IMG/VR virus record: IMGVR_UViG_3300020419_000923
Span: 2,703-66,702 of that record
Origin: a virus
Reading direction: 5' to 3' (one strand)
Length of the DNA stretch: 64,000 nucleotides
The notes under the pieces: model-generated
What the model was told of the DNA's origin: nothing
Seen by the model: the letters and a program-made list of their open reading frames with translations, nothing else
Databases searched by the model: none
Part shown: one piece after another, positions 1 through 64,000 of the stretch
Layout: every line of letters starts with the position of its first letter
How positions within the stretch are numbered: position 1 is the first letter of the stretch
Translations under genes and position numbers: made by a program

Positions 1-315
1 GCTGAACTGGAAACACAGCACGGATACACGCAGGACCCAGATCTGCTCACACCCGTGGTTGATGAGTACGTGGACTATGTAAAGACACTGGACGATGAAG
101 GCATACTAGCACACCTATACGTAAGGCACTTTGGAGAACTGCATGGCGGACAGATGATCAAGAAGCGAGCACCAGGATCAGGAACCATGTACGACTTTGA
201 TGATGCTCCTGGAATCATAGCCAAGGTAAGAGCCAAACTGCATGATGGCATGGCTGATGAAGCCAATGTGTGTTTCGAATACGCAATGCGTACATTTCAA
301 GAGCTGGATCGTTGA
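1..315 (+). CDS. Heme oxygenase, 5' part outside the window
   Basis: Frame open from base 1; AHLYVRHFGELHGGQMI matches the heme oxygenase distal-helix motif; ends EANVCFEY. Confidence 0.85.
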   Translation, partial: AELETQHGYTQDPDLLTPVVDEYVDYVKTLDDEGILAHLYVRHFGELHGGQMIKKRAPGSGTMYDFDDAPGIIAKVRAKLHDGMADEANVCFEYAMRTFQELDR

Positions 316-497
316 TAGTTTTTGGCTACATCCTAGTAGCAGTATGGATCACTACCACTGGTGACATACAAGGCGAAGCAGTGGATTACTTTTACTCGGA
401 AAGCGACTGCTGGGAAGCAGTGGCATATGAATGGGAAAACAGAACCATTGGCGAGAGCTTTACCTGTATAGCAGAAGGCGTAAACGAAACTCCCTAG
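312..497 (+). CDS. Small hypothetical protein with hydrophobic N-terminus
   Basis: ORF track 270..497; likely TTG start at 312 overlapping the heme oxygenase stop; IVFGYILVAVWIT. Confidence 0.5.
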   Translation: MIVFGYILVAVWITTTGDIQGEAVDYFYSESDCWEAVAYEWENRTIGESFTCIAEGVNETP

Positions 498-616
498 ACA
501 TAAACATGGTGTTTAAAACGCATTTAAACGCCTTTTTAGCACGTTCAAACAGTAAACAGCATAACTGTACTCAGAATCACAAGAACCATGAAATAAGAGC
601 CATTTAGGTGGGAAAA

Positions 617-653
617 CCATAGGCGACAGATGTCTGTCGCCATGGTGTGTTTT
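617..653. terminator. Hairpin between convergent genes, probably a bidirectional terminator
   Basis: GGCGACAG-ATGT-CTGTCGCC perfect 8-bp stem (622-641), short T tracts nearby on both strands. Confidence 0.6.
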
Positions 654-665
654 GAGCCTTGCTTT

Positions 666-2459
666 TTAGAATTTCTTCTTATAGCTTAAAAACCAAGTTC
701 TACCGTTTTGATTGTAGCCGTCTGGTTTTTGGTAATCTTCATCAGTCACGTTCATTAAACTGGCAGTGATTGATGTTGATTCATCGAAGTTTATTGAATG
801 GTGTAGGTCAAACAGATGTACTCCTGACATGTCCTTACGGGCATAGGTGCTGGCATCTAGATCAACATGCTCACCAGTGTATGCGTGGGTCACAGTGGTT
901 GTGAACTTGCCTGTCATCTCCTGCCTTACAAAACTTTGATTGAATGACCATTTTGGTCTACGTAAAAGCTGTGTACCGCTTGAGTCTTCAGCAATGCTCC
1001 AGTGTGCTCCGAGGTTGTGTTGCCACTCGTTGTTAAACGCATAGTTGTAGTTTGTTTCCAATCCCTTGCGTTCGCTAGTGCCTGACACGTTCGAATACGT
1101 GGAGTTACCATACGTGATGGCATTGTCGATGTCCGTGGTGTAGTATACCATGTCAAATCTCTTGTAGGTAAAGCCAACGTCCAAGGTCTTGCCTTTTTCT
1201 ACATCCAGCGTCGGGTTACCCGAGTAACCATAACTGTCCGCACCGTACTTTTCATACAGGGTAGGTGTTCGCACACTATTGCTCCAATTGGATCTCAGTT
1301 TGAGATCTTCGGTCAACATGTAGTATCCGCCCAGCTTGTATGTGTAGTAGTCATCATAGTCTTCCAAGTGATCCAAACGTACTCCTGAACTGATCATTCC
1401 GTTCTCTACCACTCTCCAGTTGCTGTTTACAAAGTAACCAGTGTTCCAATGATCAGCGTCAACTGAACTGGTGTATGATCCTCTGTTATTAAACTTGGCT
1501 TCCTGGCTTTCGTATTCTATACCTGGAACTATGTCTACGTTGTCCTTGACGATGGTTTGGCTCAACAGTATGTTTGTGCTGTTACTGTCATACTCATCTA
1601 TCTCTGAACCGTTAGTGTATGTTCTATCATAGGTTGTGTGTCCAATAGCAAAGTCCATGTGTCCGTGCTTGTTGTTCTTCTTACCTATAATTTGATACAC
1701 GTTGTTCTTGTTGTTAGCAACATAGTCCGGATCATCTGAGCTACCATCAAGGTCACTGTCGTTATCCTTGTGTAGTATGTTTGTTTTGATATGACCATCT
1801 TCTAATCTCGTGTAAGTTCCTATGCTGAAGTTACGCACAGAATATCCGTCGTCTTCAGTTCCTTCCTTAACACTGATACCATCACTGTCCGTACCACTTG
1901 CTGTTATAAACAAATGTGTACCGTTCTTGGTTTGATTGTGTACTCGCAGTTCCATACCTTTTGTGTTGTTTGATCCTGCCTTAAATGTTATTGAGTTTTC
2001 ATAAAACTCACCTGTGATAAAGTTAACAACTCCACCTATTGAATTTGGTCCTACCATAGCACCGCTTGGATTTTTTACGATCTCAATTGCTGATATGCTA
2101 GACATAAAGTCTTGTCCAAAGTCATGTAGTCCGTTTGTGGTAGAAGCGTCCTTTATAGGCAATCCGTTCATTGTTACCAATGTGTGATTGCTATCACCCC
2201 CACGCATGAACAAACTTACGTTCTGTCCTGTTGGTCCACTCTGGGTCATACTTAATCCAGTTACTCTATTCACTGCTTGTACGAAGTCCTGAGTGTTCTC
2301 TACTTCCAATGTGTACTTGTCTACGTAATCATATGTCGTAGTAGCCGTTGCTTGATCAGTATTACTACGAGTCAAGTAGATGGTAATCTCCATCATAGCT
2401 GAAGCCACACTTGAATAAGTTATTCCTAAAAATAGAAATATTAAAAATAGTTTACGCAT
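666..2459 (-). CDS. btuB: TonB-dependent outer-membrane receptor, BtuB (vitamin B12)-like
   Basis: Signal peptide; plug motif QSGPTGQNVSLFMRGGDSNHTLVTMNGLPI; GPNSIGGVVNFIT; RTPTLYE..GNPTL..EKG; LLRRPK; C-terminal F. TBDR call is firm, B12 specificity is inferred. Confidence 0.8.
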   Translation of the reverse strand: MRKLFLIFLFLGITYSSVASAMMEITIYLTRSNTDQATATTTYDYVDKYTLEVENTQDFVQAVNRVTGLSMTQSGPTGQNVSLFMRGGDSNHTLVTMNGLPIKDASTTNGLHDFGQDFMSSISAIEIVKNPSGAMVGPNSIGGVVNFITGEFYENSITFKAGSNNTKGMELRVHNQTKNGTHLFITASGTDSDGISVKEGTEDDGYSVRNFSIGTYTRLEDGHIKTNILHKDNDSDLDGSSDDPDYVANNKNNVYQIIGKKNNKHGHMDFAIGHTTYDRTYTNGSEIDEYDSNSTNILLSQTIVKDNVDIVPGIEYESQEAKFNNRGSYTSSVDADHWNTGYFVNSNWRVVENGMISSGVRLDHLEDYDDYYTYKLGGYYMLTEDLKLRSNWSNSVRTPTLYEKYGADSYGYSGNPTLDVEKGKTLDVGFTYKRFDMVYYTTDIDNAITYGNSTYSNVSGTSERKGLETNYNYAFNNEWQHNLGAHWSIAEDSSGTQLLRRPKWSFNQSFVRQEMTGKFTTTVTHAYTGEHVDLDASTYARKDMSGVHLFDLHHSINFDESTSITASLMNVTDEDYQKPDGYNQNGRTWFLSYKKKF

Positions 2460-2925
2460 AAATCCTCCTTTGTATCGTAACTATTGATTTTATAATCAAA
2501 GTGTAAAATAATGTGCCTGTTAGTGTGTTAGCAAAGAACGGTATAGCCGCTATGTAACATGCTATAAGTCCTTGCCAAGTTAATCCATAATATCCTGTAA
2601 GCCATACAGCAAAGTTGGTAATCACAAAAAACAACACACTAGCAGTTGATCCTGCTAGGTATGCGTTGTTGATGTACCTTGGTATGAAACTACATAATGC
2701 TATGGACATGTATACCACCCCCAACGTACTGTGCCAACCAAAATATAAATCGCTTAACATCATTGAACCTAATGCTATTGCTATTCCTGATAATGTTGCT
2801 CCTGTAATCATTGGAGCCATTACTGCTACTGCTAGTATTGGTGTAAAGTTGGGTGGGTGTGGTATTATTCTACTCAAGGCGATAGTAGACACGAATACTA
2901 TCAAGTAAAATAAATTTTTGCTCAT
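2452..2925 (-). CDS. DUF6580-type multi-pass membrane protein (ECF S-component-like, putative vitamin transporter)
   Basis: SRIIPHPPNFTPILAVA, FFVITNFAVW and CYIAAIPFFANTL motifs; about 5 TM segments; overlaps the receptor start. Confidence 0.7.
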   Translation of the reverse strand: MSKNLFYLIVFVSTIALSRIIPHPPNFTPILAVAVMAPMITGATLSGIAIALGSMMLSDLYFGWHSTLGVVYMSIALCSFIPRYINNAYLAGSTASVLFFVITNFAVWLTGYYGLTWQGLIACYIAAIPFFANTLTGTLFYTLIIKSIVTIQRRIYA

Positions 2926-2934
2926 CTTTTCTAT

Positions 2935-2963
2935 ACTATACTACGAGTTGGTTGTTTTGTCAA
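2935..2963 (-). promoter_or_regulatory. Sigma70-type promoter for the DUF6580-btuB pair
   Basis: TTGACA (2963-2958), 17 nt, TATAGT (2940-2935); only 9 nt to the ATG. Confidence 0.75.
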
Positions 2964-3751
2964 GTACTTTCGGTAAAGCACTCTTTTGGTAACGAGTTAC
3001 CAGGTCCCTTTGCTTTTTCTATCAGTTCAGGTAGTAGACCCGGGTGTGATAGTTTTTGTTTGTGTGTTAAGAAGCCTGTTTCAAACCCAGACTCTAAATC
3101 TAATTCTTTCTTATTGCTTATACTTTGTATAATTTTCTCAGCGAATATAGAATGGTTAGCAAGTGTCATATGATTTGCTCTAGTATCTATACTTTGATTA
3201 TACCATAACAACATCTCTTCTTCGGATGTAAATTCTCTATCACATACATGGAAAGTCATGTTACCTATTACCGGTATAAGGTCTGTCCACTCGATGTTTA
3301 AATTAAAACTTGGAATCAGCAGTAGGTGTAATTCGTTTTCAATCTGCTTTACACGTATGCTGTCAATCATTTGTTCTATACGCAATTGATCTATATCATC
3401 ACGTTGTAGGTACAGCCAATAGTCCATAACAGCTCTATACTTTTCTGGCTCAGCAGTTTCAAGGGATTTAGCATCGTGTGTTTCTGTGATACTAGCTAGA
3501 TTGCTTAGATGAGGTCTGTCTTTGAAAAACCATTGACGTGAATGTTCTGTTGTAAAGAATATTACAATGTCACCTGGCTGTTGTTTGTCATCACGGAACT
3601 GCATAGCACTCCATTCATTTGATGAACCAGCACAGGCTTGGTTGACTACTCTATCTATTCTCAAGTACCCTGCTAATTGCCTTTGCCAACACCAATCTAC
3701 TTTCCAGTCAACAGCAAAGCTATCACCATATATCCATAATGTTTTAGTCAA
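2960..3751 (-). CDS. Hypothetical protein, SGNH/GDSL-hydrolase-like
   Basis: IYGDSF, NQACAGSSN and late NHMT..NH motifs. Confidence 0.5.
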   Translation of the reverse strand: MTKTLWIYGDSFAVDWKVDWCWQRQLAGYLRIDRVVNQACAGSSNEWSAMQFRDDKQQPGDIVIFFTTEHSRQWFFKDRPHLSNLASITETHDAKSLETAEPEKYRAVMDYWLYLQRDDIDQLRIEQMIDSIRVKQIENELHLLLIPSFNLNIEWTDLIPVIGNMTFHVCDREFTSEEEMLLWYNQSIDTRANHMTLANHSIFAEKIIQSISNKKELDLESGFETGFLTHKQKLSHPGLLPELIEKAKGPGNSLPKECFTEST

Positions 3752-4523
3752 TGTTTATCTCCGCTGTTACGCTGTCCATTCCTACGTCTTCGCATTTCTT
3801 TACCCATTCGCCGTTTGGATCTATTATACCACTAGGACATTGTATCTTTTCATTTGTTTGTTCACCCTTCATATCAGTACATGCTGAACTTACAACCGTG
3901 TGTACGTTAAACTGTCGGCTTAACAATCTAAGATGTGATTCGTGGTAGTTGTATACAAGTTCGTCATGTTTATCTGTACAACAGTTTACAGAAACAAAAA
4001 CTATTCTCGCTCCATGCTGACTTATTTCTCTATAAAAATATGGATTACCCTTAGGACTTACCTGTGGAAAGGCCCATACGTCATTACAAATTAATGCCGA
4101 CGCTTTGAATTTATTAAGAGGGTCAAGGTAAAAGTATCCACACGTATTGCCGGGGGCATAAAAATAATACTCACCCATAGCATCTATATTATTAGTTAAC
4201 AGTTGTTTATTGTATACCCCTATACATATTCCTTCTCTATAAACACGTACCTGGTTATAGGGTAAGCCGTCTGGCTCTATATGCCCAGTGCCTAATAGTA
4301 AATTTCTTTTATTATCTAGTAAATGTTTTTCAAGTTTAGCCAGGGCCTCGTTGTAATCTTTATTCTTCTGTTCATGGGTCTGATTCAAACAGTACCCACT
4401 TAAACTACCTTCTGGAGTTAGTATCCAATCTGAATCCTTATTGGTATCTATTACGTCTATCAAACATTCTAAGTTTTCTTTTACTTCTGCGAATACAGGC
4501 TGTTGGCTAGTTGTTATTTTCAT
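3744..4523 (-). CDS. Carbon-nitrogen hydrolase (nitrilase family)
   Basis: E-K-C triad motifs LTPEG, YNKQLL, LICND. Confidence 0.85.
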   Translation of the reverse strand: MKITTSQQPVFAEVKENLECLIDVIDTNKDSDWILTPEGSLSGYCLNQTHEQKNKDYNEALAKLEKHLLDNKRNLLLGTGHIEPDGLPYNQVRVYREGICIGVYNKQLLTNNIDAMGEYYFYAPGNTCGYFYLDPLNKFKASALICNDVWAFPQVSPKGNPYFYREISQHGARIVFVSVNCCTDKHDELVYNYHESHLRLLSRQFNVHTVVSSACTDMKGEQTNEKIQCPSGIIDPNGEWVKKCEDVGMDSVTAEINID

Positions 4524-4903
4524 TTTGTTATTCCGTGTGGCGCTGGCTTTCCGTCTTTACCTAAATTTACAAATACAATTTTGTCAACACTTGTAATTGT
4601 TTTCTCTGTTCTCTTATTTCTTACATCACATTGTACTGTAATACTTGTCTTTCCAAGTTCAACAGTTTCCATTCCTATTTCGATTATGTCTCCTCTAATA
4701 GCACTATGATGGAAATCTATATTACTCATGCTTCTAGTAACCACTCTGTCATTATCTAATTGACAACTACAGTATATGTATGCTTCTTCGTCTATCCAAT
4801 CTAACACACGCCCACCGAACAATGTTCCGTTACTATTAAGATCTTTATGGGCAATCATTTTTCTTGTAAAGTATTTCATTTTTTTATTTTTTTTATTATC
4901 CAA
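4520..4903 (-). CDS. Acyl-CoA thioesterase (hotdog fold, YciA-like)
   Basis: DLNSNGTLFGGRVLDWIDEEA; IVFVNLGKDGKP. Confidence 0.85.
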   Translation of the reverse strand: MDNKKNKKMKYFTRKMIAHKDLNSNGTLFGGRVLDWIDEEAYIYCSCQLDNDRVVTRSMSNIDFHHSAIRGDIIEIGMETVELGKTSITVQCDVRNKRTEKTITSVDKIVFVNLGKDGKPAPHGITK

Positions 4904-4949
4904 GTTATAAAGGCCATTATCGCAGTTACTAATACACCAATGCCTATTT

Positions 4950-5663
4950 TCATTTAAACTTTTTCTTCTTGTGAAATATTCTTGCGTATGCGTTTGTTAG
5001 GAAAAATTTAAGACTTGTATCTCTTTTTACATTTTGCTCATCAACAATAGTTTCCATTTCCCATTCATCTCTCTTGAAAGGTAAAACCTGCATAATAGGA
5101 GTACCTGGAGGTATGATTACTTTTTCACCTGCCTTAGTATTCATATGCCCAGGCCAGTTACTCCAAGGTACATCAATTACATCAGTATCAACTATCCCTG
5201 GAAATAAAGTAAATCTTTTTTCAAATTGGTAATATGGTGGTTGTATCAAACATGAATATCCTGGAGGTGTTTCTATGCGCCACGGAACAGAGAAAGTAAT
5301 ATAATCTCTCCGTTCATCTTCGTTCACATGTATAGGACATTGTTCATGCATGTGACCTTCTTGTGGTTCTTGATTTTCCCACGCATCTGGAAATCTTCTT
5401 TGAAACGCAGTAATTTCTTCTTCTCCTGAATTACTTGGCCTTATTCCAGAGTGTATTTCCATTTCAACTGGATTGTAAATAATATACCCTGAAGTGATAT
5501 GATCATATATTGGCATACACTTCTTAACTGTAGGAGGAGATGTCATAGGCTCACCTAGCCATCCACCTAGCTTATTATACCAATCAGGCCTTTCCTTACT
5601 TGCTGGAACAGGCGGAAAGTGTTTTGCTACATGCCTGTCTCCACATATAAATTTAATTTTCAT
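4950..5663 (-). CDS. Hypothetical phage protein, paralog 1 (possibly dUTPase-like fold)
   Basis: PPVPA..PDWY, TVKKCMP, PWRIETPPGYSCL, GIVDTD, GTPIMQVLPFKR. Confidence 0.6.
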   Translation of the reverse strand: MKIKFICGDRHVAKHFPPVPASKERPDWYNKLGGWLGEPMTSPPTVKKCMPIYDHITSGYIIYNPVEMEIHSGIRPSNSGEEEITAFQRRFPDAWENQEPQEGHMHEQCPIHVNEDERRDYITFSVPWRIETPPGYSCLIQPPYYQFEKRFTLFPGIVDTDVIDVPWSNWPGHMNTKAGEKVIIPPGTPIMQVLPFKRDEWEMETIVDEQNVKRDTSLKFFLTNAYARIFHKKKKFK

Positions 5664-6340
5664 TTAAATCTCTTTTTGTTATGCATCATTCTAGCATAAC
5701 CATCTTGTTGTGTATTACATATTGTATCTTGTAACATCATACTAGTATCTATCTCAATAGACATATTCCAATCTTCTCTTCTGAAAGGAATAATCTGTGC
5801 TACAGGCTCGCCGGCTTTTATTGTAAAGCTATGTTCAAATATTTTAGCAGGCCAATTATGCCACGGAACATCAATTACATCAGTATCTATAACTGCTGTC
5901 ATTACTTCAAATCTACTATCAAAATGATAGTATGGTTTTTGGATAATACATGAATATCCCGGAGGTGTTTTTATCTGCCAAGGTACACTTATTACCATGT
6001 AATCTTTTGGTTGCCCAATAGGACATTGAGCAAATGGATGTCCTTCTTGTTCACTAAATTCTTTCCAACCATCAGGATAGTATCTGGAGAATCCTTCTGT
6101 ACCTTCATCAAAATTTGGTTGCGTATGTATGTCTTGATCGACTGCGTTGAACATAATATAACCGCAAGTCATTGCGTCATACACAGGCATACATTTCTTT
6201 ACAGTAGGAAAAGTTTTTTCATTATCTAGATACGTATCTAGTTTTGAATACCAGTCTGGTTTAAATGTGTTAGCAGGCACAGGCGGAAATTTTTGTGCTT
6301 CTTCTTTACCACAAGTAAACTTTATGTCAATCATCTCCAC
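5660..6340 (-). CDS. Hypothetical phage protein, paralog 2
   Basis: Same blocks as 4950..5663 (TVKKCMP, PWQIKTPPGYSC, IDTDVIDVPW). Confidence 0.6.
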   Translation of the reverse strand: MEMIDIKFTCGKEEAQKFPPVPANTFKPDWYSKLDTYLDNEKTFPTVKKCMPVYDAMTCGYIMFNAVDQDIHTQPNFDEGTEGFSRYYPDGWKEFSEQEGHPFAQCPIGQPKDYMVISVPWQIKTPPGYSCIIQKPYYHFDSRFEVMTAVIDTDVIDVPWHNWPAKIFEHSFTIKAGEPVAQIIPFRREDWNMSIEIDTSMMLQDTICNTQQDGYARMMHNKKRFK

Positions 6341-7959
6341 TCCGCAAATGTATAACTTTTAACATCACTACTATCTATGTAGTCCGAATTATTAGAATGT
6401 TTTACTCTTCCTGATCCATGTACTATGTCACCATCTCTATAAGCAAATGGTTTTTGGATTACCACATCAATGTATTCTCCGTAGTCTATACCTAGTGTAA
6501 GAAAAGTAACCCAGCGTCCTTTCTTACCACGATAGCATCTACCATTTGCTATTACACCTGAGAACTCAACACGATCCATCCATTGTTGTTTTACTCCAAG
6601 TCTTTTCGGAAAGCCATGCCACCACCAACCTGATTTAGTTGGAATGTTTAGTCTATGTGCTTCGCATTGATATACCCATGATCGATAAGATCCTTGACAA
6701 TGTTTTATGTTTGCTTTCCAAAACTCTTTTTTATTATGAGCCTTTTGATATGCTAATGCCCATATAAGACGTCCAAGATTAACAGCATGGGCTCTACATA
6801 GTCCAAACCCTGATAGTTCTTGTAGTGCGGCCATAGCTTCTTGCTTACGTGGATGTCCGCCCATCTTCTCTACAAACTCAAGTATCTTCTCATCATTCTT
6901 TTTAGCAAAGGCTCTACGATACATATCAGCTTCGTACATGTCTACACCTATGATGTTTGATATAATATCTATAGCGTCATCTTCAAACACGATACTGTCC
7001 TGTACTGCTTCTTGTGACCAGTCTTGGAACATAGCGGCCTTTTGTCTACCACTCATTGCTACTGGTCGTATCATAGCTGTAGCAAATACACAGTCGTATA
7101 CTGACTTAGGTTGTAATGCTCTAAACAGTCTACGCATCGCAGGAGACTCTCCTTGTGTAACACCTAGCACATCTCCTCTACAGAGTAATTGACTTGTAGC
7201 TTCATCTTGTTCAGGATAGTATTCTAGTTTTGTTATTTCGTCTATTTCTAATAGTTGTGATAATCCTCTGTTTGCTAATATGTCAACTTTCAAATGTTCT
7301 AGATCTTCTACTTCGTATTTGTCTAGCAGTATTTGATTGTCTTGTGATATTAAACTCTTAGGTAACTGTCTTGTAAACATAACTATGCCACCACAATGTT
7401 TTGATATAGCTCGTTTCTTTCCTATTAGTTTTCTTTCAATACGTTTTGCTTCTCTTGGATCAACTCCAACTGATTCATATGTAAAGTTGCGTGGAAGATT
7501 GCCTTTGGCTCCTAATCGTTTAGCCGCTTCCTTCCTAGCACTCTTTTCTCTAAACATAACATAGTTTGATAGTCGAGCAGTCTTGCCTGGCCATCTTTTA
7601 AATATTCTATTCATTACTTCGAGTTGTTGCCAATGCTGAAAGTCAATGTCAACATCAGGCAAGTCGTCACGTAATGGATTCATAAAACGTGCTACGGGTA
7701 TATTCCATTTGATAGGATCAACATCGGTTATACCTAGTAGATAGCAAACCAAACTGCTACCTGCTGAGCCACGAGTCATGTGTGTGAGATCTTGGGTGAT
7801 ATCTATTATATCGCAAATTTGTAGGAAGTAATCAGTAAATCTCTGATTAAGAATAAGTTCAAATTCTTCTGCTAGCCTTATCTTATAATTTTCTTTATCC
7901 GGTACTGGCCTTTTAAATCTATCCAAGAGTAGTTGTATGTTTTCTAAGTCTGTTTTCAT
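6331..7959 (-). CDS. dnaE: Compact DNA polymerase III alpha (family C) lacking the PHP domain
   Basis: RGSAGSSLVCYLLGITDVDP, RFMNPLR, LPDVDIDF, HCGG, KVDIL, RRAFAKK, GLCRAHA, OB-like C-terminus; ATG 7959 follows GGAGG (ORF track starts at 7971). Confidence 0.9.
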   Translation of the reverse strand: MKTDLENIQLLLDRFKRPVPDKENYKIRLAEEFELILNQRFTDYFLQICDIIDITQDLTHMTRGSAGSSLVCYLLGITDVDPIKWNIPVARFMNPLRDDLPDVDIDFQHWQQLEVMNRIFKRWPGKTARLSNYVMFREKSARKEAAKRLGAKGNLPRNFTYESVGVDPREAKRIERKLIGKKRAISKHCGGIVMFTRQLPKSLISQDNQILLDKYEVEDLEHLKVDILANRGLSQLLEIDEITKLEYYPEQDEATSQLLCRGDVLGVTQGESPAMRRLFRALQPKSVYDCVFATAMIRPVAMSGRQKAAMFQDWSQEAVQDSIVFEDDAIDIISNIIGVDMYEADMYRRAFAKKNDEKILEFVEKMGGHPRKQEAMAALQELSGFGLCRAHAVNLGRLIWALAYQKAHNKKEFWKANIKHCQGSYRSWVYQCEAHRLNIPTKSGWWWHGFPKRLGVKQQWMDRVEFSGVIANGRCYRGKKGRWVTFLTLGIDYGEYIDVVIQKPFAYRDGDIVHGSGRVKHSNNSDYIDSSDVKSYTFAEWR

Positions 7960-7996
7960 TATAGCCTCCAATTGCCTAAGTGCCTAAGCAGAGTAT

Positions 7997-8845
7997 TTAT
8001 GATCGGCTAAAGATGGCGTCGGTGGCTTTTTGGATTGTAACTCTTGGCTTAATTTCTACTTCTGCTGTAACGCTGTCCATGCCTTTGTTCTTACATTTCA
8101 CAATCCAATTACCATCTGGACCTATGATACCAGACGAACATTGAATGTAATCTGTTTCTTTATGTTGGACAGTTGTAGCACTATTTGAATGAACAATATA
8201 AAACCCAAACTCTTTGGCAAAGATTTGTAAATGATTTTCGTTCCATACTTTTGCTAATGGATCTAGTTCTTCTCCGTTACAATTAGATGCTACAAATAAT
8301 ACATCAACATTGTTCTTAGCTAACTCAATTGGTAGATAAGGATTGCCCTTAGGAGCACTTCTTGGCATACACCATATGTCATTACAAATAAGAGCAGATG
8401 CTTTTACTTGTTCATGTTCATCTAAATAAAAGTAACTAGGAACCTGTCCAGCTAGGTAACTATGTAATTCACCTCCGCCTTCCCATCCTTGCGTAAGTAA
8501 TCTTTTTTTATAAACAGATACATGTTCACCTGCTTTGTTATAAAATAAAATTCCGTTATATGGAAAAGTGTCTTTGCCTCTTATGCTTGAACCAATACCT
8601 ATGCCCACTCCTAGTTCTTTAGCTCGTTCTGCTATCTTTGTTATAGCTAGTTCTACATGCTGTACTTGAACAGTCACGGGTTGATATAACACAGGCGGCT
8701 GACAATATCCGCTTACGGCACATTCAGGAGTAAGTATCCAGTCTGTGTCTTTGTTTGCCTCTATCATATCCAGAGTACATTCTAAATTTTCTAACGGTTC
8801 TCTAAAGACAGGTTGTTGGAATGCTGTAAGTTTAATCTTCATCAT
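7997..8845 (-). CDS. Carbon-nitrogen hydrolase (nitrilase family), second copy
   Basis: LTPEC, YKKRLL, LICND; clear paralog of 3744..4523. Confidence 0.85.
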   Translation of the reverse strand: MMKIKLTAFQQPVFREPLENLECTLDMIEANKDTDWILTPECAVSGYCQPPVLYQPVTVQVQHVELAITKIAERAKELGVGIGIGSSIRGKDTFPYNGILFYNKAGEHVSVYKKRLLTQGWEGGGELHSYLAGQVPSYFYLDEHEQVKASALICNDIWCMPRSAPKGNPYLPIELAKNNVDVLFVASNCNGEELDPLAKVWNENHLQIFAKEFGFYIVHSNSATTVQHKETDYIQCSSGIIGPDGNWIVKCKNKGMDSVTAEVEIKPRVTIQKATDAIFSRS

Positions 8846-10271
8846 CGCCTCCTAGATTTGCTAGGAACGATCTTAGTTTTGTAGAATCTGCTTCTGCTTT
8901 TATCTTACCAACACTATCACCTGTCTTAGGATTAACATCAGCTTCTACAACTTCTTTGTCTTCACCGGACATTGTGTTACGTTTTAATCCTTCATATATT
9001 GTAGACTTACGTTTATCAAACTCTTGATAATCATCATCTTCTGCTAAGTCTCGGATCCGTAAACTGTCTACGTCAAATTCTAAATCTACCTTACTGCCAA
9101 CACCACTAGAACTTCTAGTCTTCATAAGTTGTATTTGATACCTGCCACGTTCACGCATAGCTCTACTTGTAAAGATTCCAATAACATTGTCAGCAGTTTG
9201 TATCTTACTTAAACCACCACTGATGTGCGAATGATCAAATTCAATTTCTTCAACACTTGCTCTGTTTAACTGCGATGCTGTAACGAACACACAGTTAAGT
9301 TCCATAGCCAAGTTACGTAGTTCTTCAGATACAAACTTATCTTTGATAAACAAGTTCTCAGCACTAACTTTAGCACCATTAGGCATTAACAAATCTAAAT
9401 AGTCAATTAGTAAAACATCAACTTTCCTATTCATTTTTATTTCATATTCTTTTAAGTAAGCTCTAATATCATTAGGAGTCTTACCACTAGGCATATATTT
9501 GACTTGTAATGCTCCTGCCTTCTTACCAATCATTTTTACTTTCATTTCAACTTCGTCAACATCTTTAAAAATATCTCTTGTTGGTATATCAGTAACCATA
9601 CTGTCTACACGCATACTAACCAAGTTCTCTGAAAGTTCAAGTGTAAGATATAATACATTCATTCCTGCTAGTGCCCAGTTGACTCCTAAGTTTGCTAAGA
9701 ACAAACTCTTACCAGCGCCACTACCACCAGCAAAGATATTAAGCTCGCCTCTATTAAAGCCGCCAAATAATTTCTTATCTAAACTATCCCAACCTGTACT
9801 CACTTGTCCATTGTTACTCTTAATTGCTAAAAGTCTTTCTTTAGGATTCAACCAATAGTCTGTTCCTAAGTCTTTTTGTAAACCTATTTGTACAGCATTT
9901 TTAATCTTCTGTTCAACAGGACCATATTGTCCTTTTTCTAACAAGTCAGCACTTTCAAGTATTGCTTTCTCTAAAGATTTATGTCTAGTAAATGTTTCAA
10001 AGTCAGCAAGTAGCCAATCATAGTGACTTTCTTGTAAACCTGTTGGCACTTCTAAGTTTACTTGGCTGGCCGCATTGACTATTTCTTGTGTAGGCAAAAC
10101 ATTATGTTCACCAACATATTCATAAATGAACTGTGCCGCTTTTTGTAATCTTCTATCAAATAAACTGTGATCAAATACACCTTGACATCTTACAAAACTT
10201 TCAGCGTCACTCAGCATCATCTCGAGATATACTTTTTGTATATCATATCCATAGTCAGTGTTTTGCTTCAT
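8832..10271 (-). CDS. gp41: Replicative DnaB-like helicase (T4 gp41-like)
   Basis: Walker A GGSGAGKS, LIDYLDL, TASQLNR, MKTR. Confidence 0.93.
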   Translation of the reverse strand: MKQNTDYGYDIQKVYLEMMLSDAESFVRCQGVFDHSLFDRRLQKAAQFIYEYVGEHNVLPTQEIVNAASQVNLEVPTGLQESHYDWLLADFETFTRHKSLEKAILESADLLEKGQYGPVEQKIKNAVQIGLQKDLGTDYWLNPKERLLAIKSNNGQVSTGWDSLDKKLFGGFNRGELNIFAGGSGAGKSLFLANLGVNWALAGMNVLYLTLELSENLVSMRVDSMVTDIPTRDIFKDVDEVEMKVKMIGKKAGALQVKYMPSGKTPNDIRAYLKEYEIKMNRKVDVLLIDYLDLLMPNGAKVSAENLFIKDKFVSEELRNLAMELNCVFVTASQLNRASVEEIEFDHSHISGGLSKIQTADNVIGIFTSRAMRERGRYQIQLMKTRSSSGVGSKVDLEFDVDSLRIRDLAEDDDYQEFDKRKSTIYEGLKRNTMSGEDKEVVEADVNPKTGDSVGKIKAEADSTKLRSFLANLGGDDED

Positions 10272-10416
10272 CTAATGCCTTTACCAATTCTTCTAATGTT
10301 TCTATAAATTTATATACCACTGCCTTCTTCTTTGCTTCTGGTAGATCTGAACCGAACCTTACAGCATGTAACAGTTTTGGATACTCTCTATTCAATTTTT
10401 TGTTTACTTCATCCAA
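10255..10416 (-). CDS. Small hypothetical protein (53 aa), not in the ORF track
   Basis: TTG start; MDEVNKKLNREYPKLLHAVRFGSDLPEAKKKAVVYKFIETLEELVKALDEAKH; fills the gap and overlaps both neighbours. Confidence 0.55.
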   Translation of the reverse strand: MDEVNKKLNREYPKLLHAVRFGSDLPEAKKKAVVYKFIETLEELVKALDEAKH

Positions 10417-10753
10417 AATAAAAGTTCATCAATCCCATTAGTAATACAGTTGCTAGAGCACCGTTCAACATTGTCAAAGCTCTATCGTGCCATAACATGC
10501 CCACCCAAAGCCAACCTAATGTACCTACCAAACTAAACCACAAATCAATAAGTGGAATAGTGCCTACACTACGAGCCGCTACGGCTGTTAGTATAAAGAA
10601 GCTGGCTGTCCATTTTACATACCAAGACAAATCTCCTTTAGGCGTAACCTTCTTGAACACTCTTGTTGAATTCAACTCTTTTATCTTTTCATCTAATTTT
10701 TTATACACTTCATTCATATTAACTAGTATACCATATCTTGTCATTATAGTCAA
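10409..10753 (-). CDS. Small membrane protein (DUF6552-like)
   Basis: SWYVKWTAS and WLWVGMLWHDRAL; three hydrophobic segments; true start probably near MNEVYKK. Confidence 0.6.
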   Translation of the reverse strand: MTIMTRYGILVNMNEVYKKLDEKIKELNSTRVFKKVTPKGDLSWYVKWTASFFILTAVAARSVGTIPLIDLWFSLVGTLGWLWVGMLWHDRALTMLNGALATVLLMGLMNFYFG

Positions 10754-11684
10754 CCTGTTTTTTGATTCTGGTTAATACTGCTCCAATACAACTACCTGGA
10801 TCTCCAGGGTTTTTTGGAACATACAAGTTTTTCCAATCTGCTTCAATCTTTTGGTTGGCTGTTTTATTTAAAGCACAACCTCCTGTAATGATTAAATTTT
10901 TACTTGGTAGTTTTTTCTTACACCAATCACTATTTGATTTCAATATCTTTTCATAAACGGCCTGTGTAGCAAATGCCATTTCAATATTATCATCTAGTTC
11001 AGGAAGTATATGTTTGCCTCCTCTATGTAGATTGATGTTAAAATGTACTCCTGGCATACTACCGTCTAGTTCTTCATTTACTAAAGTTTTCTCTAGTGCA
11101 TTAACATAAGCACCCTTGGCTCCTTTAGCAAAATCAACTATTTTAAATTCTTCTTTGTTTGGTTCTAATCCACATCGCTGAGTCATAGCACTATAAAATA
11201 ATCCTACACTATGTGGATATTTTTGAGAATAAACTTTCTTAAGTTTGTCTCCAACACCTTTCCATATTGTTAAACTTTCCCATTCACCTATACTGTCCAT
11301 ACAAAGTATAGTTGCGTTTTTAAATCCACTTGTATAATAACCGTAAGCGGCATGAGCATGATGATGCCATGCGTATTCTATAGGAGCATCAATACCCCAG
11401 TTGCTTAGATACTTGTCAATATTATTTTCTTTTGCTAGCCAACCTTGACCAGCCCACCATTGTCTTGTGGTTTTCCAAAAAGGTTTTTCGTACCATATAA
11501 TTCTATCAGGTTTGCCATAGGCTTGGTTTGCGGCTTCTATCATAGTCCAATGGAAATCTGGATGGTTGTCTTTCATCTTAGCATGGTCAAAGTCTTTTGC
11601 CATACATGCCCATACAGGTTTATTATGTAGGAAGACTGCTAAACTAGCGTCATGGCTATTGCCTACCATTCCCCACGTAACCAT
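10719..11684 (-). CDS. Carbamoyltransferase (NodU/CmcH family), N-terminal Kae1-like domain only
   Basis: SHDAS, YEKP, HHHAHA, MDSIGE, YPHSVGLFY, TGGCALN, PGDPGS; no C-terminal domain. Confidence 0.8.
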   Translation of the reverse strand: MVTWGMVGNSHDASLAVFLHNKPVWACMAKDFDHAKMKDNHPDFHWTMIEAANQAYGKPDRIIWYEKPFWKTTRQWWAGQGWLAKENNIDKYLSNWGIDAPIEYAWHHHAHAAYGYYTSGFKNATILCMDSIGEWESLTIWKGVGDKLKKVYSQKYPHSVGLFYSAMTQRCGLEPNKEEFKIVDFAKGAKGAYVNALEKTLVNEELDGSMPGVHFNINLHRGGKHILPELDDNIEMAFATQAVYEKILKSNSDWCKKKLPSKNLIITGGCALNKTANQKIEADWKNLYVPKNPGDPGSCIGAVLTRIKKQVDYNDKIWYTS

Positions 11685-11926
11685 TAACTATATTTCTTCC
11701 ATAATTTATGTAACACATAAAACCATACAGAGTTTACTGCTGGTTCAATTATTGCTACAGCACCAGCTTCCCATATACTAGCACCTGTTACTAAACTTAC
11801 AACAGTCATAGCAATTATGATGTGACCAATGAAAAATATAATAGCAAGTATCAAACTTTCATCCATCTTATCTTTTACGGCATTAACAATGCCTTTTGTT
11901 ATTTCAGTCATCAATGTCCATCCCAC
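11684..11926 (-). CDS. Small membrane protein (DUF2061-like)
   Basis: AIIEPAVNSVWFYVLH. Confidence 0.6.
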   Translation of the reverse strand: MGWTLMTEITKGIVNAVKDKMDESLILAIIFFIGHIIIAMTVVSLVTGASIWEAGAVAIIEPAVNSVWFYVLHKLWKKYS

Positions 11927-11930
11927 CTTT

Positions 11931-12074
11931 CTATTTGTATATAAACGGATCTCGTTTTTGAAGTTCTTTTATCTTCTTTTGTAGTTCACGTTGTTTTTTC
12001 TTTTCCTTAAAAAGTTCTATATAGAACCTAATGGGAAATGTTATAAAATCCCAAAATGCTTTTAACCAAACCAT
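11931..12074 (-). CDS. Small basic protein (47 aa), not in the ORF track
   Basis: MVWLKAFWDFITFPIRFYIELFKEKKKQRELQKKIKELQKRDPFIYK; fills the gap after primase. Confidence 0.6.
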   Translation of the reverse strand: MVWLKAFWDFITFPIRFYIELFKEKKKQRELQKKIKELQKRDPFIYK

Positions 12075-13060
12075 TTCTTTGCTCCTAGCTTTATTTTTAG
12101 TTCATTAAATTCAGCACTACCTACAATAGTATGTAGTGTGTATATTTTTCCATATTTCTGAACAGCTTCATTTACATCTTTTATTTCTTTATCCCAGTTC
12201 GGCATACTAACTCCCCAACCTAGTTCTAAAGCCTGTTCAACTATTTTTTCTCCTGATTCATCTCTGTCAGGAACAACAATCACTTTAGTATTTAAACTAT
12301 TAATCAACATAGCCTGTTGATCTTTGATTTCACTTCCTAACAAGGCTACACCTTCAACAGCAATAGCATCAAAAGGTCCTTCTACCACAACTGTGTATAC
12401 ACGACCATAACGTTGACTGTCTAAGTTAAAAACGTATCCTGGTTGTTGATCGCTTATGTACTTTGGATTTCCTTCTTTTATTTTTCTAGCTGTATATCCT
12501 ACAACACGTTTGTCAGAATAGAAAGGAACAATCAGTCTATCTGAATATCCATTTAAAGGTGACCAATGAAAGTTATAATCATCAAAGTATAACTGCCGTG
12601 ACTGTAAGTACTCAAATACTTTTAGTAAGTTTTTATCTACTCCTGTAGATTCCATAGCACGATAATCTGCCCACTCTTGTAAAGGCTTTGCGCCTTCAGG
12701 TAATTCTTTATTCATAAACTTGGGTAGTATAGTCTGGTCATTAGTCTTAAGTTCTTCAGTTTCTAAAACTTGTAAACTTATTTTTGTAATAGTATCATCA
12801 GGAATGTTAAGCCATTGCATCAATCTTTTCATTTTGTAGCTTATTCTTCTACCAGGCTTCCAACTTGCCGTGAAGCCACAATTAAAACAATGATAGCTTA
12901 CACCTCCACCTTCGCCTGTTTTTACTCCTGCTCGTTGTCTTGTATCAGCACTAGTGCCATTATGTACACAACACGGAGCATTAAAACTTAACCAACCAGA
13001 AGGCGTTTGCTTACGCTTATGGGGCAGGTGAAATGTTAGGGTTTCATACACTATACTCAT
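12062..13060 (-). CDS. gp61: DNA primase (T4 gp61-like)
   Basis: N-terminal Zn finger (APCC..YHCFNC); TOPRIM VVEGPFDA and PDRD..G. Confidence 0.88.
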   Translation of the reverse strand: MSIVYETLTFHLPHKRKQTPSGWLSFNAPCCVHNGTSADTRQRAGVKTGEGGGVSYHCFNCGFTASWKPGRRISYKMKRLMQWLNIPDDTITKISLQVLETEELKTNDQTILPKFMNKELPEGAKPLQEWADYRAMESTGVDKNLLKVFEYLQSRQLYFDDYNFHWSPLNGYSDRLIVPFYSDKRVVGYTARKIKEGNPKYISDQQPGYVFNLDSQRYGRVYTVVVEGPFDAIAVEGVALLGSEIKDQQAMLINSLNTKVIVVPDRDESGEKIVEQALELGWGVSMPNWDKEIKDVNEAVQKYGKIYTLHTIVGSAEFNELKIKLGAKKWFG

Positions 13061-13066
13061 ACATGT

Positions 13067-13095
13067 ATTATAGTATAGAACTTTCAGATTGTCAA
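13067..13095 (-). promoter_or_regulatory. Consensus sigma70 promoter, probably giving a leaderless primase mRNA
   Basis: TTGACA (13095-13090), 17 nt, TATAAT (13072-13067), 6 nt, ATG 13060. Confidence 0.85.
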
Positions 13096-13860
13096 CTAGT
13101 TTCTTATCAAAATCTTATCAACAGTACCAGAATTTCCAGATGAATTGGTAACTTTGAATCTTAAATTACTGAACACTCCATTAAAGTTCACATGGTGTGG
13201 TTGTGTTGGAGTTGCCAGTGTTTCGGTTGCTATATCAAACCAGCTTGTGGTATTGTTAGCATCTAGTGTACCTTGTACGATTACTGTGCCGTCAAATCCT
13301 GTAGTATAAAACGCCGCTGTATGTAAGGCACTATTACTATTGGTATGCGGTTCTCCATCTATGACGGAACTGATTCCATCAACAAATGTACTCACTGTTT
13401 TACTATCTATAGCACCAGGAAAAGCTTCGCTTGTAAGCTCTATAGTGCCAGTAATGCCGTATTGTGTATCAGAATAGGTAAGGGAGTTAGTGCCACTAGT
13501 GTTTGTAAGATATACGGTGTATGAAAGATATTGTGCGTCTAAGTTTATTGTATCAGCGTCTGTTATTGTTATTGTAAATTGTCCTTTATAGGAAGGCGTA
13601 GTTGTCTCTTTTATAGTTCCTATATATTTTTTTAATAATACATTATCCTCAGTAAAAACCTCTACATAAGGGGTATACGTATTAAGTATTGACACTGGTT
13701 TCTGATCGTGATTTTTCACTTCAAAAGTAATGACATTGTCTATTCCTTTTGCTATTTTTAAGTTTCTTTGATACACTTTTCTATACTCCGTTAGATTACC
13801 CGTGCCATCTAAGACGACCACGGTGTGATTTGTTAATAAATACCTTGACACTTGTTGCAT
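13096..13860 (-). CDS. Hypothetical beta-rich protein, probably virion-associated
   Basis: Likely start MQQVSRY at 13860, downstream of AATAAATA; Thr-rich. Confidence 0.55.
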   Translation of the reverse strand: MQQVSRYLLTNHTVVVLDGTGNLTEYRKVYQRNLKIAKGIDNVITFEVKNHDQKPVSILNTYTPYVEVFTEDNVLLKKYIGTIKETTTPSYKGQFTITITDADTINLDAQYLSYTVYLTNTSGTNSLTYSDTQYGITGTIELTSEAFPGAIDSKTVSTFVDGISSVIDGEPHTNSNSALHTAAFYTTGFDGTVIVQGTLDANNTTSWFDIATETLATPTQPHHVNFNGVFSNLRFKVTNSSGNSGTVDKILIRN

Positions 13861-13893
13861 AAATAACTTCCTTACTAGTGTATTTATTGAGAT

Positions 13894-14262
13894 ATGTTGA
13901 GAAAAGAGATAGAAGAAAAGTTCCCGTTTTTGTCCGTAGTAACATACGGTGGCCAAGAATTCATTGGTATAGTAAATAACCAAGACAATTTAACCACCAC
14001 TATGTATGTTTACAGTGATGTACTTACGGCAAAAGAAAAAGCAAAGCTAGTAGAGCTAGGCGAAATATGGTGGTGGGAATCAAATAGGATGTTACCCATC
14101 AATATTTTTTTACGTAAAGAGATGGGTCCTTTTAAACACATACAAAGAACTATGAATAGCAAAGATGTAAAGGTTACTCATGGTCCTACTGTGAACCTAA
14201 ATAAACTTACTGTAAAACGTATCAAAAGAAAATCTGTACAACTACTTAAAAAGCCAAAGTGA
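13894..14262 (+). CDS. Hypothetical protein
   Basis: 122-aa ORF divergent from 13860; FPFLS and LGEIWWWESNR..PI. Confidence 0.65.
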   Translation: MLRKEIEEKFPFLSVVTYGGQEFIGIVNNQDNLTTTMYVYSDVLTAKEKAKLVELGEIWWWESNRMLPINIFLRKEMGPFKHIQRTMNSKDVKVTHGPTVNLNKLTVKRIKRKSVQLLKKPK

Positions 14263-14441
14263 TGAACTTAGAAGAAAGAGTTTTTAAGATTAAAAATAAA
14301 TTAGCTGAACTTTATACTAGGCTTGGGTATAATGCTGATGGAAGTTCAAAGAAAACTAAAATCGATGATCGTCCTGCTTCCAACGAAGATAAGAAGTATA
14401 ATCTACAAGCAAAACTAAAAACATTATATAAGAAGCAGTAA
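14259..14441 (+). CDS. Small hypothetical protein
   Basis: GTGA overlap with the upstream gene; 60 aa. Confidence 0.45.
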   Translation: MMNLEERVFKIKNKLAELYTRLGYNADGSSKKTKIDDRPASNEDKKYNLQAKLKTLYKKQ

Positions 14442-14595
14442 ACAGAGTACCAAAGAAAGTCATCGGTACTAGTATTACCCAAAAGACCATCCTCCAAAGA
14501 TATGAGCTAGCCAGTTCTCTTGGCACTTGCCAATCTATCCACTCTACGTCCTTCTTAGGATCCTTCTTCCTGTAATCTTTTACTTCCCAATCCAT
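14356..14595 (-). CDS. Small membrane protein
   Basis: 79 aa with two hydrophobic segments; start overlaps the mini-DnaE end. Confidence 0.5.
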   Translation of the reverse strand: MDWEVKDYRKKDPKKDVEWIDWQVPRELASSYLWRMVFWVILVPMTFFGTLFTASYIMFLVLLVDYTSYLRWKQDDHRF

Positions 14596-15145
14596 TTAGT
14601 TCCTCGCATATTAAGTTGATGTGTACCACAATAGCATGTGCGTATGCTACTGCGTGAGCCTTCTTAAAATAGTATCCGTCCTTAGGTTTAGTCCAAACAC
14701 TTTGGAATATTTCTTCCCAACTTTTATCTTGAAGGTGTCTTTTTGCTGGTCGTATAATTGCTAGTACTGCCGCAAGTTGTTTTATGTTCTTTGGCTTTAG
14801 TTTCTTAATTAGTGAATGATGTCCAGACACATGAAAAACAAGATCACAAAAATCCTTTGTTTCTAAAAGTTCCCACATTGGTTCTTTATTCATAAGAGTT
14901 TTAAGATGGTCCTCATCTTTTACTTTTTCATATATACTTACGTTTAGAAAATCTAATTTAAAGTATCCTCTATCTTCTGCTGTTTCATAGTCAATAGTCG
15001 ACAACATGTCTACAGGATTATGAGGTATCTCTGTTACATATACTCCCGTGTTATGTTTTTTCTTAGTGTCAAGTCTTGCTGTTCTGTGTTTTAGTTTTCC
15101 TAAAACATCATTTCTGTCAGCAAAGTCTATATCAATATCAGGCAT
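14555..15145 (-). CDS. Mini DnaE-like protein (catalytic palm and finger remnants)
   Basis: MPDIDIDFADR, HNTGVY, GYFKLDFLN, LAIIRP, YFKKAHAVAYA in 196 aa. Confidence 0.8.
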   Translation of the reverse strand: MPDIDIDFADRNDVLGKLKHRTARLDTKKKHNTGVYVTEIPHNPVDMLSTIDYETAEDRGYFKLDFLNVSIYEKVKDEDHLKTLMNKEPMWELLETKDFCDLVFHVSGHHSLIKKLKPKNIKQLAAVLAIIRPAKRHLQDKSWEEIFQSVWTKPKDGYYFKKAHAVAYAHAIVVHINLICEELNGLGSKRLQEEGS

Positions 15146-15296
15146 CTTCCTTAGCCTTTATATGTTTGTAATCTAAATAATCTTCACACCATTCATAAAA
15201 CGCACGATCAGTATCAGGCCAGCACTCAGCGAACACTGGATCTTTTCTATGTTCTTTAAATTCTGCCCTTACTTGTTTTTCAGTTAGTTGACTCAT
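15138..15296 (-). CDS. Small hypothetical protein (52 aa), not in the ORF track
   Basis: MSQLTEKQVRAEFKEHRKDPVFAECWPDTDRAFYEWCEDYLDYKHIKAKEDA; overlaps both neighbours. Confidence 0.55.
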   Translation of the reverse strand: MSQLTEKQVRAEFKEHRKDPVFAECWPDTDRAFYEWCEDYLDYKHIKAKEDA

Positions 15297-15799
15297 TCAG
15301 CCTCTGCTTGTGCTTGTGCTTTTTTAAATTCGATAGGTGAAACATAATTATCAAATGTTATTCCGTCTAAGTGATCTAATTCATGTAAAAAACACCTAGC
15401 ATCATATCCGTATAGAGTTTCATTTATCTCTTTTCCGTTTTCGTTTATCCAAGTAGCTTTAATTTTTGAATGTCTTTTTACATACAAATTAACTTTTGGA
15501 AAACTTAAACAGCCCTCCCACATCTCTACTTCTGGATCAATTAATTCGACCACTTTCGGATTTATACACATGTTTACTCTTTCAGCACTTAAATTTTGTA
15601 GTGCCTCAGCATGAAATATAAACAGTCTCTTGTCTAACCCAACTTGATTAGCACTTAGGCCTATGCCTTTATGCTCTTTCATTACTCTATCCATTTCCGC
15701 TTTTATTTCATGTATGTCTTCCGGAATGTTATCAGGATCCATAGGTTCTATTTTCTTTTGTAGCCATTCATTTGGCGCTTTTATAAGTTCTAGTTTCAT
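15293..15799 (-). CDS. def: Peptide deformylase
   Basis: GIGLSANQVG, EGCLS, HELDHLDG; likely start MKLELIK at 15799. Confidence 0.93.
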   Translation of the reverse strand: MKLELIKAPNEWLQKKIEPMDPDNIPEDIHEIKAEMDRVMKEHKGIGLSANQVGLDKRLFIFHAEALQNLSAERVNMCINPKVVELIDPEVEMWEGCLSFPKVNLYVKRHSKIKATWINENGKEINETLYGYDARCFLHELDHLDGITFDNYVSPIEFKKAQAQAEAE

Positions 15800-16074
15800 A
15801 AGAACAACCTCCATAACGCAATAGCATTCATTATAGTAAACCACGAACAAAGAACTATTACAAATGCCGCTTTTCTAATTATAGCACTAATTATTCCTAA
15901 TATACTTCCTACGAAATATAATGGAATAAAGATTTTTGTAGCAGGAGCTAAAACGGTATAAGTCAGTATAGCACTAGCACTTATTAAGAATGTTGCTTCT
16001 GCCATTTCGCAAAAGAAAGCAATTTTGCTGTTCGTGTAACTTTCTTTTACAAATTTTTTTATTACTTTAAACAT
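15796..16074 (-). CDS. Small membrane protein
   Basis: 92 aa, three hydrophobic segments. Confidence 0.55.
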   Translation of the reverse strand: MFKVIKKFVKESYTNSKIAFFCEMAEATFLISASAILTYTVLAPATKIFIPLYFVGSILGIISAIIRKAAFVIVLCSWFTIMNAIALWRLFL

Positions 16075-16634
16075 TACTTATCCTCATAAAAATAGTCGAC
16101 TACAAAAATTCTTTTGTTGTCTCTTACAGGATAGCTACCATGTAATACTGTGCTTTTGAATATTAACATATCGCCTCTGTTTGGTTTGTAACATAAATCA
16201 TGAGTGTTCCCTTCTCCATCATATAGGTAGGCAAACGTTCCTCCATGAAAGGTTGTAGTATCTGGATCGCTATCAGTAAGATAAACCACAGCACTTATTT
16301 TCTTTACATTAGGATCACCATGTCTGTGTGCCTTTTGCCAGCCACCTTTTTTGTATTCTATGATCCACAAAGCACATAGATCAGTAAGTGTAATAGGAAG
16401 TCCAACTTCGTCTATAATACCTTGTAAATGCGGTTTAAACTTCCATTCGTTGACATAAGCATCAGGATGAATATTAAATTGTTTACCTCGATATGTACTT
16501 GTTTGATCACTAACATCTTCTCGTGTTTCACTAGGAAAAACTTTTTTATCCCAATGAAAATCAAATTCTTCTTTGTCTTCGTAATGAGACTCTATTATCC
16601 ATTGGTGTATGTTTCCTAGTAAATGTGTTTTCAT
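16074..16634 (-). CDS. 2OG-Fe(II) oxygenase-like protein
   Basis: W..EYKKGGWQKAHRH, ISAVVYL, GDMLIF.S.VLH.S.P....KR. Confidence 0.7.
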   Translation of the reverse strand: MKTHLLGNIHQWIIESHYEDKEEFDFHWDKKVFPSETREDVSDQTSTYRGKQFNIHPDAYVNEWKFKPHLQGIIDEVGLPITLTDLCALWIIEYKKGGWQKAHRHGDPNVKKISAVVYLTDSDPDTTTFHGGTFAYLYDGEGNTHDLCYKPNRGDMLIFKSTVLHGSYPVRDNKRIFVVDYFYEDK

Positions 16635-17383
16635 AATTTTGATTCCTTAGCAACTTCCTTTACAACTTCTACATCAGCTTGTTTCTTTCTAAACTTCATT
16701 GCCCAATGCTTTGGATCTATAACTGTGTACACAAACTCTAATTGTTCATCATTAAACTGTGATAGCATCTTCTTACCTGATCCGCAGTTTAACATAAGCC
16801 AGGGACTAATCTTTCCATCCTTGATATCTCTTGTTACTCTATTTAATGTTGCGTGTCTAAAGTAATCGTTCCAAGGTGCTTCTTTCTCTTCACCCCAAGA
16901 CATCATAGTATCAATAGTTCTTTCTACTGCTGTCTCCATGCTTTCTTTTAAAATATATTCGTTAACATACTTTTCATACAGTTCATCTCTACACCAATGA
17001 TCAAGTTTAACTCCGCCTGTTACAACCCAATCAATATAGTTTTCCATATACAAAGGTTTCACGTTGTTTAACCAACTTCCGAACTTAACAAACGCATTGT
17101 AGTAAGGACTGTCACAAAATTGCTTATATGTTTTTTCTGTCTTAGTACCAGCACTTAATTTGTAAAATCTAGTAAATCCATAAAATCCAAGTTGTACATG
17201 TTTTTCATTCTTTTGTAAGTGTCTACGTTTTTTCTCACACATATGAACTGCTAAAGTCTTTTCTCTAGTAAAAGCCGATCCACAATATTCACAGACGTAT
17301 GGCTTAGATGTCGACACTTTTCTTATCCATTCCGTATGCTTCTCCAAGGGCAAACAATTCTTTTTTTGTAGATATTCTAGCAA
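16631..17383 (-). CDS. Hypothetical protein with N-terminal C2H2/C2HC zinc finger
   Basis: KPYVCEYCGSAFTREKTLAVHMCE; true start probably GTG 17317. Confidence 0.65.
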   Translation of the reverse strand: MLEYLQKKNCLPLEKHTEWIRKVSTSKPYVCEYCGSAFTREKTLAVHMCEKKRRHLQKNEKHVQLGFYGFTRFYKLSAGTKTEKTYKQFCDSPYYNAFVKFGSWLNNVKPLYMENYIDWVVTGGVKLDHWCRDELYEKYVNEYILKESMETAVERTIDTMMSWGEEKEAPWNDYFRHATLNRVTRDIKDGKISPWLMLNCGSGKKMLSQFNDEQLEFVYTVIDPKHWAMKFRKKQADVEVVKEVAKESKL

Positions 17384-17759
17384 GTAATTCTACCTCATCT
17401 TTTTTCATGTTAGGAAATAACTTTTCTAAAAATTTTACATTCTTACTGTTTGATCCTGTTTTCTTCTTATAACCAATCCATTCATGATACTGTATATTCT
17501 TTGTGTTACCAGCCATACAAATAAGTTGCCATAACAGTTTCTTATGTTTTTGTAAATTAAAAAAGTTTTTATTATAGTATTCATTCGTTTTAAATACTGC
17601 TAATTCTTGATTATCTCTATTACCTTTTTGTGAACTTACATATCTATTAAGGAGATAAAAACTTACTTGTTTCTTTTCGTCATTAGATAGTTCGTCCCAA
17701 ACTTCTTTGGCTCCCATATCAACTGCCGCAAGTATATCTTTTAAAGGTAACTTATTCAT
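17304..17759 (-). CDS. Probable clamp-loader small subunit (T4 gp62-like)
   Basis: Size; FYLLNRYVS, NEYYN and Lys-rich W.GYKKK then LEKLFP pattern; replication context. Confidence 0.5.
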   Translation of the reverse strand: MNKLPLKDILAAVDMGAKEVWDELSNDEKKQVSFYLLNRYVSSQKGNRDNQELAVFKTNEYYNKNFFNLQKHKKLLWQLICMAGNTKNIQYHEWIGYKKKTGSNSKNVKFLEKLFPNMKKDEVELLARISTKKELFALGEAYGMDKKSVDI

Positions 17760-17764
17760 AATTT

Positions 17765-17793
17765 ATTATAACCTAATTTGCTTAAAAAGTCAA
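17765..17793 (-). promoter_or_regulatory. Sigma70 promoter, essentially leaderless
   Basis: TTGACT (17793-17788), 17 nt, TATAAT (17770-17765), 5 nt, ATG 17759. Confidence 0.8.
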
Positions 17794-18485
17794 CCATTTT
17801 TATATTCAAAACCGTGTTTGTAGTTCCATTCATAGATATCTTCTTGTGTATTGATTTCGGTTCCATTAAATTCAACATGCGAACATCCAATATCCCAGCC
17901 GTTCTTTAACCAACGTAGTTGTTCTAGCTTTTCAACATCTTCTTCAATAGGGACCTCTAAGGTTGGATACAATTCTAAAGCCTCACGTCTATAACCATAA
18001 ACACCAAGATGCCAATCACCATATCCTGTCATTCCTCTGCCAAACCAAAGTGCTTTGTCTCCAGCACGTACCATCTTAACACTTTCTGGTCTATCTTGTT
18101 CTTCCTTACGCATTGTTGTATAAACAGTACTGACAGAGTAGTGCTTCAACCAATCTACGCATTGGTTTATCATATTAGCTGTTACATCTGGCATGTCACC
18201 TTGTACATTTACAAACGTATCGTATGCTTTAAAAAATCTACTTGAAATGGCACCAGCACATCTAGCCGTTCCATTTTCATATGGTTTTTCTTCAATCCAA
18301 CAATATTGTGCATCAAATAATGAAAATATTTCCATACTATCTGTTACTACAAATGTATCATAACCTGTTTCAACACATGCGTCATAAACATATTTTATCA
18401 TAGGCTTGCCGTCTAACTCGACAAGCATCTTATTAGCGTATCTTTTACTTTCCAGTCTTGCTGGAATTAGAATAGCTGTATTCAT
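17790..18485 (-). CDS. kdsB: CMP-Kdo synthetase
   Basis: IPARLESKRY.NKML, GTAR, VNVQGDMP, HLGVYGY, EKLEQLRWL. Confidence 0.92.
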   Translation of the reverse strand: MNTAILIPARLESKRYANKMLVELDGKPMIKYVYDACVETGYDTFVVTDSMEIFSLFDAQYCWIEEKPYENGTARCAGAISSRFFKAYDTFVNVQGDMPDVTANMINQCVDWLKHYSVSTVYTTMRKEEQDRPESVKMVRAGDKALWFGRGMTGYGDWHLGVYGYRREALELYPTLEVPIEEDVEKLEQLRWLKNGWDIGCSHVEFNGTEINTQEDIYEWNYKHGFEYKNG

Positions 18486-19242
18486 GTATTTCTCCTACTA
18501 CTTTATGGAAGTCTTGTAAATGAAGCATGTTGGGTCCATCGCTAGGTGCGTTATCAGGATCTCTATGAACTTCTAAAAAGAAATTTGTAATGCCCAAAGC
18601 ACTACCGGCCCGGCATAAGCCAGGAACGTAATCGCGATTGCCGCCGCTACTGTCTCCATTACCGCCTGGTTTCTGTACCGAGTGGGTGGCATCAAGTACG
18701 ATAGGATTATCGTAATTGTTAAGCATGTAGTCCATGCCAGTGAAGTCAACAACAAGGGTATTGTAACCAAAACTTGTTCCTCTCTCTGTAATCCAAACTT
18801 CTTTAGCACCTTCTGTTTTTGATAGAATACCTTTTACGTCCCAGGGTGCTAAGAATTGGCCTTTCTTGATGTTTACTATCTTACCTGTAGCACAAGCGGC
18901 TGTTATTAAGTCTGTTTGTCTACATAAGAACGCAGGAATCTGTAATACATCAACTGTCTCAGAATAACTAGAATTTATTAACTCGACCTGTTCTACCGTG
19001 TGTACATCTGTCAATATTTTAAGATGTCCACCGTGTTTGTTTTTAATTAGGTTAAAGTCTCGCATTGTTTTTTCGAAACCTATTCCTCTTACTCCATCTT
19101 TACTACTTCTATTCGCTTTATCAAAACTTGCTTTAAAAATATATTCAATATCTAATTCTTTACAAACGTTTCTACAATGAGAAGCTATTTCAAAAGATTC
19201 TAAAACACTTTCATGTTGGCATGGTCCTGCTATTATTCTCAT
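18445..19242 (-). CDS. kdsA: Kdo-8-phosphate synthase
   Basis: IAGPC, KASFDKANRSS, QIPAFLCRQTDL, KKGQFLAP, ERGTSFGY, DATHSVQ, SDGPN. Confidence 0.96.
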   Translation of the reverse strand: MRIIAGPCQHESVLESFEIASHCRNVCKELDIEYIFKASFDKANRSSKDGVRGIGFEKTMRDFNLIKNKHGGHLKILTDVHTVEQVELINSSYSETVDVLQIPAFLCRQTDLITAACATGKIVNIKKGQFLAPWDVKGILSKTEGAKEVWITERGTSFGYNTLVVDFTGMDYMLNNYDNPIVLDATHSVQKPGGNGDSSGGNRDYVPGLCRAGSALGITNFFLEVHRDPDNAPSDGPNMLHLQDFHKVVGEIHEYSYSNSSKTGK

Positions 19243-19448
19243 TTAATACTTCCAATCATTACTAAAATTGCGACATAAAAAAGTGCGAAAATAAAGACCG
19301 GTGTAGCATTTGAAACTTGCTTATTGCTCTTTGGTTCTGGCTTCACCCAATCTGCTGGCATGATATCTCTATCCCAGGCATCTCGCCTTGTATCTTGTTT
19401 GCGTTGATCTACATGTATTGATCTTGGATCTACTTTGTAATCTGTCAT
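19239..19448 (-). CDS. Small protein with C-terminal TM helix
   Basis: 69 aa; VFIFALFYVAILVMIG. Confidence 0.55.
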   Translation of the reverse strand: MTDYKVDPRSIHVDQRKQDTRRDAWDRDIMPADWVKPEPKSNKQVSNATPVFIFALFYVAILVMIGSIK

Positions 19449-19609
19449 TCTTCTTCCTTCTTACGCATAAATTTTATATCGCAGTAATTACACTTAACAT
19501 AACCTTCTTCAGGAACAGCATAATATACCTTTGGATGGTCCATGTCTTCGCCCATACACCATGTGTTGTCTCCGTCAACATATTTTATTGTCTCAGGATA
19601 TTCATTCAT
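19445..19609 (-). CDS. zf-CHCC zinc-finger microprotein (NDUFS6/NUMM-like), not in the ORF track
   Basis: MNEYPETIKYVDGDNTWCMGEDMDHPKVYYAVPEEGYVKCNYCDIKFMRKKEEE; C..HPKVY..CxYC; 4-bp overlaps with both neighbours. Confidence 0.75.
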   Translation of the reverse strand: MNEYPETIKYVDGDNTWCMGEDMDHPKVYYAVPEEGYVKCNYCDIKFMRKKEEE

Positions 19610-19866
19610 TTAGATTCCTTGAGTATGTAATAAGTTGTCCTTACCTTTTCAATTAGTTTTCTAAGAGTTACGTTTTTTTCGGATGTCATCATTATATCTT
19701 TCCACTCATCATAATCTATGATACCCATTGCTTCTGCTACTGCTTTTGGATCACCTCCTACTATCCAACGTTCGATCATGTTATGCGGAGGGTCACGATA
19801 CCGAGCATACGTTATACCATTAGCTCTTTCGTAAATAAGAGTCTGTCCTGGTATAAGTTTGGTCAT
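19606..19866 (-). CDS. Hypothetical protein
   Basis: 86 aa; LIPGQTLIYERANGITYAR; overlaps neighbours. Confidence 0.6.
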   Translation of the reverse strand: MTKLIPGQTLIYERANGITYARYRDPPHNMIERWIVGGDPKAVAEAMGIIDYDEWKDIMMTSEKNVTLRKLIEKVRTTYYILKESK

Positions 19867-20219
19867 CCATTCTTGACCTTTGTACCTACAGTACGTCTAA
19901 CAATATCGTTATGGTTAAATTCAGCCCAATACAATTCAAAAGCAACTCCATCTTCGAGTCCTTCAAACTGATGTATTTTTCCGGGCTTCACCTGTGTAAA
20001 GTCTCCTGCTTTTAGTATAGTTTCATCCATTAAACCATCTTGATCGTCTTGCCAAACTCTAACAATCATCTTTCCGGATTCAACAAAGAATCCATTCCAT
20101 TTAAATTTATGTTCGTGTTCTGAACACTTGAAACCTTTTTTAAATTCTATTCTATGAAACTCAAGCACACCATTAGCATGAATAAGTTCTGTCTGTCCCC
20201 AAATTTTTCCAGCTTTCAT
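19863..20219 (-). CDS. Cupin-domain protein
   Basis: KIWG, CSEHEH..KWNGFFVESG, PGKIHQF. Confidence 0.75.
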   Translation of the reverse strand: MKAGKIWGQTELIHANGVLEFHRIEFKKGFKCSEHEHKFKWNGFFVESGKMIVRVWQDDQDGLMDETILKAGDFTQVKPGKIHQFEGLEDGVAFELYWAEFNHNDIVRRTVGTKVKNG

Positions 20220-20725
20220 TAAAATAATTCTCCGTATTTTATAACTTCTGTTTGTCTAGTAATATCCTTGATAAAGAAAGCACACATCGGTTTATCTTTG
20301 TTTTCAACTGGTATACTTAAAAGTTGTGCGTTTCTTACTTTTGGAAAGTACCATTTAACATCATTGTAATAATTAATTACCTTTACAGGAGTAAAGTCAG
20401 GTTTGAAGCTGGTAAGCGGGTTAAAAATAAATGCTTCAAATCCTCTGTCTCCTATACTGGTCAATGGCAATATTTCTATATCGTTTCCGCTATCCGGACA
20501 TCCAACTGCTATATGCCAATCTATAGGCATTTGGACTTCGAAACCTCCTATGTCTAATACACAACTCGGTGAACTAAAAGATTCTAAAAATATTAATGGA
20601 ACATAAAAGAAATCTGGATTGTTTGAATCTGAATTATCTAATATGCTAAATCTAATATCTTCTTCTATTTGATCTGGTAGTGTATTAAGGTCTAGAGGTT
20701 TATTTTCTAATGTAAGTATTTTCAT
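20219..20725 (-). CDS. Hypothetical protein (possible degenerate Hint fold)
   Basis: 168 aa, beta-rich; directly downstream of uvsW. Confidence 0.6.
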   Translation of the reverse strand: MKILTLENKPLDLNTLPDQIEEDIRFSILDNSDSNNPDFFYVPLIFLESFSSPSCVLDIGGFEVQMPIDWHIAVGCPDSGNDIEILPLTSIGDRGFEAFIFNPLTSFKPDFTPVKVINYYNDVKWYFPKVRNAQLLSIPVENKDKPMCAFFIKDITRQTEVIKYGELF

Positions 20726-20726
20726 T

Positions 20727-22184
20727 CTAGTTCCATTCTACTTTTTCTATTGTAAATGGGTATTGGGCTTCCTTATAAAACTTTTTTCGTTGAGTAAGGT
20801 GCCGCTTCGCGAACTTACATGTTGAAGTAAGATCCCATATCTGTACGAAGTCTTTGTCTTTCGCCTTTCTTACGCCTCTGCCTATTGATTGTATTACCCT
20901 TACAAAAGACTTGCCAGGCTCAATAAGGACGAGATTAAAAATGCGAGGAATATTAATTCCCACCGCCGCAACTCCATAGGTTGCGATAACCACATGGTTA
21001 GTACCTTCATTGATTTCATCGTATGCTTCTTTCCTGTCTTTAAGTTTAACATCACCTTTTACAAACTGTGATCCTGGTATTGCTTGTTGTAATTTTTCTC
21101 CTGCTGATATTCTATCTACTAGTATTAATGTGTTGCCTGATGCTTTAATTTTGTTTAATAATTTGCCTAAGTAATCTACTCTTGGATCATTAGTCACAAG
21201 ATATTTTAATTCTTCTTGGTAGTTTGAATGTACAGGAGTATCAATTAGTTGAACTATGTTTACATGACACTGACTTAATACACCTTTATCCTGTAATTCT
21301 TTAGCACTTATTTGTCCTATCACAGGACCAATTCCAGCATGTATAGCCTCAAACTCAAACTTTTCTTTTGGTATTGTACCTGTAAGTCCCCAACGTATTG
21401 GAGCATTACGTAAGTTAAGTGTTAATAACTTTTTCAAAACTTCTGCTTTTGCTTGGTGTACTTCGTCAACGATTATTGTTGAAACACCTTCTAAGAATTC
21501 AGCAAGACTCAATACAGCATCTCCGTACTTGCTTTTTTTGTCTAATATATTTAAACTTTGCCAAGTACAAATTGTATGAGTCTTACCTAGTTCTTTCCTA
21601 TCACCAAAATACACACCTACATCAAGCCCACAGTTTACATAATCTTCCTCTGTTTGTGTGACCAAACTCTTATTGGGAACAATTACCAGGCTACGCCCGT
21701 ATGTTTCTGTAAGCCTGCTCAATGTCGCAGTTATGATAGTTTTTCCTGCTCCGGTAGCAACTTCCTGTAATGATTGTGGATTTTCTAAGAAGTTATTGAT
21801 TACCTCGACTTGATAATCACGCAACCGAATTGTTTCGCCTTCAGCAGGATGTCCTTTGGGCCACGTTTTATCTCCCCAAAAGTCTTCTGTAATTGTTTGA
21901 AAATTTAAATCGACCTTTTGTCTTTGGTCGTCAATCTCGTCTATTTGTATTCCGCACTTATGAAGTACAGTATTTATTGTGTCCAAATGATTAACATATC
22001 CTGAACCGCCAAGACCAAAGAATCCTACTTTGCCGTCCCACCGTCCTAGTTTATACTGTGGCATATAACGAGCATATGGCACTTCAAACTTAAGACTGTT
22101 GCTGATCTTTCTACGTACATCAACCGGTAGTCCTTCTATCTTAATATTTACTTCGTCTTGTATAACTAACCTACAACTAGGCAT
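20727..22184 (-). CDS. uvsW: SF2 DNA helicase, UvsW-like
   Basis: LRDYQ, ATGAGKT, DEVH, GLTGT, QSIGRGVR. Confidence 0.92.
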   Translation of the reverse strand: MPSCRLVIQDEVNIKIEGLPVDVRRKISNSLKFEVPYARYMPQYKLGRWDGKVGFFGLGGSGYVNHLDTINTVLHKCGIQIDEIDDQRQKVDLNFQTITEDFWGDKTWPKGHPAEGETIRLRDYQVEVINNFLENPQSLQEVATGAGKTIITATLSRLTETYGRSLVIVPNKSLVTQTEEDYVNCGLDVGVYFGDRKELGKTHTICTWQSLNILDKKSKYGDAVLSLAEFLEGVSTIIVDEVHQAKAEVLKKLLTLNLRNAPIRWGLTGTIPKEKFEFEAIHAGIGPVIGQISAKELQDKGVLSQCHVNIVQLIDTPVHSNYQEELKYLVTNDPRVDYLGKLLNKIKASGNTLILVDRISAGEKLQQAIPGSQFVKGDVKLKDRKEAYDEINEGTNHVVIATYGVAAVGINIPRIFNLVLIEPGKSFVRVIQSIGRGVRKAKDKDFVQIWDLTSTCKFAKRHLTQRKKFYKEAQYPFTIEKVEWN

Positions 22185-23421
22185 TTATTACTTTCCTTAA
22201 TCTCTTGTTCCAGTAAACTGACGAGCTGTCATCTTCATAAACTATTTGAAGATCAAACTGTTGAATATAGTTTGTTACATTGTTAAAGTTAAGACTCTTA
22301 CCTCCAAAACTTATAATAGCTCTAGGAGAAAATCCTTTCTGTAACAAAGGCTTAGGCAGTTTACTATTATTAATATACACTATTTGGCTGTATTTGTCAA
22401 CCGGATTATTTAAACCTTTTTCGCTTACCATTAAATTGAAAGGATCTCTTTCGTCTGTATTTGGTTTTCTAAAACATACACTTATCTTGTCATTACTAAT
22501 AATATTCCTAAAATGGTTATAACAAACTGTAAGTTCATCTAGTGCGTTCTTTTCATTTAAAACTATCAATAACGGAAATCTTTTTAGTTCTACAAGCGAT
22601 TGTATCAATTGATCAATCGTGTGTGTCTTTGATTGTAACACTATTGTTGGGTCTTTACGTTGTATTATCTTATTTGTCAATACAGATAACTTGGCATAGC
22701 TTTGTGATATTTTTGCCATATCAAAATATTTTAATCCAAAAAGTTCTCTACGATCATAATATAAAGGAAGGGTATCTTCATTACATTCGCCTATTTCAGA
22801 AAGTAAAATATCTTTTACTGTATCCGGAATATTTTTAATCTTATAATCATAGATGCCTGGAACGTATTTTTCTTTTGAAGATTCAAATAATATACATCTT
22901 TCATATATATCTTTTATGTTTTTATCTACTTCAAACTTATATTCAAACTTGTGTGCTATCTCAACCAACTTAACCAAGGTTTGGGGAGAATAAGAAAATT
23001 TGTGAATGTTATCTCCGTAACTATGACTTATAGGATCAACTCGTCTTACTTCTTCTATCCTGTCTATAATCTTTCTATTAAACGGAAATCTAATCACTAA
23101 TTTTTCTTCTTCGTCAAACTTTAAAAAATGTGATCTGTCTATTTCTCTTAAAGGATACATTAACTTGTCTTTGTAATGATCAATATTAATACCTTTGTTT
23201 AAAAATTGATCTCTATAATTTTCAAGTTTTGTTATCACAAGGTTATACTGTCTATCAGTCAATGGTATTCCTTTTGACAGTTGCTTGGCAATACTTTTTA
23301 GTATCTTAGCATCACTATCTAAAAGTTTATATCCGTGATCTATTATCTTTAGGTTAATCGGTCTAGGAATAGTTATTCCTGTAAGAAGCGATATTAAACC
23401 TTCACAATTTTCCTGTATCAT
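22177..23421 (-). CDS. Hypothetical protein
   Basis: 414-aa ORF with its own promoter; LTDRQY and IRFPFN blocks. Confidence 0.65.
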   Translation of the reverse strand: MIQENCEGLISLLTGITIPRPINLKIIDHGYKLLDSDAKILKSIAKQLSKGIPLTDRQYNLVITKLENYRDQFLNKGINIDHYKDKLMYPLREIDRSHFLKFDEEEKLVIRFPFNRKIIDRIEEVRRVDPISHSYGDNIHKFSYSPQTLVKLVEIAHKFEYKFEVDKNIKDIYERCILFESSKEKYVPGIYDYKIKNIPDTVKDILLSEIGECNEDTLPLYYDRRELFGLKYFDMAKISQSYAKLSVLTNKIIQRKDPTIVLQSKTHTIDQLIQSLVELKRFPLLIVLNEKNALDELTVCYNHFRNIISNDKISVCFRKPNTDERDPFNLMVSEKGLNNPVDKYSQIVYINNSKLPKPLLQKGFSPRAIISFGGKSLNFNNVTNYIQQFDLQIVYEDDSSSVYWNKRLRKVINA

Positions 23422-23427
23422 AAATGT

Positions 23428-23456
23428 ATTATAGTTGATTATAGACTAGATGTCAA
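23428..23456 (-). promoter_or_regulatory. Consensus sigma70 promoter, leaderless
   Basis: TTGACA (23456-23451), 17 nt, TATAAT (23433-23428), 6 nt, ATG 23421. Confidence 0.85.
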
Positions 23457-24290
23457 GCGTTTTAAAGGAAGTCCTTGCTCAATTTCTTCTAAGGTCCATT
23501 CGGTATAGGCAAGATCATTTAGCCATTGTGTTCTGTCTGGCATCAAAGGAGCATTAATTCCTGCTAGATTTGTATTGCCAACATCAAAGGCTAAACTGTC
23601 AGGACCAACAAACACAGGTATTCCTTGTATCACTGCTTGTGTTGCTGGGTTACTAGACCAGTTAACAACCGCGTATGCCTTGATTGGATCAAAGTCGAAG
23701 TCATCGTATGTGTTAGGTATTTGTGTAGGTGACTGTAGTTCTACATTTTTAAATTCATGTTGAATGCCCGGAATAGGACTTCTAGGGTGAGGTCTAACAA
23801 TTATTTTTCTATTTGTATGTTGTCTAATAAGTTTTATCGAATCGTACACCCAAGTTTGTACGGTTTTTTGATTGCGCCACTGATGACTATGAGCATGTTG
23901 ACAAGCAATGATAATATCACCATATTCGTTATTTAATTGCCAGTGTTTTAATTTTAAACCTAATTTATTAACTCTTGAATCGTCATTGTTCATTGGACCA
24001 AAGTTGGCTTCTCTATTAATGCCATTCAATCCTACTTTCCAAGTAGTACCTCTTTGAATTCCACCAACTTCTAGAACTATTACAGGTCTTCCTTGTGCTT
24101 TTGCTCTTTCCCATACAGCTTTGTTCTCAGCCATTCTACCATACCATAAAACGCTCCAAATAACATCGATATCACAATCCATATCGTTGTAGCCCACAGT
24201 ATGACCATGAGAAAGAACACTAGTAGCAAAGGCAGTAAAAATAGGTTTAGAATTAAGTGCACCGTTATTTGTCCATAAGCTAAATTTCAT
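23439..24290 (-). CDS. GT-B-like protein, capsule synthesis (KpsC/KpsS)-like, paralog A
   Basis: IIACQ, IIVRPHPRS, VVNWSSNPATQAVIQGIPVF, LAYTEWTLEEI..G. Confidence 0.6.
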   Translation of the reverse strand: MKFSLWTNNGALNSKPIFTAFATSVLSHGHTVGYNDMDCDIDVIWSVLWYGRMAENKAVWERAKAQGRPVIVLEVGGIQRGTTWKVGLNGINREANFGPMNNDDSRVNKLGLKLKHWQLNNEYGDIIIACQHAHSHQWRNQKTVQTWVYDSIKLIRQHTNRKIIVRPHPRSPIPGIQHEFKNVELQSPTQIPNTYDDFDFDPIKAYAVVNWSSNPATQAVIQGIPVFVGPDSLAFDVGNTNLAGINAPLMPDRTQWLNDLAYTEWTLEEIEQGLPLKRLTSSL

Positions 24291-25152
24291 TCCAGTATGC
24301 TTCTGTCCTATCTATCATTAGATCTTTTTTTAAACTTTTCTTTGTATTTTTTCTATTGCCCTTCATGTGGTCAATCCATTTACCTAATTCACTATTGATA
24401 AGTGGATGTCCACCACCGCCTGTTTTAGCAGTTGTAATATACATTTCAGCACTATAATCTAAAACTTGTGGATAGTAATCACGCATTGCGTTAAGTATGT
24501 TTCCAAATACAAAACTATCATGCCATTCTTCTAATTTAAAAATACCATTCTCGGCATCTTCATATACACGTTCAAATTCATTAATAAAATCTTGACAAAT
24601 GATATCTTTCATGTTTAATCCGTAAAATCCACACTCAGGCCATGTCTGTGATCCTTTACCTCTACCTACATAGGTTATCCATTTATTATTAGGTAACAGC
24701 TTCATAAAATCTTCATATGTCCAGTTGCTATGTACAAATGTATCAGCATCCATCCATACTACCCATTTGTCTTTGTGTTTAGCACAAGCATCATATACAG
24801 CATAAGTTTTGTTAGCAAATCTAATAGCGTCCCATTTAAATTTTTTATGCCAGTCTCTTGGTCTTCTTGCTTTTATCTCGTCAGGTGGGATTCCATTTGC
24901 TCTAGGATCATCTTTCCATTTTGATTTAAAAGCGTTTAGTTTAGGTAGCTCTTGTTTCGCATCATATATAATAATTTGCTCTGGAGCTGGATTAATAGGA
25001 GCACAATCTTCAGCATATACAAGTAGCTTTATTTTGTTGTCTACTTTATCAGCGAAAGAATTCAAAAATCTCTGCCCATATAAATCTAAACCTTCCTTAT
25101 GAAAGGTTGTTAATACTACTGCTTCGCCCATTGTCTCATATGCCTCCAACAT
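24280..25152 (-). CDS. GT-A glycosyltransferase-like protein
   Basis: DAIRFANK, WMDAD (DxD), ECGF, EWHDSFVF, DHMKG. Confidence 0.65.
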   Translation of the reverse strand: MLEAYETMGEAVVLTTFHKEGLDLYGQRFLNSFADKVDNKIKLLVYAEDCAPINPAPEQIIIYDAKQELPKLNAFKSKWKDDPRANGIPPDEIKARRPRDWHKKFKWDAIRFANKTYAVYDACAKHKDKWVVWMDADTFVHSNWTYEDFMKLLPNNKWITYVGRGKGSQTWPECGFYGLNMKDIICQDFINEFERVYEDAENGIFKLEEWHDSFVFGNILNAMRDYYPQVLDYSAEMYITTAKTGGGGHPLINSELGKWIDHMKGNRKNTKKSLKKDLMIDRTEAYWNEI

Positions 25153-26057
25153 TCACCTGATCTAACTTCATCTAATCTCCAATGGCTCATAGCTACTCTT
25201 CTAAGCCACGTTTCTCTATCAAATTCATAATTAGGTTTTTCTATCTCTGACAGATTTGTATTTGCTACTTCTTTGGCTTGACTTCTACTAGGATCTAATA
25301 AGAATATAGGAACCCCTTCTATTGCTGATACTACACCCGGACTGCTATTATGACTTATTACACAGTAAGCATCATGAAGCTCTTTTAGTAAACTTATTGT
25401 AGGCGAACTAAATCTTACTTTATGTCCTATAGCTTGTAACTGCATCATATGTTTGGCTAGTTTTTTATCTCCAGGATGAAACCTAACCATAATTGGTCGA
25501 TCTGTTAAATTTTTAAGTTTCATTAATAGCAAGTGTAACCATTCTATGACCGATTGTCCATTCATGCTCCAACCACCGTCTCTCTGGCATGTGATTAATA
25601 TATAGTCTCCGTGCTTCTTCCAAGGCTTTATAGATAAACCAAGTATGTCTCTCATCCTTGCCCACCTTTGTGGATCAACTTTAGAATCACAGTACTCTCC
25701 TGTGTTAGGAAAAATACCATCGTAACTATATCTTAAATATGTTTGCTTATTCCCAGGATCATATTGTAAAAATAAATTAGCATCAGCAATTATAGTTCTA
25801 CCGCCAATTGCTTTTTGTTTATCTAACACATCACGTCTTAAATTTAAATGAGGCACATGTTTGCTACCAGGATGTACATACCCTTGTAGTATAGCTACAT
25901 CAGCAGGTTCATGTTGATAAGAATTAATTAACATTGACTTATCACCCGACTTGTTAACGCCTTCAACAAAATATTCTAGTAGTTTAGGCTTTTCTGGATT
26001 TTTATTTCCTGGAGGAATTGCTTTCAAGTAAGCACAAACTCTTAACTTATCTGTCAT
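25116..26057 (-). CDS. KpsC/KpsS-like protein, paralog B
   Basis: ITCQ, IMVRFHPGD, VISHNSSPGVVSAIEGVPIF, AMSHWRLDEVRSG. Confidence 0.6.
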   Translation of the reverse strand: MTDKLRVCAYLKAIPPGNKNPEKPKLLEYFVEGVNKSGDKSMLINSYQHEPADVAILQGYVHPGSKHVPHLNLRRDVLDKQKAIGGRTIIADANLFLQYDPGNKQTYLRYSYDGIFPNTGEYCDSKVDPQRWARMRDILGLSIKPWKKHGDYILITCQRDGGWSMNGQSVIEWLHLLLMKLKNLTDRPIMVRFHPGDKKLAKHMMQLQAIGHKVRFSSPTISLLKELHDAYCVISHNSSPGVVSAIEGVPIFLLDPSRSQAKEVANTNLSEIEKPNYEFDRETWLRRVAMSHWRLDEVRSGECWRHMRQWAKQ

Positions 26058-26928
26058 ATAATTTAAACTCCTCTATCATTCTAAGAGCTTGGCCTGATGA
26101 AAACTCTACTAAATTAAATTGGCAATAAGAAAGATATGCTAGTAAGTTTAAAAATTTATCTGGATCTGGATACATAGGATTTTCTATTTTAGATAAGTCT
26201 TTGTTAGCTACGCTTTCTACACAGCAAGGAGCCATTGTAAAAGCAGGAATTCCATAATGTATTGCTTCTAATGCCGCCATACTTTGATAAGTTACAACAC
26301 TATGTATTTTTTCTCTTTGGCATTGAGAAGCAACACTACCAGTCTTAATTCTATCTGGACGTAACCCCTTATCTCGAATTACTATAGGTCTATCAGTATA
26401 TTTTTTTAATTCTGTAATAGTATTAGTTACCCAATCATCTCTTTTTATATTGTAAAAGGCACATGGCTTTTCTGAAGGCGTCACTAATAGTATAGCGCCG
26501 TCCTGTTGGCTTTTTTGTTTTTGTCCTGTGTAGTACATATAGGGAGCTAGTCTACATAACTCTGTAAATCTATCTATTGGCCATTTAGTTTCTGTACCCA
26601 TAAACAATGGAACTTTTGTATGTTGTATATTATTTTTTACAACCCTGTACCAACGTTTTTTCTTATCTAGGTTACCCATGTATCCATTATCTATATAATA
26701 GAAAGGCCTACCAGTGTCCCAACACTTCCATATTTCTTTACGTTTAGTCATGCTTCTAAAAGATACAGGAATTTCAATAGGCCATGGACTTTCGTCAATT
26801 TTACTAGAAATTTGTTTTCTATCTATGACTAAAGCATTTGTCCCATTGCGCCAATGTTTAAGGATCTCGTCTGATCCGTCGATCATTAACATAGTTGGAG
26901 GTACAGCATCATTCATCTTTTGCTCCAT
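26047..26928 (-). CDS. KpsC/KpsS-like protein, paralog C
   Basis: YYIDNGY, TDRPIVIRDK, VVTYQSMAALEAIHYGIP, LSYCQFNLVEFSSG. Confidence 0.55.
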   Translation of the reverse strand: MEQKMNDAVPPTMLMIDGSDEILKHWRNGTNALVIDRKQISSKIDESPWPIEIPVSFRSMTKRKEIWKCWDTGRPFYYIDNGYMGNLDKKKRWYRVVKNNIQHTKVPLFMGTETKWPIDRFTELCRLAPYMYYTGQKQKSQQDGAILLVTPSEKPCAFYNIKRDDWVTNTITELKKYTDRPIVIRDKGLRPDRIKTGSVASQCQREKIHSVVTYQSMAALEAIHYGIPAFTMAPCCVESVANKDLSKIENPMYPDPDKFLNLLAYLSYCQFNLVEFSSGQALRMIEEFKLYDR

Positions 26929-27595
26929 GCATCATATTGTGTAATTCATTTTTCCATAACTGATGATACTCACAGTATCTATAATTTTCAAACCAAGGAC
27001 CACCTTCTGTATAATGTATCAATTTTGGTTTTTCTATATCGCTGTATACTCCCATCAAATAATTCCATGTATGATTAAGGCTACCAATTTCTTCATCTTT
27101 TAACCAACTAAATCTATGTAGGTATGCTCCTGTAATTTCAGGATTGTTAACAAAATCTTTTGTTACTGTCTTATTACTCGGGTGTCCACAATTCCATAGT
27201 ACCATGCTTGACCAATTCTTTCTTGGATAGATTGTTTGTTTTTGCCCGTCCATCTTTGTACTCTCAGTTACTTTGTAATCATGCTGTACGCACATTACTG
27301 CGTATTGATCATCTGCTTGATCAAACAGTTCTTTTATGTCTGTGGTAAGAATCATGTCACTGTCCATGAACACAGCCCAGCCCTCATAATTAGTAAGTTC
27401 CGGTATTAAAAATCTTGTAAAAGTAAATTCCGTTGATGCTAGTTTATCAATTGGTCGTGTATACCATCCTGTATCTCTTAGCTCTTGTTGTCTAAGTGGA
27501 CGCACATCAATGTCCTTGTTTCTAGCAATAATGCTGTGCTTACATACTTGGTATGCTATATCTTCTCTTGTATCGTAACCTACAAATACTTTCAT
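26909..27595 (-). CDS. GT-A (GT8-like) glycosyltransferase
   Basis: MKVFVGYD, STEFTFTRF, FMDSD, YPRKNWSS, HYTEGGPWF; start taken at 27595. Confidence 0.75.
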   Translation of the reverse strand: MKVFVGYDTREDIAYQVCKHSIIARNKDIDVRPLRQQELRDTGWYTRPIDKLASTEFTFTRFLIPELTNYEGWAVFMDSDMILTTDIKELFDQADDQYAVMCVQHDYKVTESTKMDGQKQTIYPRKNWSSMVLWNCGHPSNKTVTKDFVNNPEITGAYLHRFSWLKDEEIGSLNHTWNYLMGVYSDIEKPKLIHYTEGGPWFENYRYCEYHQLWKNELHNMMHGAKDE

Positions 27596-28359
27596 TAGTC
27601 CCTTCTTTCTATGTCTTCTTCTATACATTCACCCCATTGTACTTCAAGTACATGGGCATCTTCCTTGCCAATGTTTGATGCTTTATGCCAAACTTCTTTG
27701 CCTATTTGATAAGCTATACTATTAGGTTTAAGGTAAACCTCAGTCTTTCTATCTTGCCACTCGGTTACCATACATACTGATCCTTCAAGCACAGTCCATA
27801 CTTCACTGCGTTTGAAATGCTTTTGATCACTCAAACATTTACCAGGATATATTACAAGTTCTTTTACCTTATATCCTTTTGACGGCTTGTCATCTAACAC
27901 TCTCCAATAACCCCAGTCTCTATTTGTTTTTTGTGTTTTCCATTCGTCTAATATCCAACTAGAAGAATTTAATTTGTTTTCTCCACCTACTCCGTACACG
28001 AATTTTATTTGATTACTATAAATCATTTCTTCTGGTACAACACCTTTTTTTCTATCGCCGCCATTAGCAAAAATAATATCGTGTCCACTACCGCTAGTAC
28101 ACATCAACTTAAAAATAGCATGATTAGCTGTATCGTCATCATCCTCAAAAGAAATTACATCATCTACCATTTCAAGAGATTGTATAATTTTAAGTCTTTC
28201 TTGGAATGGTAAAAAGGGTCTACCTTTTTTTCTAGTTAGCCAATCATCTGAATTGATTCCTACAACCAAAATATCTCCAAGTTTCTTTGCTTCAGTAAAA
28301 TACTCAATGTGGCCTGAATGAACAGGATCGAAACCTCCAGTTACCAAAACTACTTTCAT
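27595..28359 (-). CDS. Cytidylyltransferase fused to a mannose-6-P-isomerase-type cupin
   Basis: TGGFDPVHSGH, NSDDWLTRKKG, FANGGDR; RDWGYW, LSDQKH..RSEVW, EEDIER. Confidence 0.8.
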   Translation of the reverse strand: MKVVLVTGGFDPVHSGHIEYFTEAKKLGDILVVGINSDDWLTRKKGRPFLPFQERLKIIQSLEMVDDVISFEDDDDTANHAIFKLMCTSGSGHDIIFANGGDRKKGVVPEEMIYSNQIKFVYGVGGENKLNSSSWILDEWKTQKTNRDWGYWRVLDDKPSKGYKVKELVIYPGKCLSDQKHFKRSEVWTVLEGSVCMVTEWQDRKTEVYLKPNSIAYQIGKEVWHKASNIGKEDAHVLEVQWGECIEEDIERRD

Positions 28360-28379
28360 AACTATACTTATTTTTCCTT

Positions 28380-29051
28380 TTACTTACTGGTTGTTGATTT
28401 GATACCTTGGCACTTGGTTATATAAGGTTTATAACTTCTTATCCATGGACATAACTGTTTACACATAATCGCATCGTTAGGCCACCAACCTATTTCTTCT
28501 TGTAATCGCATGATCTCTCTGGCCGCATCTGGATAAAGTACATAAGCACTATGTCCTGGAAGTCCCTGAGGTATATTTTTATCAGCTAACCAAGGTACTT
28601 CGTTAATACCTTCTTCTAGTGCTCTATCATATTCTTTTGCTGAAAAGGTTGCTCCAATGGGATCGTTAATACTTACAGCACCTTCTCCTGGCCACCAATC
28701 CATAATTTTCATATCAAACTTTTTTATAAAAATAGCATCATGTTCTAATATAAGAATGGGTCTATTTAATGTAGCACACTTACGCCATAACATGTAATGA
28801 CTCTGTGCCGCCGCTATGCGTTTATTGTTATCATAAGTTTTATACGCTGACAGTAGTAGTTTTGTCTTTTCACACACTTTCTTTTTACGTAATGGCCATG
28901 TGTAATTTACTTGCCACATGTTTTCTGGAGTGATTGCTGGAAACTTTTCTACTGTTAATTCTGATTCAGTATCAATAATACTTTGTACACAACGGTCAGA
29001 AAACTTTTCACTATCCTCGTGTCCTTGTATGTATATTACGTATGCTTCCAT
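28380..29051 (-). CDS. Glycosyltransferase family 25-like
   Basis: AYVIYI, SHYMLW, ILEHDA, SAYVL.P.AA. Confidence 0.7.
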   Translation of the reverse strand: MEAYVIYIQGHEDSEKFSDRCVQSIIDTESELTVEKFPAITPENMWQVNYTWPLRKKKVCEKTKLLLSAYKTYDNNKRIAAAQSHYMLWRKCATLNRPILILEHDAIFIKKFDMKIMDWWPGEGAVSINDPIGATFSAKEYDRALEEGINEVPWLADKNIPQGLPGHSAYVLYPDAAREIMRLQEEIGWWPNDAIMCKQLCPWIRSYKPYITKCQGIKSTTSK

Positions 29052-29644
29052 TTGACTTTTAATATATAACTATCTGGAACATTCTTGCTACTAAAATCAT
29101 GATGGCTTACTTCATGTTTGTTTATAACACTCATAAGTTGGTTATATTTTTCCATTGTAAAATCATTAGGGTGACTCTTTATCCAATGGTGATTTAAGTC
29201 TACCTTATCTAGCATCCATACATCTTCAATATAGTAACTTCCTTGTGGTTTAAGGAATTCAAATAATCTTTGAAATGTAAGGCGTTGTCCTTCTGGAGTA
29301 TGTAATCCATCATCTATAATAAAATCAAACTTTAATCCTTGATTTAAAAAATGTTTATTACATGAGTCTGCTGTACTATCTAATTGGGCCCATTGTACTC
29401 TTGGATCTTCTAAGCATGGTAAATCTTTAGCTTCTACCCTTTCAAAAGTATCTATAGTGTAAATCTTGGCTTGTGGAAAATACTCTAACCAAGCGTTAGT
29501 GCTTTCTCCTTTGAACGTTCCTATTTCTAATATGTTGATATTATCATTTTTATATTTTGTAAAATCTTCTTGATACAATTCCCAATATCTATGCTTCATA
29601 CCTTTATCGCATTTATGTTTTACAAAAACTTCTTTAAGATTCAT
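29036..29644 (-). CDS. SAM-dependent methyltransferase
   Basis: ILEIGTFKGES, FDFIIDDGLH, YYIEDV. Confidence 0.8.
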   Translation of the reverse strand: MNLKEVFVKHKCDKGMKHRYWELYQEDFTKYKNDNINILEIGTFKGESTNAWLEYFPQAKIYTIDTFERVEAKDLPCLEDPRVQWAQLDSTADSCNKHFLNQGLKFDFIIDDGLHTPEGQRLTFQRLFEFLKPQGSYYIEDVWMLDKVDLNHHWIKSHPNDFTMEKYNQLMSVINKHEVSHHDFSSKNVPDSYILKVKWKHT

Positions 29645-29659
29645 AATCTTTTCTCCATG

Positions 29660-30352
29660 TTATTTAATCTCTTTAGCAAAACCATGTACACTGGTGTGAA
29701 TTCCACCATATGGCGCACTCAGCACTTGATACCAACCCCATTCGTTTGGCAAAAGCTCACAGTTTTTGTTAAGCTGTAATACACTAGCAGTATCAAAATG
29801 TTTTCGATGATGTATGATTAAAGAACTAGGTAAAAAATGAAACCAATCGTTGTTGATGTCATTTTCGTCTTTTGGAAGTTCATGAAGTTTGCCTGATCCA
29901 AAATTTGGTCCTCTATTATCTCTTACCATAAAGCCAATAGGTCCTTGCTCAAAGGCTTTTCTATACCAATGATGTAGATCAACCTGTCTATCTATTTGTG
30001 TATTCCAATCAAGTCTAATTATTAGATTAAATTCTTTAGGAATTTTTCTTAATAGATCACAATGCTGTAGAATAGGTACAGTACCAAAATATAACTTATC
30101 CCAACTTAATTTTTTTTCAACATAGTTTTTAAACTTTCCATGCTTACATATATTTGCTACTTCCATTGGATGATAATGCCATTTTGGATAGTGCATGGTA
30201 AACAAATTATCATGTAGTTCTTTAGGAATAAGATTAGTTTTGTTAGTAAATGTATGATAAAAATAAGTTGCTTCAGGAACCTTTTCCTTCATAAACTTTA
30301 CTATACGACTATTTTTATCATTTACACCAGATATACAAACTGCTAGTCGCAT
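29660..30352 (-). CDS. Hypothetical protein in the glycosylation island
   Basis: MRLAVCISG, IIRLDWN; context. Confidence 0.55.
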   Translation of the reverse strand: MRLAVCISGVNDKNSRIVKFMKEKVPEATYFYHTFTNKTNLIPKELHDNLFTMHYPKWHYHPMEVANICKHGKFKNYVEKKLSWDKLYFGTVPILQHCDLLRKIPKEFNLIIRLDWNTQIDRQVDLHHWYRKAFEQGPIGFMVRDNRGPNFGSGKLHELPKDENDINNDWFHFLPSSLIIHHRKHFDTASVLQLNKNCELLPNEWGWYQVLSAPYGGIHTSVHGFAKEIK

Positions 30353-30363
30353 TACATTTTTTC

Positions 30364-30855
30364 CTACAATTCAGCTACAGCGTAAAAAGAATGATTTAAA
30401 TCATATCCATGTGTTACAAATACCTTGCTAAATTTCTTTGACTGAAAGTAATCTTCTATATGCTTTGGTTCTAATATGTGTACGTGCTTTCTATTATTCC
30501 AAGGCTTCCAATATCTTTGATCAGGATGAGGAAGATATAAAAAAATAATTCCTCCCTTATGTAATCTAGTAGACCAATGATTCAATGCTCCGACCCAGTC
30601 ATTCAAATGTTCTAAACAATGAGAAGAAAATATATAATCAAATTTTTCATTTGGTAAATTAAAAGCATCATACTCATCTGGTATGACTAAATCTATCATT
30701 CTTGCTCCAGGAAATGCCCATTCTTTTCTATTTGGTCCAATGTCTATACCTTTTCCTGTTAGCACTTGTTTAGCAAAAGGAAACGCATATTGTGCCGCAT
30801 ATCCTTTAGATTGTAATTCTAAATATTCTTTTCCGTCATACTTAATAGTATTCAT
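30364..30855 (-). CDS. Class I methyltransferase (type 11-like)
   Basis: GIDIG, FDYIFSSHCLEH, GGIIFLYLP. Confidence 0.8.
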   Translation of the reverse strand: MNTIKYDGKEYLELQSKGYAAQYAFPFAKQVLTGKGIDIGPNRKEWAFPGARMIDLVIPDEYDAFNLPNEKFDYIFSSHCLEHLNDWVGALNHWSTRLHKGGIIFLYLPHPDQRYWKPWNNRKHVHILEPKHIEDYFQSKKFSKVFVTHGYDLNHSFYAVAEL

Positions 30856-31648
30856 TTATCTTAACCCCGTTATCTTTAAACATCTTTAAATGATGTTCCC
30901 ATTTATCCCATGGTCTGTTAGTATATATGTATATGTCTTCCGGCTTAAAGAAACACTGAGACAGATGCATATAACCGCTGTCTACACCAATATGAGCTCT
31001 AGCTTTACTCATAGCATAACCTGCCATAGGTGCTCTCTGTAGCAATGGATGTGTAGCCTGTCCACCTAAGTAAATTGGCTTGTATCCTTTTGTAATCCAA
31101 AAGTTTAAAATGTTATTCATTTGATCTGGTTTTAGCATACGTTTTTTACTTCCAGCATCTACTTGAACTGTAACAAATTTTTCTGGCAACAAACTTTTTT
31201 CTGCTTCTGGATACGGACATTCTGGTTTCAAACAAGGATAAGATTTCATATATTCGTCGACATAAAAACTTGGCTGAATGACTTTTTGAATCTTACCAGG
31301 ATATTTTTCGTAGTAATGTAAAACTGCGTCTGGATGTTCTTGTTTTACTAAATCAAAAAATCCTTGATCCTGATTAGTCTCAGATTTATATCTATACCAT
31401 TTTAATTGTACACTATCTTTAGGAAATAAATTAATTACTTCTGTCCATGTTTGAGGCTTATCTCTATTGTATTGATGCCCTGCTATATGTAACGTTGCCG
31501 GTTCATTAAAGGCTTGTCCGTAGTTATAAGTTAATAAAGTTGAGTGTACAATATCTCCAAATCCAGGACAACCGTAAGGAAGATCCTTAATCCTTGTACT
31601 CATATATCTCATTACAACGTGTTTCATTATCTTCTCTCTAAGACACAA
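30842..31648 (-). CDS. Glycosyltransferase-like protein (GT9/heptosyltransferase-like)
   Basis: GFGDIV at the N-terminus and HIGVDSGYMHLS. Confidence 0.55.
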   Translation of the reverse strand: MCLREKIMKHVVMRYMSTRIKDLPYGCPGFGDIVHSTLLTYNYGQAFNEPATLHIAGHQYNRDKPQTWTEVINLFPKDSVQLKWYRYKSETNQDQGFFDLVKQEHPDAVLHYYEKYPGKIQKVIQPSFYVDEYMKSYPCLKPECPYPEAEKSLLPEKFVTVQVDAGSKKRMLKPDQMNNILNFWITKGYKPIYLGGQATHPLLQRAPMAGYAMSKARAHIGVDSGYMHLSQCFFKPEDIYIYTNRPWDKWEHHLKMFKDNGVKINEYY

Positions 31649-32163
31649 TATCCGTAACTTTTGTCGTCTAAGATATTCATTTTATATTTTCCCCTAGCAA
31701 CACATTCGTCTATAGCTCTTTTTATTTCGTGGTAATTACTATCATGGAAAACTAGATACTTAGATATACTGTTTTCATATCTACGTATTTCTTTATTTAC
31801 ATGCTTGTAATGATGCATACTATCAATCAAAGTCATTTCGCATTCATTAACAGGACACACTAGACTGTCGCTTTCAACAAATGAAACATTGTATCCGTCA
31901 AATACATGTTTATGATTATTAAGATGTTGGAAGCTTCTGTCTATCAACTCTGCTTTTATATTAGCATTACCTGATAACACCGCCGCGGCTGATCCGCCTT
32001 GCATTACTCCTAGCTCTCTATAACTATTACATTCACCTGCTAGTTTTTGTAAAGTATCGTAGTATCTTAAAAAATCGTCTTTATAATGACTACGATAAAA
32101 TTCTCTTATTTCATTATAAAACTGTTTTAGGTCTTTACAGTGACCAAACTCGTTTACGTTCAT
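31627..32163 (-). CDS. Methyltransferase-like protein
   Basis: ELGVMQGGS, LIDSMHHY, LVFHDS. Confidence 0.65.
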   Translation of the reverse strand: MNVNEFGHCKDLKQFYNEIREFYRSHYKDDFLRYYDTLQKLAGECNSYRELGVMQGGSAAAVLSGNANIKAELIDRSFQHLNNHKHVFDGYNVSFVESDSLVCPVNECEMTLIDSMHHYKHVNKEIRRYENSISKYLVFHDSNYHEIKRAIDECVARGKYKMNILDDKSYGYCVLERR

Positions 32164-32945
32164 TTGATTGCCTCCATTAGTGTTGAAACGTTTTCTCCTC
32201 TTTCAGGAAGCAGATCTTTTAGGAAAAAATGTACAAAAAATGCTTCTGATAGTCTGTTGTCTTCTATTCCTTTGTATAGGCCGTTATATCTCCAGTCTAA
32301 ATTCTTAGTAGGTATACCTTCTTTTTTTACCCACCAGTTTAATAACATTTGGTCAGTTGACCATTTTTTATAACCGACGCCGTCTACAAAGTCTTTGAAT
32401 TCTGGTCTTGAAATAAATTCTTTAGCAGTTTGATTTTTTAAGTATGGTAAAAACTTTTTACTATTCATTACCATTAATCCCATATTGTAAAATTCTGCTC
32501 CTAGATGATTCCATTTCCAATCAACATCATCTAGATGTTCAAATGCCGCTTTAGAATATTTTCTTATTTTAGATTTATATTTTTTAGCACAAGGTAATTC
32601 TCTTTCTGCTACTGCTCCAAATGCGTACTCTTCAGTTAGAGAATCAAAAATATTAGGAGCACCTTCTTTTATATAAATGTCACTATCTATTATAGCAATT
32701 TGATCGTAATTTTTTAAATGAGTAAAAGCATTCTCTTTTTCATATATAGGAAGATATCCTAGTCTATTAACTGCTTCTTTACTTCTTCCTGTTCTAGTTT
32801 CGTCTGGACGTATTTTAAGTATTGGTTCGTTTTGTACAATGTGTATTATGCCAAACTTGGCACAGTATTTACTAACACTCTCTATACAATGTAGATATAA
32901 CTTGCTTTGTGATCCCACAGCTACTTGATAAATCATTCTATTCAT
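32160..32945 (-). CDS. GT-A glycosyltransferase
   Basis: IIDSDI, FYNMGLMV, DQMLLN, FFVHFF. Confidence 0.7.
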   Translation of the reverse strand: MNRMIYQVAVGSQSKLYLHCIESVSKYCAKFGIIHIVQNEPILKIRPDETRTGRSKEAVNRLGYLPIYEKENAFTHLKNYDQIAIIDSDIYIKEGAPNIFDSLTEEYAFGAVAERELPCAKKYKSKIRKYSKAAFEHLDDVDWKWNHLGAEFYNMGLMVMNSKKFLPYLKNQTAKEFISRPEFKDFVDGVGYKKWSTDQMLLNWWVKKEGIPTKNLDWRYNGLYKGIEDNRLSEAFFVHFFLKDLLPERGENVSTLMEAIK

Positions 32946-33511
32946 GATAGGTCCCTAGTAAAGCTAACATCTGATTGAAATGTAACTTTGTTGTTTTTAT
33001 CAAATTTCATATCTACAATACCATCACACAGCATCCAGTCTGCTGGCATGGCTCCATTTTCAAATACCCAGTCTAGTAGTTTTCTAGCACCGTCTGGTGT
33101 TATATGATATGCTCTAGCACCCTCATACCAATTACCTGGTTTTATAGGTTTAGCTTTGTTAAATCCTTCAAACTTGTATACATCACAGTCTTCTATTTCT
33201 CCCATAGGTCTTTTAAAAATGACATCGTGTTCAAATATACACATAGGAGTCTGTGAAACAAAACACTTTTCCCATAATAGATATTGACTTAGGAAGCAAC
33301 CTTGTGTGCCGGGACGTTCTAGCAATCGCTGACACTTTTTATTAACTAAGGACGATCTTAAATTATAATCTTCTAATTTTACATTTGTACCATTGACTCC
33401 TTCGTATAGTTGCACTTTCCAACCATGTTTCTTAGCACTTTCCATTGCTCGTAAAGCCATAGCAACACTATCCTTGTAGTCTGGTAGATATATTAAATAA
33501 CCTTGTGTCAT
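32942..33511 (-). CDS. Glycosyltransferase family 25-like
   Basis: GCFLSQYLLW, IFEHD, AYHITPDGARKL, PADW. Confidence 0.75.
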   Translation of the reverse strand: MTQGYLIYLPDYKDSVAMALRAMESAKKHGWKVQLYEGVNGTNVKLEDYNLRSSLVNKKCQRLLERPGTQGCFLSQYLLWEKCFVSQTPMCIFEHDVIFKRPMGEIEDCDVYKFEGFNKAKPIKPGNWYEGARAYHITPDGARKLLDWVFENGAMPADWMLCDGIVDMKFDKNNKVTFQSDVSFTRDLS

Positions 33512-33675
33512 CTGTCTTTAAGTTCCTTCAAGTTTTTAATCTTCCATTCATCTGTTGTACTTTGTAATCCCCATTTTTCAATCTCTTCACTTGTTCTATT
33601 ACAAGCTACACAAAAGCCACTATCTTCGTCAATACTACAAACACTTATACAAGGACTTTTAATTTCTTCTGGCAT
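33508..33675 (-). CDS. DUF1289-type small Cys-rich (Fe-S-like) protein
   Basis: SPCISVCSID..GFCVACNRTSEEIEKW; start probably MPEEIK at 33675. Confidence 0.75.
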   Translation of the reverse strand: MPEEIKSPCISVCSIDEDSGFCVACNRTSEEIEKWGLQSTTDEWKIKNLKELKDR

Positions 33676-33680
33676 ACATT

Positions 33681-34529
33681 TTATGGAAGATTTAACACTT
33701 CCTTTTTTATAATTTCTTTCCAATGTTCAGGAAGCCAATTCATCTGGGCCGCCTTAAATCTTCTATCGTCTTTTTTACTTCCTTTGCCTGTTGAAAAAAT
33801 ATCATATCTTTTCTGTCCCCAAGCATTCCATTGGTACGGAATATATTCAAATTTTTCTTCCATATTATTCCATTCGGTCATTGTTGCTCTTAACACATCT
33901 TGATCTACAAACCAATAAATTTCTCTTTTAAAAGCCTCTATCATATTGTTACTAAAAAGTTTTCTAAACTTGATTCCTGTACTGCCTTGACCTAAGCAAA
34001 GTGCACTAGCAATAAAAACTCCTGGATCTTTTGGCTTGGGCATGACTGCTACATTTTTTGCCATGTCTCTAAAATCCTTTTGATGGAATCCGTTTCTTAG
34101 TACTGTATCACAATCTAATTGAAATATATATTGGTCGTCAGCTTTAAACAATTCATGTAATCGCATAAATCTAGCACTTGCTAGATATGTTCTTCTAGCT
34201 ATATAATCTAAATCGCCTGTCTTAAATATGTCTTGACCTTCCTTCATTCTTTTTGTATTTTTCTTCAAGTCTTTGTAAAGTTGTTCCGAAACGTGTTCGT
34301 ACGAATACGTAAAATTGAATTGTCTAGTTAGGTCATCTAACACTATTTGGTTCATATTACCTTCGTTAATTATATGGCAGTGAACGTGTATCCAACCTAT
34401 TGTTCTGTTTATACTTTGTGCTAATGCGTATCCGTGCCTATCAAAATAATCGTAGTCACAACTAAAAAATATAATATCTTTTGCTTTGTTAGGAACATTA
34501 TGTCCATGTAGTTTTGGTAGCTCAAACAT
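33681..34529 (-). CDS. GT-A-like glycosyltransferase
   Basis: FFSCDYDY, ASARF, QLDCD, WFVDQDVL. Confidence 0.55.
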   Translation of the reverse strand: MFELPKLHGHNVPNKAKDIIFFSCDYDYFDRHGYALAQSINRTIGWIHVHCHIINEGNMNQIVLDDLTRQFNFTYSYEHVSEQLYKDLKKNTKRMKEGQDIFKTGDLDYIARRTYLASARFMRLHELFKADDQYIFQLDCDTVLRNGFHQKDFRDMAKNVAVMPKPKDPGVFIASALCLGQGSTGIKFRKLFSNNMIEAFKREIYWFVDQDVLRATMTEWNNMEEKFEYIPYQWNAWGQKRYDIFSTGKGSKKDDRRFKAAQMNWLPEHWKEIIKKEVLNLP

Positions 34530-35202
34530 CTGGACTCATTTCTGGTCTATATGCTAATACTGCATTTTTTTCGCCCTTGCCTAATTTTCTAACCATTCTA
34601 TATCCTATGTCCATAAGTACACTTCTTATACTTTCTCTTTCGAACCCATATCTAGCAGGGTGATCTTTTCTTTCATATAAAATTATTGGTTTACATCTTT
34701 TTAAGGTTTCAATTGCTCCTTTAGCAATCAACGGTTCATATCCTTCTGCGTCAATTTTAATGAAGTCTACGTTTTGTAAATTAAAAGAATCTAATGTTTT
34801 GACTTTATATTTTCCTTTAGTAGCATTGGGGTCTACATGAGTACTAAAACTTTTATGTGTTTCAATAATGTCTACATCTTTTTCTGTATCACCAAGACCA
34901 ACAGGATGAGTTGTTACATTATAAACTTTTTTCATATCTAGATTATATAATAAACTGGGTAATAGTTTTGTGTTTACTTCATAAGCGTGAACGTGTTCAA
35001 ATGATTGACTTAATCTAAAAGAAGTTATTCCGACATGAGCTCCGATATCTACTGCTATTCTAAGTTTAGCACAGTGAGAAATTGCTGTTTGTAATTCCCA
35101 ATTTTGATATTCCTCAATTTTTCCGTTGCCTTGTTTTTTAGCACTTTTAAGACAAATGTCTTGAGGTATAGTTCTCCAACCATCTAGTTCTACATAACTC
35201 AT
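34522..35202 (-). CDS. FkbM-family methyltransferase
   Basis: VDIGAHVG, TLDSF, DFIKIDAEGYE, KPIILYE. Confidence 0.88.
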   Translation of the reverse strand: MSYVELDGWRTIPQDICLKSAKKQGNGKIEEYQNWELQTAISHCAKLRIAVDIGAHVGITSFRLSQSFEHVHAYEVNTKLLPSLLYNLDMKKVYNVTTHPVGLGDTEKDVDIIETHKSFSTHVDPNATKGKYKVKTLDSFNLQNVDFIKIDAEGYEPLIAKGAIETLKRCKPIILYERKDHPARYGFERESIRSVLMDIGYRMVRKLGKGEKNAVLAYRPEMSPDV

Positions 35203-35978
35203 CTATTAACCTGATACTCAAATGTTAGGTCCCATGCTATGCCATTAGTATATTCATCTCTATTGAATTGGCTCCATGCTATGTGTTCTAACATTTCCTT
35301 TCTATTAAAATTTGTTTTATTTTGCCAGTGTTGAACAGCACTTTGTCCTAGTATTTCAATTGGTTTTCCTAAACACAATGCTTCAACAGCCGCCATGCTA
35401 TGATACGTTATAACTTTTTTTGAGTTTGACATCATAGGCAAAATTTCTTCATATCTTTTCCTGCGTTTCTTTTTCCCTTTTTCTCTTACAACTAAAGGAA
35501 CATCTAATGAACTATAATAGTCTAACGTTTTTTGTTTCCAACTATCATAATCTTCTCCTAAGTATTTAAAGATATTGGACTGGTTGGGTAGCACAATCAG
35601 GTTGTAATCTCCATCTAGATTCCAATCATCAGACCAAAGTTTATCATCAATTTCAAGAAGATTAATCCTGCTATGAGATACTTTTTTTACTGTGGTATTT
35701 TGTAAAGAATTGTAACTTATTCTATAGTGCCAAGGTGTTTTATGCCTATGGTTACCTATATATCCGTTATCAATATGAAAGAAGTTTATTTTCTTATCTT
35801 TAATAATAGCATCAAACACCCAATCATCAAAAGGATGACTGAATGCTAGATACCTATCTTTTTCTATTTCTTCAGGACCACTGATTGTTTTTACATCACA
35901 AAGCCTATATAGGTGTGTGAAAAGTTGTCCTCTTAATTTTCTACTATTTTCTGGAACTTGAAACTTATAATGACGCAT
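35199..35978 (-). CDS. KpsC/KpsS-like protein, paralog D
   Basis: FHIDNGY, VVREK, VITYHSMAAVEALCLGKP, IAWSQFNRDEY..G.AW. Confidence 0.55.
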   Translation of the reverse strand: MRHYKFQVPENSRKLRGQLFTHLYRLCDVKTISGPEEIEKDRYLAFSHPFDDWVFDAIIKDKKINFFHIDNGYIGNHRHKTPWHYRISYNSLQNTTVKKVSHSRINLLEIDDKLWSDDWNLDGDYNLIVLPNQSNIFKYLGEDYDSWKQKTLDYYSSLDVPLVVREKGKKKRRKRYEEILPMMSNSKKVITYHSMAAVEALCLGKPIEILGQSAVQHWQNKTNFNRKEMLEHIAWSQFNRDEYTNGIAWDLTFEYQVNR

Positions 35979-36420
35979 CTTCCATGCCTGCTACTCTTAA
36001 CTTGACTACATTGGTTATCTGCCACTGTTTTTGATCAAGTCCTTTTAACAAGCCAAGCCATTTATTTCTTAGAAGTGCAAACTCATTGATAATTTTTTCG
36101 TAGTCTACTATATCAGCTTCTCCGTCAACATATTTTTCAACATCTCTACTAGAAAGAGCTCTTTGATAGTTTTCTAAATATTTCTTGAAATATGTACTTC
36201 GTAGCCTACGTAATTCGATATTTAGATAATTTAAAATTGCTTCAATTTCTTGAAGTTGCTGGAAACGCTGTTCTACTATGCCAGGAAGTTCAGCCGCCGC
36301 ACGTTCAACATTACCTTTCAGCTTTGTTTCTACTCTTGCGGCACTCAACTCACTTTCAAAGTGTTGAATAGCGTCTGGTATCTTATTGATATCTCTTGCT
36401 ACATCAGAGTAATATCCCAT
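35965..36420 (-). CDS. uvsY: Recombination mediator UvsY-like
   Basis: KYLENYQRALSSRDVEKYVDGE; helical; near uvsX. Confidence 0.75.
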   Translation of the reverse strand: MGYYSDVARDINKIPDAIQHFESELSAARVETKLKGNVERAAAELPGIVEQRFQQLQEIEAILNYLNIELRRLRSTYFKKYLENYQRALSSRDVEKYVDGEADIVDYEKIINEFALLRNKWLGLLKGLDQKQWQITNVVKLRVAGMEDASL

Positions 36421-36666
36421 TTACCTATCCCAGTCTTCTGGGTCCTGTTCGTCATAATCTTCAGGATCTTCCATATCTAAATAATATGAAATTGCCGCAT
36501 CAAGATTATCACAGTTACCCATAGCATCTCTAAAAGCAGTATCGTCTGTTCCAAAGTCAGCACATACGTCTACATATCTTTCTGCTACTGTTTCAATAGC
36601 TTTCTTATCGATATTTTCTTTGAATGTATTCCAGATATCGACTATCATACTTGATTCCATTGTCAC
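36421..36666 (-). CDS. Small acidic hypothetical protein
   Basis: 81 aa between uvsX and uvsY. Confidence 0.6.
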   Translation of the reverse strand: MTMESSMIVDIWNTFKENIDKKAIETVAERYVDVCADFGTDDTAFRDAMGNCDNLDAAISYYLDMEDPEDYDEQDPEDWDR

Positions 36667-37727
36667 TCCTGTTCGGTTTTTACTGGTTCTTCGACCTTGG
36701 TATTTACCACAGAATCATCTTTGGCGTGTAAATTAGACATAATCATATCCAACATGTCACCTGTCCAGTTTTTTCGATATTCCTTATGTTCTTCGCCTTT
36801 GACATCAATGTATTTTAGCCTATTTCCATCCTTTACTAGTAAGCCTTTTTTCTCAAACAAATCAACCAATCCACTATATGGATTCATTCCTGTCTCGTAT
36901 GGAATTTTAACTTGTACGCCTTCAAACGGTTTAGCATATCTAGTTTTCATTACCTTACAGCCAGCTCTGATACCACGTACATCAGTTACTTTGTTGCCGT
37001 CTTCGTCTTCTTTTAGTTTTAGTTTTTTCATTGCTACAACAATACTAGACGCATATATAAAGCCTTGTCCACCTGATATTTTATCATCAGGATCAAACAT
37101 ATCTTGTGATGCGTAAGTATGATTAGTACATACTAGTCCTACATTATGCGAACCAATCATGTTAACAGTATTTCTTACAAGTGATGTAAGTGCCTTAGGT
37201 TTTCTACCCATGTCACCTTTCATATCACCTTTGTTAAACTGATCTACGTCTGTAGGAGTAAGTAACATACCCAAACTATCAATAACAAATAATACCTTAG
37301 GACGATCTTCCTCTGGCATTGCTTTGTAGTCTATCATAAATGTTGATACTGTTTTAGCAACATCATCAATCATTGACATATTAAGTTTAAGTAGTTTTTC
37401 TTCGCTTGTATCAACGTCTAGTGCTTGTAACCAAGTTTCATCTAGTGCGTTTTCTGAATCGATTAATACAACAAAGATTCCTTGTTCCTGTGCCGCTTTT
37501 ACAATGTTACCAGCACAGATATAACTTTTACCTGCTCCTGATTCACCTGCGAACACAGTTACCTTACCCATTGGAACTCCTTTGTGAAAGTCTCCTGAGA
37601 TAAGATAGTTGAGTGCGTAGTTACCTGTACTAATCCAATCAGTCGGGTCATTGAATCCCGCACTCATGCCTGTAATGGATTTTGTTAGTTGTGTCCTAAA
37701 TTTGCTAGGATCAAAAGTTTTTGCCAT
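36663..37727 (-). CDS. uvsX: RecA-like recombinase UvsX
   Basis: ISTGNYALN, GESGAGKS, DSENALD, VIDSLG, SGGQGF. Confidence 0.93.
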   Translation of the reverse strand: MAKTFDPSKFRTQLTKSITGMSAGFNDPTDWISTGNYALNYLISGDFHKGVPMGKVTVFAGESGAGKSYICAGNIVKAAQEQGIFVVLIDSENALDETWLQALDVDTSEEKLLKLNMSMIDDVAKTVSTFMIDYKAMPEEDRPKVLFVIDSLGMLLTPTDVDQFNKGDMKGDMGRKPKALTSLVRNTVNMIGSHNVGLVCTNHTYASQDMFDPDDKISGGQGFIYASSIVVAMKKLKLKEDEDGNKVTDVRGIRAGCKVMKTRYAKPFEGVQVKIPYETGMNPYSGLVDLFEKKGLLVKDGNRLKYIDVKGEEHKEYRKNWTGDMLDMIMSNLHAKDDSVVNTKVEEPVKTEQE

Positions 37728-37740
37728 AATGCCTCCTTAA

Positions 37741-37772
37741 AATAGCCTAGTGGGGGTTTAACCCCACTAGTA
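37741..37772 (-). terminator. Stem-loop between gp32 and uvsX (weak terminator or stabiliser)
   Basis: CTAGTGGGG-N6-CCCCACTAG 9-bp stem; short U tract. Confidence 0.55.
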
Positions 37773-37779
37773 TATATTT

Positions 37780-38754
37780 TTAGTTTTGTTGCCTTGCTCT
37801 TATCATGGAAAGAATGTCTTCAGCCTTTCCACTTGGTTGAGCTGGTTCTTCAGCTTTAGGAGCTTCTACCTTTGGGGCTTCTGCTACCGGAGCCGTTTCC
37901 TGCTTTGGGGAAGTATCCGCCTTAGGAGCAGTATTGCCTCGAGTCATAGGATCACCTGTTCTCGCAGACATACCTGCTGGACGAAAGTATTGTCCAAAAC
38001 GATCCATATCGTATGGTTCACCATCGACACTCGCTTCAAACATTTCTTTCATTACCTTAACTTCAACTTCACCTGGCTTCTTAGGAAGGAAGTCTGGTAA
38101 GTTAAACAAACCATTTGTTTCAATGGCTTTCATTTCAGCATCCGATAATGGACGCTCACGTCTTGCCCAACTTGAAGTTGAGTAATCTGCGTATCCGCCT
38201 TTTGTAGTTTTATTCAGACGAAAGTCTACACCAGCAGTATAATCTGTTGGTAACTCTTCCATGTCAGGATCCATAAGAGCCTGTTTGATGATTTGGAAAA
38301 TCTGTGGACCAATAATAAAACGTCTAATTGGATTTTCAGGAGTTGTATCGTCGCTTAATGCGTTCTCAGTTACAAATCCTTGGAAGATATATGATCTCTT
38401 CTTCCAATATTTTCGACCCATGTCTTCAAGACTTGCGTCTTTAAACCAGCCACGAACTTCGTTAAGAATTTCACAGCTATCACCATACATTTCCATACAA
38501 GGAACTTGTACTTGTACAGGACGAGAATCAGTCTCACCCTTTACACCTGCGAAAGGCAGTTTGATCATCAAACGTTCTTTCCAGAAAAATGTGTTGGATT
38601 CGTCACCATCAGGAAGGAAACGAAGCGTTGAGCTTTCGCTTTCTTTCATATTCCAGAATGGAAAAATTGCGTTGTCCCCGCCGGAGCTTTGTGAACCACT
38701 TGTGCGTGATTCTTGTTCTTTCAGTTTAGCTCTGATTTCTGCTAATGTTGCCAT
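37780..38754 (-). CDS. gp32: Single-stranded DNA-binding protein (gp32-like)
   Basis: LRFLPDGD, GRKYWKKRSY, GYADYSTS; strong GGAGG RBS. Confidence 0.88.
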   Translation of the reverse strand: MATLAEIRAKLKEQESRTSGSQSSGGDNAIFPFWNMKESESSTLRFLPDGDESNTFFWKERLMIKLPFAGVKGETDSRPVQVQVPCMEMYGDSCEILNEVRGWFKDASLEDMGRKYWKKRSYIFQGFVTENALSDDTTPENPIRRFIIGPQIFQIIKQALMDPDMEELPTDYTAGVDFRLNKTTKGGYADYSTSSWARRERPLSDAEMKAIETNGLFNLPDFLPKKPGEVEVKVMKEMFEASVDGEPYDMDRFGQYFRPAGMSARTGDPMTRGNTAPKADTSPKQETAPVAEAPKVEAPKAEEPAQPSGKAEDILSMIRARQQN

Positions 38755-38812
38755 AATAAGCCTCCTTTAAATTAGCCTTTGTATTGTGCCTAAAAGTGTA
38801 GCACATAAACAT

Positions 38813-38841
38813 ATACTACACGATATTATTTATAAAGTCAA
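38813..38841 (-). promoter_or_regulatory. Composite promoter: sigma70 with an embedded T4-late TATAAATA
   Basis: TTGACT (38841-38836), 17 nt, TAGTAT (38818-38813); TATAAATA at 38834-38827. Confidence 0.75.
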
Positions 38842-38871
38842 GTGTTTTTTTGCTTTATTTGTGGTTTTTGG

Positions 38872-41160
38872 TTATCTTAGTCCAGCAAGGTGTTGGATTC
38901 TAGCCATTTCTTCATCTTGACCTGATAATAGTTCTTCAATCATTTGGCCTGCTTCCCTAACAGCTTTCTCTCCGTACTTCTTTTGTACCGCTGTCAATAC
39001 TGCTGTCTCGCCTTTTGGAAAAGCATTTTGAGTATAATCATACATGCTTTTAACAAATTCGTCTAAAGGTGTTTCTTTAGGAGCCTTTAGTTCGTCTCCT
39101 TGCCCTTTTGGACTTATGTCTATAGTTGTAGAATCTTTATCATCACCTTCTTGTGGAACCGGCTCTTTATCTTTGCCAAATAGTTTCTGTGCTACTTTGT
39201 AACCACCTAGTGCCACAGCCGCTACCACCGCCGCTGGTAAAGCATATTGTTTACCAATCGCCGCTAATTGATCTAAATTAGGTACGTTTGGCATCATTCC
39301 TTTTAAGTCATCTGCTGTCTGGACCACTTTATCACCAACTTTATCAATAGCATCTTTAGCTTTATCCATTACTTCGCCAGCACCGTCAACTGCTCCTTTA
39401 ATAGCTTTTCCAGTATCATATGCGCCTTTGACAGCACTTCTACCAGTGTCTGTACCTGCTACTCCTGTTGCTACTGTCGCTTTTACCGGATTACGTTTAG
39501 CCCAATTCATAATAGCTTTGGCACCTTTTGTACCTCCTTTAATTGCTAAAGGAGTAAGCACTCTTGCCGCTGTTGTTGCCGCTGGAATCAATAAAGGAAG
39601 AAACGCAAATTCGTCAAGCTGTGCTTCTTTTACATCGCTTTCACCAACATAGTCTTGGATAAGTGCGTCAACATCTCCGCCGGCAAATGTAAGCATTCTA
39701 CTAAACCTTTTTTGATCCATGTTCATCATTACACGAAGAGCATCTTCACCTTTGGTTTTGTATATTTTCATCAACTGATCAGCTGTTGGCTTATCGCCTT
39801 CATTAGTTTGGCTATCAGCTAATAATTTTGCCGCTGTTGCTTTATTCATCTTTGTAGGATGTTTCTTACCTGATCCTGCTGGATATTCAAATTCTTTTTC
39901 ACCCTTTGCCGCCGCATTCGCCGCCGCCATTTTAAAATCTTCAAATGCTTGTTCTTCTGCTGTCATGGGTGCTTCTTGATTGAACTTTGCTCCATTTACA
40001 ATAGCATCAGCTTGAGGTTCAAAACTATATTGATCTTCTCCAAAGTCGCTATCATCACGATAATCTTCATCATTTACTTTATCCCAAATATCAACATTGC
40101 GTTCGCCGTGTTTCAGCATAAATTCTCTACGGTCCATGTCCTGGGCATCATCTTCCATGTCCATCATGTATCCTTTTACTTTACCTTCATCGATTAAATC
40201 TTCAGGTCCAAGGTCTTGTACTTTGTTTGCTTCACTTACTAATCTATAAATGTACGGAAAGACACCTTTGAGCTCTTCGTTAAACTGTCTAATAGTAAGT
40301 TCATCAATCCAGCTATTTGAAACATCTTCTGGAACTTCTTCAAGCACGGTATTGTCGAAGTTGTCGAATGCTTCTTTATATTTTGCTTTTGACTGTAACG
40401 CATGTGTCGATTTCTTTACGGCCTCGATTCTTTCATTTACAACGTCCATATAACCAGCAAGTCCTTCAGCCATTACACTTGAGCGATTCATGTAAGTTTT
40501 GAATTTGCGTAGTTTTGAAAGTTCTTCGGATAGTCCAATGATGTGTTTACCAAAGTCATCATATGGTGTTCCGCCTTCAGCAACGTGCATTGACATTGCC
40601 CTTGCTCCGTTTAAGTGTTTCATAGGATACTTAAATCTTTCTCCTGATTCACTTTCAATGTAAATCCCAGCAATGTCTCTTGTTCTACCTGCTGGTTGTT
40701 CTCGATTGATCTGCTGTGAATGCTTCACAATCATTTTAGCTGAACCAATGTCTTGAAAACTGGTTCTGCTTGTTCCGTATAGTTTCGATTCGCTCATTTG
40801 TTTCTCCGTGCTTAGATATTCATAATCTCTTTTGTCTAAACTGTTTTTTGTAATATCTCTTGTATCAAAGTTTAACATTCTTTTTTTAGCAAATGTTCTA
40901 AGTTCTTTTAAAAAACTAAACCAATTGCTCTTTAAACTAGCATCATTAGAATCAAACAGTTTATTGCTAAACATTACAGCAATTCCATCTTCATCTAAAC
41001 TAATACTTACTTTTTTTCCTGGTTGGAAATCAAATTCAAAGAATCTGCCCTGGGCAGGCATATTAGTTATAGTTGCTTCATTATCACCAACTGTAACTGA
41101 AGGATATCTTCCTCTGATCTTGTTAAAAAGTTCGTCTGCTATGTATTCAAGGTTTTTCAT
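38872..41160 (-). CDS. Large hypothetical protein, probably virion internal
   Basis: 762 aa; GATAAATA 5 nt before the ATG; next to terminase; acidic and Gly/Ala-rich segments. Confidence 0.6.
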   Translation of the reverse strand: MKNLEYIADELFNKIRGRYPSVTVGDNEATITNMPAQGRFFEFDFQPGKKVSISLDEDGIAVMFSNKLFDSNDASLKSNWFSFLKELRTFAKKRMLNFDTRDITKNSLDKRDYEYLSTEKQMSESKLYGTSRTSFQDIGSAKMIVKHSQQINREQPAGRTRDIAGIYIESESGERFKYPMKHLNGARAMSMHVAEGGTPYDDFGKHIIGLSEELSKLRKFKTYMNRSSVMAEGLAGYMDVVNERIEAVKKSTHALQSKAKYKEAFDNFDNTVLEEVPEDVSNSWIDELTIRQFNEELKGVFPYIYRLVSEANKVQDLGPEDLIDEGKVKGYMMDMEDDAQDMDRREFMLKHGERNVDIWDKVNDEDYRDDSDFGEDQYSFEPQADAIVNGAKFNQEAPMTAEEQAFEDFKMAAANAAAKGEKEFEYPAGSGKKHPTKMNKATAAKLLADSQTNEGDKPTADQLMKIYKTKGEDALRVMMNMDQKRFSRMLTFAGGDVDALIQDYVGESDVKEAQLDEFAFLPLLIPAATTAARVLTPLAIKGGTKGAKAIMNWAKRNPVKATVATGVAGTDTGRSAVKGAYDTGKAIKGAVDGAGEVMDKAKDAIDKVGDKVVQTADDLKGMMPNVPNLDQLAAIGKQYALPAAVVAAVALGGYKVAQKLFGKDKEPVPQEGDDKDSTTIDISPKGQGDELKAPKETPLDEFVKSMYDYTQNAFPKGETAVLTAVQKKYGEKAVREAGQMIEELLSGQDEEMARIQHLAGLR

Positions 41161-41168
41161 ATTAATAT

Positions 41169-42755
41169 TTATCCTAAACCGCCTGTAACGTAGATAGGCA
41201 TAGGTGGTTCAAATACCTCTTCTCCGTCTGCTTGACTGAAGGAATTGTAAATCCTTGGATCCCAGTCCTTTAAAACAGCCATCATTCTTAGTGCTAATAG
41301 TGTAGCACTTACTAAATCGTCTGTTTGTCCTACTTTAGCCCTAAAGCTAGTGCCAGTAGCAACATAATTTTTAAGTTCTGTTATTAAAGCCGCACTATTC
41401 AGCTTAATTTTATCGTTTTCAATCATTGTTTTTAATCTACTACATGCGGTAATTTTTGTACCATGTGTAGTGTTAAATCCTTTTCTAAATTTTCTTACGT
41501 GTCCTTTTCGCATAGGTTCACTTATAAACAAGCCTGGAATATTCTCTTCACCGTAATCATTTATTACAATTAGAGCCGCTTCTCCTATAGCGTTGTTCTC
41601 TACGCTCCAGTATATATTAGTACCTTGGTTCTTACACTTGTCTTTTAGATGCTGACATATATCCTTCAATATTCTAATTTGAGCAGGTATAGGTGTTTCA
41701 TTATGTCGCCATTCCGCTACTTGTTTGTAGCTAGGAACTTCATAAACTTGAATAGCCGCGAAGTCTCCTCCTGTACCCATACTAGGATCAAGTGCTACAA
41801 CATAGTTTTCTGATCCGTTTATTTCTTCATACCACCTAGTTTGACCCATATTCATCTTAGGTTTCTTTGGTTCTAATGTAGAAAGTTTTATAGAGTTAAT
41901 TAAAGTTTCGTCATAAACTAAAAATTCACAACCATATTCTCTTCTAAATCTTTCCTCACCAATTCTACCTATTTCTGCTTCACGCCATTTATCATCTCTA
42001 TCTGGGTGTTCGTTCCATTTAGCAGTAAATCCATGAAAGCCGTTTATACCAACTGTTTGCTCATTTCCATTAGCATCAAATTTATTTTGACTTTCTTTCC
42101 AAATTATAGCAAACGTGTCTTCATCAGAATTAGGTGTACTTGTAATAATAGCACGACCACCTGTTGCTAGTGTAGGTGAAATAGATGTCCAAAATTCATC
42201 TGCGATACTAGGACTTACAAACGCAAACTCATCACAGTATAGTAAAGATATTGACATACCTCTTCCTGTGTTACCTGTTGTAGTAGCACTAACAATTCTA
42301 CTGCCATTTTCAAATTCCATTGACCCTTTGTTGTAGTTTGTTACACCTGCCCTAATAAAATCAGGACATAATTCATAACCGTATCTTATACGTTGCATTA
42401 TTTCTTGGGCACCTGTATATTTGTGTGCGGCAATTAATATTGTTTGATCTGGATGAAACATAGCATACCATAACAAGTAACCTGCGGCAGTAGTTGTCTT
42501 TCCGCTTTGCCTTGGTAGCATGTTGATATTAAATCTATGATCGTGATAACTGTTTAGTAGCTTTTGTTGGTATTCATATGGTGAAAACAACATCTTTCCA
42601 GCAACAGGATGTTGTATGTTAAAAAACTTTTCACAAAAATAAAGATATCCTGTTTCAGGTTGCGTACAGGATTGTAAATCAGCGATTTGCTGTTCAGTAA
42701 ATGTTTCACGTGTATTGGCTTTTTTTGTTAATACGCCATCTAAACTTTTAACCAT
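41169..42755 (-). CDS. gp17: Terminase large subunit
   Basis: PRQSGKTT, CDEFAF, ITSTPN, FRREY, ALDPSMG, DDLV. Confidence 0.95.
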   Translation of the reverse strand: MVKSLDGVLTKKANTRETFTEQQIADLQSCTQPETGYLYFCEKFFNIQHPVAGKMLFSPYEYQQKLLNSYHDHRFNINMLPRQSGKTTTAAGYLLWYAMFHPDQTILIAAHKYTGAQEIMQRIRYGYELCPDFIRAGVTNYNKGSMEFENGSRIVSATTTGNTGRGMSISLLYCDEFAFVSPSIADEFWTSISPTLATGGRAIITSTPNSDEDTFAIIWKESQNKFDANGNEQTVGINGFHGFTAKWNEHPDRDDKWREAEIGRIGEERFRREYGCEFLVYDETLINSIKLSTLEPKKPKMNMGQTRWYEEINGSENYVVALDPSMGTGGDFAAIQVYEVPSYKQVAEWRHNETPIPAQIRILKDICQHLKDKCKNQGTNIYWSVENNAIGEAALIVINDYGEENIPGLFISEPMRKGHVRKFRKGFNTTHGTKITACSRLKTMIENDKIKLNSAALITELKNYVATGTSFRAKVGQTDDLVSATLLALRMMAVLKDWDPRIYNSFSQADGEEVFEPPMPIYVTGGLG

Positions 42756-42771
42756 AGTAAACTATTTACTC

Positions 42772-42799
42772 AAAAAAATAGACTCCGGAGAGCCTATTT
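42772..42799 (-). terminator. Rho-independent terminator
   Basis: Minus strand ATAGGCTC-TCCG-GAGTCTAT followed by a T run. Confidence 0.75.
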
Positions 42800-42821
42800 G
42801 ATTCGCAAAGTTTTGGGGGAA

Positions 42822-43190
42822 TTATATTATGCCGTCGCCTGTAATAGCATCACCTGCTAAGCCGCCTAATGTGCCTCCAATGATAGTACCCACAGGTCCT
42901 GGAGCTACCATGTTTCCTAATACGGAGCCACCATATGCTCCAGCGGCACCGCCTAATGCTCCAGCTTTTAGATCAACATCATCTGGATCATCATCTTTTC
43001 CTGGATTTTTAGGATCGTCTATTTGTGCGGCCGATATTGGCTTTGTGTTAATGCCCATATTGTTCATTAATTTCATTAATTCACCAACTTCGTCGCAATG
43101 GTCAGCTGTCATAGAAACATTCATTGTAGCTTGTTCATTGACTGGTGTATTAATAGAGTCAATCTTATCTAAAAGATCACGCATTTTCAT
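42822..43190 (-). CDS. Hypothetical glycine-zipper protein
   Basis: Shares NExAxMNxSMTAD and PGKDD.P.D.DLKAG with the next gene. Confidence 0.65.
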   Translation of the reverse strand: MKMRDLLDKIDSINTPVNEQATMNVSMTADHCDEVGELMKLMNNMGINTKPISAAQIDDPKNPGKDDDPDDVDLKAGALGGAAGAYGGSVLGNMVAPGPVGTIIGGTLGGLAGDAITGDGII

Positions 43191-44107
43191 TACATTTTAC
43201 CCATGTGTGGATAGTCGCTATCGTCGGCACCGTCTAAAATATCAATAGCATCTTGTGCCTTAGACATACTTTGGTTCATACCGCCATCAGCATCATCACC
43301 AACGTCCTCAGGTTCAATTCCTCTTAGAGCCTTGAATGCATTGATATAAACTTTATCACCGGATTTTTTAACCATATCAAACATGCTGTTTAACTCATCA
43401 AGGATGTAATCGTACCTATGCTTTCCGTCTTTAATTTCCTGTGCAAACACAAACAATTGATCACCAATTTCTCCATGTTCTTTACCAAAGTGACCTTCAG
43501 GTACTTGGTATTCCTTATACAAGCCGGCAAGCTCTTCCTTAATTTTATCTGCTAGGTTCATTGGATTATCTCCACCTGCTACCTTTGGATAAGATTTTTT
43601 AGATTTATTTAGATCATTTCCGCTTTTAATAACGTCTGTATACGGAGCATAATCTTCATCTGGAGAATTAGCGTAATCGCCTTCGTTTTCAACATCGTCT
43701 CCTAGTGACTGACCAACTAATGCTCCTCCAACTAGTCCAGCTGGACCACCTAATGCTCCACCTATGCCTGCAGTACCTAAAGTTGTCAATGCTTTTCCAA
43801 TACCTGCTTTAAGATCCATGTCTCCTGGTACATCATCTTTACCTGGAATACTTGGGTTGTCATATTTTGGACCTACTGCCGCTCTAAATTTATCAATATC
43901 TTTTCTCATTGGCATAGGCATATCTGATGCTACTGGTTTAGCATTCATACCAGCATTTTTCATCATTGACATTAACTGTCCAACTTGTCCAGCATCATCA
44001 GCTGTCATTGAAATGTTCATTGATGCTGACTCGTTAATTTTTTGTTTTTTTGCTTTTGCTTGATCCTCTATGTTTGTCATCTGTTGGATCATATCTTTCA
44101 TGTTCAT
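43190..44107 (-). CDS. Hypothetical protein, paralogous to 42822..43190
   Basis: INESASMNISMTADD, glycine zipper, YANSPDE..SGNDLNKSK..GGDNPM. Confidence 0.65.
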   Translation of the reverse strand: MNMKDMIQQMTNIEDQAKAKKQKINESASMNISMTADDAGQVGQLMSMMKNAGMNAKPVASDMPMPMRKDIDKFRAAVGPKYDNPSIPGKDDVPGDMDLKAGIGKALTTLGTAGIGGALGGPAGLVGGALVGQSLGDDVENEGDYANSPDEDYAPYTDVIKSGNDLNKSKKSYPKVAGGDNPMNLADKIKEELAGLYKEYQVPEGHFGKEHGEIGDQLFVFAQEIKDGKHRYDYILDELNSMFDMVKKSGDKVYINAFKALRGIEPEDVGDDADGGMNQSMSKAQDAIDILDGADDSDYPHMGKM

Positions 44108-44108
44108 G

Positions 44109-44672
44109 TTACTTACTCCCTATAGGTGATTTTGTTCCAATATTGTCGCCTATATCCTTACTTTCAGGCGCTGGTTTTACATCAGCTATTGGACTGTTTT
44201 CTGTTTCTTTTCTAGCCGTCTCTAGTTCTTTCAAAAGACCCATAACTCTTTCACCACCAACAGTTTCTTGTGCTTTAGGATCTGCTTGACCCATGTCTGT
44301 CGTATCAAGTTTTGGTGTGTAAGGATTTTCTTCTTTTTGCGATTGGTACTCTATAGCAGGATCATTTTCTGTTCTAACTACTATATGAGCTCGCTCAATG
44401 TTCGTACAATGTGGAATATATTCTGATAAAACTTGTGGTGTTGTTGGATAATTGACTGCTACTTCATAGTATGTAACTTCACTATTAGAAAGTTGTGGAA
44501 AATCTAATGGTTTTTCCTGTATTGGAGTCTTTTTTCCAGGGCTCATTGATACAACACTAAATCGTTGTAAAGCTGATTCCATCGAATCAGCAAACCCTTC
44601 AGGTAGCTCACCTGCTACACCGATTGAAAATTTATATTCTTTTTTTGCTTCTGTAAGGTATTTTTCAAACAT
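44109..44672 (-). CDS. Hypothetical protein
   Basis: 187 aa; TPIQEKPLDFP; upstream GATAAATA. Confidence 0.6.
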   Translation of the reverse strand: MFEKYLTEAKKEYKFSIGVAGELPEGFADSMESALQRFSVVSMSPGKKTPIQEKPLDFPQLSNSEVTYYEVAVNYPTTPQVLSEYIPHCTNIERAHIVVRTENDPAIEYQSQKEENPYTPKLDTTDMGQADPKAQETVGGERVMGLLKELETARKETENSPIADVKPAPESKDIGDNIGTKSPIGSK

Positions 44673-44689
44673 ATTCCCGTCCTTATAAA

Positions 44690-45178
44690 TTATTTATCCA
44701 TATTCTTAAGTTTTTCCAGCAAACTATTACGGTCTGTAACTATATAGCCCTCTCCTTGGACTATTGATTCTCCATCCGGTTTGCCGTCTTTATCAAGTTT
44801 TTCTTTTCTAAGTTGTAATTCAACCATTTTTAGTTTTTTATCTAGCTTTGCTACTTTGGAGTCTAAATTGGTTTTTAGCATTTGACCAGCTACTTCAAAT
44901 ACTCTACCAGAATATCTTGACTCAACGTTCATACCCAAGTCCATTAGGTCTTCGTATGCTTCCATTGACTTTTCAGATACTTCATTTAGTTCCTTATCAG
45001 CCATTTCGCCCAGCCCTTTTACTTGGGGCAAAGCCGCTGAAATCTTGTCCATCTCTGCTATGTCACGTAAAGTATCATTCTGTTGTTGAATGACTTCGTG
45101 TTTTTCTTTGTCTTTTTCCTGTTTGATTAACTCTTTTGAATCAGGTAAATCTAACAGTTCTTCTAATTTTTTACTCAT
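44690..45178 (-). CDS. Coiled-coil protein, possible terminase small subunit
   Basis: Helical; RVFEVAGQML and C-terminal TDRNSLLEKL; position in the packaging cluster. Confidence 0.45.
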   Translation of the reverse strand: MSKKLEELLDLPDSKELIKQEKDKEKHEVIQQQNDTLRDIAEMDKISAALPQVKGLGEMADKELNEVSEKSMEAYEDLMDLGMNVESRYSGRVFEVAGQMLKTNLDSKVAKLDKKLKMVELQLRKEKLDKDGKPDGESIVQGEGYIVTDRNSLLEKLKNMDK

Positions 45179-45210
45179 AGCTTAAATCCATTATATGCTA
45201 GTATTATTTA

Positions 45211-45648
45211 TCACTTACGTTTACCCTGATGGAACAATTCCATTTCAGTGATTACCCTAAATTTTATCCCTTTGGATTTGGCATATTTGTTAGCGGCTTC
45301 CCACTTTGCCATATTTAGTACGTATGATGCTTGATTTTGTTTATTCTTTCCAACGCTTTCTCGCATTGCTTGAGAACTGGGTTTGATCTCAATTAGTTCT
45401 ACCTTTGCTCTGCCTTTTTTATCTTTATATTGAATAAAAAAGTCTGGTACATATACAGTGGGTTTACCAGTCAAAGGACTTCTATAAGGAATCTTAATTG
45501 CTTCACTTGCCCATGATCCTATGGCAGGGTTTTCGTCACAAAATTTCATAAAATGGAATTCCCAACTTGACCTATAAGTAGGAGATTTATTACCTACATA
45601 CTTGTCTGGATGTTTAAGTGTAAATTTACCCTGGGCCCAACGCTTCAT
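45211..45648 (-). CDS. gp4: Head completion nuclease (T4 gp4-like, TnsA-type)
   Basis: KYVG, YRSSWE, WASE..IPY, YVPDF, IEIKP, AKWEAA, FRVITE. Confidence 0.85.
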   Translation of the reverse strand: MKRWAQGKFTLKHPDKYVGNKSPTYRSSWEFHFMKFCDENPAIGSWASEAIKIPYRSPLTGKPTVYVPDFFIQYKDKKGRAKVELIEIKPSSQAMRESVGKNKQNQASYVLNMAKWEAANKYAKSKGIKFRVITEMELFHQGKRK

Positions 45649-45651
45649 TGG

Positions 45652-46026
45652 TTACCCCATGATGTTTCTTGATTCTGTAGGCTTACGTGTATCGGTTACT
45701 CTATATCCTAGAGTACTTACTTTTTGTCTATTAAAATTTAATACTTGCGTTACAGTATAACTTAACTGTAATTTATCTAAGCCTTTTAATGTGTCTAAAA
45801 GTTCAAAAACTTTTACACCATCTATTTTAGCTTGTTGAAGAATTACTGTTCCTGTGCTTATTGCCGCGGCTTTGTCAAACCCTTTGTTCTCTAAAAATCC
45901 AATTACAGCATCTACATCGTTGCTTGGAAAAGCAAGTTCTTTTCCATAATAACTATTGAAATACCTTTTGACAGTTGTTGCTGAATCTCTATTGTCAGGT
46001 TTTCTAGGTAAGTTTGCTTCAGCCAT
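45652..46026 (-). CDS. Hypothetical protein
   Basis: 124-aa ORF in the structural cluster. Confidence 0.6.
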   Translation of the reverse strand: MAEANLPRKPDNRDSATTVKRYFNSYYGKELAFPSNDVDAVIGFLENKGFDKAAAISTGTVILQQAKIDGVKVFELLDTLKGLDKLQLSYTVTQVLNFNRQKVSTLGYRVTDTRKPTESRNIMG

Positions 46027-46034
46027 TATTTCTC

Positions 46035-47252
46035 CTAAGGCCCTATGTAGTTAGGGTCGTCATATCCTGGACCGTTTGTTCCACTAGCATCTGGAGAAGA
46101 CTTAGATGAAATTGCTCCACTAGATGATGCGTTACTAAAAGCCTTTGCTCCTGCCATTGCTAAACCAGCCAATGCTAAGGTACTGGCGCCACCTCCGCCA
46201 CCTCCGCCTTTAGGAAAAGCTACTCCTGCCACTCCACTTACATCTATTCCTGATGCTTGACCAATGGCATCTAAACCTTCACCTATTAATTCTCCGGTTA
46301 TCCCTGCCTTTGATAAGTTGCCTAAGTTTTGAGCTGAGTTTGCCGCACGTAATACCGTTCCAAAATCAACAGTACCGCCTTGTATATCAGCAAGTACAGA
46401 ACCTGCTCCTGCTAACACACCACCAGCACCTAATAAACTAGAAGCGCCTCCTCCTGATAAAGAATTAGGACTAGGACTTTTATCATAATGTTCTACACCA
46501 AATCCCTTAGGACCTGCTTTACCAACTGGACCTCTACTGTAATGAACTGTTTCATATTCTAAAACCATTTGGTTAGCAACAGGAGTTTGGCCATCACTGT
46601 TATCCATAGTATCATGCGACCAACTTGAAATAATTGGATTAATAAGTGTCATTGCTGTATATCTTTTTCTTGACAATTGATATATCGTAATATTGTTAAA
46701 GAAAGGAGCAAAACTATCGTTGTCAAAACCGTATCTATACATTTTATCGCCGTATGCTTGACCTCTATTGTATGCGGCATGATTATGATATTCTTTGATT
46801 GTTGGATCTGGTGCTCCTGCTGGCATTACCTTTGAATATTGTCCATCTCGAAAATAGTATCTATAGTAGGCTTCCCACATAGCAGTTGTTACACCAAAAG
46901 CATCATCATGAAATGTAACTGTAATAGGTTGATAATCTATTCTTTTTTGTACAACTCTTTTTCTATTGTATTGATGTTTTACGTCCACCTGCACATTATA
47001 ACGAGGAAGGTCAACTGATTTAACAAGCATGTTTAGTTCGTTAATATGTTTTTGTGCAAGTTGCGGTATTACAGAAGCCGCTTCTCTGTTTATATCTATT
47101 GATACATGATAAAGAAATTTTACTTTAGGCGAAAGTCTATGACTATCATCAACGTATAGTCTAGCACCATGTTGATAATCCGCTAGGTTACCTTTTGGGT
47201 TCAACGCCCCTGATGCTATATTATCTAAAAAACCATTTAAAAAGTTTGCCAT
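46035..47252 (-). CDS. Tail-tube-like baseplate protein (gp48/gp54-like)
   Basis: VKSVDLP, QYNRKR, YQPITVTFHDD tube-fold motifs plus a Gly-rich tail. Confidence 0.6.
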   Translation of the reverse strand: MANFLNGFLDNIASGALNPKGNLADYQHGARLYVDDSHRLSPKVKFLYHVSIDINREAASVIPQLAQKHINELNMLVKSVDLPRYNVQVDVKHQYNRKRVVQKRIDYQPITVTFHDDAFGVTTAMWEAYYRYYFRDGQYSKVMPAGAPDPTIKEYHNHAAYNRGQAYGDKMYRYGFDNDSFAPFFNNITIYQLSRKRYTAMTLINPIISSWSHDTMDNSDGQTPVANQMVLEYETVHYSRGPVGKAGPKGFGVEHYDKSPSPNSLSGGGASSLLGAGGVLAGAGSVLADIQGGTVDFGTVLRAANSAQNLGNLSKAGITGELIGEGLDAIGQASGIDVSGVAGVAFPKGGGGGGGASTLALAGLAMAGAKAFSNASSSGAISSKSSPDASGTNGPGYDDPNYIGP

Positions 47253-47294
47253 ACTAATATTTATCTTATAGAATTAACTATGTATTTAATAAGA

Positions 47295-47735
47295 TCAGCA
47301 ACCTACGCCAAATACGTCTATTTCTTCATTATCTTTAGCCATAGATTTGATTTCAAGTACATTGAAATTAGGATCTTCTACAAAAAATGTTTCTTGTTGG
47401 TATTCAGTGTTCTCAAATCTTATATACGGCGAATCTAAAAAGCCACCATTAGCTAATACTTTTTCTTTTACAACATGGAAGTCATCATATGCTAAATGTA
47501 TGCCAAAATGTGGAACACAAACTTCTCCCATATCGACACTATGTCTTTCTCTTTCAGGACCTTTACTTTGTCTAGGGGTTGTTGAATGTAGAGTCAACTC
47601 GTTACCCCAAAAATCAATGTCCTGCCATTTTCCTTCTTCTGCCATATCCAACTCACAACCTAGTACTTCCTGGTACCAAGGCACAGTGATAGATAAGTCG
47701 CCACCTTCAATGGCTAAATGAAATCTGTTACTCAA
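47295..47735 (-). CDS. VOC/glyoxalase-family protein
   Basis: FHLAI, DIDFWGNEL, VPHFG, TFFVEDPNFNVLEIK. Confidence 0.8.
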   Translation of the reverse strand: MSNRFHLAIEGGDLSITVPWYQEVLGCELDMAEEGKWQDIDFWGNELTLHSTTPRQSKGPERERHSVDMGEVCVPHFGIHLAYDDFHVVKEKVLANGGFLDSPYIRFENTEYQQETFFVEDPNFNVLEIKSMAKDNEEIDVFGVGC

Positions 47736-47790
47736 TGGAATCTCCTTTAGAATTTTTTTTGCTACTTGTAGATATTTAGTTTTAGGTCAT

Positions 47791-47819
47791 AAAAAAAGGG
47801 CCCCGGAAGGCCCTTTTTT
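47791..47819. terminator. Bidirectional rho-independent terminator after the tail tube gene
   Basis: AAAAAAAGGGCC-CCGGAA-GGCCCTTTTTT. Confidence 0.85.
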
Positions 47820-47841
47820 GAATACTTTTTTAAATTAAATA

Positions 47842-48471
47842 TTAACCGTTTCCACCGCCTGTAATAGCTGTGTTAACTGTTCTACCAATTGCTGTTCCTA
47901 TACCTGTACCTTGTGGTGTTTGTATAGCATTGTCGTATCTAATTGTAAGTGTAACAGTAACTGGTGCTGATTCAGCATAGTTTAATGTATTATAGTTAGC
48001 ACTCTCAACATAACATCCGTATAGTTCAAATGTCTCTAGTACTGATGGAGCATTAGCACCGTTACCACCATCGAGTATTTCCATTCTGGTAACGAATTTG
48101 TAATCGCTTCCTGACGCCGCACTTGACATTTCAAAGAAGTCTAACTGTTTCTGTAATTGTTCACCGACAAATTTTTGTACGTTGTTGCTTACATCTTCAC
48201 GTAAAGTTAAAGTAATAGGCTCCCAAGTATGTTTACCTGCTAGGTATACTCTTGAGTTGTAAATGTCAACAGTCATTTGATCGAAACTTACGTTTGGTCT
48301 AGTTATGTCCATTACCTGTTTTGTTAATTCAGTTGTTGGACTTGATACTCCAAAATTTTCTAGCGATACCCTAAAACGGTATGCTAATTTTGGCATCAAT
48401 AACCCTTGGTTAGATGCACTCGCGTTACTATCTAAGGGTACTGTTAACTTTGAAAGTGTTGAAATTGCCAT
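47842..48471 (-). CDS. gp19: Tail tube protein
   Basis: YRFRV, YLAGKHTWEPITL, LYGCY, VTLTIRYD; follows the sheath gene. Confidence 0.82.
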   Translation of the reverse strand: MAISTLSKLTVPLDSNASASNQGLLMPKLAYRFRVSLENFGVSSPTTELTKQVMDITRPNVSFDQMTVDIYNSRVYLAGKHTWEPITLTLREDVSNNVQKFVGEQLQKQLDFFEMSSAASGSDYKFVTRMEILDGGNGANAPSVLETFELYGCYVESANYNTLNYAESAPVTVTLTIRYDNAIQTPQGTGIGTAIGRTVNTAITGGGNG

Positions 48472-48503
48472 TCTATATGCTCCTATTACTTTTATTTATC
48501 ATA

Positions 48504-51500
48504 TTATAGTCCTGCTATTTCACCTGTATTTTTAAGTCTCAATGGAATGTATATAAACTCCACTGCTTTTACTGGCTCTATAGCTATATCTACATAAAGT
48601 TCATTTCTATCAATTCTAGATGGTGTGTTGTTTGATTCATCACACACAACTAGGAAGTCATATAATGCTCTTTGTGAAACAAGTTCTAACATTAAACTAT
48701 CAACTTGTGCCTTGATCTCATCACGTGTAATCTTATCATTAGGTTCAAAGATGTAAGGCTTAGCAAGTTTCTTAAGTTGTGATCTCAAGTAAATTACTAA
48801 ACGTGCTACGTTGATTCTATCTAACGCACTAGCATTTCTTGCTCTAGTTTTTTGTCCGAAGTTAACTAATCCTGCTCCTGTTAAGAACGTAATTGGATTG
48901 ATGTTTAAAGAATACAATGTATCTCTTTGACCTTCGTTCAATGCTATTGATTTAAATTCTCCTTCAGCATCAACAAATCCTGCCGCACTAGCGTTTGTAA
49001 TGCCACCGCGTCTTGTTCCTGCTGGAGCAAACCATGGAAACGATACTTGATCACTTAATGCAAAAGTTCTCATTATAGCATGACTTGGTGGAACAACAAC
49101 ATTATTTCCGGCATTGTCACTTGTGAATAAGCTAGGATAAAATACTCCTAAGTATTCATCTCTTGAAACAAGTCCATCGTCGTTATCTTCAACAGCAAGA
49201 GCAGTATTATTACCCCAGTTGTTTAAAGTTGTTCCATCTGATTTTAATCTAAATGGTGAGTCACCAATAATAAATGCTGTTAAGCCTCTATCATTGTTAA
49301 GTGAAATCATTTCACCTATTAGTTCTGGATAACCTGGAGTAGCCATTACGTTGAATAGTCTTGATTCATCGTCTCTAATCTCTTGGTTACTATTAACTAG
49401 TGATTGTAATGCTTGTATTACAACTTTACGTTGTGCTTTACGACCAAAGCTACCTTTACCGTTTGGTTGGTTAGCTGACTCAGTTACCCATCTGTGTGGA
49501 TAATAAGTAGCCATGCTCTCGTCATTTTTTCTAACGTTTTTAGCTGTTAAGTCTACATAGTTTCTAACGAATTTTTTAACATTGAATCCGCTTCTACGTA
49601 AGTTCCATAACAACATGCCTTTTGGATAAAGTGCTGGATCCGGAGCATCAAAGTCTAAAAAGTCACTTACTAATAATTCAGCAATAGTTCCTTTAGGTGC
49701 TTCTCCATTTGTTCCGTTTGTTCCACCAGTTGTTCCATATCTAGCATCAGCAAATAAAATACCATCTTCAGTAGTTTGATCACCTTCATCTACAGCAAGC
49801 CATTTTTGAAGATCTGCGTTGTATTTGTAAACTTCTGGATAGCTTTCTAAGTCTGCTGTACTAATCCAAAGATCACCTGTTACCAATGGTGTAGTATCTG
49901 ATTGTTGTGTAGGTTCTGTAGCACTTACTATTGGACCTGCTGGATCTGCTGAAGAGTATACGTTTGCGTAACCTTTCCAAGTAGTTCCATCGTGTACCAA
50001 CATGTCAACTTCGTCAACAATTGAACTGTACCATAATCTACCGTTTGTTGTTAATGATGTTGGAGCATTTGGTCCAGCATTGTAAGTTAAAATTTTCCAA
50101 TTTGTAGCATGGAAATCATAAGCACTATCACCTGTTGGTGCTGTGTAAAGATTCGCTGTTCCTAATTTTGTGCTGTAGTTGTAAGCACTAAATCCTGCGT
50201 TTTGGAAAGCATTGTCTGTATCTTTAATACGCATTTCACCACCATCATTGTGTGAAATAACAAGTCTATTACTTGCGTCTACACTTGCTTGTATATTTGT
50301 AAAGCCATGTGCGTTAATTGCGTCAGCAAATAAGTCAGCATCTGATGTAGCACCAGTTGCCGTAAATGCTAAAGCTACGCCTGCGTCTAAAGCCGCTTGG
50401 TTTACTTTACTTTCACCTAATGTAAAATTAAAAGTTCCTGCCGCAAAAGTACTTGCCGTAATTGCGTTTGAAGTAATAGTAGTTGATCCTGAAGCATTTC
50501 TAGCAAAAATTGTAAAATCAAATTCTTCATTTTCTGCTATTGTTGTATGTGCTTGAATATATGTAGCACCTACCGCAAGATTAATTCCACCACCTGCTTT
50601 ATCTAAATTAAATAAAGCCGCTTCGTTTGTTTTGTAAACTGGAGCAGACTGATCTACCCATAGTTTAGTAGTTGTGTTGTATACTTTAACTTTGTAATTA
50701 GCACCCAAGTTAGCATCTGTAGTTTTAAACCAAACAGAACCTGAAGGTCTTGTTTTTGTATCTGCAGTCTTGAACGCTGGAACAGCCGTATGTGGAGCAA
50801 TTTCTAACGCAGGAGCAAAGTAAGTTCCTGCTGTGATACCTAAGTCTGCTAACAATGTACCAGTTTGTCCAGCCGCGATAGAAATGGCGCCATCGTCGTC
50901 TGTTGAACCGTCAGTTGTTGAGCTTCCGTCACTGTAGATATAAAGTTTTCCGTCTACGCTCTTAGCACTTACACCTGTAATTGCCGCATTAGTAATCGCT
51001 GTTACCATGTTAGCAACAGATGTCCCTGAAATTGATACAGTTGATCCGTTAATTATAATTGATTGACCAGTTGACAAAGTTGGATTAGCAGTTGATCCTT
51101 GTATTGTTGGCCAACTTTTTACCCAATCTGATGATCCAACTTTTACCCAAGCACCGTCTGTGTTCTTGTAGTAAACTTTGTTAATTGTAGTTGTTGTAAC
51201 AACAGCATAACCGCCTACTTGCCCTACTGAACCTTTTGGTATACCTGTAATAGATTCACCTACTAAATTTGTTTTAGATGTGATTACTGTTGGAACTTTA
51301 TTTGTAAATGCTTGTCCGCCTGTTACAGTTACAGCATTTCCGTTCCATTCAAAAATTCCGTATTTTGTTAAAGCAGTATCAAACCAAAATGTTCCGTTTG
51401 CTGGTGCCGCCGCTGGCGCACTTGAACTTGGTGAAATTTCATTTAGGTCTATGTCGGCTCTTGTTACAAAAGCTCTGTTCGCAACACCTAAGAAAGAATA

Positions 51501-51794
51501 AGCCGCTTGTAAACCATACTCGTTTAATTCGCCGCCGTTAATTGGATTGTTGTTGTTATCTGTTTCAAAGACTGGATCTCCGAACTTATCAGATAAGTCT
51601 CTTTGTGATGTAATAAGTTGTGGTACTCCAGCATTTGCTTTTGTAGTTCCACTAGCTGTTCCTGTCCCTGCCGCGTTTGTTTTATCTTGTCTAGATGCAA
51701 CAAAAACCATAGGAGTCATTCCCGGTTCAGCTGGGGTGTAAAAACTTTCGTCTATAACACTAACATTTACACCTGGTGATATTAATGATGCCAT
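48504..51794 (-). CDS. gp18: Contractile tail sheath protein with large insertions
   Basis: LISPGVNVSVIDES, WFAPAGTRRG, INPI, GQKT, SALDRINVARL, FEPND, IEPVKAVEFIYI. Confidence 0.93.
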   Translation of the reverse strand: MASLISPGVNVSVIDESFYTPAEPGMTPMVFVASRQDKTNAAGTGTASGTTKANAGVPQLITSQRDLSDKFGDPVFETDNNNNPINGGELNEYGLQAAYSFLGVANRAFVTRADIDLNEISPSSSAPAAAPANGTFWFDTALTKYGIFEWNGNAVTVTGGQAFTNKVPTVITSKTNLVGESITGIPKGSVGQVGGYAVVTTTTINKVYYKNTDGAWVKVGSSDWVKSWPTIQGSTANPTLSTGQSIIINGSTVSISGTSVANMVTAITNAAITGVSAKSVDGKLYIYSDGSSTTDGSTDDDGAISIAAGQTGTLLADLGITAGTYFAPALEIAPHTAVPAFKTADTKTRPSGSVWFKTTDANLGANYKVKVYNTTTKLWVDQSAPVYKTNEAALFNLDKAGGGINLAVGATYIQAHTTIAENEEFDFTIFARNASGSTTITSNAITASTFAAGTFNFTLGESKVNQAALDAGVALAFTATGATSDADLFADAINAHGFTNIQASVDASNRLVISHNDGGEMRIKDTDNAFQNAGFSAYNYSTKLGTANLYTAPTGDSAYDFHATNWKILTYNAGPNAPTSLTTNGRLWYSSIVDEVDMLVHDGTTWKGYANVYSSADPAGPIVSATEPTQQSDTTPLVTGDLWISTADLESYPEVYKYNADLQKWLAVDEGDQTTEDGILFADARYGTTGGTNGTNGEAPKGTIAELLVSDFLDFDAPDPALYPKGMLLWNLRRSGFNVKKFVRNYVDLTAKNVRKNDESMATYYPHRWVTESANQPNGKGSFGRKAQRKVVIQALQSLVNSNQEIRDDESRLFNVMATPGYPELIGEMISLNNDRGLTAFIIGDSPFRLKSDGTTLNNWGNNTALAVEDNDDGLVSRDEYLGVFYPSLFTSDNAGNNVVVPPSHAIMRTFALSDQVSFPWFAPAGTRRGGITNASAAGFVDAEGEFKSIALNEGQRDTLYSLNINPITFLTGAGLVNFGQKTRARNASALDRINVARLVIYLRSQLKKLAKPYIFEPNDKITRDEIKAQVDSLMLELVSQRALYDFLVVCDESNNTPSRIDRNELYVDIAIEPVKAVEFIYIPLRLKNTGEIAGL

Positions 51795-51899
51795 TTTGTT
51801 CTCCTGTATATCAACTGTTGTATGTATTTAGTCATCTTAATAAAAATATACCAAGAAATAACATAATAAAAGGGGGCAAAAAGGTATGGTAAATACAGT

Positions 51900-52235
51900 A
51901 TGCGTCCTTTATGTTCATATTGTAAACAAAGACCTGCCGCAATAAATTATAAAAAAGCCGGCAAGACTTATTACAGGAGACAATGTGAGACTTGCTTACA
52001 CAATGGCAAGGAGCATGGTATACCTAGTTGGTTTAAGGCTGGTTATAGGATGAAACAAGAATGTGATAAGTGTGGATTCAAAGGCCACCCTGAGCAATAT
52101 AATGTATATCATATTGATGGTAATTTAGTGAATACACACTACAGTAATTTAAAAACTATATGTGCTAATTGCCAGAGGCTTTTGCAGAAAAAAGGCGTAA
52201 AGTGGAAGCAAGGCGACCTCGTACCTGATTTTTAA
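51900..52235 (+). CDS. HNH/zinc-finger protein
   Basis: Several CxxC pairs; CDKCGF..VYHIDGN..N...NLKTICANC. Confidence 0.7.
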   Translation: MRPLCSYCKQRPAAINYKKAGKTYYRRQCETCLHNGKEHGIPSWFKAGYRMKQECDKCGFKGHPEQYNVYHIDGNLVNTHYSNLKTICANCQRLLQKKGVKWKQGDLVPDF

Positions 52236-52791
52236 GATCTTCTATAGTACCTTCATTGTAGATATTATGTTCAAATGCTGTTTTTGCCCAACGCCATTCG
52301 CTAGGATGTATGTCCACAGGTTCTATATCTAAGTCTACATATTGCCTAAACCACAAAGGATCAGGACCACGTTTGACACACCATACCTTACCACTCATTC
52401 CTTGGATAATTTCTGATTCATTTGAAAACCTAACATCCGGAATAACAAAATTTTTATCTGGATTATCTAAAATTTTTTTACGTACAAAACTTACCCAGAT
52501 TCCATCAAAGAATCCGTTACGCATACAGTCAGTGCCAAATTCTTGTAGAACTAATCTTGGTGTAATTTTTCTACCAGTTTCTTTGGTCCAAAAACTATCT
52601 TCTTGCTCACGCCATACCCTGCTTTCAGGAGTTTCGCCTTCTAGCATATCTCTATCCCAGTCAAACATTGTAGCAACAGCATCTTTCAGCTTGTCGGCAA
52701 AACTTATTTTAACAAATTTGTGATCATCAACCAGGATGTCAGCAACAGTACCTTTACCACTTCCAATGAGTCCACATAAACCAATAATCAT
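52165..52791 (-). CDS. gp1: Deoxynucleoside monophosphate kinase
   Basis: GLIGSGKGT, SFADKLKD, TPRLVLQ.FGT, PDVRF.NE, HPSE. Confidence 0.9.
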   Translation of the reverse strand: MIIGLCGLIGSGKGTVADILVDDHKFVKISFADKLKDAVATMFDWDRDMLEGETPESRVWREQEDSFWTKETGRKITPRLVLQEFGTDCMRNGFFDGIWVSFVRKKILDNPDKNFVIPDVRFSNESEIIQGMSGKVWCVKRGPDPLWFRQYVDLDIEPVDIHPSEWRWAKTAFEHNIYNEGTIEDLKNQVRGRLASTLRLFSAKASGN

Positions 52792-52816
52792 AGCGAGTCC
52801 TTATGTAATAGTAGTT

Positions 52817-52845
52817 ATTGTAACTGAAAAGTTTTAGTTTGTCAA
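52817..52845 (-). promoter_or_regulatory. Sigma70 promoter for dNMP kinase
   Basis: TTGACA (52845-52840), 17 nt, TACAAT (52822-52817); AAGGA RBS. Confidence 0.75.
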
Positions 52846-52852
52846 GTGGAAT

Positions 52853-53614
52853 TTAACCAATAGTAAAGGCGTAACCAGCGCCGCCACCAACCTGTGTGGC
52901 TACTTCTGCTTCTAGCTTTTCAATTTCTGACTGTGCTTCTGTTTTTAAAGCATCACCATTCATTGAAGATCCGCCCTGTGGTCCAGCTATCGTAGCAAAC
53001 TTTGAACGAGCTTCACCAAGCATGTACTTACATTTTGCGAGTGTATAATCTTTAATCCACTGTTGGGCTAGGTAATCATCTAATAACTCAAAGTCTGGTC
53101 TATAGTTGTAAGCATAAAGAAGTATTTCTTCATCTGATCGAGGACGTTGTAAAATAGATAATTTCTTTGTAACAGTATTCCATTTGAATTCAATAAAGGA
53201 ACCAAACATTCTACCAACCAATTCTTGGTATCCTGCAAAAGCATTATAAGTTGCTAACCCGCCCATATTAGAACTAGCTAAAAGATATGTGTTTGTATAC
53301 GCAAGGTTGAATGGTTCAAATAGTGTACCTCCGTCGCCACCACCTGATCTAGAACCAATACTTCTTCTAAATACCTGGCGTACTTCCATAACTTCTTGAG
53401 GTAGTGTATAATCATTTTGATCTATTACTAATGGTAAAAACATATAGGATTCTTCTACCGAATTATCTGAGCGTTGTCTGAACTTAGAAAGCGCCGCATT
53501 AAGAGCTGTTTCGTAATGATCTGGATCTAACTCAACATCAATCATGCCTCCACCTAAATTTAGCTCAACATACTTGAATACTTCTTGTTTTTTCGTTTTT
53601 AAATTAGTTGCCAT
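52853..53614 (-). CDS. gp13: Neck protein (gp13-like)
   Basis: LGGGMIDVEL, WIKDYTLA..K..LG..RSKF..I.GP.GG..NG. Confidence 0.8.
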   Translation of the reverse strand: MATNLKTKKQEVFKYVELNLGGGMIDVELDPDHYETALNAALSKFRQRSDNSVEESYMFLPLVIDQNDYTLPQEVMEVRQVFRRSIGSRSGGGDGGTLFEPFNLAYTNTYLLASSNMGGLATYNAFAGYQELVGRMFGSFIEFKWNTVTKKLSILQRPRSDEEILLYAYNYRPDFELLDDYLAQQWIKDYTLAKCKYMLGEARSKFATIAGPQGGSSMNGDALKTEAQSEIEKLEAEVATQVGGGAGYAFTIG

Positions 53615-53632
53615 ATTCTTTCCTTGCTACAG

Positions 53633-53652
53633 TATTTATGCTCTGATAAATA
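53633..53652. promoter_or_regulatory. Back-to-back late-type TAAATA promoters
   Basis: CATAAATA on minus (53640-53633) and GATAAATA on plus (53645-53652) between divergent neck genes. Confidence 0.6.
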
Positions 53653-53660
53653 GTTATGTT

Positions 53661-54821
53661 ATGCCGAGACTCAGTTTATATAAACCCGAAAAAGGGAAAG
53701 ATTATCAGTTTTTAGATAGGAACATTGAAGAGATGTTTACTATAGGTGGTACAGACGTATTTGTACACAAATACCTTGGTCCTAAAAATCCAGCCACAGG
53801 AGAAGCTACAGCAGGTACACCTGAATACAATGCTGTAAAAGAAACTAACATTCAAGACATGATATTTCTTGAAAATAGAGATAGAAAATATGATCCTAAT
53901 GTTTACAGTATAAGAGGTATTTACAATGTAGCAGATATAGACTTTGATCTATCGCAATTTGGACTTTTCTTATCCCAAGATATTGTGTTTATGACAGTAC
54001 CTATAAATTATACAGTAAAAGCTCTAGGTAGAAAAATTATGTCAGGCGATGTAATAGAATTACCGCATCTAAAGGATCCACATGCTTTAAATGATTTTGA
54101 TTTAGCACTTAAAAGATTTTATGTTGTTGAAGATGTAAGTAGAGCAAGTGAAGGATTTACACAGACTTGGTACCCTCATTTATATAGAATTAAACTTAAA
54201 CAGATAGTTGATTCACAGGAGTATAAAGATATACTTGATGCTAAAGCAGAAGAAGGAAGTGATAAGACACTTAGAGATTTACTTTCAACATATAACAAAG
54301 AAAAAGAAATCAATGATGCTGTAGTCAACCAAGCAGAAGCAGATGCTGGAAAAGCTGGATACGAAACAAATCACTTATACACCTTACAAGTTGATGATAG
54401 AGGTGTAACAGAACTAGTTACAACAGATACAAGCACACTTGATGCTAGTACACAAAATGAACTTGCTGATAGAATTCATCAAACTCCAGAAAGAGAAGGA
54501 TATGAAGGTTATCTAATAGGAGATGGTATAGCTCCTAATGGTGAAGCATTTGGTAGTGGTATAGGTTTTCCAACAGGTAGTGTAAAAGGAGATTACTTCC
54601 TTAGAACAGACTTATTTCCTAACAGACTGTTTAGATATGATGGACAAAGGTGGGTAAAAATGGAAGATAATATTAGAGTTAATTTAAGTAACACTGATAG
54701 TAAACAAACACAAAGAAGTTCGTTTATTAATAACACAGCAACTTCAAGTATAGGTGGCGAAACAGTTAAAGAAAGACAGAGCTTATCAGACGCACTGAAA
54801 GCTAAACCGGATAACGAATAA
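53661..54821 (+). CDS. gp14: Neck/head-closure protein (gp14-like)
   Basis: Start MPRLSLYKP at 53661; LSQFGLF, GDVIELP; lies between gp13 and gp15. Confidence 0.65.
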   Translation: MPRLSLYKPEKGKDYQFLDRNIEEMFTIGGTDVFVHKYLGPKNPATGEATAGTPEYNAVKETNIQDMIFLENRDRKYDPNVYSIRGIYNVADIDFDLSQFGLFLSQDIVFMTVPINYTVKALGRKIMSGDVIELPHLKDPHALNDFDLALKRFYVVEDVSRASEGFTQTWYPHLYRIKLKQIVDSQEYKDILDAKAEEGSDKTLRDLLSTYNKEKEINDAVVNQAEADAGKAGYETNHLYTLQVDDRGVTELVTTDTSTLDASTQNELADRIHQTPEREGYEGYLIGDGIAPNGEAFGSGIGFPTGSVKGDYFLRTDLFPNRLFRYDGQRWVKMEDNIRVNLSNTDSKQTQRSSFINNTATSSIGGETVKERQSLSDALKAKPDNE

Positions 54822-56323
54822 TGCAACATTTTTATGACGGACAAATAAGAAGATATATCACCCAATTAATTAGGCTTTTTAGTAACTTCAAATACAAAGA
54901 CGGTGAAGGCAAAGAAGTACAAGTTCCTGTAATGTATGGTGATATGACTAGACAAGTCTCTAATATTATAAGAGATAACAGTGAAAACAAAATACCTTCT
55001 GCGCCAAGAATGGCAGTCTATATAACTGCGTTAGAGCAGGACAGAACAAGGACAGCAGATTCTAGTTATACAAGTAAAGTACATATTAGAGAAAGAGCGT
55101 ATGACAATAATAATAAAGAATATTTAAACACACAAGGAAAAAATTATACTGTAGAAAGAATAATGCCTTCTCCGTATACATTAGCAGTGAATGTAGATAT
55201 TTGGTCAACTAATACAGAAATGAAATTACAAATTATGGAACAACTTTTAATGTTGTTTAATCCAAGTTTAGAAATACAAACTACGGACAATTATGTTGAT
55301 TGGTCAAGTTTGACTGTAGTCGAATTAACAAATTTAAACTTTTCAAGCAGAAGTATACCACAAGGTACTGAATCAGAAATAGACATTGCCAGTCTATCAT
55401 TTTCTACTCCGATTTATATTAATCTCCCGGCAAAAGTTAAAAAATTAGGAGTCATCACAAATGTTATTATGAGTATTTTTGATGAAACAAAAGGAACAAT
55501 TAATCTAGGCGCATCTATGCCTGAACTATCTGCTTATTCTGACACAGAAGCAAGTCAAGCTAAGACTGATCTACAAACAGGTAGAACAACCAAAGATGGT
55601 ATTACAGTTACAGGTGGAAATTATAAAGATTATGATATTTTAGTTATGGGTACTACAGCACAAATTGTTGATAGAGGCAGAGTAGGAAGTATCGCTTGGG
55701 ATCAAGTTATAGATCCACATCCTGGAGAATACAGAGCAGGATTATCGCAGATACAGATAAAAAGAAAATTACTTTCAGGAGAAAATACTACTATTAGTAT
55801 AAACGGTGGTATTACAATAAATGAACTAGATAGAACTAAATTACAGATAGTATGGGATGAAGATACAATTCCTACCAATTCTAGTTTAAACAGTCCTAGT
55901 GGCAGAAACAATACAGGTAGTGTTGATTTTATTATAGATCCACAAAAGTACAATCCAAACTCAACAACAAAAGTTGCTGGTTTAAGACTTTTACTACTGG
56001 GTAAAATAAATGATAGTGCGAATGTAGGTGGATTAATGACATTTGGACAGGATCCTAGCGACGGCAGTAGTCAAGACCCATATGACGGTCCAGATGCTTG
56101 GAAAAATACAGACGGAAGTGACTTTGTAGCAGGTCAAAATGACGTAGTTGAATGGGACGGATCTAAATGGCATATTGTTTTTGATTCTAGCTCAGATGAC
56201 GGAGCAACAACCAAATACTTAACTAACCTGAATACAGGCGTCCAATATAGGTGGACTGGTACAGAATGGATACTCAGCTGGGAAGGCGAGTATCAAAAAG
56301 GTACTTGGCGCCTAGCACTTTAA
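54821..56323 (+). CDS. gp15: Tail sheath stabiliser/terminator (gp15-like) with C-terminal extension
   Basis: HFYDGQIRRY..Q...LFS, VPVMYG, PSPY, QIMEQL...FNP. Confidence 0.75.
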   Translation: MQHFYDGQIRRYITQLIRLFSNFKYKDGEGKEVQVPVMYGDMTRQVSNIIRDNSENKIPSAPRMAVYITALEQDRTRTADSSYTSKVHIRERAYDNNNKEYLNTQGKNYTVERIMPSPYTLAVNVDIWSTNTEMKLQIMEQLLMLFNPSLEIQTTDNYVDWSSLTVVELTNLNFSSRSIPQGTESEIDIASLSFSTPIYINLPAKVKKLGVITNVIMSIFDETKGTINLGASMPELSAYSDTEASQAKTDLQTGRTTKDGITVTGGNYKDYDILVMGTTAQIVDRGRVGSIAWDQVIDPHPGEYRAGLSQIQIKRKLLSGENTTISINGGITINELDRTKLQIVWDEDTIPTNSSLNSPSGRNNTGSVDFIIDPQKYNPNSTTKVAGLRLLLLGKINDSANVGGLMTFGQDPSDGSSQDPYDGPDAWKNTDGSDFVAGQNDVVEWDGSKWHIVFDSSSDDGATTKYLTNLNTGVQYRWTGTEWILSWEGEYQKGTWRLAL

Positions 56324-56336
56324 GATAATTATTTAC

Positions 56337-56786
56337 ATGAACAGTGAAATCACGTGTAGTGGAGCCTTATTCTATGCTTTAAAAACAAAGAGGTTTTTAC
56401 TATTACACAGAACACAAAGCAAACAAAAGAATGTTTGGGGATTAGTAGGCGGAACCAATGGAAAAAATGAGTATCCTTGGCCTGCTCTACAACGGGAAAT
56501 TACTGAAGAAATAGGAGCATTACCGAACATTTTAAAAACAATTCCATTAGAAACCTTTGTAAGTAGTGATCATAAATTTAGTTTTCATACATATCTTTGT
56601 GTTACTGCTGAAGAATTTTTACCTGATTTAAACGAAGAACACGACGGATATAGTTGGGTAAGTTTTGGTAAATGGCCTAAGCCGTTACACATGGGACTAA
56701 GAAATACACTACAAAATAAAACCAATCAAACAAAACTAAAAACAGTTTTTGACTTAATAGGATATTTAGAGAATGAAAAAAATTAA
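56337..56786 (+). CDS. NUDIX hydrolase
   Basis: WGLVGG....E....ALQREITEEIG; LNEEHDGYSW. Confidence 0.85.
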   Translation: MNSEITCSGALFYALKTKRFLLLHRTQSKQKNVWGLVGGTNGKNEYPWPALQREITEEIGALPNILKTIPLETFVSSDHKFSFHTYLCVTAEEFLPDLNEEHDGYSWVSFGKWPKPLHMGLRNTLQNKTNQTKLKTVFDLIGYLENEKN

Positions 56787-58275
56787 AAACATTACTATTG
56801 TAGGCGGCGGATCAGCGGCTTGGTTAGCGGCAACCTACATACAAAACAATTTTTGGGACCTACCAGTAACAGTCATAGATAAGGAAGTAGGTAATCCTAT
56901 TGGAGTAGGCGAAGCGACTGTTTTAACTTTTCCTTCATTCCTACGACAATGTGGAATTAATTTGCCTCAATGGTTTCAAAATGTTGATGCTACATACAAG
57001 GCCGGTATTGATTTTCCAAACTGGGTAGAGCCAGGTAGAAAAATTTATCACCCATTCTTCTTAAATAGATCATATTTTGATTTGAAATGTACACAATATG
57101 ATATCTGGGCACAAAAACAAGATTTAGATTTTAGAGAATATAGTGTTCCTAGTTATCAAAATACTATGATGAACAAGGTCGACATATTCAATGCTTTTGA
57201 AACGTTAGCATATCATATAGATGCTGGCAAACTTGTAACTGAGTTACAAAACATTTGTGCTAACACAGTAAACATCATCAAGAGCGATGTAGTCAAAGTA
57301 AATAAAGACCTAGATGGCTATATAACCAGCCTTGATCTAAAGAATGGTACAACACACCAGTCAGACTTTTACCTGGACTGTACGGGCTTCTTATCGCTGT
57401 TAAAAGACCAGAAAAAGGTGGAGTTACTGGATACAGGCAGGTTGTTTACCAACGCCGCAGTAGCAGGACATGTGCCATATGAAGACTTTGAAAAAGAGTG
57501 TGTGCCATACGTAAGTTGCCCTGCTGTGGACCATGGATGGATTTGGAAAATACCAACACAATCAAGAATTGGTTCTGGTATGGTATTCAACAGTAACATC
57601 ACTGATCCAGAAGAAGCTAAAAAATATTTTTGTGAACATTGGAACAATAGAATAAAGCCGGAAGATTTAAAATTAATAGATTGGACACCGTACTATAGTG
57701 AAAACTTTTGGGAAAAGAATGTTGTATCAATTGGGTTAAGTGGAGGATTTATTGAACCACTAGAGTCAACAGGATTAGCCAGTATGACATATGGTGTACA
57801 AGAACTTGCTTTACATATTCCGCAGTACGCATATACAGAAAATTCAATAGACATGTATAACAAAACAATGATGTCATGGTATGGTGATGCTGTTGATTTC
57901 GTTGGTAGCCATTATGCTGATAGTAAATGGGACACAAAGTTTTGGAATTATGTTAAAGAAAAACATGTAAAATCTGAAAGACATTTATTTTATGAAGATT
58001 GGTTAAAAGATCCGCAAAGAACTTTTTATTCTGATGTGTCAAGTAAAACACTCTTTCATCCACAGAATTGGCAATTATGGTTAATACAAATGGGCTATCC
58101 AGCAAACGTTGACCTAAACAGGTTAAGTCCAATGCAGATAGATTTTGCTATGCAAGAATTTATGGGATCAGAAGAAATAAGAAATAAATTAAGCATCTCA
58201 CATAAAGATGCTATAGAAACAACCAATATGGGTTATGATTGGTATGTAAGATGTCATAGTACAGGAGACTTTTAG
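56773..58275 (+). CDS. Tryptophan halogenase-like flavoprotein
   Basis: VGGGSAAW, IGVGEAT, ATYKAGI, GWIWKIP, FIEPLESTG. Confidence 0.88.
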   Translation: MKKIKNITIVGGGSAAWLAATYIQNNFWDLPVTVIDKEVGNPIGVGEATVLTFPSFLRQCGINLPQWFQNVDATYKAGIDFPNWVEPGRKIYHPFFLNRSYFDLKCTQYDIWAQKQDLDFREYSVPSYQNTMMNKVDIFNAFETLAYHIDAGKLVTELQNICANTVNIIKSDVVKVNKDLDGYITSLDLKNGTTHQSDFYLDCTGFLSLLKDQKKVELLDTGRLFTNAAVAGHVPYEDFEKECVPYVSCPAVDHGWIWKIPTQSRIGSGMVFNSNITDPEEAKKYFCEHWNNRIKPEDLKLIDWTPYYSENFWEKNVVSIGLSGGFIEPLESTGLASMTYGVQELALHIPQYAYTENSIDMYNKTMMSWYGDAVDFVGSHYADSKWDTKFWNYVKEKHVKSERHLFYEDWLKDPQRTFYSDVSSKTLFHPQNWQLWLIQMGYPANVDLNRLSPMQIDFAMQEFMGSEEIRNKLSISHKDAIETTNMGYDWYVRCHSTGDF

Positions 58276-58391
58276 TGGGAACATTTACTTTAGCAAGTGG
58301 TCTTGGACTTTTATTCTGCGGTATAGTAGCTATGGCTGTAATAGGGTTTACAGGCCTTTGGATAGTTAACAAATTTAAGGACGAAGACTAA
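58275..58391 (+). CDS. 38-aa single-TM peptide, not in the ORF track
   Basis: AGGAG RBS, GTG start; MGTFTLASGLGLLFCGIVAMAVIGFTGLWIVNKFKDED; 1-bp overlaps with both halogenases. Confidence 0.55.
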   Translation: MGTFTLASGLGLLFCGIVAMAVIGFTGLWIVNKFKDED

Positions 58392-59872
58392 TGAAAATAG
58401 TTATAGTAGGAGGCGGAACTGCTGGATGGTTGGCCGCTTTAATGTGTTCAAAAATTAGATCAGAACATTCTGTTACTGTAATAGAAAGTAGCAAAATAGG
58501 TATTATTGGAGCAGGAGAAGGTAGCACAGGCTCTTTAACTAATATCGTACAAAATGAAATGCATAACTTAGGTTGTGTAGAAGAAGAATTTATTAAAGAA
58601 TGCGATGCCACAATAAAATTAGGGATTAAACATATAGGTTGGAATCCTGATACAGTAAGCCATTATTATGGCCCTATAGATGGTTCTCCTACAAGCTATG
58701 ATTCTACTGACTTAGTTTTCCAAAATGCGTTAGGATATAGAGAACAAAAACTTTTACATTTATCTACAGAGTTGGGCTACAAAATTCATCATAATAAAAA
58801 TAGCTTTGTAGAAAATAATGGTAATCATGCTTATCACTTTGACGCACACAAAGTAGGAAAATATTTTAAAAGACTGTGTGACACCGTAAAGCATATTGAT
58901 TCTGAAGTAGATGAAGTAATTTTACATCCTGAAACAGGATATATTAAAGAACTAAGATTAAGTAACGGTAAAACCGAAGCAGGTGATATGTTTATAGATG
59001 CTAGTGGCTTTGGACAAGTGCTTATGAAAGCATTAGGATCCAAATGGAAAAGCTACAAAGATAATTTACCAGTGAATAGTGCGTTACCTTTCCTGTTACC
59101 TTATGATGATAATGAAATAATTGAACCAGTGACAAATGCCTGGGCACAAAAAAACGGTTGGTGCTGGCAAATACCTACATTAAATAGAAGAGGATGTGGT
59201 TATGTGTTTTGTGATGACTTTGTTACACCTGAACAAGCACAAGATGAATTAGAAAAAACTATAGGGAAAAAAGTAGATCCTATTAGGCTTTTAAAGTTTG
59301 AAAGTGGTAGACAAGAAACTTTATGGATCAAAAATTGTTTATCAATAGGACTGTGTGCGGCCTTTGCTGAGCCGCTAGAAGCAACAAGTATACATACAAC
59401 AATATTTCAATTAAAACATTTTGTATACGGTTGTATAGGCAGAGATATGGAGCAGACATGTAATGAAGGACAAGTAAATCATTACAACAATGTCAACGGA
59501 CACTTGTACGATATCTTAAAAGATTTCTTAGTAGCTCATTATACCTGTGGCAGAAACGATACAGATTTTTGGAAGTATATTGACAGCGGAAAAACTACGA
59601 CACCTTTTGTTAGAGACATGCATGAAGTAAGTAAACACCGAGTGCCTAATCAGTCTATGTTTCCTAGACAAGAAGGATCAGCAGGTTGGCCTTTGTGGAG
59701 TTACATATTAGCAGGTACTGGTAAGCTGACTGACGAAACTTGTAGAAAAGATTTAATGTACAATAATTCTACGTTGCTATCTGATAAAGCGTATGTACAA
59801 CATATAGAAGAATTTGATTTGAAGACAAAAGATTTGCCAGATAACACAAAGTATATAAAGGATCATCAGTGA
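58391..59872 (+). CDS. Tryptophan halogenase-like flavoprotein, second copy
   Basis: VGGGTAGW, IGAGEGS, ATIKLGI, GWCWQIP, FAEPLEATSI. Confidence 0.88.
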   Translation: MKIVIVGGGTAGWLAALMCSKIRSEHSVTVIESSKIGIIGAGEGSTGSLTNIVQNEMHNLGCVEEEFIKECDATIKLGIKHIGWNPDTVSHYYGPIDGSPTSYDSTDLVFQNALGYREQKLLHLSTELGYKIHHNKNSFVENNGNHAYHFDAHKVGKYFKRLCDTVKHIDSEVDEVILHPETGYIKELRLSNGKTEAGDMFIDASGFGQVLMKALGSKWKSYKDNLPVNSALPFLLPYDDNEIIEPVTNAWAQKNGWCWQIPTLNRRGCGYVFCDDFVTPEQAQDELEKTIGKKVDPIRLLKFESGRQETLWIKNCLSIGLCAAFAEPLEATSIHTTIFQLKHFVYGCIGRDMEQTCNEGQVNHYNNVNGHLYDILKDFLVAHYTCGRNDTDFWKYIDSGKTTTPFVRDMHEVSKHRVPNQSMFPRQEGSAGWPLWSYILAGTGKLTDETCRKDLMYNNSTLLSDKAYVQHIEEFDLKTKDLPDNTKYIKDHQ

Positions 59873-61119
59873 TATTAGTTTACGGTGATATCATGCTAGA
59901 CCGATGGATAGTTGGTAATGCTGACAGAATAAGTCCCGAAGCTCCAGTGCCAGTACTACTAGAAGAATCACAACATTTTAGTATAGGAGGAGCAGGCAAT
60001 TTGGCTCTTAATATTCAATCTATCAATGGACAGGTTAAGCTATTTGGTAGTGTTGGACAAGATAAAGAAGGCTATAAATTAATAGAAATGATAGGCGATA
60101 CAGATTTACAATCTCGATTAGCTAAAGATCATTTAGTTACTACAACCAAAACTAGACTTGTCGGTCAAAACGGACAACACATAGTACGTTGGGATAATGA
60201 ACAAAAATACAATGGAACAAACGCATATGAAGAACTATTAGCAGAAGCTACAGTACATACATTAATCTGTATAAGTGATTACAACAAAGGAATTGTACAG
60301 AAAAATACAGTATCTGAACTTGTCTCAAAAGGTTGTAAAGTGATAGTAGATCCTAAACAAGATCCACATACATATACTGGTGCGTTTTTAGTAAAACCCA
60401 ATATGAAAGAATATGTTGCTTGGTTTGGAGAATTTACAATTGAATCTGCTTTAAAAAATATGCGAGAATATAAATGGAATTGGTTAGTAGTTACAGATGG
60501 TGCTAACGGAATACACGTAATTAATACAGAAGGTGAATACAAACATTTTGTTGAACCTGTAAAAGAAGTTGCTGATGTTACAGGAGCAGGAGATACAGTT
60601 TTATCAGTAATTGCTTATGGAATTGAACACGGATTAAACATATTTGAATCTTGTAAACTTGCTTGTTTTGCCGCGGCTAGGATAGTAGAAAAACGCGGAG
60701 TAGCAGTGATTACACCAAAAGATTTGAGTACCGGAATAGTTTTTACAAACGGTGTTTTTGATATATTACATGTAGGACATTTAAAATTATTACGATATGC
60801 CAAAACTTTAGGAAGTAAATTAGTAGTTGGCATAAACAGTGATGTAAGTGTAAAAAGAATTAAGGGTGATACTCGACCAATAAACAACGAATTTGTTAGA
60901 AAACAAGCACTAGAAGAACTTGGATTCATTGATGAAGTTGTTATTTTTAATGAAGATACACCTTTAGAAACTATGGAGAAAGTACAGCCTGATATAATTG
61001 TCAAAGGTGGTGATTATATTCCAGAAACTGTTGTTGGAAATCATTTAGCTGAGGTTATAATATTCCCTACAATAGAAGGACATAGTACAACAAATATAAT
61101 AGGAAAAATGAAACAATGA
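59869..61119 (+). CDS. hldE: Bifunctional heptose kinase / adenylyltransferase
   Basis: GDIMLD, RISPEAPVP, GGAGN, SDYNKG, DVTGAGD; FTNGVFDILHVGH, KGGDY, GHSTT. Confidence 0.92.
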   Translation: MILVYGDIMLDRWIVGNADRISPEAPVPVLLEESQHFSIGGAGNLALNIQSINGQVKLFGSVGQDKEGYKLIEMIGDTDLQSRLAKDHLVTTTKTRLVGQNGQHIVRWDNEQKYNGTNAYEELLAEATVHTLICISDYNKGIVQKNTVSELVSKGCKVIVDPKQDPHTYTGAFLVKPNMKEYVAWFGEFTIESALKNMREYKWNWLVVTDGANGIHVINTEGEYKHFVEPVKEVADVTGAGDTVLSVIAYGIEHGLNIFESCKLACFAAARIVEKRGVAVITPKDLSTGIVFTNGVFDILHVGHLKLLRYAKTLGSKLVVGINSDVSVKRIKGDTRPINNEFVRKQALEELGFIDEVVIFNEDTPLETMEKVQPDIIVKGGDYIPETVVGNHLAEVIIFPTIEGHSTTNIIGKMKQ

Positions 61120-61964
61120 AAGTATTAGTCACAGGACATAAAGGTTTTATAGGAAGCCACATGGCACAATACCTTGTACATAAAGGGCATGAAGTAGAAG
61201 GATGGGACTGGGTAGAAAATGTTGTTCCTACAGTAGAACCATATGATTGGGTTATACATTGTGGAGCAATTTCGGACACAACAGAAAGAGATGTTGACAA
61301 AGTATGGAAACATAATTATGAATTTACGTTAAGACTTTTACAAATATGCGATCATTATGGAACAAACATACAACTTGCTAGTACAGCCGCAATATATGGA
61401 CCTTTGAAGAAAGAAATGTTTAATGAAACTGACCCTGTATATCCACAAACTCCTTATGCTTGGAGCAAGTACCTAGTAGATAAATTTTTATTAGATAATG
61501 ATCCTAATGAATTCAAAATGAACGTGCAGTCTTTTAGATACTTTAATGTTTATGGTCCTGGAGAAGGACATAAAAAAGATCAACAAAGTATGGTAAGCAA
61601 GTTTCAAGAACAAGCTTCATTAACTAATAAAATAAAGTTATTTAAGGACAGTCATTTATATAAAAGAGACCTAGTATCTGTGTATGACATTATTAAAATA
61701 CATGAGGAAATGATGGCACAGGATGTAAGTGGTATCTTTAACTTAGGTACTGGCAAACCTGTAGACATTGAAACTGTTGCTAAACTGGTTGCTAAATTAC
61801 ATAAAGCAGAAATAGAATATATAGATATGCCAGATCACCTAAAGGGACAGTATCAGGAATACACCTGTGCTGATAATTCCAAGATACATAATACTATACC
61901 AATAAGACATTGGATTACTATACAAGAATACCTAAAGGATATTGTACATGACACAGAGACTTGA
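61116..61964 (+). CDS. hldD: ADP-L-glycero-D-manno-heptose 6-epimerase-like SDR
   Basis: VTGHKGFIG, HCGAISDTTE, YAWSK, RYFNVYGPGE.HK, YQEYTCAD. Confidence 0.85.
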   Translation: MKVLVTGHKGFIGSHMAQYLVHKGHEVEGWDWVENVVPTVEPYDWVIHCGAISDTTERDVDKVWKHNYEFTLRLLQICDHYGTNIQLASTAAIYGPLKKEMFNETDPVYPQTPYAWSKYLVDKFLLDNDPNEFKMNVQSFRYFNVYGPGEGHKKDQQSMVSKFQEQASLTNKIKLFKDSHLYKRDLVSVYDIIKIHEEMMAQDVSGIFNLGTGKPVDIETVAKLVAKLHKAEIEYIDMPDHLKGQYQEYTCADNSKIHNTIPIRHWITIQEYLKDIVHDTET

Positions 61965-62352
61965 AGGCAGAGTTGAAAAAGGTTGGGGCTATGAATTGAT
62001 ATGGGCCACAAATGAAAAATACTGTGGCAAAATTATGGTATTTGAAAAACTAGGAGCCAAGTTTTCAATGCACTTTCATAAAGAAAAAGATGAATCATGG
62101 TTTGTTAATTCAGGCAGGTTTTTGCTAAGATGGATAGATACTAATACTGCTAAACTTCACGAACAAGAATTAAAGCCAGGCGACACATGGAGAAACCCAC
62201 CGTTACAACCTCATCAATTAGTTTGTATGGAAAAGGGTAGTTCTATTACTGAAGTAAGTACTGCTGACTCAGTAGAAGATAATTACAGAGTATTTCCAGG
62301 TGATAGCCAAAGCGATAAGCCTGAGCCTACGCCTGAGCCTCTCCCCACTTAA
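61942..62352 (+). CDS. Cupin protein (putative sugar-phosphate isomerase)
   Basis: VEKGWGYELIW, FSMHFH.EKDE, PHQL, EVST; follows hldE-hldD. Confidence 0.7.
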   Translation: MYMTQRLEGRVEKGWGYELIWATNEKYCGKIMVFEKLGAKFSMHFHKEKDESWFVNSGRFLLRWIDTNTAKLHEQELKPGDTWRNPPLQPHQLVCMEKGSSITEVSTADSVEDNYRVFPGDSQSDKPEPTPEPLPT

Positions 62353-64000
62353 TAATTAAATTCGCTGTAGTTGCGGCGCCAGTTGTTTTATAGATATTAA
62401 TTGCTAACACATCCGGTCCATTCGGGAAAGTACCTCTACCACCTAATGTAGTATTTGTAAGTTCTTTCAACAACATAAGATCAAGTGTTGATCTTTCACC
62501 TGGTGTAGCAATAAATGAAAATACTGTTTCACCTGGCTGTGCGTAAGGTGGTTGCTGGAACGTAAAGTTATATAAGTCTCCTGGCTGGAGTGTTCCGTTG
62601 AATGCGTTGTTAAACGACACTCTATAATATTCAATTCCGCCACTTCCTTGATTACCAAATAACAACGGACCTTCTACGTTTGATACATATGATCCTGATG
62701 GCATAGTAATATCACTTTGGTCAGTTGGGGCGCCACCTGAGTTACCAATCTCAGTACCTGATTTGGCTCCACCTGCGTCCCATGCTGTTTTTAAGAACAA
62801 TGCTTGTGTGCTGTTAACAACATCTCCACCTTTTTCAAATGTCTGTGTTGCCGAGTTACTTGAGTTTGAATTTGAATTCTGTGAGAAGTAAACTAGATAT
62901 CTTCCGTAAATACTTTGGTCAACAACCTGTTGAATTGAAGTTCCTGCTGGGAAGTATTCATTACCTCCTCCGTCTGCGTTTACAATGTCACCAACCGATA
63001 AGTTAGCCGCTTCCCAACTATCTGAAGTAAAGTAAGCGTAACTTCTATTTGTTCTAAATGACCACCATGGCATCAATGTAGCTGTAGTTGTAACCTTATT
63101 CATCACAGCAACTTGTGTGTAGGTAGCTGTATCACCTGAGTTCCAGTTAACTGAAGCACCTGATGCTACCTGAGCAAAACTTGGCTGTCCACCTTGTGCT
63201 AGGCCTGACAATCCAGTCCAACCAATATCATTTGGGTTGACAGGATAGTTCTGTGGATTTAGGATACCTTCAACAACAATACCACCTGTAATAACATTAG
63301 CATTGTTAGTTGGATCAACTCCATCTGAAGTCAACTCTAAACCTTGCATTAATAACTGAGCTCTGTTAAGTAGTTCTCTATCTCCTAGGTCACCAACGAT
63401 AGCATTAGATACACTAGGTGCTAGTCTAATTAAAAACGCTGTACCTCTTGTAGTAGTAACATTGATTCCTGCTTCTGTATATGAGAAGATATATCCTCTA
63501 TCTTCGTCAAAATTACCATCTGTAACAAACGCTGAACCCCAGTGTGATATAAGCGGAGTAATTGTATTACTGATTAATATAACACCTGTTCTAGCTGTGT
63601 GATCGTCTGGTGTTCCTGCTGAATACTGTCTAGTAGCACCTGCTTGGAAATTTTGTAGCGTAGTACCTCTTGTACAGTTAGTTAATGATTTTGTTGTATG
63701 ATCAATAGTTGTGTAACTAATTAATTCGTTATCAATGTATACAGTACCTGAACTTGGAAAGAATTTTGACTCAACCAAAGGTATAGTAGTAACTGAAGGA
63801 TTAATATCTGCCGCAAGTGATGTCATAGATCCTTCATTGGTTACTTCATAACGAACAGGTAAGTTACCTGATCTCATAAATGCTTCTGTGTTTACGTTTG
63901 AATTACGCATTCTGTGACAGAACACAAAGTTACCATCAGCACCTCTAACCATCCAGTCAATGAAACCAGCACCATACCAACTGTATTGGATACCAATCAT
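62327..64000 (-). CDS. Large virion structural protein (tail fibre/baseplate-like), 5' part outside the window
   Basis: Open to the window edge; YSWYGAG, LPVRYEV, IDNELISYT..RG, SHWGS; Thr/Gly/Asn-rich. Confidence 0.6.
   Translation of the reverse strand: MIGIQYSWYGAGFIDWMVRGADGNFVFCHRMRNSNVNTEAFMRSGNLPVRYEVTNEGSMTSLAADINPSVTTIPLVESKFFPSSGTVYIDNELISYTTIDHTTKSLTNCTRGTTLQNFQAGATRQYSAGTPDDHTARTGVILISNTITPLISHWGSAFVTDGNFDEDRGYIFSYTEAGINVTTTRGTAFLIRLAPSVSNAIVGDLGDRELLNRAQLLMQGLELTSDGVDPTNNANVITGGIVVEGILNPQNYPVNPNDIGWTGLSGLAQGGQPSFAQVASGASVNWNSGDTATYTQVAVMNKVTTTATLMPWWSFRTNRSYAYFTSDSWEAANLSVGDIVNADGGGNEYFPAGTSIQQVVDQSIYGRYLVYFSQNSNSNSSNSATQTFEKGGDVVNSTQALFLKTAWDAGGAKSGTEIGNSGGAPTDQSDITMPSGSYVSNVEGPLLFGNQGSGGIEYYRVSFNNAFNGTLQPGDLYNFTFQQPPYAQPGETVFSFIATPGERSTLDLMLLKELTNTTLGGRGTFPNGPDVLAINIYKTTGAATTANLIIKWGEAQA

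Follow-up and report, generated by a model that had tools for sequence, protein, structure and literature searches.

The 64,000-nt stretch of viral DNA analysed here (the window; positions 2,703 to 66,702 of IMG/VR record IMGVR_UViG_3300020419_000923) carries two overlapping genes that probably form a phage auxiliary cassette for vitamin B12 (corrinoid) import, predicted to depend on the host TonB-ExbBD system and to operate without B12 feedback. An outer- plus inner-membrane cobalamin importer, as an earlier sequence-only reading had it, remains the best description of the pair, given a receptor on the BtuB side of the receptor tree, a partner with an S-component fold and relatives linked to B12. 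We infer the cobalamin substrate, the membrane location, the TonB dependence and the timing of this import.

Organisation of the cassette

The DUF6580 and receptor ORFs share 8 nt at 2452..2459 (ATGCGTAA; Table 1). The TTGACA-17-TATAGT promoter previously noticed 9 nt from the ATG was recovered at 2963..2935 on the minus strand with the same spacing; matching at 11/12 positions, it is the best of the 17 promoter-like sites in 1..6000, the other 16 of which match at 9/12, and such sites overall are not above chance there (17 found, 19.3 in shuffles). The stop codon of the preceding gene (2960..2962) falls within the -35 hexamer, and the intergenic gap is 34 nt. The same layout, TTGAC(A/T)-17-TA(T/A)A(G/A)T followed after 7-9 nt by ATG, is present in 4/4 syntenic relatives (L007, L008, L009 and L042), and the window has three further strong promoters that end 5-6 nt ahead of an ATG. 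Since the -10 hexamer ends 9 nt before the ATG, a leaderless or almost leaderless mRNA is expected; we propose that host RNA polymerase would initiate at this sigma-70-type promoter to give a two-gene message, and that receptor translation may be coupled to that of DUF6580 through the overlap and the AGGAGG inside the upstream gene. The hairpin past the receptor gene, with eight pairs of which six are G-C, is a consensus match only, because terminator-like sites are not above chance (5 found, 3.6 in shuffles).

Table 1. Features of the candidate B12 import cassette (window coordinates)
Feature	Position	Strand	Remarks
BtuB-like TonB-dependent outer-membrane receptor	666..2459	-	597 aa, intact ORF; domain, sequence and fold matches
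DUF6580 membrane protein, candidate solitary inner-membrane cobalamin carrier	2452..2925	-	157 aa; PF20221; S-component-like fold
AGGAGG Shine-Dalgarno of receptor gene	2464..2469	-	within DUF6580 3' end; 4 nt before receptor ATG
Sigma-70-like promoter TTGACA-17-TATAGT	2935..2963	-	11/12 positions; -10 ends 9 nt before DUF6580 ATG
Intrinsic-terminator-like hairpin GGCGACAGACATCTGTCGCC + T-rich tail	622..641	-	25 nt past receptor stop; would close two-gene unit

Phage context

The source contig is a fragment of a marine jumbo myophage with genes for tail sheath (E 5e-222), TerL (E 9e-126), tail tube and DNA polymerase, its TerL being 54% identical to that of Pseudomonas jumbo phage PA5oct; the record represents an estimated 19% of the genome and the cassette lies 3.4 kb from the record end. 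The genes flanking the cassette on either side are common to four other viral contigs, and in a sister lineage the cassette adjoins TerL and structural genes. The junctions recur, with 0-4 differences, in assemblies from two other studies, X7 contigs covering 1-2701 and 2723-6831 (none across 2701-2723) and X12 covering 1981-3602. That the stretch is phage DNA, as first supposed, is thus borne out by the structural genes on the contig, the flanks conserved in five contigs and the junctions in independent assemblies.

Searching the genomes of 185,579 species with the two conserved peptides of the clade returned no full-length cellular relative above 31% identity, and megablast of window positions 1-6000 against GenBank phages gave no match. 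With the receptor as tblastn query, GenBank phages yielded only five records, at 24-40% identity and none spanning 80% of the query (two Acinetobacter phage MD-2021a records, a 3-kb Salmonella phage record and two named Salmonella enterica). Scanning viral contigs with single sequences proved too stringent and found five distant loci for the receptor and none for DUF6580; the alignment-based scan succeeded. Four small RNA-derived contigs within the receptor gene come from one metatranscriptome that possibly contains DNA, and are not proof of transcription; the RNA run X15 gave contigs for 1061-1535 and a diverged piece at 3350-3649 only, and the RNA run X19 none.

A receptor on the BtuB side

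The sequence-only reading had described a full-length TonB-dependent receptor with a BtuB-like plug and an LLRRP motif, and this description held. The ORF has the plug and 22-strand beta-barrel of the TonB-dependent receptor superfamily, each above its Pfam cut-off (Plug 56.2 bits, TonB_dep_Rec_b-barrel 92.1 bits), together with a signal peptide, a TonB-box-like EITIYLTR and a C-terminal Phe. With 378 matches at E<=0.001, its AF2 model (pTM 0.76) can be laid over solved receptor structures, the top Foldseek match being E. coli BtuB 1nqg (E 2.9e-31, TM 0.82/0.85). E. coli BtuB is also the top match of a PDB sequence search (residues 56-593, E 6.5e-21), and the same alignment sets the QLLRRP of the receptor opposite the PLLRRA of BtuB. 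By MAFFT, EITIYLTR stands opposite DTLVVTANR, which we take to be the TonB box of E. coli BtuB; this part of the model has low confidence (residues 1-34, pLDDT<50), and the segment is kept across lineages A and B. This segment, the plug and the BtuB-like loop motifs are maintained throughout the receptor clade, and the Asp-rich loop 233-246, invariant within the clade, may be tied to BtuB-like calcium binding along with the TEDDGY/TDNDGF motif.

Compared with E. coli BtuB (PDB 1NQE/1NQG/1NQH), the receptor is similar in length (597 aa including the signal peptide versus the 594-aa crystallised chain 1nqe_A), in its plug and barrel, and in the TEDDGY/TDNDGF and LLRRP/LLRRA motifs common to both. 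It differs in that it is only about 20% identical and phage-encoded, is partnered by DUF6580 and not by BtuCDF, and has no riboswitch in the lineage of the window.

Placed by HMM and phylogeny, as had been suggested, the receptor falls in with BtuB rather than with receptors for heme or siderophores. Among NCBIfam models it scores highest with TonB-B12 TIGR01779 (186.6 bits); TonB-hemin reaches 86. Both BtuB models score below their equivalog cut-offs (TIGR01779, 186.6 versus 599.7; NF007926, 132.4 versus 836); since the TIGR01779 score falls short, the receptor is not BtuB by the NCBI rule, and its substrate could be another corrinoid or a different compound. In a careful tree, for which 36/76 rows were dropped, the receptor lies on the BtuB side of a branch supported at 100/98, opposite heme receptors, FepA, CirA, FecA and FhuA. 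The BtuB side holds 31 rows (21 viral or metagenomic and 10 cellular BtuB, namely E. coli BtuB, NCBIfam equivalogs and two riboswitch-linked genes) versus nine other receptors, and a quick tree of 59 rows, after removal of 17 near-duplicate or poor ones, supports the same split at 97. The viral and metagenomic receptors form a separate clade (100/100), whose sister (96/85) is the cellular receptor of an AdoCbl-II-riboswitch-TBDR-DUF6580 operon. Atlas look-ups gave family-level names only. The receptor would use the Sec route for export, fold in the outer membrane and draw its energy from host TonB-ExbBD through the TonB-box-like segment.

The DUF6580 partner resembles ECF S components

The gene overlapping the receptor by 8 nt had been read as a DUF6580/S-component-like membrane gene, and the assignment was confirmed, with PF20221 matching residues 4-151 of the 157-aa ORF at 116.8 bits (gathering cut-off 27; E 1.5e-33). 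NCBIfam and PHROGs have no model that matches DUF6580. When the AF2 model (pLDDT 89) was compared with known structures by VIA-align, the top 20 matches were all ECF S components (Z 10.3-12.5, 141-155 residues aligned) and the first unrelated row followed at Z 8.7, although helical bundles may attain similar Z by chance; Foldseek E-values for the model are weak, the best being 0.83. Judged from the model, the protein takes the ECF S-component fold, a six-helix membrane bundle. The DUF6580 family profile has a single match in the PDB, 6fnp_A (E 4.2e-6, profile positions 8-122), while a search with the single sequence gave one chance match only. Residues R19, H23, D59, N104, W108 and Y113 are conserved in the family.

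BtuM of Thiobacillus denitrificans is described as a solitary S-component B12 transporter, of a family with a conserved loop-3 cysteine that ligates cobalt, Cys80 being essential (Rempel et al. 2018, PMC6072759). BtuM 8c7p is among the joint-best fold matches of DUF6580 (Z 12.5, rmsd 3.1, 150/157 residues aligned); both are small membrane proteins with an S-component fold that can occur with btuB, and the same job is proposed for DUF6580. In contrast, no conserved residue corresponds to Cys80, as only 3/25 aligned homologues share the Cys78 found in the window protein, and neither the DUF6580 protein nor its family profile matches BtuM in the PDB at E<=10. Membership of the BtuM family by sequence was rejected on these grounds, the absence of a homology match and the variable cysteine in the 25-row alignment.

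CbrT, the B12 S component of ECF-CbrT (PDB 6FNP), is reported to accept cobalamin and cobinamide and to give no growth by itself, the ECF module being required (Santos et al. 2018, PMC5997447). It has the common fold and is the sole PDB sequence match of the DUF6580 profile, 6FNP chain A being taken as CbrT by inference from its 182-aa length and 'Membrane protein' label. The difference is that CbrT needs its ECF module, whereas the phage records, and two of the three cellular genomes checked, gave no EcfT match: G238 and G126, of unstated completeness, have no PF02361 match and no PF01032 match above cut-off, and G156 has a CbiQ/EcfT match. We propose that the DUF6580 protein would enter the inner membrane and, without an ECF module, serve as a solitary corrinoid carrier like BtuM.

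A cobalamin riboswitch in sister phages but not in the window

The cassette had been said to leave no room for a riboswitch. In agreement with this and with the 34-nt gap, a permissive Rfam scan of window 1..8000 gave two chance-level matches only (U7 and ceN56), and an RF01689 search of the whole 66.7-kb record found nothing, so the upstream aptamer that defines an AdoCbl-II (RF01689) regulon is lacking here. In the lineage of the window the promoter abuts the ATG in 5/5 cases; without a riboswitch leader, expression would be blind to B12 status. In the sister lineage, RF01689 is above cut-off on 14/15 contigs (71.7-93 bits; cut-off 36.5), these being all 14 hits among 47 related records, and the fifteenth contig begins inside the gene. 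There the riboswitch is placed between the promoter and the same gene pair, with the aptamer <=260 nt upstream of DUF6580 in the nine loci of this lineage (group B) inspected (one such leader lies at L010 9236-9425), and an AdoCbl-II leader after the same promoter would bring the pair under B12 feedback control. DUF6580 lies immediately upstream of the receptor in 34/41 related viral loci.

Cellular DUF6580 genes are found in B12 salvage neighbourhoods. Within 1.5 kb of DUF6580, a PduO-type adenosyltransferase occurs in 11/30 cellular loci, TonB in 3/30 and a BtuF-like protein in 2/30; a receptor stands beside it in only 2/30. The 1.5-kb flanks contain a riboswitch in 0/30 loci, and wider flanks revealed two cobalamin-riboswitch operons, RF00174-TBDR-PduO-DUF6580 and RF01689-TBDR-DUF6580, the latter carried by one cellular genome of 1.1 Mb; the genomes of both operons have no EcfT and no FecCD above cut-off. 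DUF6580 was not found in five genomes chosen from the receptor scan, nor in 14 control genomes. The sister phages, with RF01689-DUF6580-TBDR, are comparable to marine bacterial AdoCbl-II (RF01689) btuB operons, with RF01689-TBDR-DUF6580 in the cell; however, the phage gene order is reversed, and the lineage of the window has no aptamer.

Energisers and B12-dependent enzymes

The 66.7-kb record has no match for TonB_C, MotA/ExbB, EcfT or FecCD, which upholds the view that host energisers would be needed in the absence of a phage TonB/ExbBD; the host is assumed to have TonB-ExbBD. B12-binding (PF02310), TonB (PF03544) and adenosyltransferase (PF01923) domains were likewise not found in five related viral records (G000, G001, G004, G011 and G016), negatives that do not show absence because these records are fragments. 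The suggestion that import feeds a B12-dependent class II reductase was not sustained. In a related record of 242 kb the only reductase found belongs to class I (an nrdA bearing an ATP cone, and nrdB), and the five records gave no B12-binding domain. A class II candidate was discarded, since the TIGR02504 matches in G004 and G016 were both below cut-off and fell only on a class I nrdA. Since no phage B12-dependent enzyme was found in this lineage, the likeliest beneficiaries of import are those of the host.

Alternative explanations

BtuB is a common phage receptor, and the sequence-only reading had also raised a receptor decoy or exclusion device. In such a decoy or superinfection-exclusion role, a BtuB look-alike in the outer membrane would soak up, block or mislead rival phages or colicin-like toxins that use BtuB, import being irrelevant. 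Surface remodelling of this kind would fit constitutive expression without B12 feedback, and a 2026 preprint proposes receptor-level interference as one function of the outer-membrane proteins of huge phages and describes, for Lak phages, a TonB-dependent receptor of 22 strands (bioRxiv 10.64898/2026.10.24.761521); its main text contains no B12, cobalamin or BtuB and describes neither a riboswitch nor a DUF6580 pairing, while its supplement may list clade members. We nevertheless regard the decoy as unlikely. It would have no use for a partner in the inner membrane, yet the pairing with such a carrier is conserved, DUF6580 standing with the receptor in 34/41 viral loci; nor would it call for repression by intracellular B12, yet the sister lineage has B12 feedback control, with the AdoCbl-II riboswitch on 14/15 of its contigs. 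Conservation across the clade of the plug, of the TonB-box-like segment and of loop motifs also present in BtuB likewise speaks against it.

Import of heme by the receptor, with a convergent heme oxygenase (window 1..315) freeing iron, or a module for another tetrapyrrole, appears highly unlikely. The heme-oxygenase-like ORF (PF01126, E 9.8e-6) does end 350 nt from the receptor 3' end and recurs in L007, and TonB-hemin models do score on the receptor (86 bits); however, the B12 model is ahead by 100 bits, both NCBIfam-qualified heme receptors lie opposite the receptor across the 100/98 branch, the oxygenase is present in only 1/4 syntenic relatives and, being convergent, forms no operon with the receptor, and the riboswitch control of the relatives is by cobalamin. 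Finally, host DNA assembled by mistake into a phage contig, or a cellular fragment wrongly classed as viral, might explain why the cassette lies so near the record end (3.4 kb), why GC is 0.437 in the first 2 kb of the window versus ~0.35 elsewhere, and why, in the nearest Atlas receptor clusters, those few members that have a record are labelled as bacterial. This is scarcely credible in view of phage-conserved genes on both flanks in five contigs, junctions bridged by two other studies, a sister-lineage cassette adjoining TerL and structural genes, the lack of a close relative in cellular genomes, and a cassette promoter of the phage's own type.

Wider significance

Few marine microbes make B12, which is limiting for many others, and phage genes for nutrient acquisition are a known kind, e.g. 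that for the phosphate-binding pstS. A full-text literature search found no report of a phage B12 importer, a phage cobalamin riboswitch or a function for DUF6580. We hold it evenly balanced whether several unrelated marine phage lineages (jumbo myophages estimated at 350-440 kb, and phages of ~140 kb) install their own B12 import route, made up of a virus-specific sister clade of BtuB and DUF6580. In that case DUF6580 would represent a hitherto unnoticed family of corrinoid transporters that work as solitary S components; a phage-borne AdoCbl-II riboswitch would be retained in one lineage, and another would have discarded it and joined its promoter directly to the start codon, so that B12 uptake no longer follows the homeostasis of the cell. 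Should the import reading hold, infected cells would be B12 sinks of relevance to vitamin cycling, DUF6580 would acquire a testable function, in cells too, and the riboswitch-bearing and riboswitch-less sister cassettes would offer a natural experiment on the keeping or discarding of metabolite feedback by viruses.

In other viral lineages, the receptor adjoins a candidate cobalamin-dependent radical SAM enzyme; with such a neighbour, the imported cofactor may be put to use in chemistry of the phage itself.

Cassette anatomy and transcription signals

The cassette comprises a DUF6580 gene and a TonB-dependent receptor gene that, as read from the sequence, overlap by 8 nt, with AGGAGG lying within the last codons of the DUF6580 gene, 4 nt ahead of the receptor ATG; the receptor displays a signal-peptide-like N terminus (MRKLFLIFLFLGITYSSVASA) and a C-terminal Phe. 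The cassette promoter is the best among 17 promoter-like sites in window 1..6000, a number not beyond chance expectation. Its -10 hexamer ends 9 nt before the ATG, and the preceding gene's stop codon falls within its -35 hexamer. A permissive Rfam scan found no cobalamin riboswitch in window 1..8000, and RF01689 (AdoCbl-II) had no match anywhere in the 66,702-base record. The two-gene arrangement behind an abutting promoter and without a riboswitch, proposed in the sequence-only reading, is therefore confirmed by ORFs, Pfam, promoter match and Rfam scans. We counted 7 strong promoter sites in the window versus 3.45 +/- 1.9 in shuffles. Three strong promoters other than that of the cassette end 5-6 nt before an ATG, so that the arrangement is characteristic of the phage rather than special to the cassette; leaderless or near-leaderless transcripts seem habitual in this phage.

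Features of the cassette and similarly placed promoters in the window
Feature	Position	Strand	Details
Receptor gene	666..2459	(-)	597 aa; Pfam Plug + TonB_dep_Rec_b-barrel
DUF6580 gene	2452..2925	(-)	157 aa; Pfam DUF6580, E 1.5e-33
Promoter TTGACA-17-TATAGT	2963..2935	(-)	11/12 consensus positions
Hairpin + T-rich tail	641..622	(-)	3' of receptor gene
Sigma-70-like promoter	13067..13095	(-)	11-12/12; 5-6 nt before ATG of ORF 12062..13060
Sigma-70-like promoter	17765..17793	(-)	11-12/12; 5-6 nt before ATG of ORF 17304..17759
Sigma-70-like promoter	23428..23456	(-)	11-12/12; 5-6 nt before ATG of ORF 22177..23421

Phage origin of the DNA

The window spans bases 2703-66702 of a 66,702-base IMG/VR record, to which CheckV gives a completeness of 19%; by arithmetic this implies a genome of ~350 kb. 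Among the genes of the window are tail sheath, large terminase, tail tube, sheath-stabiliser-like, DNA polymerase, DnaB-like helicase and primase-like genes, and TerL shares 54% identity with its counterpart in the Pseudomonas jumbo phage PA5oct. Homologues of both cassette flanks occur in the same order in four viral contigs (L007, L008, L009, L042). At least half of the sampled words of a 2.4-kb stretch were present in 14 DNA runs, of which 6 may be the source sample while the remaining 8 represent 6 studies. Contigs from sequencing run X7 cover 1-2701 with 4 differences and 2723-6831 with 2, and a contig from run X12 covers 1981-3602 with none; both cassette junctions are thus reproduced by other assemblies. 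Phage genes, synteny and these contigs all agree on the viral context.

GC content is 0.437 in window 1..2000 versus 0.32-0.40 over the remaining window. The region of the receptor gene and heme oxygenase, GC-richer than the phage backbone, is consistent with acquired genes. A cellular scan with two conserved peptides of the receptor clade, using one genome per species, yielded 66 loci from 185,579 prokaryote species and no full-length match above 31% identity, although such a pattern-dependent scan can miss distant cellular relatives. The window also holds two carbon-nitrogen hydrolase (nitrilase-superfamily, PF00795) paralogues (3744..4523 and 7997..8845, (-)), a 4HBT thioesterase gene (4520..4903) and two tryptophan-halogenase-like genes (56773..58275 and 58391..59872).

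The receptor and its DUF6580 partner

The top NCBIfam model for the receptor is TonB-B12 with 186.6 bits, far under the equivalog cut-off of 599.7, against 86 bits for TonB-hemin. In the PDB, E. coli BtuB matches its sequence best, over almost the full length, and BtuB structures also come first for its AF2 model (pLDDT 73.5; E 2.9e-31, TM 0.82/0.85), with Cir, ChuA and others ranking below. Phylogenetic input included E. coli BtuB, FhuA, FepA, CirA and FecA, two riboswitch-linked cellular receptors, viral and metagenomic relatives, and genomic receptors whose scores passed or approached the cut-offs of the NCBIfam B12 and hemin models. In the careful tree (LG+G4, 40 of 76 rows retained), the 21 viral/metagenomic rows form a single clade (support 100/100), which together with 10 cellular BtuB rows splits from 9 other receptors (100/98); a quick tree of 59 rows gives the same split (97). 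The receptor segment EITIYLTR aligns with DTLVVTANR of E. coli BtuB, which we take to be the TonB box, and the two proteins share the motifs TEDDGY/TDNDGF and LLRRP/LLRRA, presumably part of the calcium-binding loops in E. coli BtuB. By model scores, structure match and phylogeny the receptor is placed on the BtuB side rather than with heme/siderophore receptors.

For the DUF6580 AF2 model (pLDDT 89), all top 20 structural matches are ECF S components (Z 10.3-12.5), with cyanocobalamin-bound BtuM joint first (Z 12.5, rmsd 3.1, 150/157 residues aligned) and the best unrelated row at Z 8.7; Foldseek alone gave weak E-values. A 25-homologue profile matched one PDB sequence (E 4.2e-6), a 182-aa chain labelled 'Membrane protein' in 6FNP, which PMC5997447 presents as the ECF-CbrT vitamin B12 transporter; from its length, the matched chain would be CbrT. 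Neither the protein nor the family profile matched BtuM in sequence, and the essential cysteine of BtuM, as described in PMC6072759, is not conserved among DUF6580 homologues.

DUF6580 was carried by 43 of 300 sampled genomes of one class. Within the 1.5-kb flanks of 30 cellular loci we observed a PduO-type cobalamin adenosyltransferase in 11, TonB in 3, a BtuF-like binding protein in 2 and a riboswitch in none, while a receptor lies alongside DUF6580 in only two. Wider flanks revealed a cobalamin riboswitch-receptor-PduO-DUF6580 operon in the first of these two loci and an AdoCbl-II riboswitch-receptor-DUF6580 operon in the second; neither genome yielded a match to EcfT, or to FecCD over cut-off. 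In the careful tree, the receptor from the AdoCbl-II operon branches as sister of the viral clade (96/85). We model DUF6580 as S-component-like and associated with B12 genes; the family was not mentioned in the literature that our incomplete search covered.

Viral relatives and riboswitch control

An alignment-based scan found 41 IMG/VR loci with receptor relatives, 34 of them with DUF6580 directly preceding the receptor; DUF6580 was missing from 5 more distant loci in the first scan. Group A (4 loci, 60-70% identity to the window receptor) is syntenic with the window, group B (43-50%) comprises 15 loci, one on a 242,646-base record rated 55% complete, and group C and others (28-36%) have CheckV figures implying ~140 kb. 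RF01689 exceeded cut-off (71.7-93 bits) in 14 of 47 records searched, all in group B, whose 15th contig starts inside the DUF6580 gene, and in none of the five group A contigs including the window, where the promoter-to-ATG distance is 7-9 nt throughout (5/5).

All nine group B loci inspected have a TTGACA-17-TATAAT-like promoter upstream of the aptamer. A strongly conserved ~60-nt block lies 3' of the AdoCbl-II aptamer (viral locus L010 9236-9425 and 6 other group B leaders); its UAACAGU has two potential pairing partners, CCGCUGU and the ACUGUUA found at the start codon, and this alternative pairing would make a translational switch. Compensatory changes affect 10 of 42 predicted pairs. The group B riboswitch-DUF6580-receptor cassette sits between homologues of window genes 38872..41160 (762-aa structural) and 37780..38754 (324 aa), which in the window are adjacent across a 117-nt gap (38755..38871), so that the location of the cassette differs between the two lineages.

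Proposed importer function and rival readings

Comparative evidence supports well the outer- plus inner-membrane importer proposed from the sequence alone, a predicted B12 function that would make the cassette a phage nutrient-uptake gene set. Synteny and the independently assembled contigs speak against misassembly of the cassette onto the phage. A heme uptake module is contradicted by the receptor tree and the NCBIfam scores, and heme oxygenase is retained in only one of four syntenic relatives. The receptor as a decoy is disfavoured, since this would leave unexplained both the conserved inner-membrane partner and the feedback regulation by B12 that group B shows.

A 2026 preprint reports beta-barrel outer-membrane proteins of huge phages including a TonB-dependent receptor (bioRxiv 10.64898/2026.10.24.761521); B12, cobalamin and BtuB go unmentioned in the main text. 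The OM43 phage paper describes riboswitches as rare in phages and a host cobalamin riboswitch ahead of btuB. Our literature search, of incomplete coverage, found no description of a phage B12 importer or phage-borne cobalamin riboswitch.

Possible users of the putatively imported B12

Supply of B12 to a class II ribonucleotide reductase, the purpose suggested from the sequence alone, is not supported, as the related 242-kb record encodes a class I reductase (nrdA with ATP cone, and nrdB). Searches of five related, fragmentary viral records turned up no B12-binding domain, TonB or PduO. One block of the 242-kb record (L174, G004:C1:189000-197000) groups Hsp20, Hsp70, ClpS, NifU, an Fe-S assembly protein, one MotA/ExbB-like protein (34.8 bits) and an SbmA/BacA-like transporter (452.8 bits).

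A radical SAM gene with no homologue in the window adjoins the receptor in 7 of 46 viral loci searched, in group C and more distant loci (L032 11761-12981, L031, L036, L028, L044 10453-11997, L045, L004). The N terminus matches the B12-binding PF02310 in two of three homologues tested, at 26.5 and 26.2 bits, below the cut-off of 32.1. This neighbour is a possible candidate for a phage-encoded cobalamin consumer in these other lineages.
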